Shown: positions 1-39,034 of the stretch, one piece after another
How the letters are laid out: each line of letters opens with the position of its first letter
How positions within the stretch are numbered: the first letter of the stretch is position 1
NCBI GenBank assembly: GCA_904398645.1
Contig: CAJFPH010000125.1
Coordinates: 1-39,034 of the forward strand
Reading direction: 5' to 3'
DNA length: 39,034 nucleotides
DNA from: Candidatus Allobutyricicoccus pentlandensis
GTDB lineage: Bacteria > Bacillota > Clostridia > Oscillospirales > QAMX01
Translations under genes and position numbers: made by a program
Notes under the pieces: model-generated
What the model was told of the DNA's origin: nothing
The model's database searches: none
The model's input: only the letters and a program-made list of their open reading frames with translations

Positions 1-77
1 ACACATTTCCTGTCTATCCGCTGTCCGCAAAACCATTGATTTTATTAGCTTTTTGCCGCTATCGCTATCACACCTCA

Positions 78-440
78 TTATTTGTCGGGCCGCAGCAAAT
101 TTGCCTTTCCCGATATTGCCTGATCAAACTTTTCCATGAAGGAAAATTCCGGATCCAAATGGCGAAAAATATACCTGCTGAACGTACAAATCATGTACTC
201 GGAACAATCGCTTGAATCTTCGTGGACATAAAAAGCGTCCAGTTTGGAAACAATCAGCAGATCACCCGGATGTAGAGAATAGGTGTTTCCTTCAATCACG
301 GCCCTTTTTTCACCCTGGATATTATAATAAATCAAAGAGGAATCACAGACGCAGGCATTTAATACGCTTGAATCCGGCTCTGGCGTAACGACATGGGTAC
401 AGCGCAAATATTCATCTTCATAAATGAGCTTGCGAGCCAT
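78..440 (-). CDS. AraC-type N-terminal cupin/ligand-binding domain protein with no HTH half (truncated or frameshifted?)
   Basis: Lies in track ORF 78..587. The internal ATG at 440 (MARKLIYEDEY...) is preceded by GGAGGA (reverse complement of 445-450), whereas the longer ORF would overlap the addA 3' end. The segment 'NTYSLHPGDLLIVSKLDAFYVH' resembles the AraC cupin sensor domain. The stop at 78 comes before any HTH. Another frame stays open to the window edge. Confidence 0.45.
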   Translation of the reverse strand: MARKLIYEDEYLRCTHVVTPEPDSSVLNACVCDSSLIYYNIQGEKRAVIEGNTYSLHPGDLLIVSKLDAFYVHEDSSDCSEYMICTFSRYIFRHLDPEFSFMEKFDQAISGKANLLRPDK

Positions 441-577
441 AAGTTCCTCCATATTGATGAAATACACCAAAAACATTATATCGTATCCCATCTGAAAAAG
501 CAAGATAGACAAGTTGGCGGGGCCGAATCTCAACAACTTTTCTCTTCCTAAACAGGAACGGATGTGATTCGGAAATC

Positions 578-3500
578 CTAAATACAAAGATCTGCACCGG
601 TTCTGAAAAAGTACAGATGCCGCTCGGCTACACTTTTTCCCGTAATGCGTGTCAATGCAAGTGCATACGAGGTAAGTTGCTGCCGGTATCGTTCGGCAAG
701 AATCCGTTCACTGCCCGGCAGGACAAAGTCCGTTTTGAAGTCTATCAAGATAATACCTGCCGGCTCTTCAAAATAGCAATCGATCACGCCCTGGAAAAGG
801 AGGGTATCATCGTCTGTATTCGGACTATATGCAAGCGCTGTCAGGTCATCTGTCATTGCGCATGATGCCAGCAGGGAAAATTTAAACTCCCGATTGATGC
901 GCCCGGATGACATCATCCGGATGCCGAGCGGAGAAGAAAAGAAAGCAAGGATCCGTCCGGCGTCTACAGAAGCTGCCTGCTCCGGCGTTAGAAAACGTTT
1001 TTCATACAGGCGGCGGATTTCAGCCTCGATTCCTTCACGAGACGTACAGGCACGGAAATCGATAAACTGCATCACGAGATGGAGCGCCGTTCCCCGTTCT
1101 GAGCCGGTAAGCCCGGCATCTTGTATAAATCGGGGACGGCGGTAGACATTTGGGACAGTGTTTGGACTATTGGAGCCGTCAGAACTGGACGGTGATGTCC
1201 CGTCGGACGTTTCATAGGGCGAAATGGTATCAGGCAAAACGCGGGAAACGGCATTTTCTGCCGCTTCTTCGTCCGTAAACCGCCCCTTTAATGCCGTCGC
1301 AGTGAGCTTTGAGGGAACGTCCGACAGGTTACCGTACGGATATCGGAACGCGAGCTTTTCATAAAGCTGCTCTCGGGAAAACGCGGGTTCTGCAGCTTCC
1401 TCTTTTTTGCCCTGCGGCACCCTCTGTGAAACGGCAGAGGGTGCGGCTGCCGAAATACTCCAGCTGTGATTTTCTGCCTCATCAAAATTTACTGCGATAC
1501 CTGCCTCTGAAAAAATCGGTGCAGAGCAGGGAAGACGCAAGACCGGCGCAAGTATCCATGATAGCGGCGAAATACAGGCCAGCAGCATCTGATGCGGAAG
1601 GGGCGCATGGGACAGATCCGGATAGTACTTCGCCGCAAGCGCGGATGCGCTTTTTACCGGCGCGGTTACGATTAATTTTTCCCTTGCACGCGTCATGGCA
1701 ACATACAGAATACGCATTTCTTCAGAAAGCGTTTCCTGACGTGTTTTCACAGCAATGGCGAGACGCGGCAGGGTGGGGTATTCAATCCTGCGGTCGACCT
1801 GACGGCGTCGAAAACCCGGGCCGAGCCTCGGATGGATGAGTACGGGGTCCGTCAGGTCGCTCGTGTTGAAGCGCTGGGAGCAGTTGGAGAGAAATACTAT
1901 GGGAAATTCAAGCCCCTTTGATTTGTGGACGCTCATAATATGGACCGCTGAAACGGAGGAGGACGAGGGCGCAACCTCGCAGCCACGTTCCCGAAGCGCA
2001 CGCATCATATGTGCGAAACGATAAAGCCCACAATATCCGGCGCGTTCAAAGCGCTGTGCCTGCTCCAGAAAGGCATGTAATTTACCAGGTCCGTCTGTCA
2101 AATGGCTGCACACGGCCTCAAGCCGTGTTTCGTTTAGAATTCGCATGACAAGGCGGTCGGCGGGCATGTCTTCCGCCGCGAGCCGGAGTGCCTGCAGCGT
2201 TTTAAGCATTGCAGCACATCGTGTGCCAAGCGCGTTTTCTTCCTGTGCCGTGTGACATACCGCACGGTAAAAACTGGCGCCGGGTGCGGCAATCCGGATC
2301 TGCGCCAGCTCGTCCGCTGTAAAGCTGTAGAGCGGGGAACGCATGAGAGAAGCCAGTGGAATATCCTGCTCGGGATTATCCAGCACATCGATCAGGGACA
2401 TTAAAATGATAACGTCCGGCGAGTCGAACAGCTCCGAACCAACGTCTTTTCGCGCTGCAATTCCCTCGCGCAGCAAAGCTGTTTCATAAAGCACAGCTTT
2501 GCTCTTTACGCTGCGCAATAAGATGGCGAAATCTTCCGGAAGACAGGGCCGCATATCGCCTAGTGTCCGGTCGTAAACGGGATATTCTTGCTCTAACATA
2601 TCCCGGATTCGCGCAGCGACATAGGCGGCGTCCGCCTCTGCTCCCGAGAGGTCGTCTTCCTCTGCCGTTTCGACGAGGCAGAGTTCCGCACAGCTATCCT
2701 GAGATGCCGGATACTCCGCGCCGGGAATCAGCCGCTCTTCTTTGCCGTAGGAGATATCGCCGAGGTTGGGCGACATAACGTTCTCAAAAATATAGTTGAC
2801 CGCCTCGGTTACCTCCTGACGGGAACGAAAGTTCTTTGCCAGAATGACACGTCCCGGCTCGCCAGGTGCGGGATTGTCTGCGTAGGCCATATATTTGCGC
2901 AGGAACACGTCCGGATTTGCCAGGCGGAAGCTATAGATACTCTGCTCCATATCGCCAACCAGAAACAGATTTTTTCCCTCCCGTGACAACGCATGGAAGA
3001 TGGCGTCCTGCACTTCGTTGGTATCCTGATATTCGTCGACCATGATCTCCGTATAACGGCAGGAGAGCGAACCGGCCAGCGGTGTTGGTTCTTTGCCGTC
3101 GTCGCCCAGCAGCATACGAACGGTCAAATGCTCCAGGTCGCTGAAATCCAGGATATTGCGCAGGCGTTTTTCATCGTCCATCCGATCCATATATTCGCTG
3201 ACCAAAGAAAAAAGTGCGTGGCTATACGGCTCGACTGCGCGCATGTCGTTGAGAAATTGCAATTCCGTAAAGCCAAAATAATCGCGGCAGAATGTACCCA
3301 GCATTTTTTTCCAGGCATCGCGTGGCGCTTTGATGAGGTCCAGGAGCACGGGATCGTCAAAGCCTCGTACGGCGCTTAGACGGGTGAATGAAATACCGTT
3401 TGCAAATGCCGCCGCTTCGTCCCACCGGCGTTCTTCCAGAAAGCGAATCAATGTTTCAAGACGGGAGAGATCGTCTGTATATGCGGCGCCATATGCCTTT

Positions 3501-4234
3501 TCAATAGAGGGGTATAAGCGCATCGTTTCGCGCGCGGCTGAAAGCGTTTTTTTTGCATAATAACACCGGTCCAGAATAGCGTCTATTAGAATTTGGCCAT
3601 ATACGCTCTCAAGCGGCTTTTCCTCCGTCGAACGGGTAAGCATCTCGGAGATCCATTTTTGGGGATATGGATGGCTTTGCAATTTTGCAAATGTCTCTAA
3701 AATAACACTGCGCAGGCGCGAATCATCACGCATGGCGGAAAGAGACTCTACCAGCATGAAAAAACCTTCGTTTTCAGTAGAGCGGTTTTCGTAGCGTGAT
3801 TCGATCAGCTCATCCAAAATATTTTCACGCAGGATAGCGATTTCGTCCTCATCGGCTACACGAAAATCAGGTGTTAAGCCGGCCGCCTGAAAATTTTCCC
3901 GCAGCAAATATGCGCAAAAAGAATGAACCGTTGTAATTTGTGCGTGGTCAAGCAATGTCAGCTGGCGTCGTAAATGACGGTCGGAAGGCGTTTCCAAGAG
4001 CCGTTCCGTCAGTGCGTCGGCGATCTTGGCTTTCATTTCAGCCGCCGCGGCTTTTGTGAATGTGACAATCAGGAATTCATCTATGTTACACGGATCGCCG
4101 GTATCCAATATCCGGCGTATAACGCGCTCAACCAGCACCGCAGTTTTGCCGGAACCCGCCGCGGCGGAAACAAGCAGCGCACCGCCGCGGCTTGTGATAG
4201 CGCGAAGCTGCGCCTCAGTCCAGTTTACCGCCAT
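578..4234 (-). CDS. addA: ATP-dependent helicase/nuclease subunit A (AddA)
   Basis: UvrD-type Walker A 'AAAGSGKTAVLVERV'. C-terminal RecB-type nuclease motif 'ILIDFKTD'. About 1218 aa and located directly after addB. The preferred start is ATG 4234 (MAVNWTEAQL), preceded by GGAGGTGG. The track ORF starts at 4249. Confidence 0.93.
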   Translation of the reverse strand: MAVNWTEAQLRAITSRGGALLVSAAAGSGKTAVLVERVIRRILDTGDPCNIDEFLIVTFTKAAAAEMKAKIADALTERLLETPSDRHLRRQLTLLDHAQITTVHSFCAYLLRENFQAAGLTPDFRVADEDEIAILRENILDELIESRYENRSTENEGFFMLVESLSAMRDDSRLRSVILETFAKLQSHPYPQKWISEMLTRSTEEKPLESVYGQILIDAILDRCYYAKKTLSAARETMRLYPSIEKAYGAAYTDDLSRLETLIRFLEERRWDEAAAFANGISFTRLSAVRGFDDPVLLDLIKAPRDAWKKMLGTFCRDYFGFTELQFLNDMRAVEPYSHALFSLVSEYMDRMDDEKRLRNILDFSDLEHLTVRMLLGDDGKEPTPLAGSLSCRYTEIMVDEYQDTNEVQDAIFHALSREGKNLFLVGDMEQSIYSFRLANPDVFLRKYMAYADNPAPGEPGRVILAKNFRSRQEVTEAVNYIFENVMSPNLGDISYGKEERLIPGAEYPASQDSCAELCLVETAEEDDLSGAEADAAYVAARIRDMLEQEYPVYDRTLGDMRPCLPEDFAILLRSVKSKAVLYETALLREGIAARKDVGSELFDSPDVIILMSLIDVLDNPEQDIPLASLMRSPLYSFTADELAQIRIAAPGASFYRAVCHTAQEENALGTRCAAMLKTLQALRLAAEDMPADRLVMRILNETRLEAVCSHLTDGPGKLHAFLEQAQRFERAGYCGLYRFAHMMRALRERGCEVAPSSSSVSAVHIMSVHKSKGLEFPIVFLSNCSQRFNTSDLTDPVLIHPRLGPGFRRRQVDRRIEYPTLPRLAIAVKTRQETLSEEMRILYVAMTRAREKLIVTAPVKSASALAAKYYPDLSHAPLPHQMLLACISPLSWILAPVLRLPCSAPIFSEAGIAVNFDEAENHSWSISAAAPSAVSQRVPQGKKEEAAEPAFSREQLYEKLAFRYPYGNLSDVPSKLTATALKGRFTDEEAAENAVSRVLPDTISPYETSDGTSPSSSDGSNSPNTVPNVYRRPRFIQDAGLTGSERGTALHLVMQFIDFRACTSREGIEAEIRRLYEKRFLTPEQAASVDAGRILAFFSSPLGIRMMSSGRINREFKFSLLASCAMTDDLTALAYSPNTDDDTLLFQGVIDCYFEEPAGIILIDFKTDFVLPGSERILAERYRQQLTSYALALTRITGKSVAERHLYFFRTGADLCI

Positions 4235-7200
4235 GTGCGCCACCTCCATCCAGGATATGATAAAAATCTTTTCCGCTCATTGTCGGGATATGCCGGACGC
4301 GCGCAGTATCGCGTTCAGCGTTCAAAAAGCATACGCTTTTGTAATCGCAATATGTGCACGCCTGAATCCCATGCAAAACGGCAGGACGTGCACCGATCTG
4401 CCCTTCCGACATCAGTTCAGCTGTTAGCGCCGTCATGTGCCGCACATGCCGCTCGAGCAAGTCGAACTGCGCCGCATCGGCAACACCGGAAACTGGAGAG
4501 GGCTGACGGTTTTTCAGCAATTTTACGGGGATGAAGCGCCCTTCTGTCTCAATTCCAGGCTCCATTGCTTCAATTACCTCAGGGTCAGAAAGCACAATGC
4601 CGGAACGCATTAACGTGGCGTCAAGTTTGGCATGTAGTTCGTCATCCGAAAGATCGTGCGGTGCGGCATAAGGTTCTGCGCGCGCCGGCGTATAAAGTAC
4701 GCCGGCAGGAACGATGGCGTCCGCACCGAGCGACGGATGCCGGGTGAGATACCGCTCCGCCTCATGACGCAGTGCGAAAAGGTAGACCGGCATCTGCATA
4801 CCGAGGCCGTTTAGGATTTCTCCGTAGGAAAATGCCTTGGCGCCGCTTTTATAATCTACGACGCGTACATAGAGCACGCCGTCCTTTACCCAGCCGTCTA
4901 CGCGGTCTACGATGCCTCGCAGGGATGCCGTGCCATACTGCGTATGGATTTGTACCGGAGGAAGATCCCCGGAAAAACTGAGTTCAAAGTCTAATGGGCG
5001 AAAGCTGCTTTTGGAAAACTCATCATAGAGATTATCGATCAGGACGTCCAGCGAACGGCGAATGCGGTGAAACAGATATTGAAACCGCGCACTCTTTGTC
5101 TGAAAATCCGGAATATCGCGCGCAATATATTCCAATACGCAGGCACGTGCAAATTCACGGACCTCTTCGCGTGTACAGACATTAAAACCGCCTGCGTCCT
5201 CTACACGGCGGACTGTGCCTTCCAGAACGTAGTGGATAAACAGCCCGCGTTGCGGCGCATCGAAATTCGCCTCCCGACGAGGTTTCAGGTCAAGACCATA
5301 ACGGGAAAAATAGGCAAATCGACAGGTGTTGAAAGCGTCCATGCGTGTGGCGCTCAGATGAAGCTTATGTCCGTAGAGGCCATGAACGCTTTGTTCGCTG
5401 ATGCGCTCCTCCGGCAAAAGCGAGTCCGGATGTACGGGCTCCGGTACCTGAATGTTTGTTAACTCCCGCAGGGTATTGAGCACCATGACCTCCATGGCAC
5501 CGCCGTGCAGGGCGGCAAAATCAAACGCCGTTTGAGGAGATTCCAGCAGATGAATGTCGTCGCTATTATTCAGGCGGTGTACCGGCAGAGCAGGAAACAA
5601 TGTACATAGTCGGCGCAGGAGGTAGGCCGGGCGAATCTGATTCCCTGCGCTGTCGGCAGTAGAATAGGAGAGGTACAGGAGCTCGCGCGCCTTTGCAAGG
5701 ACGTGATAGACCTCGCTCATACCGTCTGCATCCCGACTGGCAGGCGTATAGGCAAGTTCAATGTCATAGGAGAATAATTCATCTCGATCGGCATCTGTCA
5801 AAAGCCCGCCGTTATTACCAGGCACGGGCAGCGCGCCGTCTCGCGCGCCAAGTACCAAAACAGCGCGTGCATCTGCCGCACGCAGCCGGGAGAGATCTCC
5901 GCACGCTACGCGGTCAACGGATGGGGGAATCGTGCCGATGTCATAGCGGGAGAGAATTAATGTAAATAACTGCTCGAATTCATGCGCGGAGATTAAGCGG
6001 TCGCCGGAAATATCGGCAAAACTGTCAAGACAACGGCAGAAAATTTCCCAAAGCTGGCGATACTCATCCGCCTGTGTCAGCTCCCCCGCAGCACGCAGTT
6101 CTTCCTCGCGTGCGTTACAGGCGGCCGGAAGGTCAATTTCAATGGCAAAGTCATAAACGGCCCGTACTTTTTCCAGTATGGGGACGTCTTCTCGCAGGCG
6201 GTGGGAAAGACGCAGGAGCGGACGGACAATTTGCCGGCGCGTTTCATTGAGCTGTTGGAGCAGAGCAGTTCCTTCTTCGGTGAAAGGAACGCCAAATCCA
6301 TCCGGATTCATACCCCATGGGAGTTCAGAATTCCACTGTGCCGGCTTTATCCGCCACTGCAGGCAATAATTTTCCAGCTGATCGATATCGATACGTGGGA
6401 TACCGGTCAACCCGGTCTTGAGGTATGCAAATACGTCCTCATGCCGGAACCCGGATACGGCGATTCGCACGGCACGTAATACCAGCGCCGTAACAGACTT
6501 GACGCGCAAATCGGTTTTTTGCGTCGTATAGTAGGGCACGCCAAAACGCTCAAGCGCCGAAACAAGCGGCAGGTAGTAAGAGTCGAAGTCACCGGAGACA
6601 ACAGCAATGTCCCGGCAGCGCATCCCCGCTCGCAACAGACGAACAATGCGCGCCGCGGCAAATTCGCACTCAGAGAAAATGCCGGATGCCACCGTCAGCT
6701 CAATATGCTGTGGAACAGGTTCCGAGGGCTGCACGGCGTAGTCAAAAAGGTCCCGTTCCAGCACCGCCAGATCGTTATACCTCACGGGCGGAGAGAGTGC
6801 AACCGTTTCTGCGTGACCATTTCCAATGAGTTTTGCAAGGCGCGCGACGGTCTCTTTCTCCTTTGAAAATAATTCGGCATCGGGACAGGCGGGATCAAAA
6901 TCAATCGCCACCTGTACGTCTGCACGGGAGAGGGAGGATAGAATCGCATATTCCTGCGGCGTAAAACCGGAAAAGCCGTCAATATAGACACGGCGCCCTG
7001 AAAACCAATCCAGTTCACGCACTGCGTCGGCAAGCCGTGACATCTCATCGCGCGGATCGATAAACCGTCCCGCACACTGTGCGTCATAGGCCGAACGAAT
7101 GAGAAGGAGGTCATGCAGTTTGGAGGAAAGAACCGGGTCCAATTCGGAGAACAGCGGCGTAAAGGCATCGTCACCGAGGCGACAGCTTTTCAACTCATCG

Positions 7201-7568
7201 ACCACTTGTACAAATCCCTCGAGAAGCTCGGGACTCGCTGCGCCGACGTAATACTTCATCGAGGTACGGACGCTTTCAAAAGCGCTTTGCATCAGGAGAA
7301 TACGTCCGCCGTCATCGAGCACATGGTCGGCAAGTCCGCCATATTCTGCAAAGACACGGTTTGCCAGGCGCCGGAAAGTCAGAACTTCACAGGCAAGCGA
7401 AATCCCATCGCCACCCCATTCGCATAACCGGCGTTCAGCTTCGTGGGAATGGGTTTCGGGTACGAGGAAAATTTGACGTTGCGTACCGTTCGCAGCAGCG
7501 CGTGCGGCAGCCTGATAGAGATATGCACTTTTTCCGCTTCCCTGACGTCCGAATACGAAGGTGAGCAT
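4215..7568 (-). CDS. addB: ATP-dependent helicase/nuclease subunit B (AddB/RexB), Fe-S nuclease type
   Basis: N-terminal P-loop 'FGRQGSGKS'. C-terminal cysteines 'CRFAYFSRYG' and 'CTYCDYKSVC' match the AddB 4Fe-4S staple. The start is ATG 7568 (MLTFVFGRQG), preceded by AAGGAGA. The upstream part of the track ORF (7569-7673) overlaps rnpB and is not coding. Confidence 0.92.
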   Translation of the reverse strand: MLTFVFGRQGSGKSAYLYQAAARAAANGTQRQIFLVPETHSHEAERRLCEWGGDGISLACEVLTFRRLANRVFAEYGGLADHVLDDGGRILLMQSAFESVRTSMKYYVGAASPELLEGFVQVVDELKSCRLGDDAFTPLFSELDPVLSSKLHDLLLIRSAYDAQCAGRFIDPRDEMSRLADAVRELDWFSGRRVYIDGFSGFTPQEYAILSSLSRADVQVAIDFDPACPDAELFSKEKETVARLAKLIGNGHAETVALSPPVRYNDLAVLERDLFDYAVQPSEPVPQHIELTVASGIFSECEFAAARIVRLLRAGMRCRDIAVVSGDFDSYYLPLVSALERFGVPYYTTQKTDLRVKSVTALVLRAVRIAVSGFRHEDVFAYLKTGLTGIPRIDIDQLENYCLQWRIKPAQWNSELPWGMNPDGFGVPFTEEGTALLQQLNETRRQIVRPLLRLSHRLREDVPILEKVRAVYDFAIEIDLPAACNAREEELRAAGELTQADEYRQLWEIFCRCLDSFADISGDRLISAHEFEQLFTLILSRYDIGTIPPSVDRVACGDLSRLRAADARAVLVLGARDGALPVPGNNGGLLTDADRDELFSYDIELAYTPASRDADGMSEVYHVLAKARELLYLSYSTADSAGNQIRPAYLLRRLCTLFPALPVHRLNNSDDIHLLESPQTAFDFAALHGGAMEVMVLNTLRELTNIQVPEPVHPDSLLPEERISEQSVHGLYGHKLHLSATRMDAFNTCRFAYFSRYGLDLKPRREANFDAPQRGLFIHYVLEGTVRRVEDAGGFNVCTREEVREFARACVLEYIARDIPDFQTKSARFQYLFHRIRRSLDVLIDNLYDEFSKSSFRPLDFELSFSGDLPPVQIHTQYGTASLRGIVDRVDGWVKDGVLYVRVVDYKSGAKAFSYGEILNGLGMQMPVYLFALRHEAERYLTRHPSLGADAIVPAGVLYTPARAEPYAAPHDLSDDELHAKLDATLMRSGIVLSDPEVIEAMEPGIETEGRFIPVKLLKNRQPSPVSGVADAAQFDLLERHVRHMTALTAELMSEGQIGARPAVLHGIQACTYCDYKSVCFLNAERDTARVRHIPTMSGKDFYHILDGGGAHGGKLD

Positions 7569-7584
7569 GCCAGTCTCCTTTGCA

Positions 7585-7616
7585 AGAAAAAGCCGGAGTG
7601 CGAAAACCGCCTCCAG
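7585..7616 (-). terminator. Intrinsic terminator after rnpB, abutting the addB RBS
   Basis: On the minus-strand RNA: CUGGAGGCGG-UUUU-CGCACUCCGG (about 9 bp with one bulge and one G-U pair), followed by CUUUUUCUU. The addB SD follows immediately. Confidence 0.6.
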
Positions 7617-7630
7617 CCATGATTTTTTAT

Positions 7631-8079
7631 TTGTGAGTAAGCCTGTAAGCCGGGTTCTGTCGTGGACAATCATCTATCTTGTACGTACGTTACCGCACGC
7701 ATCCATGCCACCTTGGGGGAATAAACCGGGCCGGTTTCCGTTTGCACGGACTCCCCACAGCGGTGTTGCTCCGGATAGAGTTTACAGGATTCCCATGTTA
7801 CCATGGGAACCGGTGAGCTCTTACCTCGCCTTTCCACCCTTACCTCGCGCATCGCCGCAAGGACAGGCCTATGGCCTGTGCCCTGCGAACGTCACCGTCT
7901 TATCCAACAAATCTGATTTATGAGATAAGACGGTGACGCGAGGCGGTATATCTCTGTTGCACTTTTCCTGAAGTTGCCTTCGGCGGACGTTATCCGTTAT
8001 CCTCGCCCTATGGAGCCCGGACTTTCCTCACCCGGCGGCCTTTCGGCGTACCGGGCGCGATTGCCCAGCCTACTCACAA
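7631..8079 (-). ncRNA. rnpB: RNase P RNA, bacterial type A
   Basis: The reverse complement contains the universal P4 strand GAGGAAAGUCCGGGCUCCAUAGGGC (about 8003-8027). It also contains AGUGCAACAGAGA..ACCGCC, GGUAAGGGUGGAAAGG..GGUAAGAGC, and the 3' P4 strand ACAGAACCCGGCUUA. The P1 helix pairs UUGUGAGUAGGCUG with CAGGCUUACUCACAA. The ends are approximate, within a few nt. Confidence 0.92.
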
Positions 8080-8083
8080 TTTT

Positions 8084-8113
8084 ATTATACCGCAGATTCG
8101 TGCGTTTTGTCAA
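8084..8113 (-). promoter_or_regulatory. Sigma-70-type promoter of rnpB
   Basis: The reverse complement reads TTGACA-18 nt-TATAAT (both hexamers perfect). The -10 ends about 5-7 nt before the P1 5' strand. Confidence 0.8.
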
Positions 8114-8363
8114 TGAAAGAGGTCGTTTGTAATCGGATCATCGAAGTTCGGATGACATATTTTGCGTTTCAGGATGCTGCAGATTTTCGGAGGCTCCAAA
8201 CGCACACGTTTTATGCGGTAACTGCGGCCGGGGTGAAGGCAATCTCACGACGGCCCGCCCGTAGGCTTACCGAGACCTTGAAAAGAATGTCAAATCAGAC
8301 AGGCAGCATTGCAAAATAATCGTCTTTTTGATATGCTGTTAACAAAACAAGGAGGTATGTCAA

Positions 8364-10310
8364 ATGAAAAATATGCATTTTACAACCCCCGTATCTGTAA
8401 AAAACGTACAGATACATGATTCCTTTTTCAGTAATCTCATGAAAATTACCGTTGAAAAGCTGATTCCCTATCAATGGCGCGCCTTGAATGATGAAATACC
8501 CGATGCGGAACCCAGCTACTGTATGCGTAATTTTAAAATTGCTGCGGGATTGGAAACCGGAGAGCACGGCGGCATGGTGTTTCAGGACAGCGATCTTGCA
8601 AAGTGGATTGAGGCTGTCGCTTACTCTCTAATTTGGAATCCGGACGCAGCGCTTGAAAAGACAGCGGATGAAGCAATCGATATTGTCGCGCAGGCGCAGC
8701 TTCCAGACGGATACCTGGATACTTATTATATTCTAACGGGAATTGAAAACCGTTGGACAAATACCAAAGACAACCATGAAATGTATTGTGCCGGGCATAT
8801 GCTGGAGGCCGCCGTGGCGTATTATCAGGCAACCGGAAAGCGCAAGCTTCTGGACGTGATGATTGCCTGTGTAGAACATATCGCAAGCGTCATAGGCCCG
8901 GAAGAAGGCAAGCTGCGTACATATCCCGGCCATGAAGTGTTAGAGATGGCATTATGTAAACTTTATGAGATCACGAAAGATGAACGCCATCTCAGCCTGG
9001 CGAAGTATTTCATTGATGAGCGTGGCGCGTCCCCCAGCTATTTTGTCGCGGAGGGGGAGCGCAACAACCGCCCTGTCAGACCGAACTCACCGTTTAATCT
9101 GCGGTATTATCAGGCGGACCGCCCTGTGCGCGAACAGGAAGGCGCTGAAGGCCACGCCGTACGCGCGGGATATCTCTATTCCGGTATGGCTGATGTGGCA
9201 CGCCTGACGGAAGACAGAGGCTTGTACGAGGCTTGCAGCCGGATCTGGTATGACATTACGCGCCGCCAAATGTATATTACGGGCGCTATTGGGCAGTCTG
9301 CGGCAGGAGAATCGTTCTCGTTTGACTATGATTTGCCAAATGATCTCGTTTATGGCGAGACTTGTGCCGCTATTTCGCTGGCGTTCTTTGCACAGCGTAT
9401 GCTGCGTCTGGAACCACGGGGCGAATATGCCGACGTACTGGAACGCGTGCTTTATAATGGAACCATCAGCGGCATGTCGCTTGACGGGACAAAATTTTTC
9501 TATGTCAATCCTCTTGAGGTTGATCCGGTGCGGTGTGAGCAGAATCATCAGTTCCGTCATGTGAAGCCGGAGCGCCAGAAGTGGTTTGGCTGTGCGTGCT
9601 GCCCGCCGAATTTGGGAAGGCTGCTGGCATCTTTGCCAGGATATCTCTATCATACGAGTGGGGATACGGTTTATGTAAACCTTTATACGACGAATGAGAT
9701 GAGGCAGAGCCTTGCGGCGGGAGAGGTTTCGCTCTCTGTAAAAACCGACTATCCTTGGGACGGTACAGTCAGGCTGACAGTGAATACGGCGCCGGGGGAT
9801 ATGGTGCTTGCCTTGCATCTGCCCGGCTGGTGCCGCAGCTTTACGGTAGCCGTAAATGGTGCGCCGGCGGAGTATAAACAGCAGGACGGCTATCTGTACC
9901 TTGCGCGCGATTGGTCTGTGGGTGACAGCGTTGTGCTTACGTTGGATATGCCGGTTATGACCGTACGCGCCAATCCCCGTGTTTCGGAGGATATCGGCAA
10001 AGTTGCCATACAGCGCGGCCCTGTGGTTTATTGCCTGGAAGAACCTGATAACGGAAGAGACCTTCAACGTTTATATTTGTCTGCAAATACGGCATTTTCC
10101 TGCCGGTATGAGCCGGATACCTTGGGTGGCGTTGTCTCCATTGAAACAGAGGGATATGAACTCACGTTTAACGACTGGGATGACGACGCGCTTTACAGCG
10201 GAGAAAAAGTTCCTGCTTTTCTTCCGCGCCGCCTGCACTTCATTCCGTATTATGCCTGGGCAAACCGTGGGCCGGCGGAAATGACGGTATGGGTGCATGA
10301 AAAGCTGTGA
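8364..10310 (+). CDS. Glycoside hydrolase family 127 (beta-L-arabinofuranosidase, HypBA1-like / DUF1680)
   Basis: 648 aa. The N-terminus 'VQIHDSFFSN...LIPYQW' and the Cys cluster 'WFGCACCPPN' are characteristic of GH127. RBS AAGGAGG lies 8 nt upstream of the ATG. Confidence 0.88.
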   Translation: MKNMHFTTPVSVKNVQIHDSFFSNLMKITVEKLIPYQWRALNDEIPDAEPSYCMRNFKIAAGLETGEHGGMVFQDSDLAKWIEAVAYSLIWNPDAALEKTADEAIDIVAQAQLPDGYLDTYYILTGIENRWTNTKDNHEMYCAGHMLEAAVAYYQATGKRKLLDVMIACVEHIASVIGPEEGKLRTYPGHEVLEMALCKLYEITKDERHLSLAKYFIDERGASPSYFVAEGERNNRPVRPNSPFNLRYYQADRPVREQEGAEGHAVRAGYLYSGMADVARLTEDRGLYEACSRIWYDITRRQMYITGAIGQSAAGESFSFDYDLPNDLVYGETCAAISLAFFAQRMLRLEPRGEYADVLERVLYNGTISGMSLDGTKFFYVNPLEVDPVRCEQNHQFRHVKPERQKWFGCACCPPNLGRLLASLPGYLYHTSGDTVYVNLYTTNEMRQSLAAGEVSLSVKTDYPWDGTVRLTVNTAPGDMVLALHLPGWCRSFTVAVNGAPAEYKQQDGYLYLARDWSVGDSVVLTLDMPVMTVRANPRVSEDIGKVAIQRGPVVYCLEEPDNGRDLQRLYLSANTAFSCRYEPDTLGGVVSIETEGYELTFNDWDDDALYSGEKVPAFLPRRLHFIPYYAWANRGPAEMTVWVHEKL

Positions 10311-10391
10311 GGTTTACAGTACAGAGGGACGTTTTTGCCGTTTACGGAGATCATAGCGATAGAAACTGGACGACAGACAGGAGACATAGCG

Positions 10392-10865
10392 ATGCAAATA
10401 AGGCGGCAAGTGATTTTGTGGGTGATTTTTGTTCTATACAGCATTGCTATGCTTTGGCTGCTGTTTGAAAGACCAACTTTTGATATAGGCAGGTCCTATT
10501 GGGAGCAGATAGAGATGAACGTCAATTTTATCCCGTTCAAAACGATTCGCGGGTACATTTATGTGCTGATATATAGGACAAATATGTATTTGATACCTAA
10601 TGCGTTTATAAACTTGGTTGGAAACATCGTTGCATTTGTTCCGCTGGGTTGCTTTTTGCCCAGTTTGTGTAAAAATTTGCAATCATTCAAAACTTTATTC
10701 CTCAGCGCCGCCGCAATTATTCTTGTCATTGAGTTGATTCAGCTTTTTTCATTAAGGGGGAGCTGTGATATTGACGATTTGATTTTAAATCTTGTTGGCG
10801 TTGTTGTGGGTTTTCTACTACGCCGGGGCTTTATTTTCTGCCGGCAGAAAAAGAAAATTGCTTAA
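10392..10865 (+). CDS. VanZ family membrane protein
   Basis: Matches the VanZ-like pattern: 'NFIPFKTI', 'NLVGNIVAFVPLGCFLP', 'IELIQLF..RGSCDIDDLILNLVGVVVGF'. Start is ATG 10392 with AGGAGA upstream. The track ORF starts at 10335. Confidence 0.8.
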   Translation: MQIRRQVILWVIFVLYSIAMLWLLFERPTFDIGRSYWEQIEMNVNFIPFKTIRGYIYVLIYRTNMYLIPNAFINLVGNIVAFVPLGCFLPSLCKNLQSFKTLFLSAAAIILVIELIQLFSLRGSCDIDDLILNLVGVVVGFLLRRGFIFCRQKKKIA

Positions 10866-10900
10866 TCATTGTTCCAAGCGAAGAACAACGATCAAATAGA

Positions 10901-10930
10901 AAAAGCATCCGCACTGTGTGGATGCTTTTT
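10901..10930. terminator. Bidirectional intrinsic terminator between convergent genes
   Basis: AAAAGCAUCC-gcacugugu-GGAUGCUUUUU. There is an A-tract on one side and a U-tract on the other. Confidence 0.75.
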
Positions 10931-10994
10931 CTGTGCTTATAGATTTTAATTGAAAACAATTTACCGGAGTGCAAGCGTATATCCGAGCAGATTA

Positions 10995-11813
10995 CTATTT
11001 TTCGCAGTAAACAAAATGATAGGCTTCTTCATATGCGGAGAGCTCTGCCGGTGAAAGCGGAGAAACAAGTTGATCGACCAGTTTTGCATCCACATAACAA
11101 ACGCCTTCTGCCAGAGCGCGGCAGACCGTTTGATGTCCGCGAACGATGAAATGCCGGTTGTTTGCAAACGCAACTTCTACAGCGCCTGCGCCGTCCGCGG
11201 TACCCAGTGGTTGCGTAGGATAGAGCGTACGAGGGGAAAGCATCATACGTGTGCCTTCCCAGGGCTGTGCCTGATAGGCAGAAAAGCAGTCGTAAACTGT
11301 TTGGCAGACCGTTTCCGGCGGGGCGAAAGAAGTATCAACAATGAGATCATAGTTGTGATAGTCAAGGTTATCGACATGATAAATATCGCGAAAACGCGCG
11401 TTTTCAACTTTTCCCCGTTCCAGGAGCTTATTGCACGCCTCAAGGACATCCTGATATGTCTCTTCACTGCCGCGTGGATCGTGCATCACGCGTTGCGCTG
11501 CGATCAGGGGATCAACGGTTACAAAAATTTTGAAGGAACGCTCTGCAAAATACCAGGCCATACGGGAATCAAAAATAATCGCATCTTTCCTGCGTTCGCG
11601 TGACAACCTTGCAACCTCGTCGTCGATTACATGGTCAAGCGCGGGATCGGTCAACATGCGCTGGTTCAGCTCCAGCGTGCTGATCCCCATTTTTTTTGCT
11701 GCTTCGCGCTGAACTGCACCGGTGGAGTAAATCTCAAATCCGTGCTTCTTCTGTAAAAATTTGCAAATTGTAGATTTTCCGCTACCAAGTTTACCCGCAA
11801 TTGAAATGTGCAT
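10995..11813 (-). CDS. Cytidylate-kinase-like P-loop NMP kinase fused to a C-terminal ParB/Srx-like domain
   Basis: N-terminal 'ISIAGKLGSGKSTICKFL', followed by a body resembling cytidylate_kin2/AAA_17. The C-terminal ~90 aa begin 'LSPRTLYPTQPLG' and contain 'FIVRGHQTVCRAL', reminiscent of the ParBc_2/sulfiredoxin fold. The domain call is from memory only. Confidence 0.7.
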   Translation of the reverse strand: MHISIAGKLGSGKSTICKFLQKKHGFEIYSTGAVQREAAKKMGISTLELNQRMLTDPALDHVIDDEVARLSRERRKDAIIFDSRMAWYFAERSFKIFVTVDPLIAAQRVMHDPRGSEETYQDVLEACNKLLERGKVENARFRDIYHVDNLDYHNYDLIVDTSFAPPETVCQTVYDCFSAYQAQPWEGTRMMLSPRTLYPTQPLGTADGAGAVEVAFANNRHFIVRGHQTVCRALAEGVCYVDAKLVDQLVSPLSPAELSAYEEAYHFVYCEK

Positions 11814-11890
11814 GAAAAAGCGCCCCCATTTATCTGTTCATAAAATATATCTTACTTCTGTCAAAGGAAATTGTCAAGGAATCGGGCGGA

Positions 11891-13927
11891 TTATTGCAGG
11901 GAACGATAGTAGAGTCCATTTGTTCGTGGGAAGTCAGGCGCGGACTGTGCCGAAAACATGGCCGCAATCCGTTCACATTCCCCGGAGGACTCGTTTGTGA
12001 AATAAAGAATTGCATGATCTATGCCATTTACCGGCTTGTCGGCAATATAGAGAGGAACAGAATTGAGTAGCGTTGTATACGTTCGGCCATGACAAAGTAG
12101 CGGGAACGTCACGCCGCGACGGTCTGTCAGGTCAGGATGCCCATTACAGGAATTGCAGCAGGACTTTGCCGGACAGGCGCGCATACGCATAAGCGGCAGA
12201 TACCCATACGCCAGAATACCGCGCGGCAGAGCACCGCCCAGGGAACGAATTTTTTGCATGGAGAGTTCTAGTGAGACGGTAACGCTGGCAAGCCCCAGCT
12301 TTTCATATTCGGCAAGCGCGGCTGTGTTTAACAGATTCAAGCCAAAGCCCCCGTGTATCCGGAAACCAAAACGCCGTGCAAGAGGAATGCCATAAACATT
12401 GTCGGTCAGAACATCCCGAACGCCAAGTTGGAACAGGCGCGAAAGGCATTCGGCAAATGCCGGTTCGTCTTCGGGAAAAAGCAGAGCGGGTAATTCCGCA
12501 ATGAGACGACCGGCAAAGCGGGTGATCAAGTCAGGGCGATGATCCAATACGTTTGCAGGGAGAAGAATACGATCAAACCGTGTTGTGTCTTTCGGTATCT
12601 GTGTTTCCTCTTCAAATCTGCCCCAAAGCGCGACAGTCTGCGCACAAGTATGCGCTATGTAGGGTTCAGCCGGTGCGGCACGGTATGGATGGGGATGGGG
12701 CATACTACGCTTATGCAGCAATTCAGCTAGTGCCGTGCGCCGGAGTGCATTCAGGTCTGAAATGGGAAGCATTACCCCCTCGGCAATATGGCAGGAGAAA
12801 GTACGCAGATAAAATGGCGTACCCCCCATTTTTTCAAGGCTTTTTTTTGCGGAAGCCCCGTCCGTTGGCCGTGTGCGCGCGGTCTGAGGTATAGGACCTG
12901 TCACGTGAACCCGGTCTTCACCACAGGCCGCGTCCAGATAAGAAATCTCAGGTGTTAAAGTCAGAGAGAGGTCGACCGGTATGGACGGCCGCTCCTCTTT
13001 ATAGAGTCCGGAAAGTTCACGGAAGACGCCCTCCGCCGCCTGCACGTCTTCACGGCGGCGGTAACCAAACATTTCCGGAGTGCGCCGGCCCGTGAGATAT
13101 CCGGCCGTAAATCCGCTGCGTGAAAAAACCGCACGTAATCGCGCCATATCAGGCGTTTTGCCCTCCATAGCATCGCGACACGCCGTAACCGCCGCCGCAA
13201 CATATTCCGGACGCTTCATGCGTCCTTCGATTTTGAAGGAAACTACCCCCGCGTCGGTCAGCTCCCGAATATGATGAATTACGGAGAGATCCTTTAGAGA
13301 AAGCGCGTGATCGTGCGTACCAAAACGAAAGTCCAGGCGGCATGGCTGGGCACATAGTCCGCGGTTTCCACTGCGGCCGCCAAGCATGGCCGAGAGATAA
13401 CACATCCCCGAGACACTCATGCAGTGCGCGCCATGAACAAAGACCTCCGTCTCGATTTCGACACAACGGTTGATTTCCGCAATCTCATGCAGAGAAAGTT
13501 CTCGCGCCAGCACTACGCGGTCAAAGCCCAATTCCTGCATCAGACGTACGCCATCCATGTTGTGAACCGCCATTTGCGTTGAGGCGTGACGGCGTATCGT
13601 GGGATAGTGGTCACGAAAGAGCCGCATGACCGCAAGATCCTGGATGATGACGGCGTCCGCGCCGCTTTCTGCAATTTCACGAGCGGTACCTTCAAGCGCG
13701 TCCATCTCATCGTCCATGACAAGCGTATTGACTGTGACGTGTACGCGTACGCCGCGTGCATGACAATAGGAAACGGCGTCAGCCAGTGAATATTTATCAA
13801 AGTTTTCAGCGTTGCGTCTGGCATTAAACCCTTTCGCGCCGAGGTAAACGGCGTCTGCACCGCAACGCACGGCAGCCAGTAGCTGTTCACGCCCGCCAAC
13901 AGGGGCCAGGATCTCCGGTACTTTCAT
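11891..13927 (-). CDS. Peptidase U32 family protein (PrtC/RlhA/TrhP-like), long form
   Basis: The typical U32 N-terminus 'PEILAPVGGREQLLAAVRCGADAVYLGAKGFNARR' is present, as is 'FKIEGRMKRPEYV'. Start is ATG 13927 (MKVPEIL) with GGAG upstream. The track ORF starts at 13939. Confidence 0.88.
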   Translation of the reverse strand: MKVPEILAPVGGREQLLAAVRCGADAVYLGAKGFNARRNAENFDKYSLADAVSYCHARGVRVHVTVNTLVMDDEMDALEGTAREIAESGADAVIIQDLAVMRLFRDHYPTIRRHASTQMAVHNMDGVRLMQELGFDRVVLARELSLHEIAEINRCVEIETEVFVHGAHCMSVSGMCYLSAMLGGRSGNRGLCAQPCRLDFRFGTHDHALSLKDLSVIHHIRELTDAGVVSFKIEGRMKRPEYVAAAVTACRDAMEGKTPDMARLRAVFSRSGFTAGYLTGRRTPEMFGYRRREDVQAAEGVFRELSGLYKEERPSIPVDLSLTLTPEISYLDAACGEDRVHVTGPIPQTARTRPTDGASAKKSLEKMGGTPFYLRTFSCHIAEGVMLPISDLNALRRTALAELLHKRSMPHPHPYRAAPAEPYIAHTCAQTVALWGRFEEETQIPKDTTRFDRILLPANVLDHRPDLITRFAGRLIAELPALLFPEDEPAFAECLSRLFQLGVRDVLTDNVYGIPLARRFGFRIHGGFGLNLLNTAALAEYEKLGLASVTVSLELSMQKIRSLGGALPRGILAYGYLPLMRMRACPAKSCCNSCNGHPDLTDRRGVTFPLLCHGRTYTTLLNSVPLYIADKPVNGIDHAILYFTNESSGECERIAAMFSAQSAPDFPRTNGLYYRSLQ

Positions 13928-13960
13928 AGCGAACTCCATTCTTTGTGAATCATTTTTTCC

Positions 13961-13989
13961 ATCATATCATAAACCATGCGTCTTGCCAA
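13961..13989 (-). promoter_or_regulatory. Candidate sigma-70 promoter for the U32 gene
   Basis: The reverse complement reads TTGGCA-17 nt-TATGAT, about 30 nt upstream of the ATG. Confidence 0.5.
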
Positions 13990-14080
13990 CCTGCCGCTTT
14001 GCCATAGCAATTGAGCTAATATCTTTCAGTTTGGGCAAGATTAAAATTTATGGCAGTTACAGTTTTTTGTGTGCTTTGGA

Positions 14081-14109
14081 TTGACGGATTTTGTTTTATA
14101 AGCTATAAT
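14081..14109 (+). promoter_or_regulatory. Near-consensus sigma-70 promoter driving the long leader and aminotransferase
   Basis: TTGACG-17 nt-TATAAT, read directly on the plus strand. Confidence 0.65.
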
Positions 14110-14177
14110 ATGATATTATTGCGCCTGGGTTGTAACCTGGCATTTTGCGGCTTTGCCGCTGTTTTGGGAGAAGAAAA

Positions 14178-14375
14178 ATGAACGGTCAAAATGACTTATG
14201 CCGGAACGAAGTGCGTGTTCGTTGTGTGGGTAATTGCTTTCAGCGCATCTCGGGTTTGGAAAAACGCTGCCACGCCTATGGGCATCATGAGTGGTGTGAG
14301 AATTACATGGTCAGGCTTTCGCTTGGCGCCCCTGAATTTTTTGAGGAGAAGTCGCACACAGAGAAAAAATTATGA
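14178..14375 (+). CDS. Hypothetical 65-aa Cys/His-rich small protein (candidate only)
   Basis: ATG 14178 is preceded by GGGAGAAG. The product is MNGQNDLCRNEVRVRCVGNCFQRISGLEKRCHAYGHHEWCENYM..., with 5 Cys and 4 His. It lies about 60 nt downstream of the consensus promoter. I do not recognise the family. Confidence 0.35.
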   Translation: MNGQNDLCRNEVRVRCVGNCFQRISGLEKRCHAYGHHEWCENYMVRLSLGAPEFFEEKSHTEKKL

Positions 14376-14586
14376 GTGAGCATTGTCTTTTACATAAAGG
14401 CGGGAACTTCCCGCAGCGATATCTATATCGATTGCTTGTTTCGCGGCTTGCGCGAGCGGGAGTCATTATAAGCGGCGCCCTGACTCCCATCGACGCCCTT
14501 AAACTGCGCCGCGGCTGAAACGAGTTTGCTCTCGTGCAGGAGAGGACTTGTTTTGAAAACAAAAAATAGATATCGAGGAGTTTATT

Positions 14587-15807
14587 ATGAATACCATATT
14601 GCGATCTGATAAATTAAAACATGTGCATTCCGACATCCGCGGCCCAGTGTATTTTGAAGCGCTTCGGATGCAAAAAGAAGGCATTGATGTCTTGCGTCTG
14701 AATACTGGAAACCCGGGTGTCTTTAACTTTAAAATGCCGGAAAGCGTCCGCCAGGCCCTGGTCAATCATGTGGACGAAGCCGTGGCGTACTGCGATTTGA
14801 AAGGTATGCCGGATGCGCGTGAGGCAATTTGCGCCTATCAGAAGTCGAAGGGATTTCAGGATATTACCCCGGACGATATTTTTATCGGAAACGGTGTCAG
14901 CGAATTGGTGACCATGGTTCTCACCGCGCTTTTAAACTATGACGACGAAATCCTGATTCCTGCGCCGGACTATTCTCTCTGGACGAATTCAGCGTGGATG
15001 GCGGGAGCCCGCCCTGTTTACTATATTTGCGATGAAGAGGCAAACTGGTATCCTGATCCGGAGGACATCCGGCGGAAAATTACGCCGAAGACGAGAGCAA
15101 TTCTGTTAATCAATCCTAATAACCCCACAGGTGTTTTATATCCGCGCGAGCTTTTGGAAGAGATCCTTGACATTGCCCGTGAGCATGACCTTGTGGTATT
15201 CGCCGACGAAATTTATGACCGGCTTGTGATGGATGGAAAGGAACATACTTCCGTTGCGGCTCTTGCGCCCGATCTTCTTGTCATTACCATGAACGGTCTT
15301 TCCAAGTCGCATATTATTTGTGGCTTCCGTTGTGGGTGGATGGTAATCAGCGGCGCGCGCGGACGGGCCGACGATTTTATCAGCGGTATTGTGTCTTTGG
15401 CTTCAATGCGCCTATGTGGAAACGCACTGACGCAGCTCGTCATTCCGACCGCGTTGGCCGATGAAGAAAGTACCAAGGCAATGTTGGTGCCCGGCGGCCG
15501 TCTTTATGAACAACGAGAAGTGACGGTGCGCGAATTGCGTAAGATACCGGGTGTCTCCGTAGTGAAAAACGATGCGACGTTTTATATTTTCCCGAAGCTT
15601 GATGTGAAGCGCTTTCATATTACGGACGACGAAAAGTTTGCCATGGATTTCCTGCATGAAAAACATGTGATGATTGTTCCGGGACGCGGCTTTGGCTGGG
15701 CACAGCCTGATCACTTCCGAATTGTCATGTTGCCGGAACCTGAAGTTTTGGAAAAAGCGGTTCATGATTTGGGCGACTTCCTGTCGACTTACCGTCAACA
15801 GGCCTGA
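14587..15807 (+). CDS. PLP-dependent aminotransferase class I/II, AlaA-type (alanine aminotransferase-like)
   Basis: The N-terminus 'KLKHVHSDIRGPVYFEALRMQKEGIDVLRLNTGNP' parallels E. coli AlaA. The PLP-lysine region is 'LSKSHIICGFRCGW'. RBS GAGGAG is present. Confidence 0.88.
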   Translation: MNTILRSDKLKHVHSDIRGPVYFEALRMQKEGIDVLRLNTGNPGVFNFKMPESVRQALVNHVDEAVAYCDLKGMPDAREAICAYQKSKGFQDITPDDIFIGNGVSELVTMVLTALLNYDDEILIPAPDYSLWTNSAWMAGARPVYYICDEEANWYPDPEDIRRKITPKTRAILLINPNNPTGVLYPRELLEEILDIAREHDLVVFADEIYDRLVMDGKEHTSVAALAPDLLVITMNGLSKSHIICGFRCGWMVISGARGRADDFISGIVSLASMRLCGNALTQLVIPTALADEESTKAMLVPGGRLYEQREVTVRELRKIPGVSVVKNDATFYIFPKLDVKRFHITDDEKFAMDFLHEKHVMIVPGRGFGWAQPDHFRIVMLPEPEVLEKAVHDLGDFLSTYRQQA

Positions 15808-15845
15808 CCGCTAAGGCCATCTGAGCTTTTTAATTAAATCTGCGC

Positions 15846-15903
15846 AAAACTCCCCCTGCGGCTGCATATACATGAAGTACAAGCACGCCGAGGGGGAGTT
15901 TTT
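15846..15903 (+). terminator. Intrinsic terminator of the aminotransferase gene that contains the ylmC SD
   Basis: AAAACUCCCCC (15846-15856) pairs perfectly with GGGGGAGUUUU (15892-15902). Additional inner pairing GCGGCUGC/GCACGCC is possible. A U5 run ends 1 nt before ATG 15904. Confidence 0.65.
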
Positions 15904-16194
15904 ATGGGGACAAGAATTGCCGATTTGCAGTGCAAAGAGGTCGTAAATATTTGCGACGGGGCCAGAATGGGCTATGTGAACGATGTCGAGCTTGATATTA
16001 ACACGGGAAGACTCGTTGCGATTGTCGTGCCGGGACCGTGGAGTTTTTCCTGCCTCTTCTCAAAGGGGGAAGAGTATGTTGTGCCCTGGTGTCAAATTGA
16101 GAAGATCGGGGATGATATCATTCTTGTGCGGTTTGACACGCCGCCGCAACCACGGCATAGAAAAAAGGAACGGCGCCGCAAGTTCTTTATTTAA
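15904..16194 (+). CDS. ylmC: YlmC/YmxH family sporulation protein (PRC-barrel)
   Basis: 'DLQCKEVVNICDGARMGYVNDVELDINTGRLVAIVVPG' and 'YVVPWCQIEKIGDDIILV' are typical of the family. Confidence 0.85.
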   Translation: MGTRIADLQCKEVVNICDGARMGYVNDVELDINTGRLVAIVVPGPWSFSCLFSKGEEYVVPWCQIEKIGDDIILVRFDTPPQPRHRKKERRRKFFI

Positions 16195-17089
16195 TGACAT
16201 AGGAGTAATAGGAACCTGCCATACGCTGGCCATCTTGCACGAATGTTTCCAACAGACCGTCCGCGGCTGAAAACTCTTGTTCTATCAGCGACGCATAGAG
16301 CAGAAGGACTGCGACGGTTTCCGGAGAGTCCAGGTATTCGTTGCCGAGCGTAAGCAGACGGGTGATGTCCCCGTCTTCTATGATACGGGCCGACTCTTCG
16401 TCACATTTTCGAGCCGTCTGCTCGTCCTGATAGTGAGAAAAATCAGCGGAGCCAAGTATCAGAAGAGACTGTTCCTGTGCGGCGTCCGCGAGGGCGCTGG
16501 CAAGTGTACGCAACGGCCCATCGCCCGCGCCGCGTGACAGCAGAACAGTGACAACGCTGGTTTCTGGAAAATAGTGCGCAACGTAAGGAACCAGAAGCGA
16601 TGCGGACCAATCCTTGCGAGCCGCGGAATCGTCTGTTTCCAGGAGAAGCGCGCTGGCCAACGCATCTGCCAACGTCAGATTACCTGCCAGAGAACCGGAA
16701 CTCCAGTAGTATCCGTTGCCGCAAATCTGAATTGGCGCGCCTGTCCCTTCGTGGTTGGGCGCAATGATCACAACTGTGTCCGGCGCCTCAACAACGGACG
16801 ACAGAATATCGGACGCCAGATACATTGCGGGCGCGTAGTGTGGCACTACGGCGCCCGCAATGTATTGATAGGCGCTGGACGGTTCCGCGCCGGTGATCTG
16901 TGCGTAGACAACTTTAGCATCATAATAGCTGCATGCAATATAATTACGAGTGTCGTTCGATGTCTCCTGTGATAGGTCCGAGTCGAAGGACATGTCATCC
17001 AGAGGCTCTTCTGGAGAAGAAGCTGTGCAAGATATACAACAGAGACATAAAAAAGCGGTAAGCAGCAAACATAAATACCGTCTCATCAT
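16187..17089 (-). CDS. MEMO1 / AmmeMemoRadiSam system protein B family protein with a lipoprotein-type signal peptide
   Basis: 'GAVVPHYAPAMYLAS', 'VVIIAPNHEG' and 'ILGSADFSHYQDE' fit the MEMO/LigB-like motifs. The N-terminus MMRRYLCLLLTAFLCLCCISC is signal/lipobox-like. Its ATG overlaps the stop of the upstream gene (ATGA). Confidence 0.75.
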   Translation of the reverse strand: MMRRYLCLLLTAFLCLCCISCTASSPEEPLDDMSFDSDLSQETSNDTRNYIACSYYDAKVVYAQITGAEPSSAYQYIAGAVVPHYAPAMYLASDILSSVVEAPDTVVIIAPNHEGTGAPIQICGNGYYWSSGSLAGNLTLADALASALLLETDDSAARKDWSASLLVPYVAHYFPETSVVTVLLSRGAGDGPLRTLASALADAAQEQSLLILGSADFSHYQDEQTARKCDEESARIIEDGDITRLLTLGNEYLDSPETVAVLLLYASLIEQEFSAADGLLETFVQDGQRMAGSYYSYVIK

Positions 17090-20000
17090 TTAACCGTTAA
17101 CATGAACCTGTCGCCCAGCGCAAGTAAAGAAGACTCGACGCCCTTTACAATAGGTTCCTCAAAGATGAAATCACCTGTAAGGACGGCGCGTACTTCTATT
17201 GTAACCGTAAAGTCGCTGCGCAATGCCGTGTTACCTGCTTCATAGTTGCGGCGATCCAAAACGAAGGTGAGTCTGTTTGCCTCCTGCGAGACCAGATAGC
17301 ATCCGGAATTGTGGACATATTCATAGCTGGAATATCGCGTGCCGGAAGGAAGAACGAAATCCAGTGTATAAATTTCGCCGGGACAGTCTTCAGAAAACGT
17401 CACGTAAGACGTAATGCTGGCGATGCTGCCAACAGACAGACTCTCCGGTTCGCACGAAGTTGTGATGCTGATTTGGTCCGCTGCGTTTTCCTGCACGGAA
17501 TCCATGCCACCGGTGTAAACTGCCGTGTAACCTATGCTGCCGGATGTCACGCGGAAGTTCGCCGCCGCGAGATCTTCGCGGTTAAATTGCAAAATAACGG
17601 CAGGCGATTCAGAAAGCGACCACGTTTCGGTTTCTCCATTATAAGCACAGGAGAACGCCGCTGTTGAAGTGGGAAGCGCGGTGCGCGTGACGTAAGACAT
17701 CAGAGCAAAGGCAGGCAGTGTTTCACCGCTTTCGTTGCCAAGGAGGTACAGGATAAAGCCGTCCAGCTGCTGCGCGTCAATCAGATTTGCCAAAAGCGAC
17801 GCATAAACTGTGGCAGCATAATTTTCTTCGAACGTACCGATATCAACGTAATGCCATGTGTCGGATGTTTTCAGATAGGGGAGGACAAGCGCCTGATAAA
17901 GCTCTGTAGCACCGTCGTCATCACCGAGGAGTGCCAGCGCACAGGCAAGCAGGATCCGGTCGGAATCCGTAAAGCTATTCGTGTCGTCAACCAGGACGCG
18001 CAAATCGGAAAGTACCGGTTCGCGCATGGATGCAAGCCCCATATAAGCCGCTGCGATCTCTCCGGAGGTGGCGTTGTGGTTATTGATAATCCCATAGAGA
18101 TAGTTGACGGCCGCTCCCGCGTCGATATGTTCCACTGCGGAAACCAGTGCAAGCGCTGTGGTCAGAGCGTCCGGATCAGCATAGGAGAAGAGCCGTACAC
18201 CACCGCTGTAACCCTGATATGCGGAAAATTCAGGGCGTTCTATAGCCATTTCCGCGTCCGGATCAAGAGTTGAAAGGATATCGGCTGCCGTAATACGCGC
18301 AAGCGTTTGATCGACGCGTTGCCCGCTCATGGAGAGCAGTTCGGAGAGCGCAGACATATAAATCTGACGTTCCGCATCGTAGAAAATCATTGTGACCGGA
18401 TACTTAACGGCATCAATATCGACCGGATCCGAGAGATTGCCATAGGAAATGGCTGTCAACTCGTGACGGCTTTCCTCTATAAGAATCGTACGGGTAATAC
18501 CGTCACGCTGCGAACCGGAGTCTGCAAAAATGGTGATTTCATGACTGCCGGCTTCCAGCGGTCCCAAATTGAAATAGGTGTAACTGCCGGCTTTCCCCTC
18601 GGTCTCGACGACAGACTGACCGTCCACTGTTACCGTATAAGTCACGGCAGCGCCGTCCTGCGCGCCGTATACCCGCGCAGACAGCGAGACATCGTCTCCC
18701 ACTGTATAACTGTCGTTTAACACAAGATTGATGAAAAAGGGAATGGAGACTTCCACATTGTGCGTGGCGCTTCCGGCATACGCATTTTCTGAGACAACTG
18801 CCGCAGTGATGCGCCAGGAGGTCAGATTGTCGGGAAGCGTAAAGGAAAAGTCAGCATTACCAGAAGCGTCTGTCTGTCCGGTCAAAAAAGCCGCCGTATC
18901 GGCAAAATCATTTCGTGCCTCTTCCGAAGCCCCATCTCCACCGCCTTCCGCATAGGCGTCGCTCATATTTTTGTCAACATAAGAGACAAAACGAACCGGC
19001 TCTTCATAATAGCGCATGGTATAAAGCGACGACGCAGGATGAATCTGCTGATCCATGATGGCGAACAACGCTTCGTCAACAACACCGATGGCGTAACTTG
19101 CAGAAACGGGATTGCCCTCTGCATCTGTCACACGGATCGTGCCTTGAACTGTTCCGCCGGGAGAGTAGGCCTCTTCGTCAGTTGTGATATCTACAGAGAG
19201 CTCACGCTCGGTGTAGTCGTATAAAACATAGGCAGGCCGCACGGAGTAGACATGCTTTCCGTCAAAGTAGGCGGCGTAAATGACAACATTGGGGATCATT
19301 TCCTCTGTAAAGGTAAGGGAGAGTTTATTTTCCTCTGCGACGTCATAACGCAGTACATGATCGGTCATCGTCATATAAAGCGATGTGCCGGAAGTCACTT
19401 CCTCTGTACCACAAAGTCCGAAAACGGCGGTCTCCCCAAGCCGGAGATTACCGGCATCGGCATCTTCCCGCAAAAGATAGTAGCCATAGTAATATCCGCC
19501 CGGATAGGTGTCGCTGCCGAGATAAACAGACGTTTCAAAGGCAACGCCATCCGGGGAGGTATAGGTCACATCCATGCGGTAATAAGCGTTGTCGCTGTAA
19601 TCGGCATTTTGATAAGGCGTTGTGGTATATTGCCCGTTGACGGTTGTAAAATCTTCGCTGTACACGACTTCCTCATGACGTTCGTAGTCATAGGTATCAA
19701 CGGTAACTTTATTGATGGCGTCGTAATAGCTCCCGGTGGAATACTTTTCATAATAACACCGTACCAGCGTTGCCGTGCCGCTGACGTCCGCCGATTCGCC
19801 GCGCAATTCGTCAATGTGAGAGTAATAGTCGTTCAAATGTTCCTCAAACGAGACAAAATCAATGGCATTTGACTGAATTTCGACACTGAGTGAATGATCT
19901 GACGCAGCATTCGCCGTCAACATATAATCGCTCGGGAAGTAGTATGCCTGATCAAATGCACTGACATAGACGTCCTCTGCGCCGGTCGTGGATACATTAA

Positions 20001-22068
20001 CATACTGAGTTGTTGGCATCCAGTCTCCGCCATAGGTGTTGGGAAAAACTGTGGCCGACGCGCTGCCGCTGTCATCCAATGTGAGTACGTCGCCGTATGT
20101 GTCTTTTGTCAGCTGCACCGCGAGGCCGGCAGCCGGCGTACCATCGAAAAACTGACCGGATATCGCAACGTCGAGCGTTTCCCCTGCACGATAATAGTCC
20201 TGGTCAAACCCTACGGTGAGCACATAGGCCGGCTTTGTATACTCCATTACTGTATACGCAGTCGAGCAGAGCGTCTCGCCGTTTGCCGCAAAAGAAAGTG
20301 ATACATAGCCGGAGACGTTTCCTTCGAAGGAATAGGCGCCGGTAAACGTGCCGTCAGCCATGACTTCTACCGTGCCGACACTGCGCGGCTCTCCGACGGA
20401 AGATGCCAGAACTTCCAGCTCAGATGGGATAGAAGTTCCGTTTTTAGGAAGGATTACTCCCCAGTAGTGAACCGTATCGGTGGGTTGATAGACCTCACGA
20501 TCCAAATAAATATACGTGTAGTAATCGCCGGACACATTGGTGTCAGTCGTACCGTCTATGCCGACGTAATCCACAAACGTGCGGCTGCCTGATGAGACGC
20601 GAAGTTCTGCATAGGCGGCGTCCGTTTCCTGGTAGGAGATGGATGCCACGCCATCGGCGCCGGTTTTAGCGCTGGCGGCCGAGTCACCGGCGGTCAACGT
20701 GACGTCGGCGCCGGAAAGTACATTGCCGGACTGCGTGTCATGCAGCCAGACGAGCGCTTCACCGTTTAATGCCTGGTAGTAAACGGAAAGTGAGGAGACC
20801 TGAATCAGCTTTTGTACCGTATATGTCGTACCTGCGTTGTCAGAGACGCTGATTTCAGCCAAATACCAACCCTCCACTAAATCAGGGAGAAGCACATACG
20901 AGGGCGTATACCAATAACCGTTTTCCATGGTCACGATTTCCGCCTCAAACGTATCGAGCTGTGTAAGGCCGTCGTGTGACACCTGCACGTCGCCATCGGC
21001 GCCGAGAACCGGATGTAGCGCCCCATACTTTTCTTCTGCAAGGTCTCGGTAGCGATCCGCACTGCCGACGTTGTAAAGCGTTACATGCGCCGTTTTGAAT
21101 TCCTCCGAGGCATAGATGCCGACAGCAATCGCGTCGCCGGGGACGAAGGTTTCGGTAAAGGCGTCTGACAAATAGAACTGCAGGGTATTGCCGACATCTT
21201 CAGCGGGCGTACGGAAGCTGAATTCATATGCAGCTTCCATCACTTCGCCTGACTCTGCGGTAAGGCCCGGCTGTATGGTGACGGTATAGACTGTATTGGG
21301 CGCAAGATTTTCATCAGGAACAAACGCAACGGTTTTGCCATAGTAAAGGAAGGAGCCGGAAACAGACGGCGAAATTTCAAAATAGTCTTCCATTCCGGAT
21401 GAAATCATACGTGAAAAGTTGATTTCAATGCCGGTTTCCAGCGGCATACCGTCTGTGTTATCGCCGGGGAGTGTTGATTCTACACGCAAAGACGCATCTG
21501 TCTGAAATGCCCAGGACTTAGCCGTATCGTCACCTGTCGCAATGGAGACTGTGACAATCTCGCCGTCCTCAAACGGTTCGGACGGAGTCAACGTATAAAG
21601 CGTCTCATTTTCTGCCTGCAAGGTAAAGTCCACGGCAGGCTCGATTGTGATGCGGTCTTCCAGATCATCGGCAGAAATGATTCCTCCGGCGACCTCAATG
21701 AAAAATTCGGTGTCCGGCGTCACGACGCCGGATGTCCTCGCCGCGGCGAGGACATCAAAAGTCATGCCGTCCGCAATATCGCCGGAATCCCCGGAGTTTC
21801 CAGTATTTTCCACATTGTTTGCGGCGGTATTTCCGTCATTCGGATCGCTGCTGCCTGCGGGAAGCATTGGCAGGACGATAAACACGAGAAGCAGACAGGC
21901 CAACGCCAAGGCTCCTGCGGAGTACGCCCAACCGTAACTACGCCGGGACCTTCGTCCGCGTTCGCCCGCCGCGATACGGCGGCGGACCTCCGCTTTCTGG
22001 CCCTCGGTCATCGTCATATCCTGCAAATAGCGATCAACGATGTCTTTTAGTTTGGTTAATTTACTCAA
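17086..22068 (-). CDS. Single-pass membrane protein: short cytoplasmic anti-sigma-like N-terminus, Ig-like (SbsA_Ig) domains and an alpha-2-macroglobulin-like ectodomain
   Basis: The N-terminal ~45 aa are followed by a TM helix (GALALACLLLVFIVLPML). SbsA-Ig-like segment 'APNTVYTVTIQPGLTAESGE'. MG-domain-like 'DREVYQPTDTVHYWGVILPK'. A2M hallmark 'FSFTLPDNLTSWRITAAVVSEN'. An alpha-helical TED-like C-terminal region is present. No C-x-E-Q motif anywhere. TTG start at 22068 with GGAGG 9 nt upstream, 23 nt after the ECF sigma stop. Confidence 0.82.
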   Translation of the reverse strand: MSKLTKLKDIVDRYLQDMTMTEGQKAEVRRRIAAGERGRRSRRSYGWAYSAGALALACLLLVFIVLPMLPAGSSDPNDGNTAANNVENTGNSGDSGDIADGMTFDVLAAARTSGVVTPDTEFFIEVAGGIISADDLEDRITIEPAVDFTLQAENETLYTLTPSEPFEDGEIVTVSIATGDDTAKSWAFQTDASLRVESTLPGDNTDGMPLETGIEINFSRMISSGMEDYFEISPSVSGSFLYYGKTVAFVPDENLAPNTVYTVTIQPGLTAESGEVMEAAYEFSFRTPAEDVGNTLQFYLSDAFTETFVPGDAIAVGIYASEEFKTAHVTLYNVGSADRYRDLAEEKYGALHPVLGADGDVQVSHDGLTQLDTFEAEIVTMENGYWYTPSYVLLPDLVEGWYLAEISVSDNAGTTYTVQKLIQVSSLSVYYQALNGEALVWLHDTQSGNVLSGADVTLTAGDSAASAKTGADGVASISYQETDAAYAELRVSSGSRTFVDYVGIDGTTDTNVSGDYYTYIYLDREVYQPTDTVHYWGVILPKNGTSIPSELEVLASSVGEPRSVGTVEVMADGTFTGAYSFEGNVSGYVSLSFAANGETLCSTAYTVMEYTKPAYVLTVGFDQDYYRAGETLDVAISGQFFDGTPAAGLAVQLTKDTYGDVLTLDDSGSASATVFPNTYGGDWMPTTQYVNVSTTGAEDVYVSAFDQAYYFPSDYMLTANAASDHSLSVEIQSNAIDFVSFEEHLNDYYSHIDELRGESADVSGTATLVRCYYEKYSTGSYYDAINKVTVDTYDYERHEEVVYSEDFTTVNGQYTTTPYQNADYSDNAYYRMDVTYTSPDGVAFETSVYLGSDTYPGGYYYGYYLLREDADAGNLRLGETAVFGLCGTEEVTSGTSLYMTMTDHVLRYDVAEENKLSLTFTEEMIPNVVIYAAYFDGKHVYSVRPAYVLYDYTERELSVDITTDEEAYSPGGTVQGTIRVTDAEGNPVSASYAIGVVDEALFAIMDQQIHPASSLYTMRYYEEPVRFVSYVDKNMSDAYAEGGGDGASEEARNDFADTAAFLTGQTDASGNADFSFTLPDNLTSWRITAAVVSENAYAGSATHNVEVSIPFFINLVLNDSYTVGDDVSLSARVYGAQDGAAVTYTVTVDGQSVVETEGKAGSYTYFNLGPLEAGSHEITIFADSGSQRDGITRTILIEESRHELTAISYGNLSDPVDIDAVKYPVTMIFYDAERQIYMSALSELLSMSGQRVDQTLARITAADILSTLDPDAEMAIERPEFSAYQGYSGGVRLFSYADPDALTTALALVSAVEHIDAGAAVNYLYGIINNHNATSGEIAAAYMGLASMREPVLSDLRVLVDDTNSFTDSDRILLACALALLGDDDGATELYQALVLPYLKTSDTWHYVDIGTFEENYAATVYASLLANLIDAQQLDGFILYLLGNESGETLPAFALMSYVTRTALPTSTAAFSCAYNGETETWSLSESPAVILQFNREDLAAANFRVTSGSIGYTAVYTGGMDSVQENAADQISITTSCEPESLSVGSIASITSYVTFSEDCPGEIYTLDFVLPSGTRYSSYEYVHNSGCYLVSQEANRLTFVLDRRNYEAGNTALRSDFTVTIEVRAVLTGDFIFEEPIVKGVESSLLALGDRFMLTVK

Positions 22069-22091
22069 TCTTAAAAACCTCCGAAAGCCGT

Positions 22092-22616
22092 TTAGATCGT
22101 TTCATCCTGCAGTATATTGCGAAGCATATCGCGTCCACGCTTTAACCGGACATTAACCGTAGATTTTGCGGTATGCTGTATATGTGCGATTTCTTCCGCT
22201 TTGAAACCGTCATAATAATAAAGGAGGATTGTCTGCCGGTAGATATCGGGCAGGCTCTGTATGGCGTCGAGCAGGACGATATTCTCGTCGCGATCAATTG
22301 CATCCTGTTCCGGTGTACCGGACGCATCTGCAGCCATATAGTCTGAAAATTCCTCCGGACGGTCGCGATAGGAACGCTTACGCATCATATCGCGACACAC
22401 GTTCATCGCAATACGGGTAATCCAGGTTTTCTCACTGGATTCCGAACGGAATGAAGAATATTTTGAATAGACCTTGATGAACGTCTCCTGTACGGCATCC
22501 TGTGCCAGATGATAATCTTTTAAATACAGATAGCATAGGCGCAGCAAGCCTGTGCCATAAGAATCCATGATCCTGTCGAGATCAGGCAGATCGTTTGTAG
22601 TTGTGAAAAACAGCAC
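22092..22616 (-). CDS. ECF-type sigma-70 family RNA polymerase sigma factor
   Basis: Region 2 'HLAQDAVQETFIKVY..WITRIAMNVCRDMMRKR'. Region 4 'LPDIYRQTILLYYYDGFKAEEIAHIQHTAKSTVNVRLKRGRDML'. The start is uncertain: GTG 22616 has AGGAGG at good spacing, ATG 22622 abuts the SD, and the track ORF starts at 22658. Confidence 0.82.
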   Translation of the reverse strand: MLFFTTTNDLPDLDRIMDSYGTGLLRLCYLYLKDYHLAQDAVQETFIKVYSKYSSFRSESSEKTWITRIAMNVCRDMMRKRSYRDRPEEFSDYMAADASGTPEQDAIDRDENIVLLDAIQSLPDIYRQTILLYYYDGFKAEEIAHIQHTAKSTVNVRLKRGRDMLRNILQDETI

Positions 22617-22704
22617 TGTCATCCTCCTGCAATGTGAGCAATCCGCCGTTTCATACATTAGACGAATGATACGACTGATAAATTACGATGAATGAGATAT
22701 GAAA

Positions 22705-22736
22705 ATAGTATACCATAAATATAGTATACCATAAAT
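22705..22736. repeat. Perfect 16-bp tandem direct repeat x2 (ATAGTATACCATAAAT)
   Basis: Read directly: 22705-22720 is identical to 22721-22736. Each unit has a GTATAC palindromic core. On the minus strand each unit reads TGGTATACT (extended -10-like). It lies about 85-120 nt upstream of the ECF sigma start. Confidence 0.9.
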
Positions 22737-22769
22737 TAAGATGAAAAAAAGAGAAAAAAAGTTTTATGT

Positions 22770-22805
22770 GCAAAAAGAAAGACGCGATTATAAAATAATC
22801 GCGTC
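22770..22805 (-). terminator. Intrinsic terminator of sigE
   Basis: 10-bp stem GACGCGAUUA/UAAUCGCGUC with a 5-nt loop, followed on the minus strand by UUUCUUUUU. Confidence 0.8.
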
Positions 22806-22853
22806 AAAACGAAAATGATTGGTTAAAATCTGAACGAAAAGAGACGTCCACAA

Positions 22854-23582
22854 TCAGATCAGCCGTGCAATATCATTTTTTAGTTTTGAGATAATTTTCT
22901 TTTCCAGTCTTGAAATATAGGATTGTGAAATTCCCATTAAATCGGCCACTTCCTTTTGCGTCATTTCCCGCACGCCGCCGAGGCCGAACCGCAGCGTTAT
23001 GATTTGCCGCTCCCGTTCGTTTAGCCGTCCAAGCGCTTCAGAGAGAAGCTGGCGGTCGGCATCGTCTTCCAAAGGTCGGATGACGCTGTCTGGTTCTGTG
23101 CCGAGAATATCGGAGAGCAACAGCTCATTTCCGTCCCAATCGGTATTGAGCGGCTCGTCAATTGATATTTCATGGCGCCTGTTGGAACTTTTACGCAGGA
23201 ACATTAATATTTCGTTTTCAATGCAGCGCGATGCATAGGTGGCGAGTTTTATGTTTTTGGCAGGATCGTAGGTATGAATCGCCTTAATCAAGCCGATCGT
23301 ACCAATGGAAATCAGGTCTTCGATATTGACATTTGTGTTTTCAAATTTTCGCGCTATGTAGACGACAAGTCTGAGATTGCGTTCGATGAAGATACGGCTG
23401 ACCTCCTGATCGCCGTAATGTTCCATCAGGCGAAGTTCCTCCTCCGGTGAGAGCGGCTGAGGCAGGCTTTCCGCGCCGCCGATATAGAAGATGCTACCGG
23501 TTCGTCCAATACCGCGCAGCCATTTGAACCGGTTTTTCAGCAGATAAATCCGGGTTAAAAACGTTTTCCAAAAGTGCTTCAT
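22854..23582 (-). CDS. sigE: Sporulation sigma factor SigE (pro-sigma-E)
   Basis: '[14 protein letters not shown]', '[35 protein letters not shown]' and '[14 protein letters not shown]' closely parallel B. subtilis SigE. It lies 16 nt downstream of spoIIGA. ATG 23582 has AGGAGG upstream. Confidence 0.92.
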
Positions 23583-23598
23583 GCCAGGCTCCTCCTTT

Positions 23599-24468
23599 TC
23601 ATGCGCCAATTACTGCGCCGCATCCTGTTTCTTCCGATAGTTCTGTTTCCGTAAGCGCAACAAGCGCGCCTTCCAATGCGTTGTCGTTTTCCCGGACGCT
23701 GTCTGCCCGCAGGGCCAGCAGCAAACCATGTTTTGTGCCAATGGCACGATAGGGAATCAGGCGAAACCCATCACCGTACCCTGCGCCTGCAAGCATCCTG
23801 AGCGTTTCGGCCGCATCGGAAACGCCAAACACATCAAAGATCGCACGCATGCCATGTGGAAATGCATCACGTACCCGGGTGTATTCCACAACGACGATAC
23901 GGCCGTTTGTAAGCGGATCGGTAAGCCGGTTACCGGTGTCTACCATTGCCTCCAGTTCAATCGTTTTTCCAAACAGTGTGATCGCTACAACGGTACGCAG
24001 TACCGCATGTTCAGAGAGCCTCGGCGCATTTTTCAGGAGCAATGTCATAATCAAGTAGGCGCCAAGCGCTACTGCAATGAGAACGGTTGAAGAGATCCCT
24101 GCGTACAAGACGCCGTTGCGCACAGCGGCATTTTCCGGGTTTGTAAATTTGAAAAGCGCCATCATGGCGCCGGCGAACGCAAAACTGACTACATAAAAAA
24201 TCAATGTTCGCCGTAGAAAGGTTCTCCAGTCATGAAAACCGTATGAGATTACGCTCATCAATGCTGAAAATGCCGTCTTTGCAAGGACGGTATAAAAAAT
24301 ATGTAGCTCCGGAAAAAACATAAAGCAGGCATAGAGGGCGCCTGCTGCCGCTCCGGCAAAGATACGCAGACGCTTGATCTGTGAACCGCAAAGCATGGCG
24401 GAGGTGAGGAGCAGCAGGTAATTGATGATAAGGTTTAAAATAAAGAGCTCATCTATATATACGACCAT
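23599..24468 (-). CDS. spoIIGA: Sigma-E processing peptidase SpoIIGA
   Basis: Polytopic N-terminus '[19 protein letters not shown]'. Aspartic protease motif '[12 protein letters not shown]'. Located immediately upstream of sigE. Confidence 0.9.
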
Positions 24469-24669
24469 GTCCGCCTCCTAATGCCATGCCGGCATAAATT
24501 TCTTCATGCTATTCTGCCATAGTTATCATTATAGCGTTAGACCACTTGAATATGTGTCTTTTTCGGTCCGCGAATGGAAACTGCTTTTGGGGAATGCGGT
24601 GGGGAAGCGCAAAAAAACGTTTTGAAAGCAAAGCATGCTGTGGACTTTGGGAATATGGTTTTTTTATGG

Positions 24670-24698
24670 TTGCTATTTCACCTGCAAAATAGTATAAT
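24670..24698 (+). promoter_or_regulatory. Candidate sigma-70 promoter for the GH8 gene
   Basis: TTGCTA-17 nt-TATAAT, about 120 nt upstream of ATG 24818. Confidence 0.5.
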
Positions 24699-24817
24699 AT
24701 ATACAAAGCCGCTTCGTGCTGGACAAGCATGGAATGATATGGATGGTATGCCTGGGCCTCTGAAGGGGCGCTGCAAAAACAGGAACCATCAGTCAAAAAT
24801 AAAGGGGAAGATGTGTT

Positions 24818-25981
24818 ATGAACAGAAAGGGAGCGTTTTACACGGGTGAATATCGTAATGTATTTGCGGAATACGGCTACGACCCGGCGGAAATCGACCG
24901 CCGCGTAGAGGAAACCTATGAAGAAATGTTTCATGGGCCGGCTGACCGTGTGCTTTTTCACCCGGATTGGCCGGACAAAGCGAGCTTTGAAGATACCGGT
25001 AATGTAGATGCCCGCACGGAAGGCATGAGTTACTCTATGATGATGGCCGTTCAAATGGACCGTCAGGAAGATTTTGACCGGCTCTGGAACTTCAGCATGA
25101 CTTTTATGCATCATAAGGATGGTCCGTACCGCGGCTATTTTGCATGGACAACGGCTTTGGACGGTACGCGCAATGCCGATGGCCCCGCGCCGGATGGCGA
25201 GGAGTATTATGCACTGGCGCTCTTTTTTGCATCCCATCGCTGGGGAGACCGGGAAGCACCGTATAATTACAGTGAGCAGGCCCGCGCCATTCTCCATGAG
25301 TGTGTTCACAAGGGAGAAAACGGTGAAGAAGGCCGCGCTATGTGGGATCCTGAAAATTATCTGATTCGTTTCGTCCCGGAGGCGGATTCAACGGATGCGT
25401 CTTATCATCTGCCGCATTTTTACGAACTGTTTGCTTTGTGGGCAAATGAAGAAGACCGTGCGTTTTGGAAGAAAGCGGCGGCGGCCAGCCGCGAATATCT
25501 TCATAAGGCTTGTCACCCGGTGACAGGCCTTGCACCGGAGTTTGGCGAATACGACGGTTCTCCGCGTAATTTCAATGGGCGCGGCGTCAGCCGTTATTAC
25601 TCCGACGCTTACCGCGTGCCTGCGAATATCGGCCTGGATTCCCTGTGGTTCAATGTCGATCCATGGCAGCACGAAAATAACGGAAAGCTTCAGAAATTTT
25701 TCTGTGAAACGGAGCCGGAGCATGACTACCGTGTATATATGATTGACGGTACGGTGATTGACGAGCCGGCACTGCATCCGGTCGGTATTATTGCGACAAA
25801 CGCTGAGGCGTCAATTGCGTCGTCACAATCGGAAGCGTACAAAGATTATGCACGCAGGTGTGTGGAACTCTTTTGGAACACGCCGCTGCGCACGGGGATT
25901 CGCCGCTATTACGATAACTGCCTTTATATGTTTGCCATGCTGGCGCTTTCCGGCCGTTACCGTATCTGGTGGCCGAAATAA
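24818..25981 (+). CDS. Glycoside hydrolase family 8, reducing-end xylose-releasing exo-oligoxylanase (Rex) type
   Basis: Long colinear similarity, from memory, to Bacillus halodurans Rex: 'GAFYTGEYRNVF', 'DARTEGMSYSMMMAVQMDR', 'GPAPDGEEYYALALFFASHRWGD', 'SYHLPHFYELFALWANEEDR', 'RRYYDNCLYMFAMLALSG'. Confidence 0.9.
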   Translation: MNRKGAFYTGEYRNVFAEYGYDPAEIDRRVEETYEEMFHGPADRVLFHPDWPDKASFEDTGNVDARTEGMSYSMMMAVQMDRQEDFDRLWNFSMTFMHHKDGPYRGYFAWTTALDGTRNADGPAPDGEEYYALALFFASHRWGDREAPYNYSEQARAILHECVHKGENGEEGRAMWDPENYLIRFVPEADSTDASYHLPHFYELFALWANEEDRAFWKKAAAASREYLHKACHPVTGLAPEFGEYDGSPRNFNGRGVSRYYSDAYRVPANIGLDSLWFNVDPWQHENNGKLQKFFCETEPEHDYRVYMIDGTVIDEPALHPVGIIATNAEASIASSQSEAYKDYARRCVELFWNTPLRTGIRRYYDNCLYMFAMLALSGRYRIWWPK

Positions 25982-26009
25982 GCTGTGTCACAGGAATAAT
26001 CAATAACTC

Positions 26010-26038
26010 GAGGGGACGTTTTGTCCCCTCTGTTTTTT
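26010..26038 (+). terminator. Intrinsic terminator of the GH8 gene
   Basis: GAGGGGAC-guuuu-GUCCCCUC followed by UGUUUUUU. Confidence 0.85.
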
Positions 26039-26116
26039 ATGGAAAGACGAAAAAATTTTTTAAGGTGTTTTCATAGAAGCGAAGTCCCTTGCCTCCTTTA
26101 GGGCGTTTCTCGGTCT

Positions 26117-26254
26117 TTAAATTTTCCCGCGGCAAATTATCAAGACAATTGCACAGACCACACCGAGTACAAGAGACGCCGCTGTGCAGGTCAGTAACGC
26201 ATCCCATGTAATTTGTCCTGTTAAAATTGTATCAAGCACAGACGAGCACCCCAT
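26117..26254 (-). pseudogene. DUF4956 family membrane protein, N-terminal fragment (first TM helix only)
   Basis: The product is MGCSSVLDTILTGQITWDALLTCTAASLVLGVVCAIVLIIC, then RGKI and a stop. It overlaps the VTC gene stop by 23 nt, as a second operon gene would. The rest of the family sequence is missing here and is found at 35329 on the other strand. Confidence 0.6.
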
Positions 26255-26948
26255 TCTTGCCAAGAACCTGTTCTTTATAGTAGGTTCCATATTTAGAAAA
26301 CGACGTCGGGTAAACCGCAAGCCGGTCCAAAAGTTCACAGAGCCAAAGCGGCACCGCATCTGGAACTTTGACTTCCATCAGATAGGCCGTGGGCGGGAGC
26401 AGGTTAAAACCCGGCTCCCGCGATTCAAGCCGTAGCGCGTCGCTCTGCCATCGGAGGTTGCTGTCAAAAGTGACGCGCACCCCGTCGTCCTCGCGACCGG
26501 TAAACGCGATGCGGTCATAAGAAAGCCTGACCGCTGGCGACGGTTTATAAAATTGAAGAAACCAATCGATTTCATGATGGATTTGTTCTTCGTTGGCGGG
26601 TTTGTACGTCCCTGCCAAATACGCGTAGGCATCCATAAGCGGCATGGCAATGCGGCGTTTATATACAATACCGCGATATTTTTTCTTTAGTTCCACAAAC
26701 GCCATGCTCTCTTGCGTCGTGACGCCATAGGTGCGCAGACGGAGCTTTTCCTTATAAACCGGCTTGTCTAAAGATGCACGGATCAGTCTGTAGTCCTCTG
26801 TATCGTAATAAAGGCTGTTGACCCTTGCCTCAGCGAAGCGGTCCGGTTTCATATAAGTCTCTAGTTGTCCCATAAGGGTTGCATATTGCTCTGTATTTAA
26901 CAGATACTTTATTTCACGGCGCTGAAACACCGTCTGATAATTCTGCAT
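26232..26948 (-). CDS. VTC domain (polyphosphate-polymerase-like, triphosphate tunnel fold) protein
   Basis: 'FQRREIKYLL', 'NSLYYDT.DYRLIRASLDKPVYKEKLRLRTYG', 'FVELKKKYRGIVYKRR', 'LMEVKV' fit bacterial VTC (PF09359-type) proteins. Confidence 0.82.
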   Translation of the reverse strand: MQNYQTVFQRREIKYLLNTEQYATLMGQLETYMKPDRFAEARVNSLYYDTEDYRLIRASLDKPVYKEKLRLRTYGVTTQESMAFVELKKKYRGIVYKRRIAMPLMDAYAYLAGTYKPANEEQIHHEIDWFLQFYKPSPAVRLSYDRIAFTGREDDGVRVTFDSNLRWQSDALRLESREPGFNLLPPTAYLMEVKVPDAVPLWLCELLDRLAVYPTSFSKYGTYYKEQVLGKNGVLVCA

Positions 26949-26987
26949 ATGGATACCTCCTTGCCGTTGTGGCTTTACTATACAGAA

Positions 26988-27032
26988 TTAACGTTAAATT
27001 AAACTGAAAAAATCCTTTCAGCCTTTTTTCAG
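26988..27032. promoter_or_regulatory. Palindromes in the divergent VTC / response-regulator control region
   Basis: A perfect 10-bp palindrome TTAACGTTAA (26988-26997). A perfect 9-bp inverted repeat CTGAAAAAA(27004-27012)/TTTTTTCAG(27024-27032) with a nested CTGAAA/TTTCAG. Confidence 0.4.
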
Positions 27033-27087
27033 GCAGGAGTGCTATTCTGTTTACAAATATGATGTTTTATAAAAAGGTGGGTAATTC

Positions 27088-27768
27088 GTGAACATCCTGA
27101 TTGTGGAAGATGAAAAAAGGCTTGCCGATGTGCTCGTACAGATCATGCGTGAAGCAAAATATCAGGCAGAGGCGGTTTACGACGGACAGGACGGTATTGA
27201 CTATGCGCTCGGTGGGGACTATGATGTTATCATCTTAGATGTCATGCTGCCGAAAAAGGATGGCTTTGCCGTCGTTCGTGCTCTGCGGGAATCCAAACGT
27301 GCGACTCCTGTCCTGATGCTCACCGCACGCAGCGATGTCTCCGACCGGGTCGCCGGCCTTGACTGCGGTGCCGACGACTATCTGACAAAACCGTTTGCAA
27401 CGGAAGAACTCCTGGCGCGTGTACGTGCACTCTCCTGCCGGCAGGGGGAAATTGTCCTGGACGTTCTACAGTACGGGGATTTGGAATTCTCCGTCGATAC
27501 ACATGATCTCAAGTGCAGCGCACGGTCTGTACGGCTCAGTTTGAAGGAATTTGAAGTTTTACGAATTTTAATGTCTGCACCCCGTACAATTGTTTCCAAA
27601 GAAATGCTGATCACAAAAGTATGGGGTTATGATTCCGAAGCTGAGGCAAACAATGTAGAGGCGTACATATCCTTTCTGCGGAGAAAGCTGCATTATTTGG
27701 GATCTCGCGTCTCTATCAACGTCATACGAAAAGTCGGATACCGGCTTGATGAGGATGCGTCATGCTGA
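27088..27768 (+). CDS. OmpR/PhoB-family response regulator
   Basis: Receiver domain 'ILIVEDE...DVIILDVMLPKKDG...LTAR'. Winged-helix C-terminus 'LSLKEFEVLRILM...VEAYISFLRRKL...IRKVGYRL'. GTG start at 27088. Confidence 0.9.
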   Translation: MNILIVEDEKRLADVLVQIMREAKYQAEAVYDGQDGIDYALGGDYDVIILDVMLPKKDGFAVVRALRESKRATPVLMLTARSDVSDRVAGLDCGADDYLTKPFATEELLARVRALSCRQGEIVLDVLQYGDLEFSVDTHDLKCSARSVRLSLKEFEVLRILMSAPRTIVSKEMLITKVWGYDSEAEANNVEAYISFLRRKLHYLGSRVSINVIRKVGYRLDEDASC

Positions 27769-28991
27769 AAAAACTACGCCGCCGGTTTGTAATCGTCGCT
27801 ATGACGCTCATTACTTCGGTTTTATTGCTGGTTTTTTTTGCATTAATTCTTTTCAATTATCAAAGATTCTCTGAGGATACTCAACAGGCATTGGAACGTG
27901 TTCTGCGGCTGCCTCCCGGAGAAAATGTGACTGGACCGGAAATCGGACTGCCTGGTGAGAGAGAGCCCGGGTTCGATGCCTTGGCCTTTAGCGTTTATCT
28001 GGATTCGGACGGCAACGTCCTGGGCGTCAGTAAAGGCGGTGTCTCCGTGTCGGACGAAACACTTGAAACCGCTGTGCAGCTGGCCTTGGCGGCGGAAAAT
28101 CCTACCGGTGTCCTGACCGGCCTGTCACTCCGGTATTTAAAACGCTCGGACAGTATGGGAATCCGAATTGCATTTGCCGACACATCGCGTGAAATGGAAA
28201 ATATGCGTAACCTCGTATTGAGCTCTCTTGCCGTCGGTCTGAGCGGCTGGGCTGCATTTCTCGTGATTACGCTATTCCTATCCCGGCAAATTATACGTCC
28301 CGTCGAACGTGCCTGGGCACAGCAACGCCGTTTCGTTGCAGATGCCTCACATGAGTTGAAAACTCCCCTTACCGTCATTTTGGCAAACGTCGATCTTTTG
28401 CTTCTGCATAAAAACGAGCCTCTGTGTGATCACATACAGTGGCTCGTCAATTCACGGGAAGAGGCCGTAAAAATGAAGGGGCTTGTGGAAGATATGCTTT
28501 TTTTGGCGCGGTCTGATTCCGGGCGGGAACAGCCCGTTTTAGCAGACGTTAACTTCAGCGATATCGTAACCAGCTGCCTGCTTTCTTTCGAGCCTGTCGC
28601 CTTTGAGCATAACGTCGCTCTGGAGTCAGAAGTAGAGCCGGAACTTCATATAAAGGGCGACGGCGTTCAGCTTTACCGCTTAATCGCTATTTTAGCTGAC
28701 AATGCCGTCAAATACGCGGGAGATGGTGGGCGTGTTATGATAACGCTTTCCCTGTCAGGGGGACATCCGCTTTTGCGTGTCCAAAACACCGGAGAAACCA
28801 TACCCAGTGAAGATATACCAAATGTATTCGACCGTTTTTACCGTGCCGACCAATCTCGTAACAGCGATCGAGGGGGCTATGGGCTTGGCCTCTCCATCGC
28901 AAAAGAAATTGCGGAACAACACAGGGCTAAAATTGAGTTAAGCTCCAGCCGCGATCATCTCACGGTTTTTCAAGTTCTCTTTTCAACATAA
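27762..28991 (+). CDS. Sensor histidine kinase (2 TM, HisKA + HATPase_c)
   Basis: H-box 'FVADASHELKTPLTVI', N-box 'LADNAVKYA', G-boxes 'DRFYRADQSR..GGYGLGLSIAKEI'. It overlaps the RR stop by 7 nt. Confidence 0.9.
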   Translation: MLKKLRRRFVIVAMTLITSVLLLVFFALILFNYQRFSEDTQQALERVLRLPPGENVTGPEIGLPGEREPGFDALAFSVYLDSDGNVLGVSKGGVSVSDETLETAVQLALAAENPTGVLTGLSLRYLKRSDSMGIRIAFADTSREMENMRNLVLSSLAVGLSGWAAFLVITLFLSRQIIRPVERAWAQQRRFVADASHELKTPLTVILANVDLLLLHKNEPLCDHIQWLVNSREEAVKMKGLVEDMLFLARSDSGREQPVLADVNFSDIVTSCLLSFEPVAFEHNVALESEVEPELHIKGDGVQLYRLIAILADNAVKYAGDGGRVMITLSLSGGHPLLRVQNTGETIPSEDIPNVFDRFYRADQSRNSDRGGYGLGLSIAKEIAEQHRAKIELSSSRDHLTVFQVLFST

Positions 28992-29023
28992 CTCATAGTC
29001 TTGCAAAGCGCAGACCACATAAA

Positions 29024-29066
29024 AATAAAGATGGGCGAGAATAAAAAATTCTCGCCCATCTTTATT
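29024..29066. terminator. Very strong hairpin / bidirectional terminator between HK and the second VTC gene
   Basis: A 19-bp perfect stem AATAAAGATGGGCGAGAAT / ATTCTCGCCCATCTTTATT with a 5-nt A loop. The flanks are A/T-rich. Confidence 0.8.
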
Positions 29067-29159
29067 TTCAACGCTTTTGCACGTCGCTCGTACCATTTCT
29101 ACAGCCGCACACTTATAAATCTGTATCCTCAGGAGATTTCCTTTTCCAAGATCCAGCGT

Positions 29160-29807
29160 TTATCTGGCAAGCCCATACCCCACAATGGAACGCAGAGGCT
29201 CCTGAAGCTGGCGGTCATACTTGACTTTTAAAACCAGCGTTCTGGCACTGTCTAGCGGCATTGCAGTAATCTCCGGTTCTAAAAAGCCCTCTGCGCGGTT
29301 GGTCGTACGGATATTGATATCCACGCCAATGCGCACATTACCGATACGTGACTCCAGCGCAATTTTATCATTGTCTATGACGTTCTTCGTTACAAACTCA
29401 TCGACTACGAGCTTCTGATAAAACTCGCGCACCAGCTCGTCCTCGCTCTCGGAAAGCCAGGTAAAATCGCGATTCAAAATAGCTTTGCACTCTTCGACCG
29501 TAATCGGTGTATACGCCGTCATGACCCGTTTTTCAAATGAACTTTCCTTGCAAAGCCGGAGCGTTCCAAGATCATGATTATAATACCTGATAAAAAACTG
29601 GTCGACGCGCTCACCGCGAAGTTTCCGGCTCCGCGAGGCGCGCACACGCTTCCGTCCGAAATACACAGTTCGGACATGATACTTTCCCTTTTCATCCGTA
29701 AACGGCGCGTTTGAAACGTATTCTTTCAGCTTTGCGAGCATCGGAACAAACTCGCCATGCGTTACATAGCGCTTAAACTCGTTTCTTACCGCTGTCACTT
29801 CCATCAC
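29160..29807 (-). CDS. Second, divergent VTC-domain-like protein (orphan paralogue)
   Basis: 'RNEFKRYV' (the E-x-K start of the tunnel fold), 'VRTVYFG', 'QFFIRYYNHDLGTLRLCKES', 'ITVEECKAIL', 'LVLKVKYD' match the Clostridial VTC-like pattern from memory. GGGAGA RBS is present. Confidence 0.65.
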   Translation of the reverse strand: MMEVTAVRNEFKRYVTHGEFVPMLAKLKEYVSNAPFTDEKGKYHVRTVYFGRKRVRASRSRKLRGERVDQFFIRYYNHDLGTLRLCKESSFEKRVMTAYTPITVEECKAILNRDFTWLSESEDELVREFYQKLVVDEFVTKNVIDNDKIALESRIGNVRIGVDINIRTTNRAEGFLEPEITAMPLDSARTLVLKVKYDRQLQEPLRSIVGYGLAR

Positions 29808-30050
29808 ATCTTTTCTCCCAAAAATGTCTTTTTATTTTATTATACTACGCAACCGACACATGCCGCTATATTGAAAAGTTATGAATACGTCCTTCTTTTT
29901 CGATATGTTTTTATTAAAAAACGGCAAAATCAACAAAACGGAGTCAATGCTTTAATACATATTTTACAATTTACCAAATTTCGTCATCCCATTTGGGAAA
30001 TAATCCGCATGTTATTATTCACCAGTTTATAGAGACATTAATCATGGCAT

Positions 30051-30092
30051 TCTAAAAAATAAATCCCACACCAGATAGGGATCTCGTGCGGG
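30051..30092 (-). terminator. Intrinsic terminator after the recG-GNAT pair
   Basis: On the minus-strand RNA: CCCGCAC GAGAU cccu AUCU GUGUGGG, followed by AUUUAUUUUUU. Confidence 0.7.
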
Positions 30093-30105
30093 AGCTGACA
30101 CTGTT

Positions 30106-30603
30106 TTATTCGGCAAGCTTTTTCAAATCTTCGTCCGTTACGCGATATGTTGTCCACTCATCAAGAGGTTTTGCGCCCAATGATTTATAAAACTTGATCG
30201 AATTCACATTCCAGTTCAGGCAGACCCATTCAAACCGGCGGCAATTTCTCGCAACGGCTATACGTGCTACCGTTTTAATCATGGCAAGGCCAATTCCCCT
30301 TCCGCGATACTCCGGTTTCACATAGAGGTCTTCCAGATACATTCCCGCTCGGCCCAAGAAGCTTGAAAAATTCATAAAGTAAATCGCATATCCGACGGCC
30401 TTACCTTCAAATATGGCAAGAAACGCCTCCGCGCTATGCTTTATAAGCAGAGATTCTTCCAGCACATCCTCTGCTACATCAAAAATATCCTCCAGATGCT
30501 CATACTCTGCAAGTTCATACAGCAAGCCGCGCAACGTGGAGAGGTCTTCCTTCTCCACGGGCTTCAAGGTCAAACCGGCAACATTTGTTTTCAGATCTTC
30601 CAT
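30106..30603 (-). CDS. GNAT N-acetyltransferase, diamine (spermidine/spermine) acetyltransferase-like
   Basis: 'LEDLYVKPEYRGRGIGLAMIK...RFEWVCLNWNVNSIKFYKSLGA' parallels SSAT-type GNATs. ATG 30603 (MEDLKTN) lies 4 nt after the recG stop. The track ORF is N-terminally over-extended. Confidence 0.82.
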   Translation of the reverse strand: MEDLKTNVAGLTLKPVEKEDLSTLRGLLYELAEYEHLEDIFDVAEDVLEESLLIKHSAEAFLAIFEGKAVGYAIYFMNFSSFLGRAGMYLEDLYVKPEYRGRGIGLAMIKTVARIAVARNCRRFEWVCLNWNVNSIKFYKSLGAKPLDEWTTYRVTDEDLKKLAE

Positions 30604-30607
30604 ATCT

Positions 30608-32638
30608 TTACGTCCTTTCTTTTTGAAACAATTGACTAATCTGATTGCGCAAAACGGTATTCTCCGGCGCGGAAAGCTGTGGGTCTTGCGCCAAAAGAGC
30701 AAGTGCGGCATCATGCGCGCTTGCAAGCAACGTCATATCGGCGCCAAGATCCGCAATTTTTAATCCCGGGACGCCGGACTGTCTTTGCCCAAAGAATTCG
30801 CCTGGTCCACGAATGCGCAGATCCTCACGAGCAATTTCAAAGCCGTCATTTGTCCGGCACATAGTTTCCAATCGTTCTCGTGTCATTTGTGAGGCAGAGC
30901 GCGTGAGCAGCACACAATACGATTTTTTATCAGAACGTCCCACGCGTCCGCGCAACTGATGCAATTGAGAAAGACCAAAGCGCTCGGCATTTTCAATTAC
31001 CATCATGTTGGCATTCGGAACATTCACGCCTACCTCAATCACTGTCGTCGCAACAAGCACCTGAACATTGCCGGCCACAAAGGCCTCCATCACTTCGTCT
31101 TTTTCGCGGGCGGACATTCTCCCGTGCAAAAGCTCTACGCGGTATCCGCCGAAATATCTTTGCCGCAGCTCGTCCGCGAATACCGCGGCGGCCTTCAAAT
31201 CCTCATTTTCCGTTTCCTCAATCACAGGGCAGACAATATACGCCTGCCTGCCGCGGTCAAGCTGACGGCGCATAAAGCCATATACCGCATCCCGGTACTC
31301 CTCCGACGGCGCGCGCGTATCAACCGGAATACGTCCCGGAGGCAGTTCATCAATCACAGAGAGATCCATGTCGCCGTATAACACCATCGCTAATGTACGC
31401 GGAATTGGGGTCGCGCTCATGACAAGCATATGCGGCGGAATCTCCGCCTTTTCGCGCAAACGTGCACGCTGCCTCACGCCAAAGCGGTGCTGCTCGTCCG
31501 TCACCACAAGCCGCAGCCGCGAAAACGTTACGCCCTCAGAAAGCAACGCGTGCGTACCGATCACAAAGTCAATCTCTCCGGATACCAGCCGTTCACGCGT
31601 CTGCCGGCGTTCTATAAGCGGCATTCCCGCCGTCAAAAGTCCTACACGGACGCCGAGCGGTTGCAAAAGCGCCGAAAGGTCCAAATAGTGTTGGCGTGCC
31701 AAAATCTCTGTCGGCGCCATCATGGCCGATTGCGCGCCGCCTTGGGTAGCAGCATAGGCAAGCGCAGCCGCCACCACCGTCTTACCGGAGCCAACGTCAC
31801 CCTGTACCAGGCGGCGCATAGCAATGCCGGCCGGCGACGTCATATCGGAAAGAGCCTCATCAATAGCACGATGCTGCGCATGCGTCAGTGCAAACGGGAG
31901 CGCCTGATAAAAAGGCTCCATGCTGGGCAGGGGCAACGTCTCTCCCGCTTCTCCGCGATCCGTCTTCAGCATGGCAAGACCCAGGGAAAGCGTAAAAAGC
32001 TCCTCAAATGCAAAACGTTTTCGCGCAGCTGTAAGCATTTCCACACTCTGCGGCGCGTGGATTTGCCGGTAGGCCTCATGGAGAGCCATCAGTGAGTATT
32101 TCTCAATAACCGCGGCCGGGAGCGTCTCCGGTATTTCATTTACATACGCCAGAGCATGCTCTACCATGCGGATCACGGCAGAGTTCGGGAGGCCCTCCGT
32201 CAGACGATAAACCGGTAGAATGCGTCCTGTCTTCAAATGGCTGTCCGGACGTTCCATAACGGGGTTTGTCAAAAAAAAGCGCCTGCCCATACGCTCGGCC
32301 TTTCCATAAAAGCGATACGTTTCCCCCTGCGAGGCGCTGAAATATTTTGCATTGAAAAAGGTCACCTGCAAAGATCCGGTATCGTCCGAAATGGTAAACT
32401 TGGAAATAGGCCGGCCGCCGCTCCCCCGGTACGACATGACAGGACTTGTAATTTCTGCACATACGCAGACGCTCTCACCCTCCGTCACTTCATTGATCGG
32501 AACCGTTCGGGTTCGATCCTCATAGGCTCGTGGAAAGTGACGCAGGAGATCGCCGACCGTTTCAATATGCAGCCGCTTCAAAAGTTTGGCGCGGGCCTCG
32601 CCCACGCCTTTTACGTATTGTACGCTACGGTCTATCAT
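30608..32638 (-). CDS. recG: ATP-dependent DNA helicase RecG
   Basis: Wedge-domain N-terminus 'VQYVKGVGEARAKLLKRLHIETVGDLL', Walker A 'GDVGSGKTVVA', 'DEQHRFG', 'QLHQLRGRVGR'. Confidence 0.93.
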   Translation of the reverse strand: MIDRSVQYVKGVGEARAKLLKRLHIETVGDLLRHFPRAYEDRTRTVPINEVTEGESVCVCAEITSPVMSYRGSGGRPISKFTISDDTGSLQVTFFNAKYFSASQGETYRFYGKAERMGRRFFLTNPVMERPDSHLKTGRILPVYRLTEGLPNSAVIRMVEHALAYVNEIPETLPAAVIEKYSLMALHEAYRQIHAPQSVEMLTAARKRFAFEELFTLSLGLAMLKTDRGEAGETLPLPSMEPFYQALPFALTHAQHRAIDEALSDMTSPAGIAMRRLVQGDVGSGKTVVAAALAYAATQGGAQSAMMAPTEILARQHYLDLSALLQPLGVRVGLLTAGMPLIERRQTRERLVSGEIDFVIGTHALLSEGVTFSRLRLVVTDEQHRFGVRQRARLREKAEIPPHMLVMSATPIPRTLAMVLYGDMDLSVIDELPPGRIPVDTRAPSEEYRDAVYGFMRRQLDRGRQAYIVCPVIEETENEDLKAAAVFADELRQRYFGGYRVELLHGRMSAREKDEVMEAFVAGNVQVLVATTVIEVGVNVPNANMMVIENAERFGLSQLHQLRGRVGRSDKKSYCVLLTRSASQMTRERLETMCRTNDGFEIAREDLRIRGPGEFFGQRQSGVPGLKIADLGADMTLLASAHDAALALLAQDPQLSAPENTVLRNQISQLFQKERT

Positions 32639-33057
32639 GCATCGTCACCAATTTCCCGTATGTCCGCCGCTTTTATAATACGCCGGATCTCCCGATCTAC
32701 AGACGGCGTAATTTTTTTTCGAAAAAGCGATAACGACAACGGTGCGAAAGGGCGCTCTCTGGTAAACTCATTGAGTCCTACAAAATACTGCATATAGGGG
32801 TTCTCCTGTATCTGCCGAACCGTTTCCGCGTCGGAGCACTTCAAATGGTCGCCAATCATCATCGCACCCAGCATCATCCGCAGAGGCTTCGCCGGCGCTC
32901 CGCGCGATGAATACAGTTTGGCAGACAAAACTCGTTCCAGTTCTTCCCAAGGCATAGCTCTAGCCCGGACCACCCACCGGTTTTCCGGATCGAGCATATC
33001 CTCCAGGGGATGGATTAATGTGTAAATATCCAATTGCCCGTCGGGAAGCTTATACAT
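32635..33057 (-). mobile_element. IS5-family transposase N-terminal (DUF772/InsH-N) fragment; no DDE domain
   Basis: 'GAPAKPLRMMLGAMMIGDHLKCSDAETVRQIQENPYMQYFVGLNEF...PFAPLSLSLFRKKI' is the typical DUF772 block. The ORF ends after 140 aa in an ATGA overlap with the recG start. I recognised no terminal inverted repeats. Confidence 0.65.
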
Positions 33058-33070
33058 GTCAACCCCTCAG

Positions 33071-33892
33071 TCATTCGTATTTTTCAATATCTACCCACGC
33101 CACACTGCCATCCAGAGGATGACAGAGATACATTCCAGCATTCTGTTTAAATTGCTCCACGCTGTCGCTAACAAAATAACGGCGCGTACCAATACGCCCT
33201 TCCGGAGCTGTCAAGCCATTTTTTTTCAGGGAATCTGCTACTGCTTTCGCGGCCTCCGCCCCCGAACTTATGAGCGCAGCACCAGGTACGCAACGTGAAA
33301 TAGCCTCCGAAAGCAACGGATAGTGCGTACAGCCCAAAATGATCGTGTCGGCGCCCGCCTCGCGTACCGGTGCCAGGTACTCCTCCGTCAAAATGCGTAC
33401 CAAAGGATCTTCCGGGCGGAAACGTCCGTTTTCCACAACGGGGACAAACAGCGGGCATGCCTTTTCTATCACCGTAATTTCCTGCGAGAGCCCTTTCAGA
33501 AAATTTCCGAACACATGACCTGAAATTGTGGCAGGTGTCGCCAGTACCGCAACGCGCCCTACACGCGTCACTTCCACAGCGCGGCGCGACGCGCCTTCGA
33601 CCACACCGAAAACAGGAATAGGCAATTCTTTCTGCAATGTTTCCAGAGCAGCATAGCTTGCCGTCCCACAGGCGATCAGCAATAGCTTCAAGTCAAAGCT
33701 GCAGAGAAACCTGGCGTCCTGCCGCGCATACTTGACAATTGTCTCACGGCTGCGCGTACCATACGGCACACGTCCCGTATCTCCAAAATAAACAATATCT
33801 TCATGCGGCAGCAGCGCCGACAGTTCACGCATGGCGGTCAGGCCGCCAATCCCGGAGTCAAATACGCCGATGGCGCGGTTATCCTCCCCCAT
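33071..33892 (-). CDS. murI: Glutamate racemase
   Basis: 'IGVFDSGIGGLT', 'IACGTAS', 'ILGCTHYPLL'. Confidence 0.92.
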   Translation of the reverse strand: MGEDNRAIGVFDSGIGGLTAMRELSALLPHEDIVYFGDTGRVPYGTRSRETIVKYARQDARFLCSFDLKLLLIACGTASYAALETLQKELPIPVFGVVEGASRRAVEVTRVGRVAVLATPATISGHVFGNFLKGLSQEITVIEKACPLFVPVVENGRFRPEDPLVRILTEEYLAPVREAGADTIILGCTHYPLLSEAISRCVPGAALISSGAEAAKAVADSLKKNGLTAPEGRIGTRRYFVSDSVEQFKQNAGMYLCHPLDGSVAWVDIEKYE

Positions 33893-33895
33893 GGC

Positions 33896-34954
33896 TCACC
33901 TATGAAACGCAAGCGTCACAAGACGGTCAATCAGCTCCGAATAGGAAATACCGGAAGCCTCGAAAAGTTGCGGATACATACTAATACTCGTAAAACCCGG
34001 AATGGCATTGAGTTCGTTAAACACAACAGCCCCATCCGTACGAAGGAAAAAGTCTACGCGCGCAAGACCGAAGCATCCCATGGATCGGAATATGCGTTCG
34101 GCAACACGACGCACACAGTCAGAAGCCTCCTGTGGGATACGCGCCGGAATAAAAAGCCGGGACTCCTCATCATCATATTTAGCAGAATAGGTATAGAACT
34201 CCTGCGCGGGTGCAATCTCCCCGACGCACGACGTCAGCACCTCGCCGTCCGCATCGCCCAGCACGGCCACTTCAATTTCCTGCCCAACGACACATTCCTC
34301 TAACACCAGTTTACGGTCAAAGCAAAGCGCCTCTTCTATGTATTGCTTTACATCTGCCACGGTTTTAGCTTTACCAACGCCAATAGAGGACCCCGCGCGA
34401 GCCGGTTTGACAAACAACGGGAGTCCCAACGTTTCAGCGGCATCTGCCGCAATGCCATCCGGATCCCTCTCAAATTTTCTCTGATGCAAAACAAGATACT
34501 TTGCCTGGTTAATCTGCTCGCGTTCGGCAAACATCTTGGTTATGACTTTATCCATGGTATTCGCCGCAGCCGCCACGCCGCACCCGACGTATGGGATACC
34601 CGCCAGTTCCAAAAGGCCCTGAATGGTCCCATCCTCGCCGTTTTTGCCATGCAAAACGGCAAACACCACGTCAACACGCTCCGTATGACCATCCTCATAA
34701 ATGAGGCCGTGAACAGCAGTGTCCGGTGAAATGCAGCAGGCTACGTTTTCCGCATGCTGTTCCCATGCGCCGCTTCTAATTGCAGCGGGATCCCCGCCGC
34801 GATACCGCAGCCAACGTCCGTCGCGCGTAATGCCGACCGTTATCATTTCATATTTTTCTGAGTTAATATGGTCAAGTACCGATTCCGTAGACCGGCAGCT
34901 TACTTCATGTTCCGTTGACGCGCCCCCGAAAAGGACACAAAGTTTATATCGCAT
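33896..34954 (-). CDS. ddl: D-alanine--D-alanine ligase
   Basis: 'VLFGGASTEHEVSCRS', 'HGKNGEDGTIQGLLELAGIPYVG', 'EVAVLG', 'ELNAIPGFTSISMYPQL'. Start is ATG 34954 with GGAGG upstream. The track ORF starts at 34990. Confidence 0.92.
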   Translation of the reverse strand: MRYKLCVLFGGASTEHEVSCRSTESVLDHINSEKYEMITVGITRDGRWLRYRGGDPAAIRSGAWEQHAENVACCISPDTAVHGLIYEDGHTERVDVVFAVLHGKNGEDGTIQGLLELAGIPYVGCGVAAAANTMDKVITKMFAEREQINQAKYLVLHQRKFERDPDGIAADAAETLGLPLFVKPARAGSSIGVGKAKTVADVKQYIEEALCFDRKLVLEECVVGQEIEVAVLGDADGEVLTSCVGEIAPAQEFYTYSAKYDDEESRLFIPARIPQEASDCVRRVAERIFRSMGCFGLARVDFFLRTDGAVVFNELNAIPGFTSISMYPQLFEASGISYSELIDRLVTLAFHR

Positions 34955-35328
34955 TTCAGGCAACCTCCAAAAGACCGCCGGGCATACCACCCGGACGCTT
35001 ATAAAGATACAGTATTATAATACCACTGCAGCCCCAAAAATGCAAACGAAAAGAAAATGTACATGCCCTGACGGCAACTATTTTCTCGTATATGCCCATT
35101 CCGGCAGCAAACGACGCTTTATCAGATCTTTCGTTTCAGCACCTCCACGGCATCTATCATACAACGTTGGCTTTCAGACAGGCCGCTTTTATATACTAAC
35201 TGCATAATGGAAGAAAAAACTGCGTCCCTAAAATCTGTGTGCCCACAATAAAGGTGTGAAACGGAAAGATACGAAAATAACGCACGGTAACATTGTCATA
35301 AAGCGCATCTCCGTTTCCAAACATATTC

Positions 35329-35895
35329 ATGTTTCGCAATACCTATACAAAAAGCTTTGTTATTACATTGGCGTTACTACCTGCAATTGTACAGGCGGTG
35401 ATCATGCTGGTAAATGGTAACCTGGGCACGGGCGTTGCTGTGATGGGAGCATTTAGTCTTGTGAGATTTCGTTCGGTACCGGGCAGTGCCAGAGAAATTT
35501 GCAGCCTGTTTCTCGCCATGGCGTTGGGTCTGGCAACTGGAATGGGGTATATTGGAATCGCTGTATTTTTGGCTGTCGTTTTGAATCTTGTACAGGTTTT
35601 GTTGGTGCTATCCAAATTTGGGGAAGGGGTGAGCGAAGAAAAAGAGTTGAAAATTACGATTCCGGAGAGCCTCGACTATACAGGCATTTTTGACGATATC
35701 TTTGTCACACATACCAGACGTGCAGAACTTATGCGGGTAAAGACCAGTAATATGGGTAGTCTTTATGAACTTTGTTACCGCGTCACGCTGAAAAACCGAA
35801 ATACGGAAAAACAGATGATAGACGAAATACGTTGCCGCAACGGAAATCTTACTATCGTATGCGGCAAGGTGCCGGTTAGCAGGGAAGAACTATGA
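35329..35895 (+). pseudogene. DUF4956 family membrane protein, C-terminal ~4/5 (lacks first TM helix)
   Basis: 'MFRNTYTKSFVITLALLPAIVQAVIMLVNGNLGTGVAVMGAFSLVRFRSVPGSAREI..LAMALGLATGMGY' is the conserved DUF4956 core. A stop lies 10 codons upstream in frame. It complements the fragment at 26117-26254. Expression as a truncated protein from ATG 35329 is still possible. Confidence 0.7.
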
Positions 35896-37880
35896 AAACG
35901 ATTCAAATGCAAAATAAATGGTGTTTGGTACTGGCGTGTATGCTGATTTGTCTTGGCGGGTGCAGCACACAGGCTTCTGTGACAGACGTTACATTACAGA
36001 ATTCTGCGGAGCATACCGACACAGCAGCGGAAAATACGGCAGGGACCGGCACAGTAGATTTTACTTCTACCGAAGTGACTTCCGGGGCGATTACAGTCAC
36101 GTATACGGACCGGGAATTGACGGGTGCGTATGATAGTCCGGTTACAGATCTGGAACTGGAAAATGAAGATGTTGTCATTTCATCTGCAGGGACTTATGTT
36201 CTGTCAGGAACGATTTCCGACGGGCAGATTGTTGTGGAAGCGGGGGAGGCCGACAAGGTACAGCTTGTATTAAACGGCGTATCCATTACAAATAGCGACG
36301 GCCCTGCAATTGAAATACGAAGCGCAGATAAAGTGTTTCTGACTTTGGCGGAGGGCAGCGAAAATATGCTGTCCGACGGAGAAGCTTATGTGCTTGCAGA
36401 CGGCGAGGATGAACCAAACGCTTGCGTCTACTCCAAAGCAGATTTATGCATAAATGGCGACGGGAATCTCACGATTTATGGAAATTATAATCATGGTGTG
36501 TATTCAAAAGACGATCTTGTCATTACGGGCGGCACACTTACCGTCAACGCGGTTAATGACGGATTAAAGGGCAAGGACTGTGTAGAAATATGCGGCGGTA
36601 CCTTTACGATTGAAGCAGGCGGCGACGGGATTCAATCCAACCATGCAGAGGATGCCGAGCGCGGCTATGTCTCCATTGACGGCGGTACGTTTGTAATTGT
36701 TGCCGGGTGTGACGGTATTCAGGCGGAAACCTGTTTGCAGGTGACATCCGGATCACTGCTGATTACAACCGGAGGAGGCAGTGCCAACGCCAGTGTGAAA
36801 CAGGATGGCAACTGGGGCTTTTGGGGTTCGCAGATCACTTCTGCGGAGGAAACCGAGAGCGCAAAGGGCCTGAAGGCAGGCGTTGCACTTTATATTGCGG
36901 ACGGAGAGATCTCGCTTGATTCGTCGGATGATGCGCTGCATGCCAATGGGGATATCACGGTTGCCGGGGGTACAATTGAGATCAGTTCCGGCGACGATGG
37001 TGTTCATGCGGATGATGCGCTGGTTGTAACCGGCGGGAGCATGGTCATCAATCAAAGCTATGAAGGAATGGAAGGCAATAGCGTTACTGTCTCCGGTGGT
37101 GAAATAGAAATAATTGCAAGCGATGACGGTATCAACGCTGCAGGCGGCAATGACGGATCTGCCCTGAACGGACGCCCGGGACAGGGATCTTTTGATACTG
37201 ACGCAAGTTCCTATATTCGAATCACAGGCGGTACGATCACAGTACGTGCGGACGGAGACGGAATCGATTCCAATGGCGGATTTTATGTGGAAGGTGGTGC
37301 GCTATTCATCCACGGAACAACAAGCGGAGCAGATGGATTCCTCGATTATGAGTCCGAGGCGGTGATTACGGGCGGTACTGTGATTGCGGCAGGAGGCGCT
37401 GCAATGGCGCAGGCCTTTGGAACCAATTCGACGCAATGCTCCATGCTTCAGACATTTGACACGCAGGTCGCGGCGGGGACAGTTCTGACTGTTTGCGATG
37501 CGGCGGGCGAAGCATTGGTTACATTTACGCCGGAGAATACCTATCAGGCGGTGCTTGTCAGCCTTCCGGAACTGACGCTGGGTGAAACTTATACCATCAC
37601 AGCAGGAGAGCAGAGCGTGGAGGCGACGCTGGAGACTGTCGCGACCGGTTCAAATGATGTGATGCCCGGAGGAAACGGCGGCATGCGTCCGAACGCCGGT
37701 ATGGGCGGTGAAATGCAGGAGGATGTACCTCAAATGCCGGAAGGCGAATTTCAAGATGGCTCTGTGCCGGACGGTACGGCGTCCGGCGTGGCGACTCCTT
37801 CGGAGAACGGGATACCGGAGACAGACGGGAACCCGTCTGATACCGGAATGTCGGAACCGGAGAATCATGCCGATCGATGA
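35892..37880 (+). CDS. Cthe_2159/DUF4353-type beta-helix carbohydrate-binding lipoprotein
   Basis: Lipobox 'LICLGGCS'. Many coils of the form GG(T/E)(I/F)xIxAxxDG(I/V)x. Low-complexity G/M/P/E tail. ATGA overlap with the DUF4956 stop. Confidence 0.78.
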   Translation: MKTIQMQNKWCLVLACMLICLGGCSTQASVTDVTLQNSAEHTDTAAENTAGTGTVDFTSTEVTSGAITVTYTDRELTGAYDSPVTDLELENEDVVISSAGTYVLSGTISDGQIVVEAGEADKVQLVLNGVSITNSDGPAIEIRSADKVFLTLAEGSENMLSDGEAYVLADGEDEPNACVYSKADLCINGDGNLTIYGNYNHGVYSKDDLVITGGTLTVNAVNDGLKGKDCVEICGGTFTIEAGGDGIQSNHAEDAERGYVSIDGGTFVIVAGCDGIQAETCLQVTSGSLLITTGGGSANASVKQDGNWGFWGSQITSAEETESAKGLKAGVALYIADGEISLDSSDDALHANGDITVAGGTIEISSGDDGVHADDALVVTGGSMVINQSYEGMEGNSVTVSGGEIEIIASDDGINAAGGNDGSALNGRPGQGSFDTDASSYIRITGGTITVRADGDGIDSNGGFYVEGGALFIHGTTSGADGFLDYESEAVITGGTVIAAGGAAMAQAFGTNSTQCSMLQTFDTQVAAGTVLTVCDAAGEALVTFTPENTYQAVLVSLPELTLGETYTITAGEQSVEATLETVATGSNDVMPGGNGGMRPNAGMGGEMQEDVPQMPEGEFQDGSVPDGTASGVATPSENGIPETDGNPSDTGMSEPENHADR

Positions 37881-37905
37881 AAAGCCTTCTAAAGTGAACG
37901 AATAC

Positions 37906-37953
37906 GTGGCGTGCGGGCACAAGCCTGTTTGTGTCCGCACGCCACATCTTTTT
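37906..37953 (+). terminator. Intrinsic terminator between convergent genes
   Basis: A 17-bp stem GUGGCGUGCGGGCACAA / UUGUGUCCGCACGCCAC (one G-U pair) with a 6-nt loop, followed by AUCUUUUUG. Confidence 0.8.
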
Positions 37954-37960
37954 GCCCCTG

Positions 37961-38164
37961 CTATTCGATATCCAGTTCCGGGGGAATGTCGAGTTCTTCC
38001 GAGACATATTTGCCGTTTTTCTTTCGTTGCCGGACGCATTCTGTCAAAAGATACTCAATCTGGCCGTTGACGGAACGGAAATCGTCTTCCGCCCAGGCGG
38101 CAATGGCGTTATAAAGTTTGGGAGAAAGTCGGAGAGGGACTTGCTTTTTCTGTTTTTCATTCAT
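37961..38164 (-). CDS. Arc/MetJ-type ribbon-helix-helix protein (often annotated HicB-like antitoxin)
   Basis: '[41 protein letters not shown]' fits an RHH beta-strand plus two helices. ATG 38164 has AGGAAGG upstream and lies 16 nt after the SPFH stop. Confidence 0.7.
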
Positions 38165-38180
38165 GAGAAAGCCTTCCTGC

Positions 38181-39034
38181 TTAATACAGGCTTCCGGTAT
38201 TGACGATGGGCTGCGCGTCATGGTTACCACACAGGACAACGAGGAGATTCGAGACCATAGCGGCCTTGCGTTCCTCATCAAGCGTCACGACTTGATTTTC
38301 ACTCAGACGCGCAAGCGCCATTTCCACCATGCCGACTGCGCCGTCTACGATCAGCTTACGCGCGTCTACAACAGCTGAAGCCTGCTGACGCTGTAGCATT
38401 GCGGCCGCAATTTCCGTTGCATAGGCCAGGTATGTAATGCGCGCTTCAATGATTTCAATGCCCGCCTCATTTACACGGCGTTGAATTTCATCCCGAATGC
38501 GTCCTGCTACGACTTCGCTGGAACCACGCAGACTGCCGTCGTCTGCAATTCCGTCGCCGGTGGTATCGACGTTTGGCGCAACGTCATAGGGGTACAGGCG
38601 AACGATATTGCGCAGAGCGCTGTCGCATTGCAAAGAGAGAAATTCCTTGTAGTTGTCTACATTGAACACGGCTTTTGCAGTATCGACGATACGCCAGGTG
38701 ACCGCAATGCCAATTTCCACCGGATTGCCCAGACAATCGTTGATTTTTTGCCGGTTGTTATTCAGCGTCATAATTTTCAGAGATATTTTTTTGTTGACAA
38801 GCTCTGTGGAGACGTTGTTTCCGTTTGTAGATACCGGAAGCGTGACTGATCCCACATCGCCGCTTTGATTGAGTTTTGTCTTGGCTGCGGGATTAACTGC
38901 GGTGCAAAAGGGATTGACGAAGTAAAACCCGTCGCCTTTCAGCGTACCGGTGTACTTGCCAAAAAGTGTGAGTACCAGCGCTTCCTGAGGCTTGAGCACT
39001 TTCAAGCCAAGGAAGGGGATCCAGGCCAGACAGA
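38181..39034 (-). CDS. SPFH/Band-7 domain protein (5' end outside the window)
   Basis: '[11 protein letters not shown]..', '[23 protein letters not shown]', '[13 protein letters not shown]', '[18 protein letters not shown]'. The frame stays open to the right edge (..[18 protein letters not shown]), so the TTG at 39005 in the track is not the true start. Confidence 0.82.

What the first reader, a model, noticed from the sequence alone, without database searches (positions are those of the whole stretch)
16187..22658. ECF sigma operon whose anti-sigma position is occupied by a 1660-aa alpha-2-macroglobulin-like membrane protein, coupled to an exported MEMO-family lipoprotein
An ECF sigma gene (22092-22616) is followed 23 nt later by a very large gene. 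Its product has a ~45-aa cytoplasmic N-terminus, one TM helix, Ig-like domains and an A2M-type body (MG domains and the '...PDNLTSWRITA' signature). This is the standard genomic position and topology of a single-pass anti-sigma factor. The last gene overlaps by ATGA and encodes a MEMO-like lipoprotein. Established examples show that an anti-sigma ectodomain can directly bind a host enzyme: RsiV binds lysozyme to release SigV. Bacterial A2Ms are protease traps that change conformation on bait cleavage and are usually paired with PBP1c. A fusion of the two ideas, a protease-sensing anti-sigma factor, is not something I know to be described.
Basis: inference. Interest (0 to 1): 0.75.

Follow-up and report, generated by a model that had tools for sequence, protein, structure and literature searches.

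The report
Protease-trap protein fused to anti-sigma anchor
A gut-type Clostridia bacterium carries a giant, thioester-less alpha-2-macroglobulin-like surface protein whose short inner tail is the kind that holds a stress sigma factor in check, so cleavage of the protein-trap by outside proteases probably switches on its own operon; the same tail is also found on serpins, which suggests a previously undescribed way for bacteria to sense proteases.

Summary
On the minus strand lie an autoregulated ECF sigma gene (22092-22616), a 1660-aa single-pass protein 23 nt downstream (17086-22068), and an ATGA-coupled exported Memo-like gene (16187-17089).

The large protein models as a bacterial A2M (Foldseek E~1e-45 to ECAM and SaA2M). 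It has a disordered bait-like loop and no CxEQ thioester.

Comparative genomics supports the anti-sigma reading:
- A2M-like plus Memo is the ancestral pair (51/76 loci), and most members are lipoproteins without a sigma.
- All 17 members with a sigma directly upstream have a long cytoplasmic N-terminus (17/0 against 8/50, p=4e-11).
- At least four unrelated ECF groups are involved.
- The window's two-helix N-terminal module recurs on the DUF4179-type single-pass partners of related sigmas.
- The same module occurs on membrane-anchored serpins next to sigmas of the same subgroup.
- A thioester-bearing A2M with a different N-terminus also follows an ECF sigma.
- A GTAAY-N17-CGTCTAAT promoter precedes these operons.

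Sigma binding and protease-triggered release remain untested. The module matches no curated anti-sigma family. No description was found in the literature searched. I judge it a new variant of single-pass anti-sigma signalling, with high interest.

The parts
22781..22805 (-). Intrinsic terminator of the upstream spoIIGA-sigE unit (GACGCGATTAT-TTT-ATAATCGCGTC followed by a T-run). It marks the 5' boundary of the ECF operon.
   Evidence: Terminator scan: 11-bp stem, 2 sites found against 0.1 expected. Pfam on the neighbours gives SigE-like and SpoIIGA.
22705..22735 (-). Tandem duplicated 15-mer TTTATGGTATACTAT (22705-22719 and 22721-22735). Each copy holds an extended -10-like TGGTATACT. This is a probable housekeeping-sigma promoter that gives basal expression.
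   Evidence: Sequence. Similar TGnTATACT/TGnTAGAAT elements lie upstream in L001, L004, L009, L090, L094 and L112. Function is inferred.
22657..22686 (-). ECF-type promoter GTAAT-N17-CGTCTAAT. This is the probable autoregulatory promoter of the operon.
   Evidence: It is the only exact match to GWMAY-N17-CGTCYAA in the 39-kb window. The same motif lies 45-70 nt upstream of the sigma gene in L001, L004, L089, L090, L093, L094, L095, L098 and L112, with near-variants in L002 and L009. In L092 it lies ahead of the serpin-sigma operon.
22092..22616 (-). ECF (group 4) sigma factor, 174 aa, GTG start, RBS AGGAGG at 22623-22628.
   Evidence: Pfam Sigma70_r2 3e-15 and Sigma70_r4_2 6e-12. TIGR02937 sigma70-ECF scores 97 bits against a cut-off of 42.9. 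The closest solved structure is SigW, 4e-19.
17086..22068 (-). 1660-aa single-pass membrane protein. It has a cytoplasmic two-helix module, a TM helix, a disordered linker and a thioester-less A2M-like ectodomain. It is the proposed cognate anti-sigma factor and protease bait.
21961..22068 (-). Cytoplasmic two-helix module (aa 1-36, followed by a basic stretch at aa 37-46). It is the proposed sigma-binding domain. Signature: hydrophobic7-[KR]8-xx-hydrophobic11-D12-xx-L15-xx-hydrophobic18-x-hydrophobic20-[TSD]21-xxx-[KR]25-xx-[VI]28.
   Evidence: AF2 helices at 2-15 and 22-36. Alignment of 38 distinct partners of related sigmas. A profile search recovers the module on serpins. There is no match to curated ASD families.
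21862..21930 (-). Single transmembrane helix (aa 47-69).
   Evidence: Hydropathy analysis and the AF2 helix at 47-65.
21763..21861 (-). Disordered, low-complexity juxtamembrane linker (aa 70-102, GSSDPNDGNTAANNVENTGNSGDSGD...). It is a candidate site-1 cleavage or shedding region.
   Evidence: pLDDT is below 50 over residues 66-98. The cleavage role is inferred.
21208..21489 (-). Bacterial Ig-like domain (Big_5, aa 194-287).
   Evidence: Pfam 1e-15. The region is all-beta in the model.
19060..19458 (-). A2M bait-region domain (aa 871-1003).
   Evidence: Pfam A2M_BRD 3e-11.
18922..18996 (-). Bait-like flexible loop (aa 1025-1049, ...DKNMSDAYAEGGGDGASEEARNDF...).
   Evidence: It is the longest low-confidence segment of the 1160-residue model, model residues 525-549. 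It lies between A2M_BRD and the A2M domain. Across the family it is hypervariable in length (about 15-60 aa) and in sequence.
18811..18837 (-). LPDNLTSWR motif within the Pfam A2M domain (aa 1078-1086). It is the most conserved stretch of the family.
   Evidence: (the motif served as the scan pattern).
17683..18366 (-). TED-like all-helical domain (aa 1235-1462). GQRVDQ (18307-18324) stands where A2Ms carry the CxEQ thioester, so no thioester is present.
   Evidence: Helices at model residues 735-962. CxEQ is absent in the window protein and in all but one of 39 family members; in that one member CxEQ is not at the thioester position. Distant bacterial A2Ms do have it. Alignment of the site.
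16187..17089 (-). Exported Memo-like protein (300 aa), translationally coupled by an ATGA overlap. It is the ancestral partner of this A2M-like family. Its role is unknown.
   Evidence: Pfam Memo 46.9 bits (cut-off 27) and TIGR04336 78 bits (cut-off 26). A Memo gene lies directly downstream in 51 of 76 family loci, and most of these carry signal peptides or lipoboxes.

Best explanation
The cassette is a self-contained ECF sigma/anti-sigma unit, and the anti-sigma factor is itself a membrane-tethered protease bait.

Shown:
- The sigma is an ECF sigma with a conserved ECF-type promoter in front of its own operon.
- The next gene encodes a protein with the N-terminus inside the cell, a single TM helix and an A2M-fold ectodomain. 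The ectodomain has an exposed bait-like loop and no thioester.
- The 36-aa two-helix cytoplasmic module is the one carried by the single-pass partners of related sigmas.
- That module is present exactly when a sigma gene is adjacent.

Inferred:
- At rest the module sequesters the sigma at the membrane.
- An exogenous protease, from the host, a competitor or the cell itself, attacks the ectodomain at the bait loop or the disordered juxtamembrane linker. The ectodomain is then remodelled or shed.
- The remaining stub becomes a substrate for regulated intramembrane proteolysis, through a site-2 protease and then cytoplasmic proteases, as for RsiV, RsiW and RseA.
- The freed sigma transcribes its own operon, which replenishes the A2M-like protein and its Memo-like partner, and possibly other genes.

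Sensor and effector would then be the same molecule: consumption of the trap induces its resynthesis. The occurrence of the same module, with the same sigma subgroup, on serpins points to proteolysis as the signal. Serpins are an unrelated fold that also works by being cleaved.
For: Gene order, spacing and topology.

A2M fold: the AF2 model has pLDDT 85 and pTM 0.72. Foldseek matches ECAM (5a42) at 6.6e-45 and SaA2M (4u48) at 7.9e-45.

Bait-like loop: it is disordered in the model and hypervariable across the family.

Conserved cassette: it recurs at 35-50% identity, including in loci with different flanks.

Sigma-less homologues: they have lipoprotein or signal-peptide N-termini, and most keep Memo.

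Correlation of an adjacent sigma with a long cytoplasmic N-terminus: 17/0 against 8/50, Fisher p=3.6e-11. In 7 of the 8 exceptions an internal start codon lies within 18 residues of the TM helix, so the long N-terminus is probably an ORF-calling artefact.

At least four unrelated sigma groups (20-34% identity between groups) are linked to family members, which implies repeated recruitment.

A profile of the N-terminus, searched against 1.8 billion proteins, finds the module on three serpins. All three are adjacent to sigmas 41-49% identical to those of the window clade. Further serpin fusions exist: P0095, P0096 and P0098, plus Caprobacter fermentans P0110, which has another type of N-terminus and also a sigma upstream.

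Sigma relatives at 35-47% identity are followed by 270-480-aa single-pass proteins with the same module. Of 10 scanned, 6 have sub-threshold DUF4179 matches. DUF4179 is the juxtamembrane domain of the RsiV and BAS1627 anti-sigma factors (PMC6066255). DUF4179 proteins are listed as anti-sigma factors of several Firmicutes ECF groups (PMC7826278).

A thioester-bearing A2M (P0060) with a long, different N-terminus also lies directly after an ECF sigma.

The promoter GTAAY-N17-CGTCTAAT is conserved upstream.

Thioester-less MagD is cleaved at its bait and still traps the protease (PMC5764988).

The serpin fusions keep small-residue hinge sequences of the inhibitory kind (GTKAAAGT, GTKAGAST, GTSTGAVT). 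These were read directly from the sequences.
Against: There is no direct evidence that the module binds sigma. The complex could not be modelled.

The module matches no Pfam, NCBIfam or PDB anti-sigma domain. It is shorter than class-I ASDs.

The DUF4179 matches in the partner proteins are all below Pfam's gathering score.

No thioester is present. A monomeric ectodomain may therefore not trap proteases covalently, and it may bind something other than proteases.

Within the window's own clade the 'bait' loop is fairly conserved. Nothing shows that it is cleaved.

No conserved AxA signal-peptidase site follows the TM helix, unlike RsiV. This was read from the N-terminal sequences.

No target promoter other than the operon's own was found in the 39-kb window, so the regulon is unknown.

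The role of Memo is unexplained.
Confidence: 0.55

Rival explanations
1. The large protein is the anti-sigma factor, but proteolysis of a bait is not the signal. The A2M-like ectodomain, with or without Memo, would sense some other envelope cue, such as a bound ligand, cell-wall state, or a metal or redox signal passed through the Memo-like partner. Alternatively the arrangement only provides homeostatic feedback on the protein's own abundance or folding.
For: The thioester is lost. Ig-like and MG domains are generic binding modules. The bait-like loop is fairly conserved within the window's clade. A conserved, translationally coupled Memo-like partner suggests a two-protein complex of unknown activity. 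Relatives of the same sigma use many unrelated ectodomains.
Against: The same module and sigma subgroup also carry serpins, and a second type of N-terminus does so too. What A2Ms and serpins share is being substrates and traps for proteases, which makes a non-protease signal less economical. Thioester-less MagD is still bait-cleaved and still traps (PMC5764988). A thioester-bearing A2M is also sigma-linked.
Confidence: 0.2
2. The large protein is not an anti-sigma factor. It and Memo would simply be the sigma's target genes, co-transcribed with it. The sigma would be controlled in another way, by an unlinked anti-sigma factor, by transcription alone, or by phosphorylation. The N-terminal segment would be only a membrane anchor.
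For: The module has no recognisable ASD. Some ECF groups have no identified anti-sigma factor (PMC7826278). There are no binding data.
Against: A plain anchor needs no conserved 36-aa amphipathic two-helix segment. Sigma-less homologues use lipoboxes or short signal anchors instead. The module follows the sigma subgroup across three unrelated ectodomain types, namely A2M-like, serpin and DUF4179-type. Other sigma groups linked to the family come with other long N-termini. The gene sits at the +1 position with a 23-nt gap, or a 4-nt overlap in relatives.
Confidence: 0.1
3. The cassette is a sporulation-stage device. Lying directly after spoIIGA-sigE, it would act in the mother cell or on the forespore surface, for example to protect spore envelope layers, rather than as a sensor of the environment.
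For: In the window and in L001-L003 the cassette lies between spoIIGA-sigE and a PRC-barrel gene. L112 shows the same sigE-side junction.
Against: A strong terminator separates the cassette from sigE, and it has its own promoters. In L004, L009, L095 and the serpin loci the same sigma subgroup sits in unrelated neighbourhoods. Family members also occur in Patescibacteria and Dehalococcoidia, lineages that to my knowledge are not spore formers; this was not tested here.
Confidence: 0.05

Closest known systems
RsiV-SigV and related DUF4179-type single-pass anti-sigma factors of Firmicutes (ECF30 and neighbouring groups; B. anthracis BAS1627)
   Same: The gene sits at +1 of an ECF sigma. The protein has its N-terminus inside the cell, a short cytoplasmic N-terminus, one TM helix and an ectodomain that directly recognises a host-type enzyme; RsiV binds lysozyme. 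Partners of the sigmas closest to the window's sigma show weak DUF4179 matches and share the window protein's N-terminal module. Release of such sigmas by regulated intramembrane proteolysis is established (PMC6066255, PMC8844934).
   Different: The window protein has no DUF4179 domain and no evident AxA signal-peptidase site. Its ectodomain is a 1590-aa A2M fold rather than a small lysozyme-binding domain. The presumed signal is an enzyme that cuts the sensor rather than one that merely binds it. No NCBIfam RsiV or SigV equivalog threshold is reached.
Type II bacterial alpha-2-macroglobulins (P. aeruginosa MagD, E. coli YfaS)
   Same: Both have the A2M multi-domain fold with a bait region and without the CxEQ thioester. 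MagD is bait-cleaved, traps the protease non-covalently, and works with operon-encoded partners (PMC5764988).
   Different: MagD is periplasmic in Gram-negatives, within the six-gene magABCDEF operon. The window protein belongs to a monoderm (Bacillota) lineage, is anchored by an N-terminal TM helix with a cytoplasmic module, is paired with a Memo-like protein, and follows an ECF sigma. Sequence similarity to any solved A2M is marginal (E~3e-4).
Type I bacterial alpha-2-macroglobulins (E. coli ECAM/YfhM, Salmonella SaA2M)
   Same: These are the best structural matches to the model (5a42, 4u48; E~1e-45). They have the same order of MG, bait-region, TED and C-terminal domains.
   Different: Type I proteins carry the CxEQ thioester, are lipoproteins, and are encoded next to PBP1c. 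None of these three features is found here.
MEMO1 / AmmeMemoRadiSam system protein B family
   Same: The last gene passes the Pfam Memo and TIGR04336 thresholds. It keeps the histidine-containing motifs PH..., PNH and DFSH, read directly from the sequence.
   Different: It is exported, with a signal peptide or lipobox. No AmmeMemoRadiSam A or radical-SAM partner genes lie nearby. It is coupled to an A2M-like gene instead.
Secreted or lipoprotein bacterial serpins
   Same: The serpin fusions found here have a full serpin domain (Pfam 1e-72 to 1e-87). Their closest relatives are ordinary lipoprotein serpins.
   Different: The fusions replace the lipobox with the anti-sigma-type module plus a TM helix, and they sit in ECF sigma operons. 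No paper found in the searched library places serpins and anti-sigma factors in this relation.

Membership tests
ECF (group 4) sigma-70 factors | Only sigma-2 and sigma-4 domains, about 170-200 aa | tested here: met
   Sigma70_r2 and Sigma70_r4_2 are the only domains found, in a 174-aa protein. TIGR02937 scores 97 bits against a cut-off of 42.9.
ECF (group 4) sigma-70 factors | Own promoter of ECF type (AAC-like -35, CGT-containing -10), implying autoregulation | tested here: met
   GTAAT-N17-CGTCTAAT lies at 22657-22686 and is conserved in position in at least 10 related loci. The -10 element equals that reported for ECF116. Promoter activity itself was not tested.
Single-pass anti-sigma factors released by regulated intramembrane proteolysis | Encoded next to, and co-transcribed with, the sigma gene | tested here: met
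   The gap is 23 nt with an RBS and no terminator. Relatives show 4-20-nt overlaps.
Single-pass anti-sigma factors released by regulated intramembrane proteolysis | Cytoplasmic N-terminus, one TM helix, extracytoplasmic C-terminal sensor domain | tested here: met
   Helices at 2-15 and 22-36, a basic stretch, a TM helix at 47-65, then the ectodomain.
Single-pass anti-sigma factors released by regulated intramembrane proteolysis | Recognisable anti-sigma domain (class I ASD/zf-HC2, RskA, RseA_N, or class II/III) | tested here: not met
   No Pfam, NCBIfam or PDB match for the module was found, either as single sequences or as a 33-sequence profile.
Single-pass anti-sigma factors released by regulated intramembrane proteolysis | N-terminal domain co-inherited with the sigma subgroup, independently of the ectodomain | tested here: met
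   The same module occurs on A2M-like, serpin and DUF4179-type partners of sigmas that are 35-84% identical. It is absent from sigma-less homologues.
Single-pass anti-sigma factors released by regulated intramembrane proteolysis | Physical binding and inhibition of the sigma; site-1 and site-2 cleavage on stimulus | not testable with these tools
A natural fused gene call, P0157, has a frameshifted sigma-4 region and was unusable.
DUF4179-type anti-sigma factors (RsiV, BAS1627) | DUF4179 (TM helix plus amphipathic helices holding the signal-peptidase site) directly after the N-terminus | tested here: not met
   The window protein has no DUF4179 hit. Six of 10 partners of related sigmas have weak, sub-threshold hits.
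Alpha-2-macroglobulin / thioester-containing protein superfamily | MG-domain ring, bait-region domain, TED-like helical domain and C-terminal MG8-like domain | tested here: met
   Pfam MG2, A2M_BRD and A2M. AF2 model of residues 501-1660 with pLDDT 85. Foldseek probability 1.00 to ECAM, SaA2M, TEP1, A2ML1, CD109 and C3-C5.
Type I bacterial A2M (ECAM/SaA2M) | CxEQ thioester | tested here: not met
   CxEQ is absent; GQRVDQ stands at the equivalent site.
Type I bacterial A2M (ECAM/SaA2M) | Lipoprotein anchor and adjacent PBP1c gene | tested here: not met
   The protein has a TM anchor with a cytoplasmic domain. No transglycosylase or transpeptidase gene lies next to it in the window or in L001-L008.
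Type II bacterial A2M (MagD/YfaS) | Thioester-less A2M with a bait region | tested here: met
   Bait cleavage itself was not tested.
Type II bacterial A2M (MagD/YfaS) | Encoded in the six-gene magABCDEF-type operon | tested here: not met
   The operon here is sigma, A2M-like, Memo only.
MEMO / AmmeMemoRadiSam system protein B | Profile match above the curated thresholds | tested here: met
   PF01875 scores 46.9 against 27, and TIGR04336 scores 78.4 against 26.
MEMO / AmmeMemoRadiSam system protein B | Cytoplasmic protein encoded with AmmeMemoRadiSam A and radical-SAM partners | tested here: not met
   The protein has a signal sequence. No such partner genes lie in the neighbourhood.

The most novel reading that the evidence does not exclude
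A2M-like proteins and serpins have been recruited repeatedly, onto several unrelated ECF anti-sigma anchors, as 'bait receptors'. They would be transmembrane sensors that detect extracellular proteolytic activity by being cleaved, and that convert the cleavage, through regulated intramembrane proteolysis, into transcription of more inhibitor. This would be a general class of bacterial protease-sensing signal transduction not described before. It would also be a third genomic type of bacterial A2M, paired with an exported Memo-like protein, found in monoderm lineages (Bacillota) and also in Chloroflexota and Patescibacteria.
Probability: 0.45. Interest if true: 0.9.

Novelty: new variant of a known kind. 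Interest (0 to 1): 0.78.

Why it matters
Sensing. Bacteria in the gut and in biofilms are exposed to host and competitor proteases, yet no dedicated receptor for proteolytic activity built on an inhibitor fold is known. If these proteins work as inferred, the two classic 'suicide-substrate' inhibitor folds, A2M and serpin, also serve as the input domains of a transcriptional switch.

Mechanism. That would explain how an inhibitor shield can be made on demand. It would add a new input type to ECF and regulated-intramembrane-proteolysis signalling.

Bacterial A2Ms. It would give thioester-less bacterial A2Ms, whose role is poorly understood, a concrete function. It would also open the A2M-like/Memo pair of monoderm bacteria to study.

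Applications. The system is compact: promoter, sigma and one sensor protein. Its bait loop should be re-programmable, as TEV-site baits were in MagD and SaA2M. It is therefore a candidate protease-responsive genetic switch.

Tried and rejected
- Word-indexed homologue search with the N-terminal alignment A1 returned only two fragment gene calls. The exhaustive profile search was needed to find the serpins.
- The natural fused gene call P0157 was considered as a substitute. Its sigma-4 region is out of frame, so it was rejected.
- Pfam, NCBIfam and PDB searches with the module, as single sequences and as profiles, gave only chance-level hits such as TgpA_N (which overlaps the TM helix), Itch and KDM2B.
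- A PDB sequence search with a DUF4179-type partner, meant to tie it to 3FBQ, found nothing.
- Assigning the sigma to a named ECF group was not possible. NCBIfam hits (sigma C-like PRK09415, SigW, SigM, SigV, SigX) are all below equivalog cut-offs. Only the -10 motif resembles ECF116.
- The search for additional regulon promoters in the window found only 1-mismatch hits, at about the chance rate (6 found against 2.3 expected).
- One literature search was wasted because 'memo' matched 'memory'.
- The better TM-scores to protease-activated ECAM (0.52-0.54) than to native ECAM (0.32) were noted. They were not used as evidence, because AF2 domain packing is unreliable with 38 sequences.
- A sporulation role suggested by the spoIIGA-sigE neighbourhood was considered and judged unlikely (see rivals).

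Full report
OBSERVATION

The minus strand between 22686 and 16187 holds a compact three-gene unit.
- The sigma ORF carries only Sigma70_r2 and Sigma70_r4_2, and it passes the ECF superfamily model TIGR02937.
- Its true start is the GTG at 22616, which gives 174 aa. AGGAGG lies 6 nt upstream of it. Orthologues start at the equivalent residue. The earlier ATG at 22658 falls inside the promoter -10 element.
- After a 23-nt gap containing GGAGG, a TTG at 22068 opens a 1660-aa ORF. Pfam finds Big_5, MG2, A2M_BRD and A2M in it.
- Its TGA stop overlaps the ATG of a 300-aa Memo-family protein that has a signal sequence.
- A strong intrinsic terminator at 22781-22805 separates the unit from the upstream spoIIGA-sigE genes. 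A PRC-barrel gene converges on its 3' end.
- The rest of the window is ordinary chromosomal DNA of a spore-forming Clostridia-type organism: addAB, recG, ddl, a two-component system and glycoside hydrolases.

ANATOMY OF THE LARGE PROTEIN

An AF2 model of residues 1-520 (pLDDT 81) gives two short helices at 2-15 and 22-36, a basic stretch, a TM helix at 47-65, a disordered low-complexity linker at 66-102, and then beta domains.

A model of residues 501-1660 (pLDDT 85, pTM 0.72) is all-beta MG-type domains, an all-helical domain at protein residues 1235-1462, and C-terminal beta domains. Its longest low-confidence segment is protein residues 1025-1049.

Foldseek against the PDB gives E. coli ECAM (5a42, 6.6e-45) and Salmonella A2M (4u48, 7.9e-45) as the top hits. 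TEP1, A2ML1, CD109 and complement C3-C5 follow, all with probability 1.00. Plain sequence search barely reaches any solved A2M (E~3e-4).

The disordered segment lies between A2M_BRD and the A2M domain, where bait regions lie. Across the family it varies from about 15 to 60 residues.

No family member has a CxEQ thioester at the equivalent site, where the window protein has GQRVDQ. More distant bacterial A2Ms recovered in the same search do have the thioester. The ectodomain is therefore a thioester-less A2M. This is comparable in that respect to type II A2Ms such as MagD, which are still bait-cleaved and still trap proteases (PMC5764988).

THE FAMILY AND ITS CONTEXTS

About 40 full-length relatives (1545-1733 aa) were found in public data, mostly Clostridia MAGs. 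A scan of GTDB species representatives gave 80 more loci. These come from Bacillota, Dehalococcoidia and other Chloroflexota, and Patescibacteria.

Two results stand out.
1. A Memo-like gene lies directly downstream in 51 of 76 loci where the downstream region is visible. It often overlaps by 4 nt and nearly always has a signal peptide or lipobox. A2M-like plus exported Memo is thus the core module. This context differs from the PBP1c pairing of type I A2Ms and from the mag operon of type II (PMC5764988).
2. Most members begin with a lipobox, a signal peptide or a short signal anchor, and have no sigma gene nearby.

Every member with an ECF sigma gene abutting its start has a cytoplasmic N-terminus, with 37 to 102 residues before the TM helix. 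There are 17 such non-redundant loci, after a sigma HMM recovered four that phmmer had missed. The contingency is 17/0 against 8/50, Fisher p=3.6e-11. In seven of the eight apparent exceptions an internal start codon lies within 18 residues of the TM helix, so they are probably over-extended ORF calls. The eighth (L088) has an acidic, low-complexity tail.

The linked sigmas fall into at least four groups that share only 20-34% identity with each other. Each group has its own type of N-terminus. This argues for repeated recruitment of the A2M-like ectodomain onto anti-sigma anchors.

A canonical thioester-bearing A2M (P0060; TED_complement and A2M_recep domains) has a long N-terminus of yet another kind. 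It too lies 16 nt after an ECF sigma gene.

THE N-TERMINAL MODULE

The window clade (at least 35% identity) shares MSKLxxLKDIVDxxLQxxTMTExQKAEVRRRI followed by a TM helix.

An exhaustive HMMER search of 1.84 billion representative proteins with this 72-column profile found the expected A2M-like proteins. It also found three proteins of 460-535 aa in which the same module and TM helix precede a complete serpin domain (Pfam 1e-72 to 1e-87).

All three serpin genes are adjacent to an ECF sigma. Two follow it with a 4-nt overlap. One precedes it in the same operon, and in that locus the gene after the sigma encodes an ordinary VWA lipoprotein. These sigmas are 41-49% identical to those of the window clade and share their signature motifs. 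They therefore belong to the same subgroup.

More serpin fusions with this module exist (P0095, P0096, P0098). A serpin from cultured Caprobacter fermentans has a different long N-terminus and also overlaps an upstream ECF sigma gene. Most related serpins are lipoproteins.

A metagenome scan with the sigma alignment returned 80 loci. Where a downstream gene is visible, sigmas 35-47% identical to the query are followed by single-pass proteins of about 270-480 aa, usually overlapping by 4-20 nt. Their N-termini align with the window module.

From 38 distinct sequences the signature is hydrophobic7-[KR]8-xx-hydrophobic11-D12-xx-L15-xx-hydrophobic18-x-hydrophobic20-[TSD]21-xxx-[KR]25-xx-[VI]28. 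This is two amphipathic helices.

Six of ten such partners give weak, sub-threshold DUF4179 hits just after the TM helix. DUF4179 is the juxtamembrane domain of RsiV and of the B. anthracis anti-sigma factor BAS1627 (PMC6066255). The ECF classification lists DUF4179 proteins as the anti-sigma factors of several Firmicutes groups (PMC7826278).

The module therefore travels with the sigma subgroup and not with the ectodomain. It sits on proteins of a kind already accepted as anti-sigma factors. It is, however, not itself part of any curated family: Pfam, NCBIfam and PDB searches with single sequences and profiles gave only chance-level hits.

PROMOTERS

GTAAT-N17-CGTCTAAT lies at 22657-22686. 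It is the only exact match to the degenerate motif in the window.

The same motif lies 45-70 nt upstream of the sigma start in L001, L004, L089, L090, L093, L094, L095, L098 and L112, with near-variants in L002 and L009. In L092 it lies ahead of the serpin-sigma operon. It is rare elsewhere in 0.9 Mb of searched sequence, counting both strands.

The -10 element equals that predicted for ECF116, the SigX group, but the sigma could not be assigned to a named group.

Further upstream, a tandem duplicated 15-mer carries extended -10-like TGGTATACT elements, and similar elements occur in relatives. This is consistent with basal housekeeping transcription plus ECF autoregulation. None of this was tested functionally.

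MECHANISM

Shown:
- an autoregulated-looking ECF operon;
- a +1 protein with the N-terminus inside the cell, a single TM helix, an A2M fold, a bait-like loop and no thioester;
- a conserved cytoplasmic module that is inherited together with the sigma subgroup;
- presence of a cytoplasmic N-terminus whenever a sigma is adjacent.

Inferred:
- The module sequesters the sigma.
- Proteolytic attack on the ectodomain, at the bait loop or the disordered linker, remodels or sheds it.
- The stub then enters regulated intramembrane proteolysis, as for RsiV, RsiW and RseA.
- The sigma re-induces the operon.

The strongest argument that proteolysis is the signal is convergence. Two unrelated folds share only the property of being cleaved by, and trapping, proteases. 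Both have been placed on the same anti-sigma module, and A2M folds have been placed on several others.

The serpin fusions retain small-residue hinge sequences of the inhibitory type (read).

I put about 0.8 on the anti-sigma assignment and about 0.5-0.55 on the full protease-sensing model.

Rivals are a non-protease signal or pure self-homeostasis (0.2), no anti-sigma function (0.1), and a sporulation-specific role (0.05).

COMPARISON AND NOVELTY

The system works like a single-pass ECF anti-sigma factor of the RsiV kind. It fails the membership tests for DUF4179 and for known ASD classes.

Its ectodomain belongs to the A2M superfamily by fold. It is neither type I (no thioester, no lipobox, no PBP1c) nor type II in the operon sense.

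Searches of 8 million open papers and of bioRxiv found nothing relevant that links anti-sigma or ECF factors with macroglobulins, bait regions or serpins. The supplementary group descriptions of the ECF classification held as text contain none of the terms macroglobulin, A2M or serpin; one of those files was truncated when stored. Subscription-only literature was not searchable.

I rate it a new variant of a known kind, that is, a new sensory principle for anti-sigma factors. It is immediately testable, for example with TEV-site baits.

LIMITS

- No binding, cleavage or expression data exist.
- The sigma/module complex could not be modelled here.
- The DUF4179 hits are below Pfam's threshold.
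- Most related loci come from MAGs or metagenome contigs, so some start codons and frameshifts (L084, L112) are uncertain.
- The regulon beyond the operon, and the function of Memo, are unknown.

Noticed in passing
window 16187-17089 with 17086-22068; loci L005-L087: A thioester-less A2M-like gene followed directly by an exported Memo-like gene, often with a 4-nt overlap, is a conserved pair in 51 of 76 loci. The loci span Bacillota, Chloroflexota (Dehalococcoidia) and Patescibacteria, and the pairing is independent of any sigma. This genomic context for bacterial A2Ms differs from the PBP1c and mag-operon types. The role of an extracytoplasmic Memo protein is unexplained.
   Followed up: partly
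L089 3474-5512; L090 3477-5608; L092 1653-3566; L175 2433-4368: Membrane-anchored serpins with a cytoplasmic anti-sigma-type N-terminus lie in ECF sigma operons. One is in cultured Caprobacter fermentans (GCA_009746625.1). Their closest serpin relatives are ordinary lipoproteins.
   Followed up: partly
L174 1154-6331 (also L173): A canonical thioester-bearing A2M (CxEQ, TED_complement, A2M_recep; 1540 aa) has an N-terminus of about 95 aa that resembles classical anti-sigma domains. It lies 16 nt after an ECF sigma gene. The neighbours include N_methyl and SBP_bac_10 genes, so it comes from a different, probably Gram-negative, lineage.
   Followed up: partly
window 22705-22735 (-): A perfect tandem duplication of the 15-mer TTTATGGTATACTAT, with one base between the copies. 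Each copy contains an extended -10-like TGGTATACT. It lies between the sigE terminator and the ECF promoter. Relatives have a single similar element.
   Followed up: partly
window 22092-24468 (-); L001-L003: The ECF cassette sits directly downstream of spoIIGA-sigE, the position where sigG lies in Bacillus by my recollection. No sigG-like gene is present anywhere in the 39-kb window. The synteny holds in L001-L003 and L112, but not in L004, L009 or L095.
   Followed up: partly
L112 6995-13434 (VOFE01000574.1); L084 3282-8870: The whole cassette is present, but both the sigma gene and the A2M-like gene are broken into several frames (about 8 pieces in L112). This is either pseudogenisation or indel errors in the assemblies.
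   Followed up: no
model of window residues 501-1660 (window 17089-20568): The AF2 model superposes better on protease-activated ECAM (4ziq TM 0.52, 4rtd TM 0.54) than on native ECAM or SaA2M (0.31-0.32). This may be a modelling artefact, or it may hint that the thioester-less protein rests in a different conformation.
   Followed up: no
L092 3568-5088: In the locus with the order serpin anti-sigma then sigma, the operon continues with a VWA/YfbK_C lipoprotein. In L089 and L090 the serpin gene is followed by small proteins with no Pfam hit, and in L089 also by a Big_14 protein. These are possible additional regulon members.
   Followed up: no
L109, L110, L128, L129: Several relatives of this sigma subgroup occur as divergently transcribed pairs of paralogous ECF sigma genes.
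   Followed up: no
window 26232-26948, 29160-29807, 35329-37880: Two VTC-domain proteins, a DUF4956 protein and a Cthe_2159-type carbohydrate-binding protein flank a two-component system (27088-28991). This was not examined further.
   Followed up: no

What the first reader, a model, noticed from the sequence alone, without database searches (positions are those of the whole stretch)
26117..35895. One DUF4956 gene split into complementary halves ~9.1 kb apart on opposite strands: footprint of a ~9.2-kb inversion
On the minus strand, directly after the VTC gene (23-nt overlap), a short ORF (26254->26117) encodes MGCSSVLDTILTGQITWDALLTCTAASLVLGVVCAIVLIIC and then runs into RGKI-stop. On the plus strand, 35329->35895 begins MFRNTYTKSFVITLALLPAIVQ...GAFSLVRFRSVPGS. 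As I remember the DUF4956 family, the first TM helix is followed immediately by a (Y)M(F/Y)RN.Y(S/T)KSF block. The two pieces therefore look like the N- and C-terminal parts of a single gene, with no overlap and no gap. The C-terminal piece is ATGA-coupled to the Cthe_2159-type lipoprotein gene. Flipping roughly 26.13-35.32 kb would recreate a colinear VTC -> DUF4956 -> beta-helix lipoprotein operon, with the two-component system divergent from it. The flip would also place ddl-murI-recG downstream of the GH8 terminator. I found no inverted repeat of 8 bp or more at the two junctions, only an ATA microhomology (26138-26140 / 35323-35325). There is no recombinase gene in the segment, although an IS5 remnant lies inside it. 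Possible explanations are a fixed illegitimate inversion that inactivated the module, a mis-assembly, or an unrecognised switch.
Basis: partly seen in the sequence, partly recalled or inferred. Interest (0 to 1): 0.8.

Follow-up and report, generated by a model that had tools for sequence, protein, structure and literature searches.

The report
Phage-integrase inversion splitting a membrane gene
A 9.2-kb stretch of this gut bacterium's chromosome has been flipped exactly between two landing sites of a temperate phage, which cuts one membrane-protein gene in half and disconnects a surface-protein gene; the event is real but looks like a one-off accident, not a new kind of switch.

Summary
Window 26144-35325 is a base-exact inversion relative to near-identical assemblies of the same species. 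Those assemblies carry GH8 -> ddl-murI-recG ... VTC -> intact 226-aa DUF4956 -> Cthe_2159.

The true crossovers are the dinucleotides AA (26142-26143) and TT (35326-35327), inside codon 38.

It is not a mis-assembly. 8 of the 23 longest contigs carrying the identical GH8 protein show the inverted order, including three whose names look like long-read assemblies.

The inversion occurs only in one near-clonal lineage. All other clades, and 80 of 80 related species, have the intact order.

The mechanism can be inferred. In another strain the same TT is the junction with the end of a temperate phage. That phage family encodes a large serine integrase, has the attP core CTATC-AA-GATAG, and integrates at many sites.

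A weight matrix built only from 23 integration junctions of that phage in other contigs was used to score the window. It ranks the two breakpoints 1st-6th and 4th-79th of 5,777 AA/TT positions.

The best reading is a recent, scar-less inversion between two secondary attachment sites of this phage. It inactivates DUF4956 and probably silences Cthe_2159. I found no evidence for a programmed switch.

The parts
26144..35325 (.). Inverted segment (9,182 bp; 9,186 bp with the two core dinucleotides). It carries the VTC gene with the 5' part of DUF4956, RR, HK, VTC2, GNAT, recG, the DUF772 remnant, murI and ddl.
   Evidence: BLAST against L001 gives 99.98% identity in reverse orientation, with colinear 100% flanks. 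One true SNP lies at 34774.
26142..26143 (.). Left crossover dinucleotide AA. The hybrid site is GGCAAATTATC(26131-26141)-AA-GACAATTGCAC(26144-26154), i.e. the left arm of site 1 joined to the reverse complement of the left arm of site 2.
   Evidence: Junction sequences compared base by base with L001. The same junction occurs in L009, L011, L013, L016 and L097.
35326..35327 (.). Right crossover dinucleotide TT. The hybrid site is CCAAACATA(35317-35325)-TT-CATGTTTCG(35328-35336), i.e. the reverse complement of the right arm of site 1 joined to the right arm of site 2.
   Evidence: The same junction occurs in L005 and L008.
26117..26254 (-). 5' fragment of DUF4956. Native codons 1-37 run 26254->26144, followed by 8 junction-derived codons (LIICRGKI) and a stop.
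   Evidence: Translation compared with the intact P0001 and the L001 gene.
35329..35895 (+). 3' fragment of DUF4956, residues 39-226 of the intact protein. It starts at the native Met39. No plus-strand promoter-like site and no obvious ribosome-binding site lie upstream.
   Evidence: Pfam PF16316 E=1.7e-15, model positions 15-112. 100% identical to L001. Promoter scan.
26232..26948 (-). VTC-domain gene (polyphosphate-polymerase-like), first gene of the split operon.
   Evidence: Pfam PF09359 E=3.8e-43. It lies directly upstream of DUF4956 in 80 of 80 related loci.
35892..37880 (+). Cthe_2159-type beta-helix lipoprotein gene, ATGA-coupled to the DUF4956 3' fragment. In this arrangement it is cut off from the VTC promoter.
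   Evidence: Pfam PF14262 E=6.4e-104. It follows DUF4956 in 66 of 72 related loci.
27088..28991 (+). Response regulator (27088-27768) and histidine kinase (27762-28991), divergent from the VTC gene. They travel with the inverted segment.
   Evidence: ORFs. Precomputed Pfam families for the same genes in L001.
26037..26207 (-). 56-aa ORF that spans the left junction. It exists only in the inverted form and was used as a marker for that form.
   Evidence: Exact-protein look-up finds it on 8 contigs, all with VTC next to GH8.

Best explanation
**What it is.** A recent chromosomal inversion with no base lost or gained. It joins two secondary attachment (attB-like) sites of a temperate phage that encodes a large serine integrase and integrates at many sites.

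**The two sites in the ancestral arrangement.**
- Site 1, in the GH8-ddl spacer, reads GGCAAATTATC-AA-TATGTTTGG.
- Site 2, inside codon 38 of DUF4956, reads GCAATTGTC-TT-CATGTTTCG.
- Their 2-bp cores have opposite polarity. Strand exchange at the cores therefore inverts the 9.2 kb between them and leaves no scar.

**How the exchange could have happened (inferred, not resolved).**
- The integrase acted directly on the two pseudo-sites; or
- an intermediate lysogen was involved. This could be a prophage at site 2 recombining with site 1. It could also be two oppositely oriented prophages at the two sites recombining homologously, followed by precise excision.

**Consequences.**
- DUF4956 is split into a 45-aa stub and a promoterless 188-aa remainder.
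- Cthe_2159 is uncoupled from the VTC promoter.
- ddl-murI-recG, the two-component system and VTC keep their own upstream regions.

**Shown:** the inversion, its exact breakpoints, its derived and polymorphic status, the phage-end junction at site 2, the phage's integrase gene, and the attB-like character of both breakpoints.

**Inferred:** that the integrase or a prophage made the inversion, and that the module is silenced.
For: 1. **Exact reciprocal inversion.** Only a 2-nt AA/TT overlap, and no gain or loss of bases.
2. **Same TT used by the phage.** In contig L107/L111, a diverged strain, the DUF4956 5' part ends at the same TT and continues into 80 nt that match the end of a mobile element with one mismatch.
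3. **That end is a phage end.**
   - It is followed by about 23 unrelated flanks in 33 contigs, always right after CTAT[C/T]-AA/TT.
   - The 10 flank ORFs scanned, from 6 contigs, are bacterial: nine are ordinary chromosomal genes, and one flank carries another mobile element.
   - In 9 contigs it is joined to the other end as CTAT[C/T]-AA-GATAG.
4. **The element is a phage.** It carries TerL, portal, a protease, PolA and VapE.
5. **It encodes a large serine integrase.** One viral contig holds both the X end and a 466-aa protein with Resolvase + Recombinase + Zn_ribbon_recom domains; a second viral contig holds the other phage end and a tblastn match to such a recombinase. Serine recombinases exchange strands at a 2-bp core (established knowledge).
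6. **Both breakpoints score as phage target sites.** A weight matrix built only from the 23 foreign junction half-sites ranks site 1 at 1st-6th and site 2 at 4th-79th of 5,777 AA/TT positions in the restored window. This holds for matrix lengths 8-18 and three pseudocounts.
7. **The phage has been at this locus before.** In a third set of strains the module is deleted and replaced by 519 bp that are 91% identical to the phage's MazG-like and YqaI-like genes.
8. **The inversion is real and derived.**
   - It occurs in 8 of the 23 longest contigs carrying the identical GH8 protein.
   - It occurs only in the lineage that is 100% identical to L001 in the aligned stretches.
   - The displayed places of the other clades are intact, apart from the contig with the phage junction.
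   - All 80 related species are intact.
Against: - No prophage or integrase gene lies in the window, and no contig shows a prophage at site 1.
- Canonical large serine integrases recombine attP with attB, not two attB-like sites, so the direct route would be unusual. The route through a lysogen needs several steps.
- The left arm of site 2 scores weakly on its own (0.5 bits at matrix length 14).
- Two of the 23 junctions have TT rather than AA next to the phage arm, and some have T for C at position -1. The core is therefore inferred rather than mapped.
- Silencing of Cthe_2159 rests only on a consensus promoter scan.
Confidence: 0.72

Rival explanations
1. Random illegitimate recombination with 2-nt microhomology, for example mediated by breaks, gyrase or template switching. 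It would be unrelated to the phage and then fixed in one lineage.
For: - Only 2 nt of microhomology, and no inverted repeat of 8 nt or more pairs the two junctions.
- No recombinase gene lies in the window.
- The inversion occurs in a single near-clonal lineage.
Against: - The crossover in DUF4956 is the very dinucleotide at which the phage end is joined in another strain.
- Both breakpoints are among the best matches in 39 kb to a target matrix built from unrelated junctions. Joint chance is roughly 1e-5 or less.
- Perfect conservation of every base at both junctions is atypical for break-and-join events.
Confidence: 0.12
2. A programmed, reversible inversion (phase variation). It would switch DUF4956 and Cthe_2159 on and off, driven by an unlinked host or prophage recombinase.
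For: - Both orientations exist in sequences that are otherwise identical: 0-1 SNP over 5-14 kb.
- The inverted form is common, 8 of 23 long contigs.
- The exchange is conservative, as with site-specific recombinases.
- The split gene precedes a surface lipoprotein gene, a typical target of phase variation (established knowledge).
Against: - There are no matching inverted repeats; the four half-sites are only loosely similar.
- No invertase gene lies nearby.
- Among the samples listed, none yielded both orientations, and contigs do not break at the junctions.
- The displayed contigs of the other clades, and all 80 related species, show no inverted order.
- The same locus is also hit by an irreversible deletion and by a phage insertion.
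Confidence: 0.08
3. An assembly artefact: the contig was mis-joined at two places.
For: None beyond the prior that metagenome-assembled contigs can be chimeric.
Against: - The left junction was assembled independently in at least 8 contigs from several samples and assemblers. Three have names typical of hifiasm, Flye and Canu, and one has only indel errors.
- The right junction occurs in two further samples.
- Both junctions are base-identical everywhere they occur.
Confidence: 0.01

Closest known systems
Chromosomal rearrangements between pseudo-att sites caused by phiC31 integrase in eukaryotic cells (own knowledge; not retrieved here)
   Same: A large serine integrase acting on degenerate, attB/attP-like genomic sequences produces inversions and translocations with exact exchange at a 2-bp core.
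   Different: That is an artificial setting in mammalian or insect cells. Here it would be a natural event in the phage's own bacterial host, fixed in a lineage, with the phage no longer present at the junctions.
Prophage- or IS-mediated chromosomal inversions by homologous recombination between inverted copies, as described for Streptococcus pyogenes, E. coli O157 and Staphylococcus aureus (own knowledge)
   Same: Mobile elements at two sites in opposite orientation flip the DNA between them. This is one of the two routes proposed here.
   Different: In those cases the element copies remain at the inversion ends. Here both junctions are clean hybrid target sites without any phage DNA.
Low-specificity ('multi-targeting') large serine recombinases, such as TnpX of Tn4451 and TndX of Tn5397 (own knowledge)
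   Same: - A Resolvase + Recombinase + Zn-ribbon protein.
- Many target sites that resemble the element's own ends.
- A 2-bp core, and a joint of both ends in the circular form.
   Different: The element here is a roughly 36-62 kb tailed phage, not a transposon. The core appears to be AA rather than GA. Activity has not been tested.
Invertons, including intragenic invertons (phase-variable inversions flanked by inverted repeats; own knowledge)
   Same: An inversion with one end inside a coding sequence changes what is expressed, and both orientations exist in the population.
   Different: Flanking inverted repeats, a cognate invertase and mixtures within one sample are all absent. At 9.2 kb, and carrying ddl, murI and recG, it is far larger than typical invertons.
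Genes interrupted by serine-integrase prophages that can excise precisely (active lysogeny; the skin element in sigK; own knowledge)
   Same: In strain L111 the phage end is joined inside DUF4956 at the same TT. Precise excision of a prophage there would restore the gene.
   Different: The window has no prophage there; the gene is split by the inversion. Only one phage-host junction was seen in L111, because the contig ends 80 nt into the phage.

Membership tests
DUF4956 (Pfam PF16316), as one gene split in two | The C-terminal piece matches the family model above the gathering score. | tested here: met
   57.6 bits against a cut-off of 30.6; residues 3-97 match model positions 15-112.
DUF4956 (Pfam PF16316), as one gene split in two | The N-terminal piece is the missing, non-overlapping start of the same gene and not a paralogue. 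| tested here: met
   - The fragment alone is too short for Pfam.
- Residues 1-37 are identical to the intact 226-aa orthologue in L001, and the DNA is 100% identical on both sides.
- There is no overlap and no gap.
DUF4956 (Pfam PF16316), as one gene split in two | Intact family members include the first transmembrane helix; they do not start at MFRN. | tested here: met
   The 120 listed hits are mostly 219-230 aa and cover 90-100% of the joined query. 70 of 80 related-species genes align from residue 12 or earlier.
Secondary attB site of the serine-integrase phage | Phage DNA is seen integrated at the site. | tested here: inconclusive
   - Site 2: met. The phage end is joined at the same TT in L107/L111.
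- Site 1: no prophage junction was found.
Secondary attB site of the serine-integrase phage | The sequence resembles the phage's other integration sites around an AA/TT core. | tested here: met
   Weight-matrix ranks are 1-6 for site 1 and 4-79 for site 2, out of 5,777 positions.
Secondary attB site of the serine-integrase phage | The phage encodes a large serine recombinase. | tested here: met
   L174:19853-21253 and L173:19820-21250 have Resolvase + Recombinase + Zn_ribbon_recom domains. L174 lies on the same viral contig as the X end (L156). L172, on the contig that carries the other end (L252), has a tblastn match to such a recombinase.
Secondary attB site of the serine-integrase phage | The integrase cleaves and exchanges strands at these sites. 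| not testable with these tools
   This needs a recombination assay.
Programmed inverton / phase-variation switch | Matching inverted repeats at the two ends. | tested here: not met
   No inverted repeat pairs the two junctions. Only the 2-nt core is shared in inverted orientation.
Programmed inverton / phase-variation switch | Both orientations within one population or sample. | tested here: inconclusive
   None of the listed samples yielded both forms, and contigs do not break at the junctions. Reads could not be mapped.
Programmed inverton / phase-variation switch | Recurrence in independent lineages. | tested here: not met
   The inverted form occurs only in the lineage 100% identical to L001. 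Of the displayed places in the other clades, 10 are intact, 1 carries the phage junction and 1 is too short to classify.
Programmed inverton / phase-variation switch | An invertase gene at or near the locus. | tested here: not met
   No recombinase is recognisable among the window's ORFs. The DUF772 remnant is present in both forms.

The most novel reading that the evidence does not exclude
The phage integrase itself catalyses recombination between two attB-like chromosomal sites, with no attP partner. Lysogens, or cells transiently infected, could then flip this 9.2-kb segment back and forth. That would make a phage-dependent on/off switch for a conserved VTC-DUF4956-Cthe_2159 surface module. 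It would also make 'scar-less' integrase-driven inversions a general source of structural variation in gut bacteria that goes undetected, because there are no repeats to search for.
Probability: 0.12. Interest if true: 0.75.

Novelty: new variant of a known kind. Interest (0 to 1): 0.45.

Why it matters
1. **A hidden class of structural variant.** This is a clean natural example of a chromosomal inversion whose only footprint is two hybrid phage target sites. Searches based on inverted repeats or IS elements would never flag such events, yet they can knock out genes.
2. **A possible tool.** It yields the attP joint, about 23 natural integration sites and the gene of a multi-site large serine integrase from human-gut phages. 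This is the type of enzyme sought for genome engineering.
3. **A handle on an uncharacterised module.** The same conserved module (VTC domain + DUF4956 membrane protein + Cthe_2159 lipoprotein) has more than 8,000 DUF4956 homologues and is syntenic in 80 of 80 species. In one species it is disrupted in three ways: by the inversion, by a junction with the phage end, and by a deletion that left a phage remnant. This could be a recombination hot spot, or selection against the module in the gut. Natural knock-outs are therefore available for studying its function.

Tried and rejected
Only weakly informative. The model starts near residue 30 of the protein, and the 45-aa fragment gives no hit. Full-length orthologues were decisive instead.
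- **Inverted or direct repeats at the junctions.** None of note. I first noticed by eye that the two sites agree at about 16 of 24 positions in direct orientation and considered Hin/Gin-type or Xer/dif-like sites. I dropped this once the phage end explained the similarity.
- **L107/L111 tail as evidence for a mixed population.** I first read it as the inverted junction in a second clade. It is not the GH8-side sequence; it is the phage end.
- **L109 and the 163-aa calls in L006 and L007.** These looked like further disrupted copies but are intact genes called short by the gene finder.
- **Organism identification.** It failed:
  - an exact 28-mer search found nothing in genome contigs;
  - the best species-level relative is only 80% identical, a 'Clostridiaceae bacterium' MAG;
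- **Phage identification.** There is no match in the INPHARED phage collection.
- **Finding the integrase.** It was not within about 9-12 kb of either phage end. It was found only by tblastn with an unrelated serine recombinase against all phage loci held.
- **Searches for a prophage at site 1, or for the reciprocal phage junction at site 2.** IMG/VR gave no hits. No contig in the GH8 context look-up shows one at site 1.
- **Literature on DUF4956.** Only incidental mentions. One paper lists it with CotH and a polyphosphate polymerase as accessory genes of Gram-positive Pel clusters (bioRxiv 10.1101/768473).

Full report

Yes. On the minus strand, an ORF starts at 26254, 23 nt inside the end of the VTC-domain gene (26232-26948), and stops at 26117. 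On the plus strand, a 188-aa ORF (35329-35895) is ATGA-coupled to a 662-aa Cthe_2159-type gene (35892-37880).

- VTC, E=3.8e-43.
- Cthe_2159, E=6.4e-104.
- GH8, a GNAT, a DUF772 transposase remnant, and a second, weaker VTC gene at 29160-29807.

The 188-aa piece hits DUF4956 (PF16316) at model positions 15-112, starting at its third residue. The 45-aa piece is too short to score. Joined to the other piece, it only extends the match back to model position 5.

**2. The decisive test: intact orthologues and their loci**

A search with the joined sequence found a 226-aa protein (P0001) at 99% identity and 100% coverage. It also found thousands of DUF4956 proteins; the 120 best listed are mostly 219-230 aa and cover 90-100% of the query.

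P0001 is encoded on metagenome contigs that are near-identical to the window. L001 and L002 read: GH8, ddl, murI, DUF772, recG, GNAT, VTC2, (HK and RR on the other strand), VTC, DUF4956, Cthe_2159, Band_7 ....

BLAST splits the window into three blocks against L001:

| Window | L001 | Identity |
|---|---|---|
| 25215-26143 | 1-929 | 100% |
| 26142-35330 | 10113-925 (reversed) | 99.98% |
| 35326-39034 | 10112-13820 | 100% |

Reading the junctions base by base gives the following.
- Ancestral site 1, between GH8 and ddl: ...GGCAAATTATC-AA-TATGTTTGGAAAC...
- Ancestral site 2, in DUF4956: ...GTGCAATTGTC-TT-CATGTTTCGCAAT...
- Window, left junction: ...GGCAAATTATC-AA-GACAATTGCAC... (AA = 26142-26143).
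- Window, right junction: ...CCAAACATA-TT-CATGTTTCGC... (TT = 35326-35327).

Nothing is lost or gained. The only shared bases in inverted orientation are the AA/TT dinucleotides.

The intact protein reads ...VCAIV(37)-F(38)-M(39)FRN. So the break is in codon 38. The C fragment begins at the native Met39. The only true SNP between the window and L001 across these blocks is at 34774.

**3. Not an artefact, and derived**

The right junction is present, base-identical, in contigs from two other samples (L005, L008).

The left junction is present in L009, L011, L013, L016 and L097. By BLAST it is also present in L010, which differs from L001 only by indels. Three of these contig names look like hifiasm, Flye and Canu output. 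That reading is an inference from the names.

A 56-aa ORF that spans the left junction is found on 8 contigs. Among the 23 longest contigs that encode the identical GH8 protein, 15 have GH8 -> ddl and 8 have GH8 next to the reversed VTC gene.

All inverted contigs are 100% identical to L001 in the aligned parts. So are several intact ones (L003, L004, L015).

More diverged clades show the following.
- VTC variants P0123 and P0124: 10 of the 13 places displayed are intact, 1 carries a phage junction (section 4), and 1 is too short to classify. The thirteenth is L104, whose BC junction is also intact.
- RecG variant P0136 and contig L002: the contigs that reach the DUF4956 junction are intact.

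In the 80 most similar species-level loci, VTC lies directly upstream of DUF4956 in 80 of 80. Cthe_2159 follows in 66 of 72 with room downstream.

The inversion is therefore real, derived, recent and confined to one near-clonal lineage, where it is frequent.

**4. What made it**

The clue came from contig L107/L111 (ERZ28618600, a diverged strain). Its GH8-ddl junction is ancestral. At its end, the DUF4956 5' part stops at exactly the same TT and continues into 80 nt of foreign sequence.

That sequence is the end of a mobile element.
- In 22 human-gut metagenome contigs and 11 IMG/VR viral contigs, the same about 80 nt end with ...GGCAAATTCAGCTAACTAT[C/T]. They are followed by AA (occasionally TT) and then by about 23 unrelated sequences.
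- The 10 flank ORFs scanned, from 6 contigs, are bacterial. Nine are ordinary chromosomal genes (transporters, an aminotransferase, S-layer and beta-helix proteins). One flank carries another mobile element.
- In 9 contigs the end is joined to the element's other end as ...CTAT[C/T]-AA-GATAG[C/A]CTGCCGGATTTGCC.... This is a pseudo-palindromic joint, as expected for attP.

The element is a tailed temperate phage. It carries large terminase, portal, Mu-F-like protein, prohead protease, family-A DNA polymerase, VapE primase-helicase, SNF2 helicase, DUF2800 and ParB-methyltransferases. It belongs to a very common family, with 595 or more IMG/VR relatives of its polymerase. It has no match in the INPHARED phage collection.

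No integrase lies near either end. However, one viral contig that carries the X end also encodes a 466-aa protein with Resolvase + Recombinase + Zn_ribbon_recom domains, that is, a large serine recombinase. A second viral contig carries the other phage end and a tblastn match to such a recombinase. Enzymes of this class exchange strands at a 2-bp staggered core (established knowledge). This fits the 2-nt AA/TT overlap at both breakpoints.

I then asked whether the breakpoints look like this phage's targets.
- I built a position weight matrix from the 23 unique host half-sites next to the phage end. None come from this species.
- I used it to score every AA/TT dinucleotide, both arms, in the window restored to the ancestral order.
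- Site 1 ranks 1st-6th and site 2 ranks 4th-79th of 5,777, across matrix lengths 8-18 and three pseudocounts.
- The chance that two random positions both rank this high is of the order of 1e-5 or less.

The phage has also been at this locus in a third group of strains (13 contigs read). There, L001 positions 7626-12310 are missing. This removes part of HK, all of RR, VTC and DUF4956, and most of Cthe_2159. They are replaced by 519 bp that are 91% identical to the phage's MazG-like and YqaI-like genes, in the orientation seen in L111. This is a decayed prophage with flanking deletions.

**5. Most likely mechanism**

Because the cores of site 1 (AA) and site 2 (TT) have opposite polarity, integrase-type exchange between them inverts the intervening DNA and leaves two hybrid sites. 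This is exactly what the window shows. Two routes fit.
- (a) Direct action of the integrase on the two attB-like sites.
- (b) A lysogenic intermediate. A prophage at site 2 could recombine through one of its att ends with site 1. Alternatively, two prophages at the two sites would necessarily be in opposite orientation. They could recombine homologously, and precise excision would follow.

I cannot distinguish these routes. No prophage at site 1 was found.

**6. Consequences**

These are inferred.
- DUF4956 is reduced to a 45-aa stub, plus a 188-aa remainder that lacks the first helix.
- The remainder and Cthe_2159 now face the ddl upstream region. No plus-strand promoter-like site is seen there.
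- ddl-murI-recG, VTC and the two-component system move together with their own upstream regions.

**7. Rivals**

- **Random microhomology-mediated inversion.** Disfavoured by the coincidence with the phage junction, the matrix ranks and the perfect reciprocity.
- **A programmed switch.** Not excluded, since identical sequences occur in both orientations. It lacks inverted repeats, a local invertase, recurrence in other clades and any sign of mixtures within a sample.
- **Mis-assembly.** Excluded.

**8. Comparison with known systems**

It works like integrase-driven rearrangement between pseudo-att sites, as known for phiC31 integrase in eukaryotic cells. It also resembles prophage-mediated inversions, but here the junctions are clean. 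The phage resembles elements with low-specificity serine recombinases such as TnpX and TndX.

It is not a member of the inverton or phase-variation class by the criteria tested.

The function of the VTC-DUF4956-Cthe_2159 module is unknown. The only literature context found lists DUF4956 with a polyphosphate polymerase and CotH as accessory genes of Gram-positive Pel loci (bioRxiv 10.1101/768473).

**9. Verdict**

The observation and the core of the interpretation are confirmed, and the artefact explanation is excluded. The event is best explained by a known class of enzyme acting in an unusual way.

- Novelty: a new variant of a known kind.
- Interest: moderate (0.45). It lies mainly in the scar-less footprint, in the multi-site integrase with its mapped sites, and in the repeated natural disruption of a widespread uncharacterised module.

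Noticed in passing
L107/L111 (ERZ28618600 scaffold_1391), last 80 nt; corresponds to window 26144 / 35326: In a diverged strain of the same species, the end of a temperate phage is joined inside DUF4956 at the same TT dinucleotide. This phage end reads AATTATC next to the core, whereas all 33 other copies read AACTATC. That 7-mer is identical to the arm of site 1 (GGCAAATTATC).
   Followed up: partly
L140, L142, L143, L144, L146 (relative to L001 7626-12310; window about 28630-26144 and 35328-37524): A third structural state of the locus, seen on 13 contigs. Part of HK, all of RR, VTC and DUF4956, and most of Cthe_2159 are deleted. They are replaced by 519 bp that are 91% identical to the phage's MazG-like and YqaI-like genes. 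Only an 87-aa stub of Cthe_2159 remains.
   Followed up: yes
L118 7175-7249; L125, L126, L130, L150-L152, L159: The attP-like joint of the phage: ...CATATAGGCAAATTCAGCTAACTATC-AA-GATAGCCTGCCGGATTTGCCTATATAG.... The arms are imperfect inverted repeats of about 25 nt. The integrase gene lies far from it, about 8 kb beyond the polymerase gene, rather than adjacent.
   Followed up: partly
L166 35-4696 versus L162 1709-6370 (IMG/VR contigs of the phage): The block with the DNA polymerase and VapE genes, together with the hydrolase/M20 block, has a different relative orientation in different viral contigs of the same phage. This could be a rearrangement inside the phage genome or an assembly difference.
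   Followed up: no
L007 (ERR12541625, 1,828 bp); window equivalents 26144-26450 and 35326-36846: A mosaic contig. Left of site 2 it carries the alleles of the diverged clade (16 mismatches in 300 nt, the nearest at -27). Right of it, it is identical to the window over 1,500 nt, whereas that clade has its first mismatch at +33. The switch therefore falls within 60 nt around the att-like core. It could be homologous recombination, a chimeric contig, or something related to the site.
   Followed up: partly
window 29160-29807 (-): A second, divergent VTC-domain gene (Pfam E=2.5e-07) lies inside the inverted segment, downstream of the histidine kinase on the opposite strand. It is conserved in all forms of the locus.
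   Followed up: no
window 32635-33057 (-): A 140-aa DUF772 (IS5-type transposase N-terminal) remnant overlaps the start of recG by 4 nt. It is present in the intact, inverted and deleted forms and in all clades examined, so it is an old fixed remnant that plays no part in the inversion.
   Followed up: yes
L160 4279-8018: One of the phage's integration sites lies next to another mobile element, which carries its own 655-aa large serine recombinase and a Mob_Pre relaxase.
   Followed up: no
window 17086-22068 (-) and 16187-17089 (-): A 1,660-aa alpha-2-macroglobulin-like protein gene sits immediately downstream of an ECF-type sigma factor gene (22092-22658, minus strand). It overlaps the start of a Memo-family gene by 4 nt. 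This was not examined further.
   Followed up: no

Follow-up and report, generated by a model that had tools for sequence, protein, structure and literature searches.

Gene content and layout of the locus

The window studied here, i.e. the whole analysed stretch of 39,034 nt, is contig CAJFPH010000125.1 of Candidatus Allobutyricicoccus pentlandensis (GCA_904398645.1). It carries genes for a VTC-domain protein, a DUF4956 membrane protein and a Cthe_2159-type lipoprotein, and a response regulator (RR) and a sensor histidine kinase (HK) are encoded divergently from the VTC gene (Table 1). The original prediction had assigned the three products to these families and the neighbouring pair to the OmpR/HK type, and Pfam searches bore out both assignments: RR comprises a receiver and a winged-helix domain, HK the HisKA and HATPase domains. 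A three-product operon had also been proposed and located at positions 35,329–37,880. Each of the three genes exists, but an inversion has broken up the operon in the window, and the interval given holds only two of the three, namely those for DUF4956 and the Cthe_2159 protein. The predicted tight coupling through overlapping stop and start codons is preserved inside each of the two operon halves: the VTC stop and the DUF4956 start overlap by 23 nt, and the DUF4956 C-terminal fragment is linked to the Cthe_2159 gene by an ATGA overlap.

Table 1. Features of the VTC/DUF4956/Cthe_2159 locus in the window.
Feature	Position	Strand	Remarks
VTC-domain protein (VTC), 238 aa, soluble	26232..26948	-	intact; Pfam VTC 148 bits
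DUF4956 5' fragment, orphaned	26117..26254	-	37 native residues, 8 out-of-context residues and stop
Candidate regulator operator	26993..27032	-	conservation upstream of VTC
OmpR/PhoB-family response regulator (RR)	27088-27768	+	Pfam; divergent from VTC
Sensor histidine kinase (HK)	27762-28991	+	Pfam; divergent from VTC
Second VTC-like ORF (VTC2), 215 aa, highly diverged	29160..29807	-	Pfam VTC 30.9 bits
Inverted segment, 9,186 bp	26142..35327		blastn and base-level junction mapping against L003 and others
DUF4956 3' fragment (DUF4956-C), residues 39-226, 188 aa	35329..35895	+	Pfam DUF4956 57.6 bits
Cthe_2159-type β-helix lipoprotein, 662 aa	35892..37880	+	Pfam 347 bits

No NCBIfam model matched VTC, DUF4956 or the Cthe_2159 protein, the PADLOC defence models gave no match, and neither CotH nor pel families were present among the window ORFs scanned. 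Glycoside hydrolases are encoded near the module within the window. VTC2 was considered as a further part of the system and rejected because it is diverged (hhalign probability 13%, catalytic β-1 lysine unaligned) and not conserved elsewhere, being absent from 80/80 loci of the survey described below.

A 9.2-kb inversion splits the DUF4956 gene

The DUF4956 gene is cut at codon 38 by inversion of a segment that carries VTC, RR, HK, VTC2, GNAT, recG, a DUF772 remnant, murI and ddl. VTC and a DUF4956 stump of 37 residues remain together on the minus strand, and DUF4956-C and the Cthe_2159 gene lie 8.4 kb off on the plus strand. The plus-strand DUF4956 ORF is 5'-truncated: it starts at M39, and its match to Pfam PF16316 begins at profile position 15. 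The missing 37 N-terminal residues, comprising the first membrane helix, were found right after VTC on the minus strand (26254–26144), where the frame continues into an out-of-context tail and stops at 26117. This stump is identical to residues 1–37 of an intact 226-aa protein encoded elsewhere (P0121; L003:10695-11375). The window lacks a full-length DUF4956 gene and encodes residues 1–37 and 39–226 apart, the latter with the C-terminal ACT/PII-like domain and all but one of the five predicted membrane helices. No plus-strand promoter-like site was detected upstream of the 3' fragment. Since DUF4956 is split, and DUF4956-C and the Cthe_2159 gene are parted from the promoter, the module is most likely inactive in the inverted strain.

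The breakpoints were mapped to the base by comparison with intact alleles in contigs L003/L009, L006, L007, L010 and L094. The crossover cores are AA (26142–26143) and TT (35326–35327), and base-by-base mapping showed that the junctions are exactly reciprocal and that the exchange was conservative, with zero bases gained or lost. GC skew is negative over 29–35 kb only. The split arrangement is not an assembly artefact, because both junctions are contained in long-read-type contigs (L002, L004, L005) and the inversion is shared by at least seven independent samples. Where compared, the inverted copies examined were 100% identical to the window, barring indels and a few mismatches of the kind typical of long-read contigs. 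The uninverted VTC>DUF4956>Cthe_2159 allele is present in other metagenomes on the same haplotype, so that samples identical in haplotype differ in orientation, and intact alleles are also found on lineages diverged by 1–4%. Both orientations within one sample were not found among the samples examined, and a junction scan of JGI metagenomes returned 0 matches. A supposed third allele with DUF4956 calls of 163 aa (L098, L100, L101) was discarded: the full-length protein is encoded there, and the shorter call reflected the start codon selected by the gene caller.

VTC retains the fold and the alignable tunnel residues of Vtc4

VTC is a single-domain protein for which no membrane helix is predicted. 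It matches Pfam PF09359 with 148.2 bits (cut-off 23) over profile positions 1–230 of 235, and a profile match to Vtc4 (3g3q; E 2.5e-9) aligned the catalytic residues. We take Lys200 of Vtc4 to be catalytic, and R264, R266, K281, K294, R361 and R373 to be the basic residues of its tunnel. HMMER alignments with 3g3q/8i6v equate K14 of VTC with K200, R70/R72 with R264/R266, K88 with K281, K97 with K294, Y144 with Y359, R146 with R361 and R158 with R373, and the aligned residues are invariant across 16 homologues. Every alignable tunnel residue of Vtc4, on whose retention the original prediction hinged, is kept, and the fold is Vtc4-like as well: an AF2 model of VTC (pLDDT 85, pTM 0.82) retrieved only Vtc4, Vtc3 and Vtc2 as its top 13 PDB matches (E 5.6e-14 to 1.7e-11; TM 0.75 for Vtc4), while CYTH and triphosphatase structures scored E 4e-8 or worse. 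The sequence alignment with Vtc4 ends at residue 170, and a sequence search of the PDB with the C-terminal third of VTC gave no match. Within this part, E192-x-K194, located in a predicted strand (189–195), and S218-K219 are invariant in the bacterial alignment; they are plausible equivalents of E426 and S457/K458 of Vtc4, which we take to be a metal-binding residue and C-terminal residues, respectively. The β-1 motif reads R-x-E-x-K in VTC as compared to R-x-T-x-K in Vtc4 and is in this respect nearer to the hydrolytic tunnel enzymes.

DUF4956 and the Cthe_2159-type lipoprotein

An AF2 model of intact DUF4956, which is of moderate quality (pLDDT 70), consists of five TM helices and a β-α-β-β-α-β domain. 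In searches of the model against the PDB, the C-terminal domain best resembled PII-like and ACT ligand sensors (E about 0.01); no PDB fold, the Vtc1 pore included, matched the membrane part, and the DUF4956 profile found no match among PDB sequences. A faint MgtC signal (PF02308) was obtained for 11 of 41 DUF4956 homologues (best E 0.072), and the homologue of S. intermedius has been assigned to MgtC by CDD (10.1101/2024.04.20.589940). Some JGI records label DUF4956 homologues 'YhiD'. A clean full-length VTC-DUF4956 fusion was not found: candidates P0304, P0279 and P0272 contain partial domains only and are best regarded as deletions or chimeras rather than true fusions, as is P0258, in which DUF4956 is joined to the C-terminus of a regulator.

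The Cthe_2159 protein (PF14262) matches the PDB entries 4peu/4phb at E 5.5e-49. Its N-terminus reads MKTIQMQNKWCLVLACMLICLGGC, followed by S, with the lipobox L21-G-G-C24, and its tail is acidic and Gly-rich. Of the 51 module-linked orthologues, at least 40 have a lipobox. While β-helix homology to Cthe_2159 of Clostridium thermocellum is clear, the window protein is about twice as long, has two Pfam stretches, is lipid-anchored, bears this tail and lies in a conserved operon with VTC and DUF4956.

A candidate operator that would link the two-component system to VTC

Upstream of VTC we noticed an array of four hexamers, which in VTC sense reads CTGAAA-N5-CTGAAA-N6-TTTCAG-N5-TTTAAC, has a period of 11 bp and precedes a TATAGT -10 box (26977–26982) by about 10 nt. 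This candidate operator is conserved in 6/6 species sharing the H<R<V layout. Exact matches to the double hexamer CTGAAA-N5-CTGAAA number 15 in 1.1 Mb, where 0.4 would be expected, and in 7 loci such a match is located at most 200 nt upstream of VTC. Direct repeats arranged in tandem every 11 bp or so at the VTC promoter fit the format of operators used by OmpR/PhoB-type regulators. At the sequence level, the conserved array ties the RR/HK pair to the module. NCBIfam yielded generic matches only for RR and HK; these fall below every equivalog cut-off, and therefore no PhoB/PhoR assignment was made.

The module is conserved in Clostridia despite reordering of its genes

The original prediction depended on conserved co-occurrence of the three families, which was assessed in 80 species-level loci, 55 of them with at least 4 kb of flanking sequence on both sides. 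DUF4956 directly follows VTC in 76/80 loci, and 61/80 loci have a linked Cthe_2159 homologue (44/55 when only the loci with these flanks are counted). The RR/HK pair is linked in 34/80 loci. The same families are held together in at least six architectures while gene order shuffles. Because co-occurrence persists across this shuffling, the Cthe_2159 gene is not merely adjacent, as would have spoken against the prediction; moreover, the linked orthologues are consistently lipoproteins. VTC and DUF4956 stand alone in 13/80 loci, and therefore the lipoprotein is not obligatory. CotH takes the place of the third partner in a single locus of the 80 (L089), and the third partner is extracytoplasmic in every locus where it was identified. 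Both families are large: VTC has at least 8,000 matches, and clustering of DUF4956 at 50% identity leaves about 5,000 groups. Carriers of the module are found chiefly among Clostridia of gut and rumen, and those in culture include Anaerotruncus colihominis DSM 17241, Clostridium merdae, Bittarella massiliensis, Blautia hominis and Fusicatenibacter saccharivorans.

Proposed function and alternative readings

With a probability of roughly 0.55, we interpret the locus as belonging to a conserved envelope module of Clostridia that has four parts and a polyphosphate-type function as originally proposed, the present copy being most likely inactive. VTC would be a cytoplasmic tunnel enzyme of the Vtc4 type, whose likeliest activity is synthesis of polyphosphate from the γ-phosphate of NTPs. 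For DUF4956, which is translationally coupled to VTC, the most likely role is to hold VTC at the membrane or to regulate it there; it may also pass the product outward, and it carries an ACT/PII-like C-terminal domain of the ligand-binding type that is predicted to be cytoplasmic. The Cthe_2159 β-helix is presumably tethered by its lipid to the outside of the membrane, where this product, or else a polyanionic wall polymer, would be its ligand or substrate. The OmpR-type pair probably turns the operon on via the four-hexamer operator, which would replace the -35 region of the VTC promoter, and the inversion has detached DUF4956-C and the Cthe_2159 gene from this promoter. A more ambitious version appears improbable to us, namely a split bacterial VTC machine in which the polymerase would sit on a DUF4956 oligomer and nascent polyphosphate would be threaded across the membrane for capture by the β-helix, or as phosphoryl donor for the CotH kinases of sister cassettes; polyphosphate would thus end up on the surface or outside the cell, under control of the two-component system and with the inversion as a reversible OFF switch.

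VTC could instead be a triphosphatase of the tunnel type or an enzyme that processes nucleotides, with the module serving as a signalling or regulatory device in which the ACT/PII-like domain of DUF4956 senses substrate or product of VTC and DUF4956 modulates a membrane or envelope process in the fashion of MgtC, with the β-helix acting separately on wall or dietary glycan. We consider this possible but unlikely: in fold and sequence, the hydrolytic tunnel enzymes are all much more distant from VTC than Vtc4 is, every alignable basic tunnel residue is kept, and an extracytoplasmic third partner is hard to reconcile with a purely cytoplasmic signal. The signalling function would nevertheless account for the β-1 glutamate (E12), retained as in hydrolytic ExExK tunnel enzymes, and for the absence of pore-like similarity in DUF4956, both of which also count against a polymerase; the resemblance of the C-terminal domain to ligand sensors and the MgtC signals agree with it as well. 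That the three genes are unrelated neighbours, with the Cthe_2159 gene acting as an independent carbohydrate-binding gene, or that the split is an assembly artefact, is hardly credible and effectively refuted by the linkage survey and by junction mapping. The solved Cthe_2159 homologue is a carbohydrate-binding protein according to its Pfam description, and the glycoside hydrolases close by would suit such a role; however, linkage in 61/80 species despite reordered genes, the overlapping stop and start codons, and the long-read contigs and concordant samples described above tell against both versions.

To all appearance the inversion happened once, and recently, and is not a switch. A programmed switch would imply reversible ON/OFF phase variation of DUF4956 and the Cthe_2159 lipoprotein by a serine-type invertase acting in trans on the AA/TT core, for which we see only a slim chance. 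As with Hin/Gin-type invertible segments, sequence was exchanged conservatively and reciprocally, each junction having a 2-bp overlap; unlike these, the segment has neither an adjacent invertase nor shared inverted-repeat sites, carries a 9.2-kb housekeeping payload and is known from a single haplotype. The window contains no recombinase gene, the DUF772 transposase remnant of 140 aa being the only related feature, and no inverted repeats beyond the 2-bp core were found at the breakpoints. The junctions lie in near-palindromes (P about 0.03 for the right site) and resemble each other (P about 0.01–0.02), yet this likeness is in direct rather than inverted orientation, and both breakpoint similarity and palindromy are statistically weak (Monte-Carlo P 0.01–0.23). 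A switch would fit with the identical haplotype of inverted and uninverted forms across different samples, with damage to one gene only, the essential ddl-murI-recG genes retaining their own promoter region, and with a resolvase gene that lies between two VTC-membrane protein pairs in C. perfringens. Confinement of the inverted allele to one haplotype, as compared to intact alleles on several diverged lineages, and the failure of any sample examined to show both orientations argue against a switch.

Relation to known systems

The pairing of VTC with DUF4956 is already published; only the version with Cthe_2159 and a two-component system is new. A cassette of cotH, a 'polyphosphate polymerase' (VTC) and DUF4956 (/DUF4832) accompanies pel operons of Gram-positive bacteria (Whitfield et al., 10.1101/768473), and similar genes are present in NELoc-2 of C. 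perfringens (PMC2879425). In S. intermedius, SIR_1592-1594 represent the cotH/VTC/DUF4956 triad, which was reported not to be found outside pel operons and whose deletion gave no clear phenotype (10.1101/2024.04.20.589940). The present module shares with this cassette the adjacent, co-directional VTC and DUF4956 genes, an adjacency that in this species holds for the intact allele and is broken in the window, and an exported or surface-located third partner. It differs in that the latter is a Cthe_2159 β-helix lipoprotein rather than a CotH kinase, that pel genes are not nearby, and that it is accompanied by a dedicated RR/HK pair and the candidate operator.

As in the eukaryotic VTC complex (3g3q, 7ytj, 8i6v), the enzyme has the tunnel fold, with Vtc4 as nearest structural neighbour, retains the catalytic Lys and every alignable basic residue of the tunnel, and is genetically tied to a membrane protein. 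In contrast, the eukaryotic catalytic domain is fused to membrane helices, whereas VTC is a separate soluble protein that lacks the SPX domain and the Vtc1-type three-helix membrane domain and has Glu instead of Thr in β-1. DUF4956, with five TM helices and the ACT/PII-like domain, has no detectable similarity to the Vtc1-type helices. The bacterial module adds a surface lipoprotein and a two-component regulator.

The statement that no bacterial function has been established for the trio held up in the literature searched, which yielded no functional study of VTC/DUF4956/Cthe_2159 and no characterised bacterial VTC-like enzyme. Polyphosphate made by bacteria is generally ascribed to PPK1 and PPK2. 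If our reading is true, a third, Vtc4-like route would alter the annotation of polyphosphate metabolism, more so if it is coupled to membrane and surface, and it would be a possible source of extracellular polyphosphate from gut Firmicutes. The cultured carriers, the mutable residues and the candidate operator offer handles for experiments, and strains with intact and disrupted module in an otherwise identical background form a natural pair.

The three gene families are linked across species

According to the original prediction, a VTC-domain protein, a small DUF4956 membrane protein and an exported Cthe_2159-type protein form one operon encoding an uncharacterised envelope system. Indeed, Pfam recognised all three families in the window (table). 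Their linkage was assessed in 80 loci surrounding the closest VTC relatives (one genome per species), with neighbouring genes scored by tblastn. These loci represent the nearest VTC subfamily (44–73% identity), the closest relatives belonging to Oscillospiraceae. DUF4956 was the next gene after VTC, and co-directional with it, in 76 of the 80 loci, and a Cthe_2159 homologue was present in 61 loci, or in 44 of the 55 with flanks of at least 4 kb on either side. A lipoprotein signal was detected in at least 40 of 51 linked Cthe_2159 orthologues. The loci without Cthe_2159 contained unrelated neighbours, apart from one with a CotH kinase gene. A response regulator/histidine kinase pair was found in 34/80 loci. 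With V, D, C, R and H denoting VTC, DUF4956, Cthe_2159, regulator and kinase, the layouts included V>D>C> (23 loci), R>H>V>D>C> (14), H<R<V>D>C> (6), C<V>D>R>H> (6) and C<H<R<V>D> (4). The families thus stay together despite differing architectures, which argues for a functional rather than an inherited linkage.

Selected features of the window
Feature	Position	Strand	Remark
Alpha-2-macroglobulin-like gene, then Memo-family gene	16187-22068	-	1,660 aa; Big_5, A2M_BRD, A2M
SpoIIGA-type peptidase U4 gene, two sigma-70-family sigma-factor genes	22092-24468	-	
Inverted block	26142-35327		Relative to intact alleles
VTC domain protein	26232-26948	-	Pfam
Candidate operator element	26993-27032		Regulator-VTC spacer
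OmpR-type regulator and histidine kinase	27088-28991	+	Pfam; divergent from VTC
Perfect 21-nt inverted repeat	29022-29068		5-nt loop
Second VTC-like ORF (VTC2)	29160-29807	-	215 aa; Pfam VTC, 30.9 bits
DUF772 remnant	32635-33057	-	140 aa
DUF4956 match	35329-35895	+	Pfam; 188-aa ORF without N-terminus
Cthe_2159 protein	35892-37880	+	Pfam; very strong match

Alignable tunnel residues are retained in VTC

The VTC profile matched only Vtc4, Vtc2 and Vtc3 in the PDB. Alignment to Vtc4 equated K14 with the catalytic K200, R70/R72 with R264/R266, K88 with K281, K97 with K294, Y144 with Y359, R146 with R361 and R158 with R373. All eight residues are invariant in 16 homologues, so that the tunnel residues alignable to Vtc4, on which the predicted function depended, are kept. 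Strand beta-1 reads R-x-E-x-K instead of R-x-T-x-K, and sequence alignment did not extend to the region of Vtc4 E426/K458. The AF2 model was confident (pLDDT 85) and its 13 best structural matches were VTC tunnel domains (E as low as 5.6e-14); the first of the other tunnel enzymes appeared at E 4e-8.

The window also encodes VTC2, which is very diverged (hhalign probability 13% against the main VTC profile), is convergent with the kinase gene and had no counterpart in the 80 survey loci. The inverted repeat between these two convergent genes is probably a bidirectional terminator.

The intact 226-aa DUF4956 protein was modelled with five membrane helices and a beta-alpha-beta-beta-alpha-beta domain (pLDDT 70). 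Its PDB neighbours, the PII-like SbtB and ACT domains, covered the soluble domain only and were weak (E ~0.01); none of the PDB matches resembled the Vtc1 pore, and the link to MgtC is faint. Judging by where its positive charges lie, the protein would be oriented N-out/C-in, with the soluble domain on the cytoplasmic side. Nearly all members of the family (~5,000 clusters at 50% identity) are stand-alone proteins of ~225 aa. Four metagenomic proteins (P0304, P0279, P0272, P0258) join partial VTC and partial DUF4956 domains, or DUF4956 and the C-terminus of a regulator, in single polypeptides. They were rejected as true fusions and probably result from deletion or from chimeric assembly of neighbouring genes; they mark the junction between the genes as a place where rearrangement or error recurs.

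A candidate operator precedes VTC

The spacer between the regulator gene and VTC carries an element that is conserved in the window and in 6/6 further species sharing the H<R<V layout: a CTGAAA-N5-CTGAAA pair and, after it, the inverted pair TTTCAG-N5-TTTCAG, located 10–17 nt upstream of a -10-like box. The 1.1 Mb of survey sequence contained 15 exact double hexamers (0.4 expected), and at seven loci one lay within 200 nt upstream of VTC. An 11-bp tandem repeat in place of the -35 region is the classic layout of OmpR/PhoB activators, and the spacer element, which has this layout, is a candidate operator. NCBIfam assigned the regulator/kinase pair to no named system.

At one locus (L020, Desulfoscipio geothermicus MAG), ~2.6 kb of extra sequence separates the regulator gene from VTC and the four-hexamer CTGAAA/TTTCAG operator is present three times, at ~2650, 96 and -7900 nt from the VTC start, suggesting a small regulon. 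A second VTC copy in the same genome (L037) has the operator and lacks DUF4956.

An inversion splits the operon in the window

The predicted operon holds only in part for the window: its genes are real, but the interval in which it had been placed contains just two of the three, one truncated, while VTC lies 8.4 kb away on the opposite strand. Exact-protein look-ups retrieved both arrangements from public assemblies. The layout of the window is common to at least five contigs; contigs L003/L009, L006, L007, L010 and L094 have the order GH8 > ddl murI DUF772 recG GNAT VTC2 <HK <RR VTC > DUF4956 (226 aa) > Cthe_2159. Alignment to these intact alleles revealed an inversion that breaks DUF4956 within codon 38, with flanks 99.98–100% identical to the same-haplotype alleles (L003/L009, L006, L007, L010). 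The exchange was fully conservative, and both junctions show a 2-bp overlap (AA, 26142-26143; TT, 35326-35327). Beyond the VTC stop, the minus strand continues in an overlapping ORF, MGCSSVLDTILTGQITWDALLTCTAASLVLGVVCAIV, that runs into a short nonsense tail; this ORF is the first membrane helix absent from the 188-aa DUF4956 ORF. The split arrangement is not a mis-assembly, since long-read-type contigs (L002, L004, L005) cross both junctions. Negative GC skew is confined to the inverted block, which fits an ancestral status of the intact order. In the window form VTC retains its own promoter; no promoter-like site was found ahead of the truncated DUF4956 ORF.

The inversion could be a programmed switch or a single event. 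We consider a switch unlikely, since the breakpoints lack inverted repeats, the window lacks a recombinase gene, and the near-palindromic setting of the junctions and their slight mutual resemblance reach only P ~0.01-0.23. All inverted copies, from at least seven samples including L099 and L102, matched the window at 100% identity over the compared stretches, long-read-type indels and a few mismatches aside; the intact form is found both on this haplotype and on lineages diverged by 1–4%. Most likely, the inversion is a single recent event. An apparent third allele proved to be a gene-caller artefact. The end of the DUF772 remnant (IS5/IS1182-type transposase N-terminus) shares 4 nt with the start of recG; the remnant was ruled out as the cause of the inversion because it occurs in inverted and intact alleles alike.

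Relation to known gene clusters

Gram-positive pel operons include the accessory genes cotH, "poly-phosphate polymerase", DUF4956 and DUF4832 (Whitfield et al., 10.1101/768473). A 2024 preprint modelled one Streptococcus intermedius homologue as a tunnel protein resembling Vtc4 and another as MgtC-like, with 4 TM helices and an ACT domain; deletion gave no clear phenotype, and the triad was reported not to be found outside pel operons (10.1101/2024.04.20.589940). Clostridium perfringens NELoc-2 has the order VTC, 226-aa membrane protein, resolvase, VTC, 222-aa membrane protein, CotH (PMC2879425). From size and position, our guess is that these membrane proteins are DUF4956. A serine recombinase gene thus lies between two pairs that are probably copies of the same core pair, a position of interest beside the 2-bp crossover inversion of the window.

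While linkage and tunnel residues both favour the proposed system, its VTC-DUF4956 core pair was known before, and the locus is a variant of a known uncharacterised cassette. Our literature search found no paper tying Cthe_2159 to VTC/DUF4956 genes and no reported activity of a bacterial VTC protein, and defence-system models did not match the module proteins. We infer that the module may export polyphosphate; the value of the locus is mainly that a third bacterial polyphosphate route becomes a directly testable question.

Elsewhere, the window encodes a bacterial alpha-2-macroglobulin-like protein followed by a Memo-family gene. The peptidase and sigma-factor genes resemble the spoIIGA-sigE-sigG sporulation cluster, by which the host would be an endospore-forming Clostridium-type organism.
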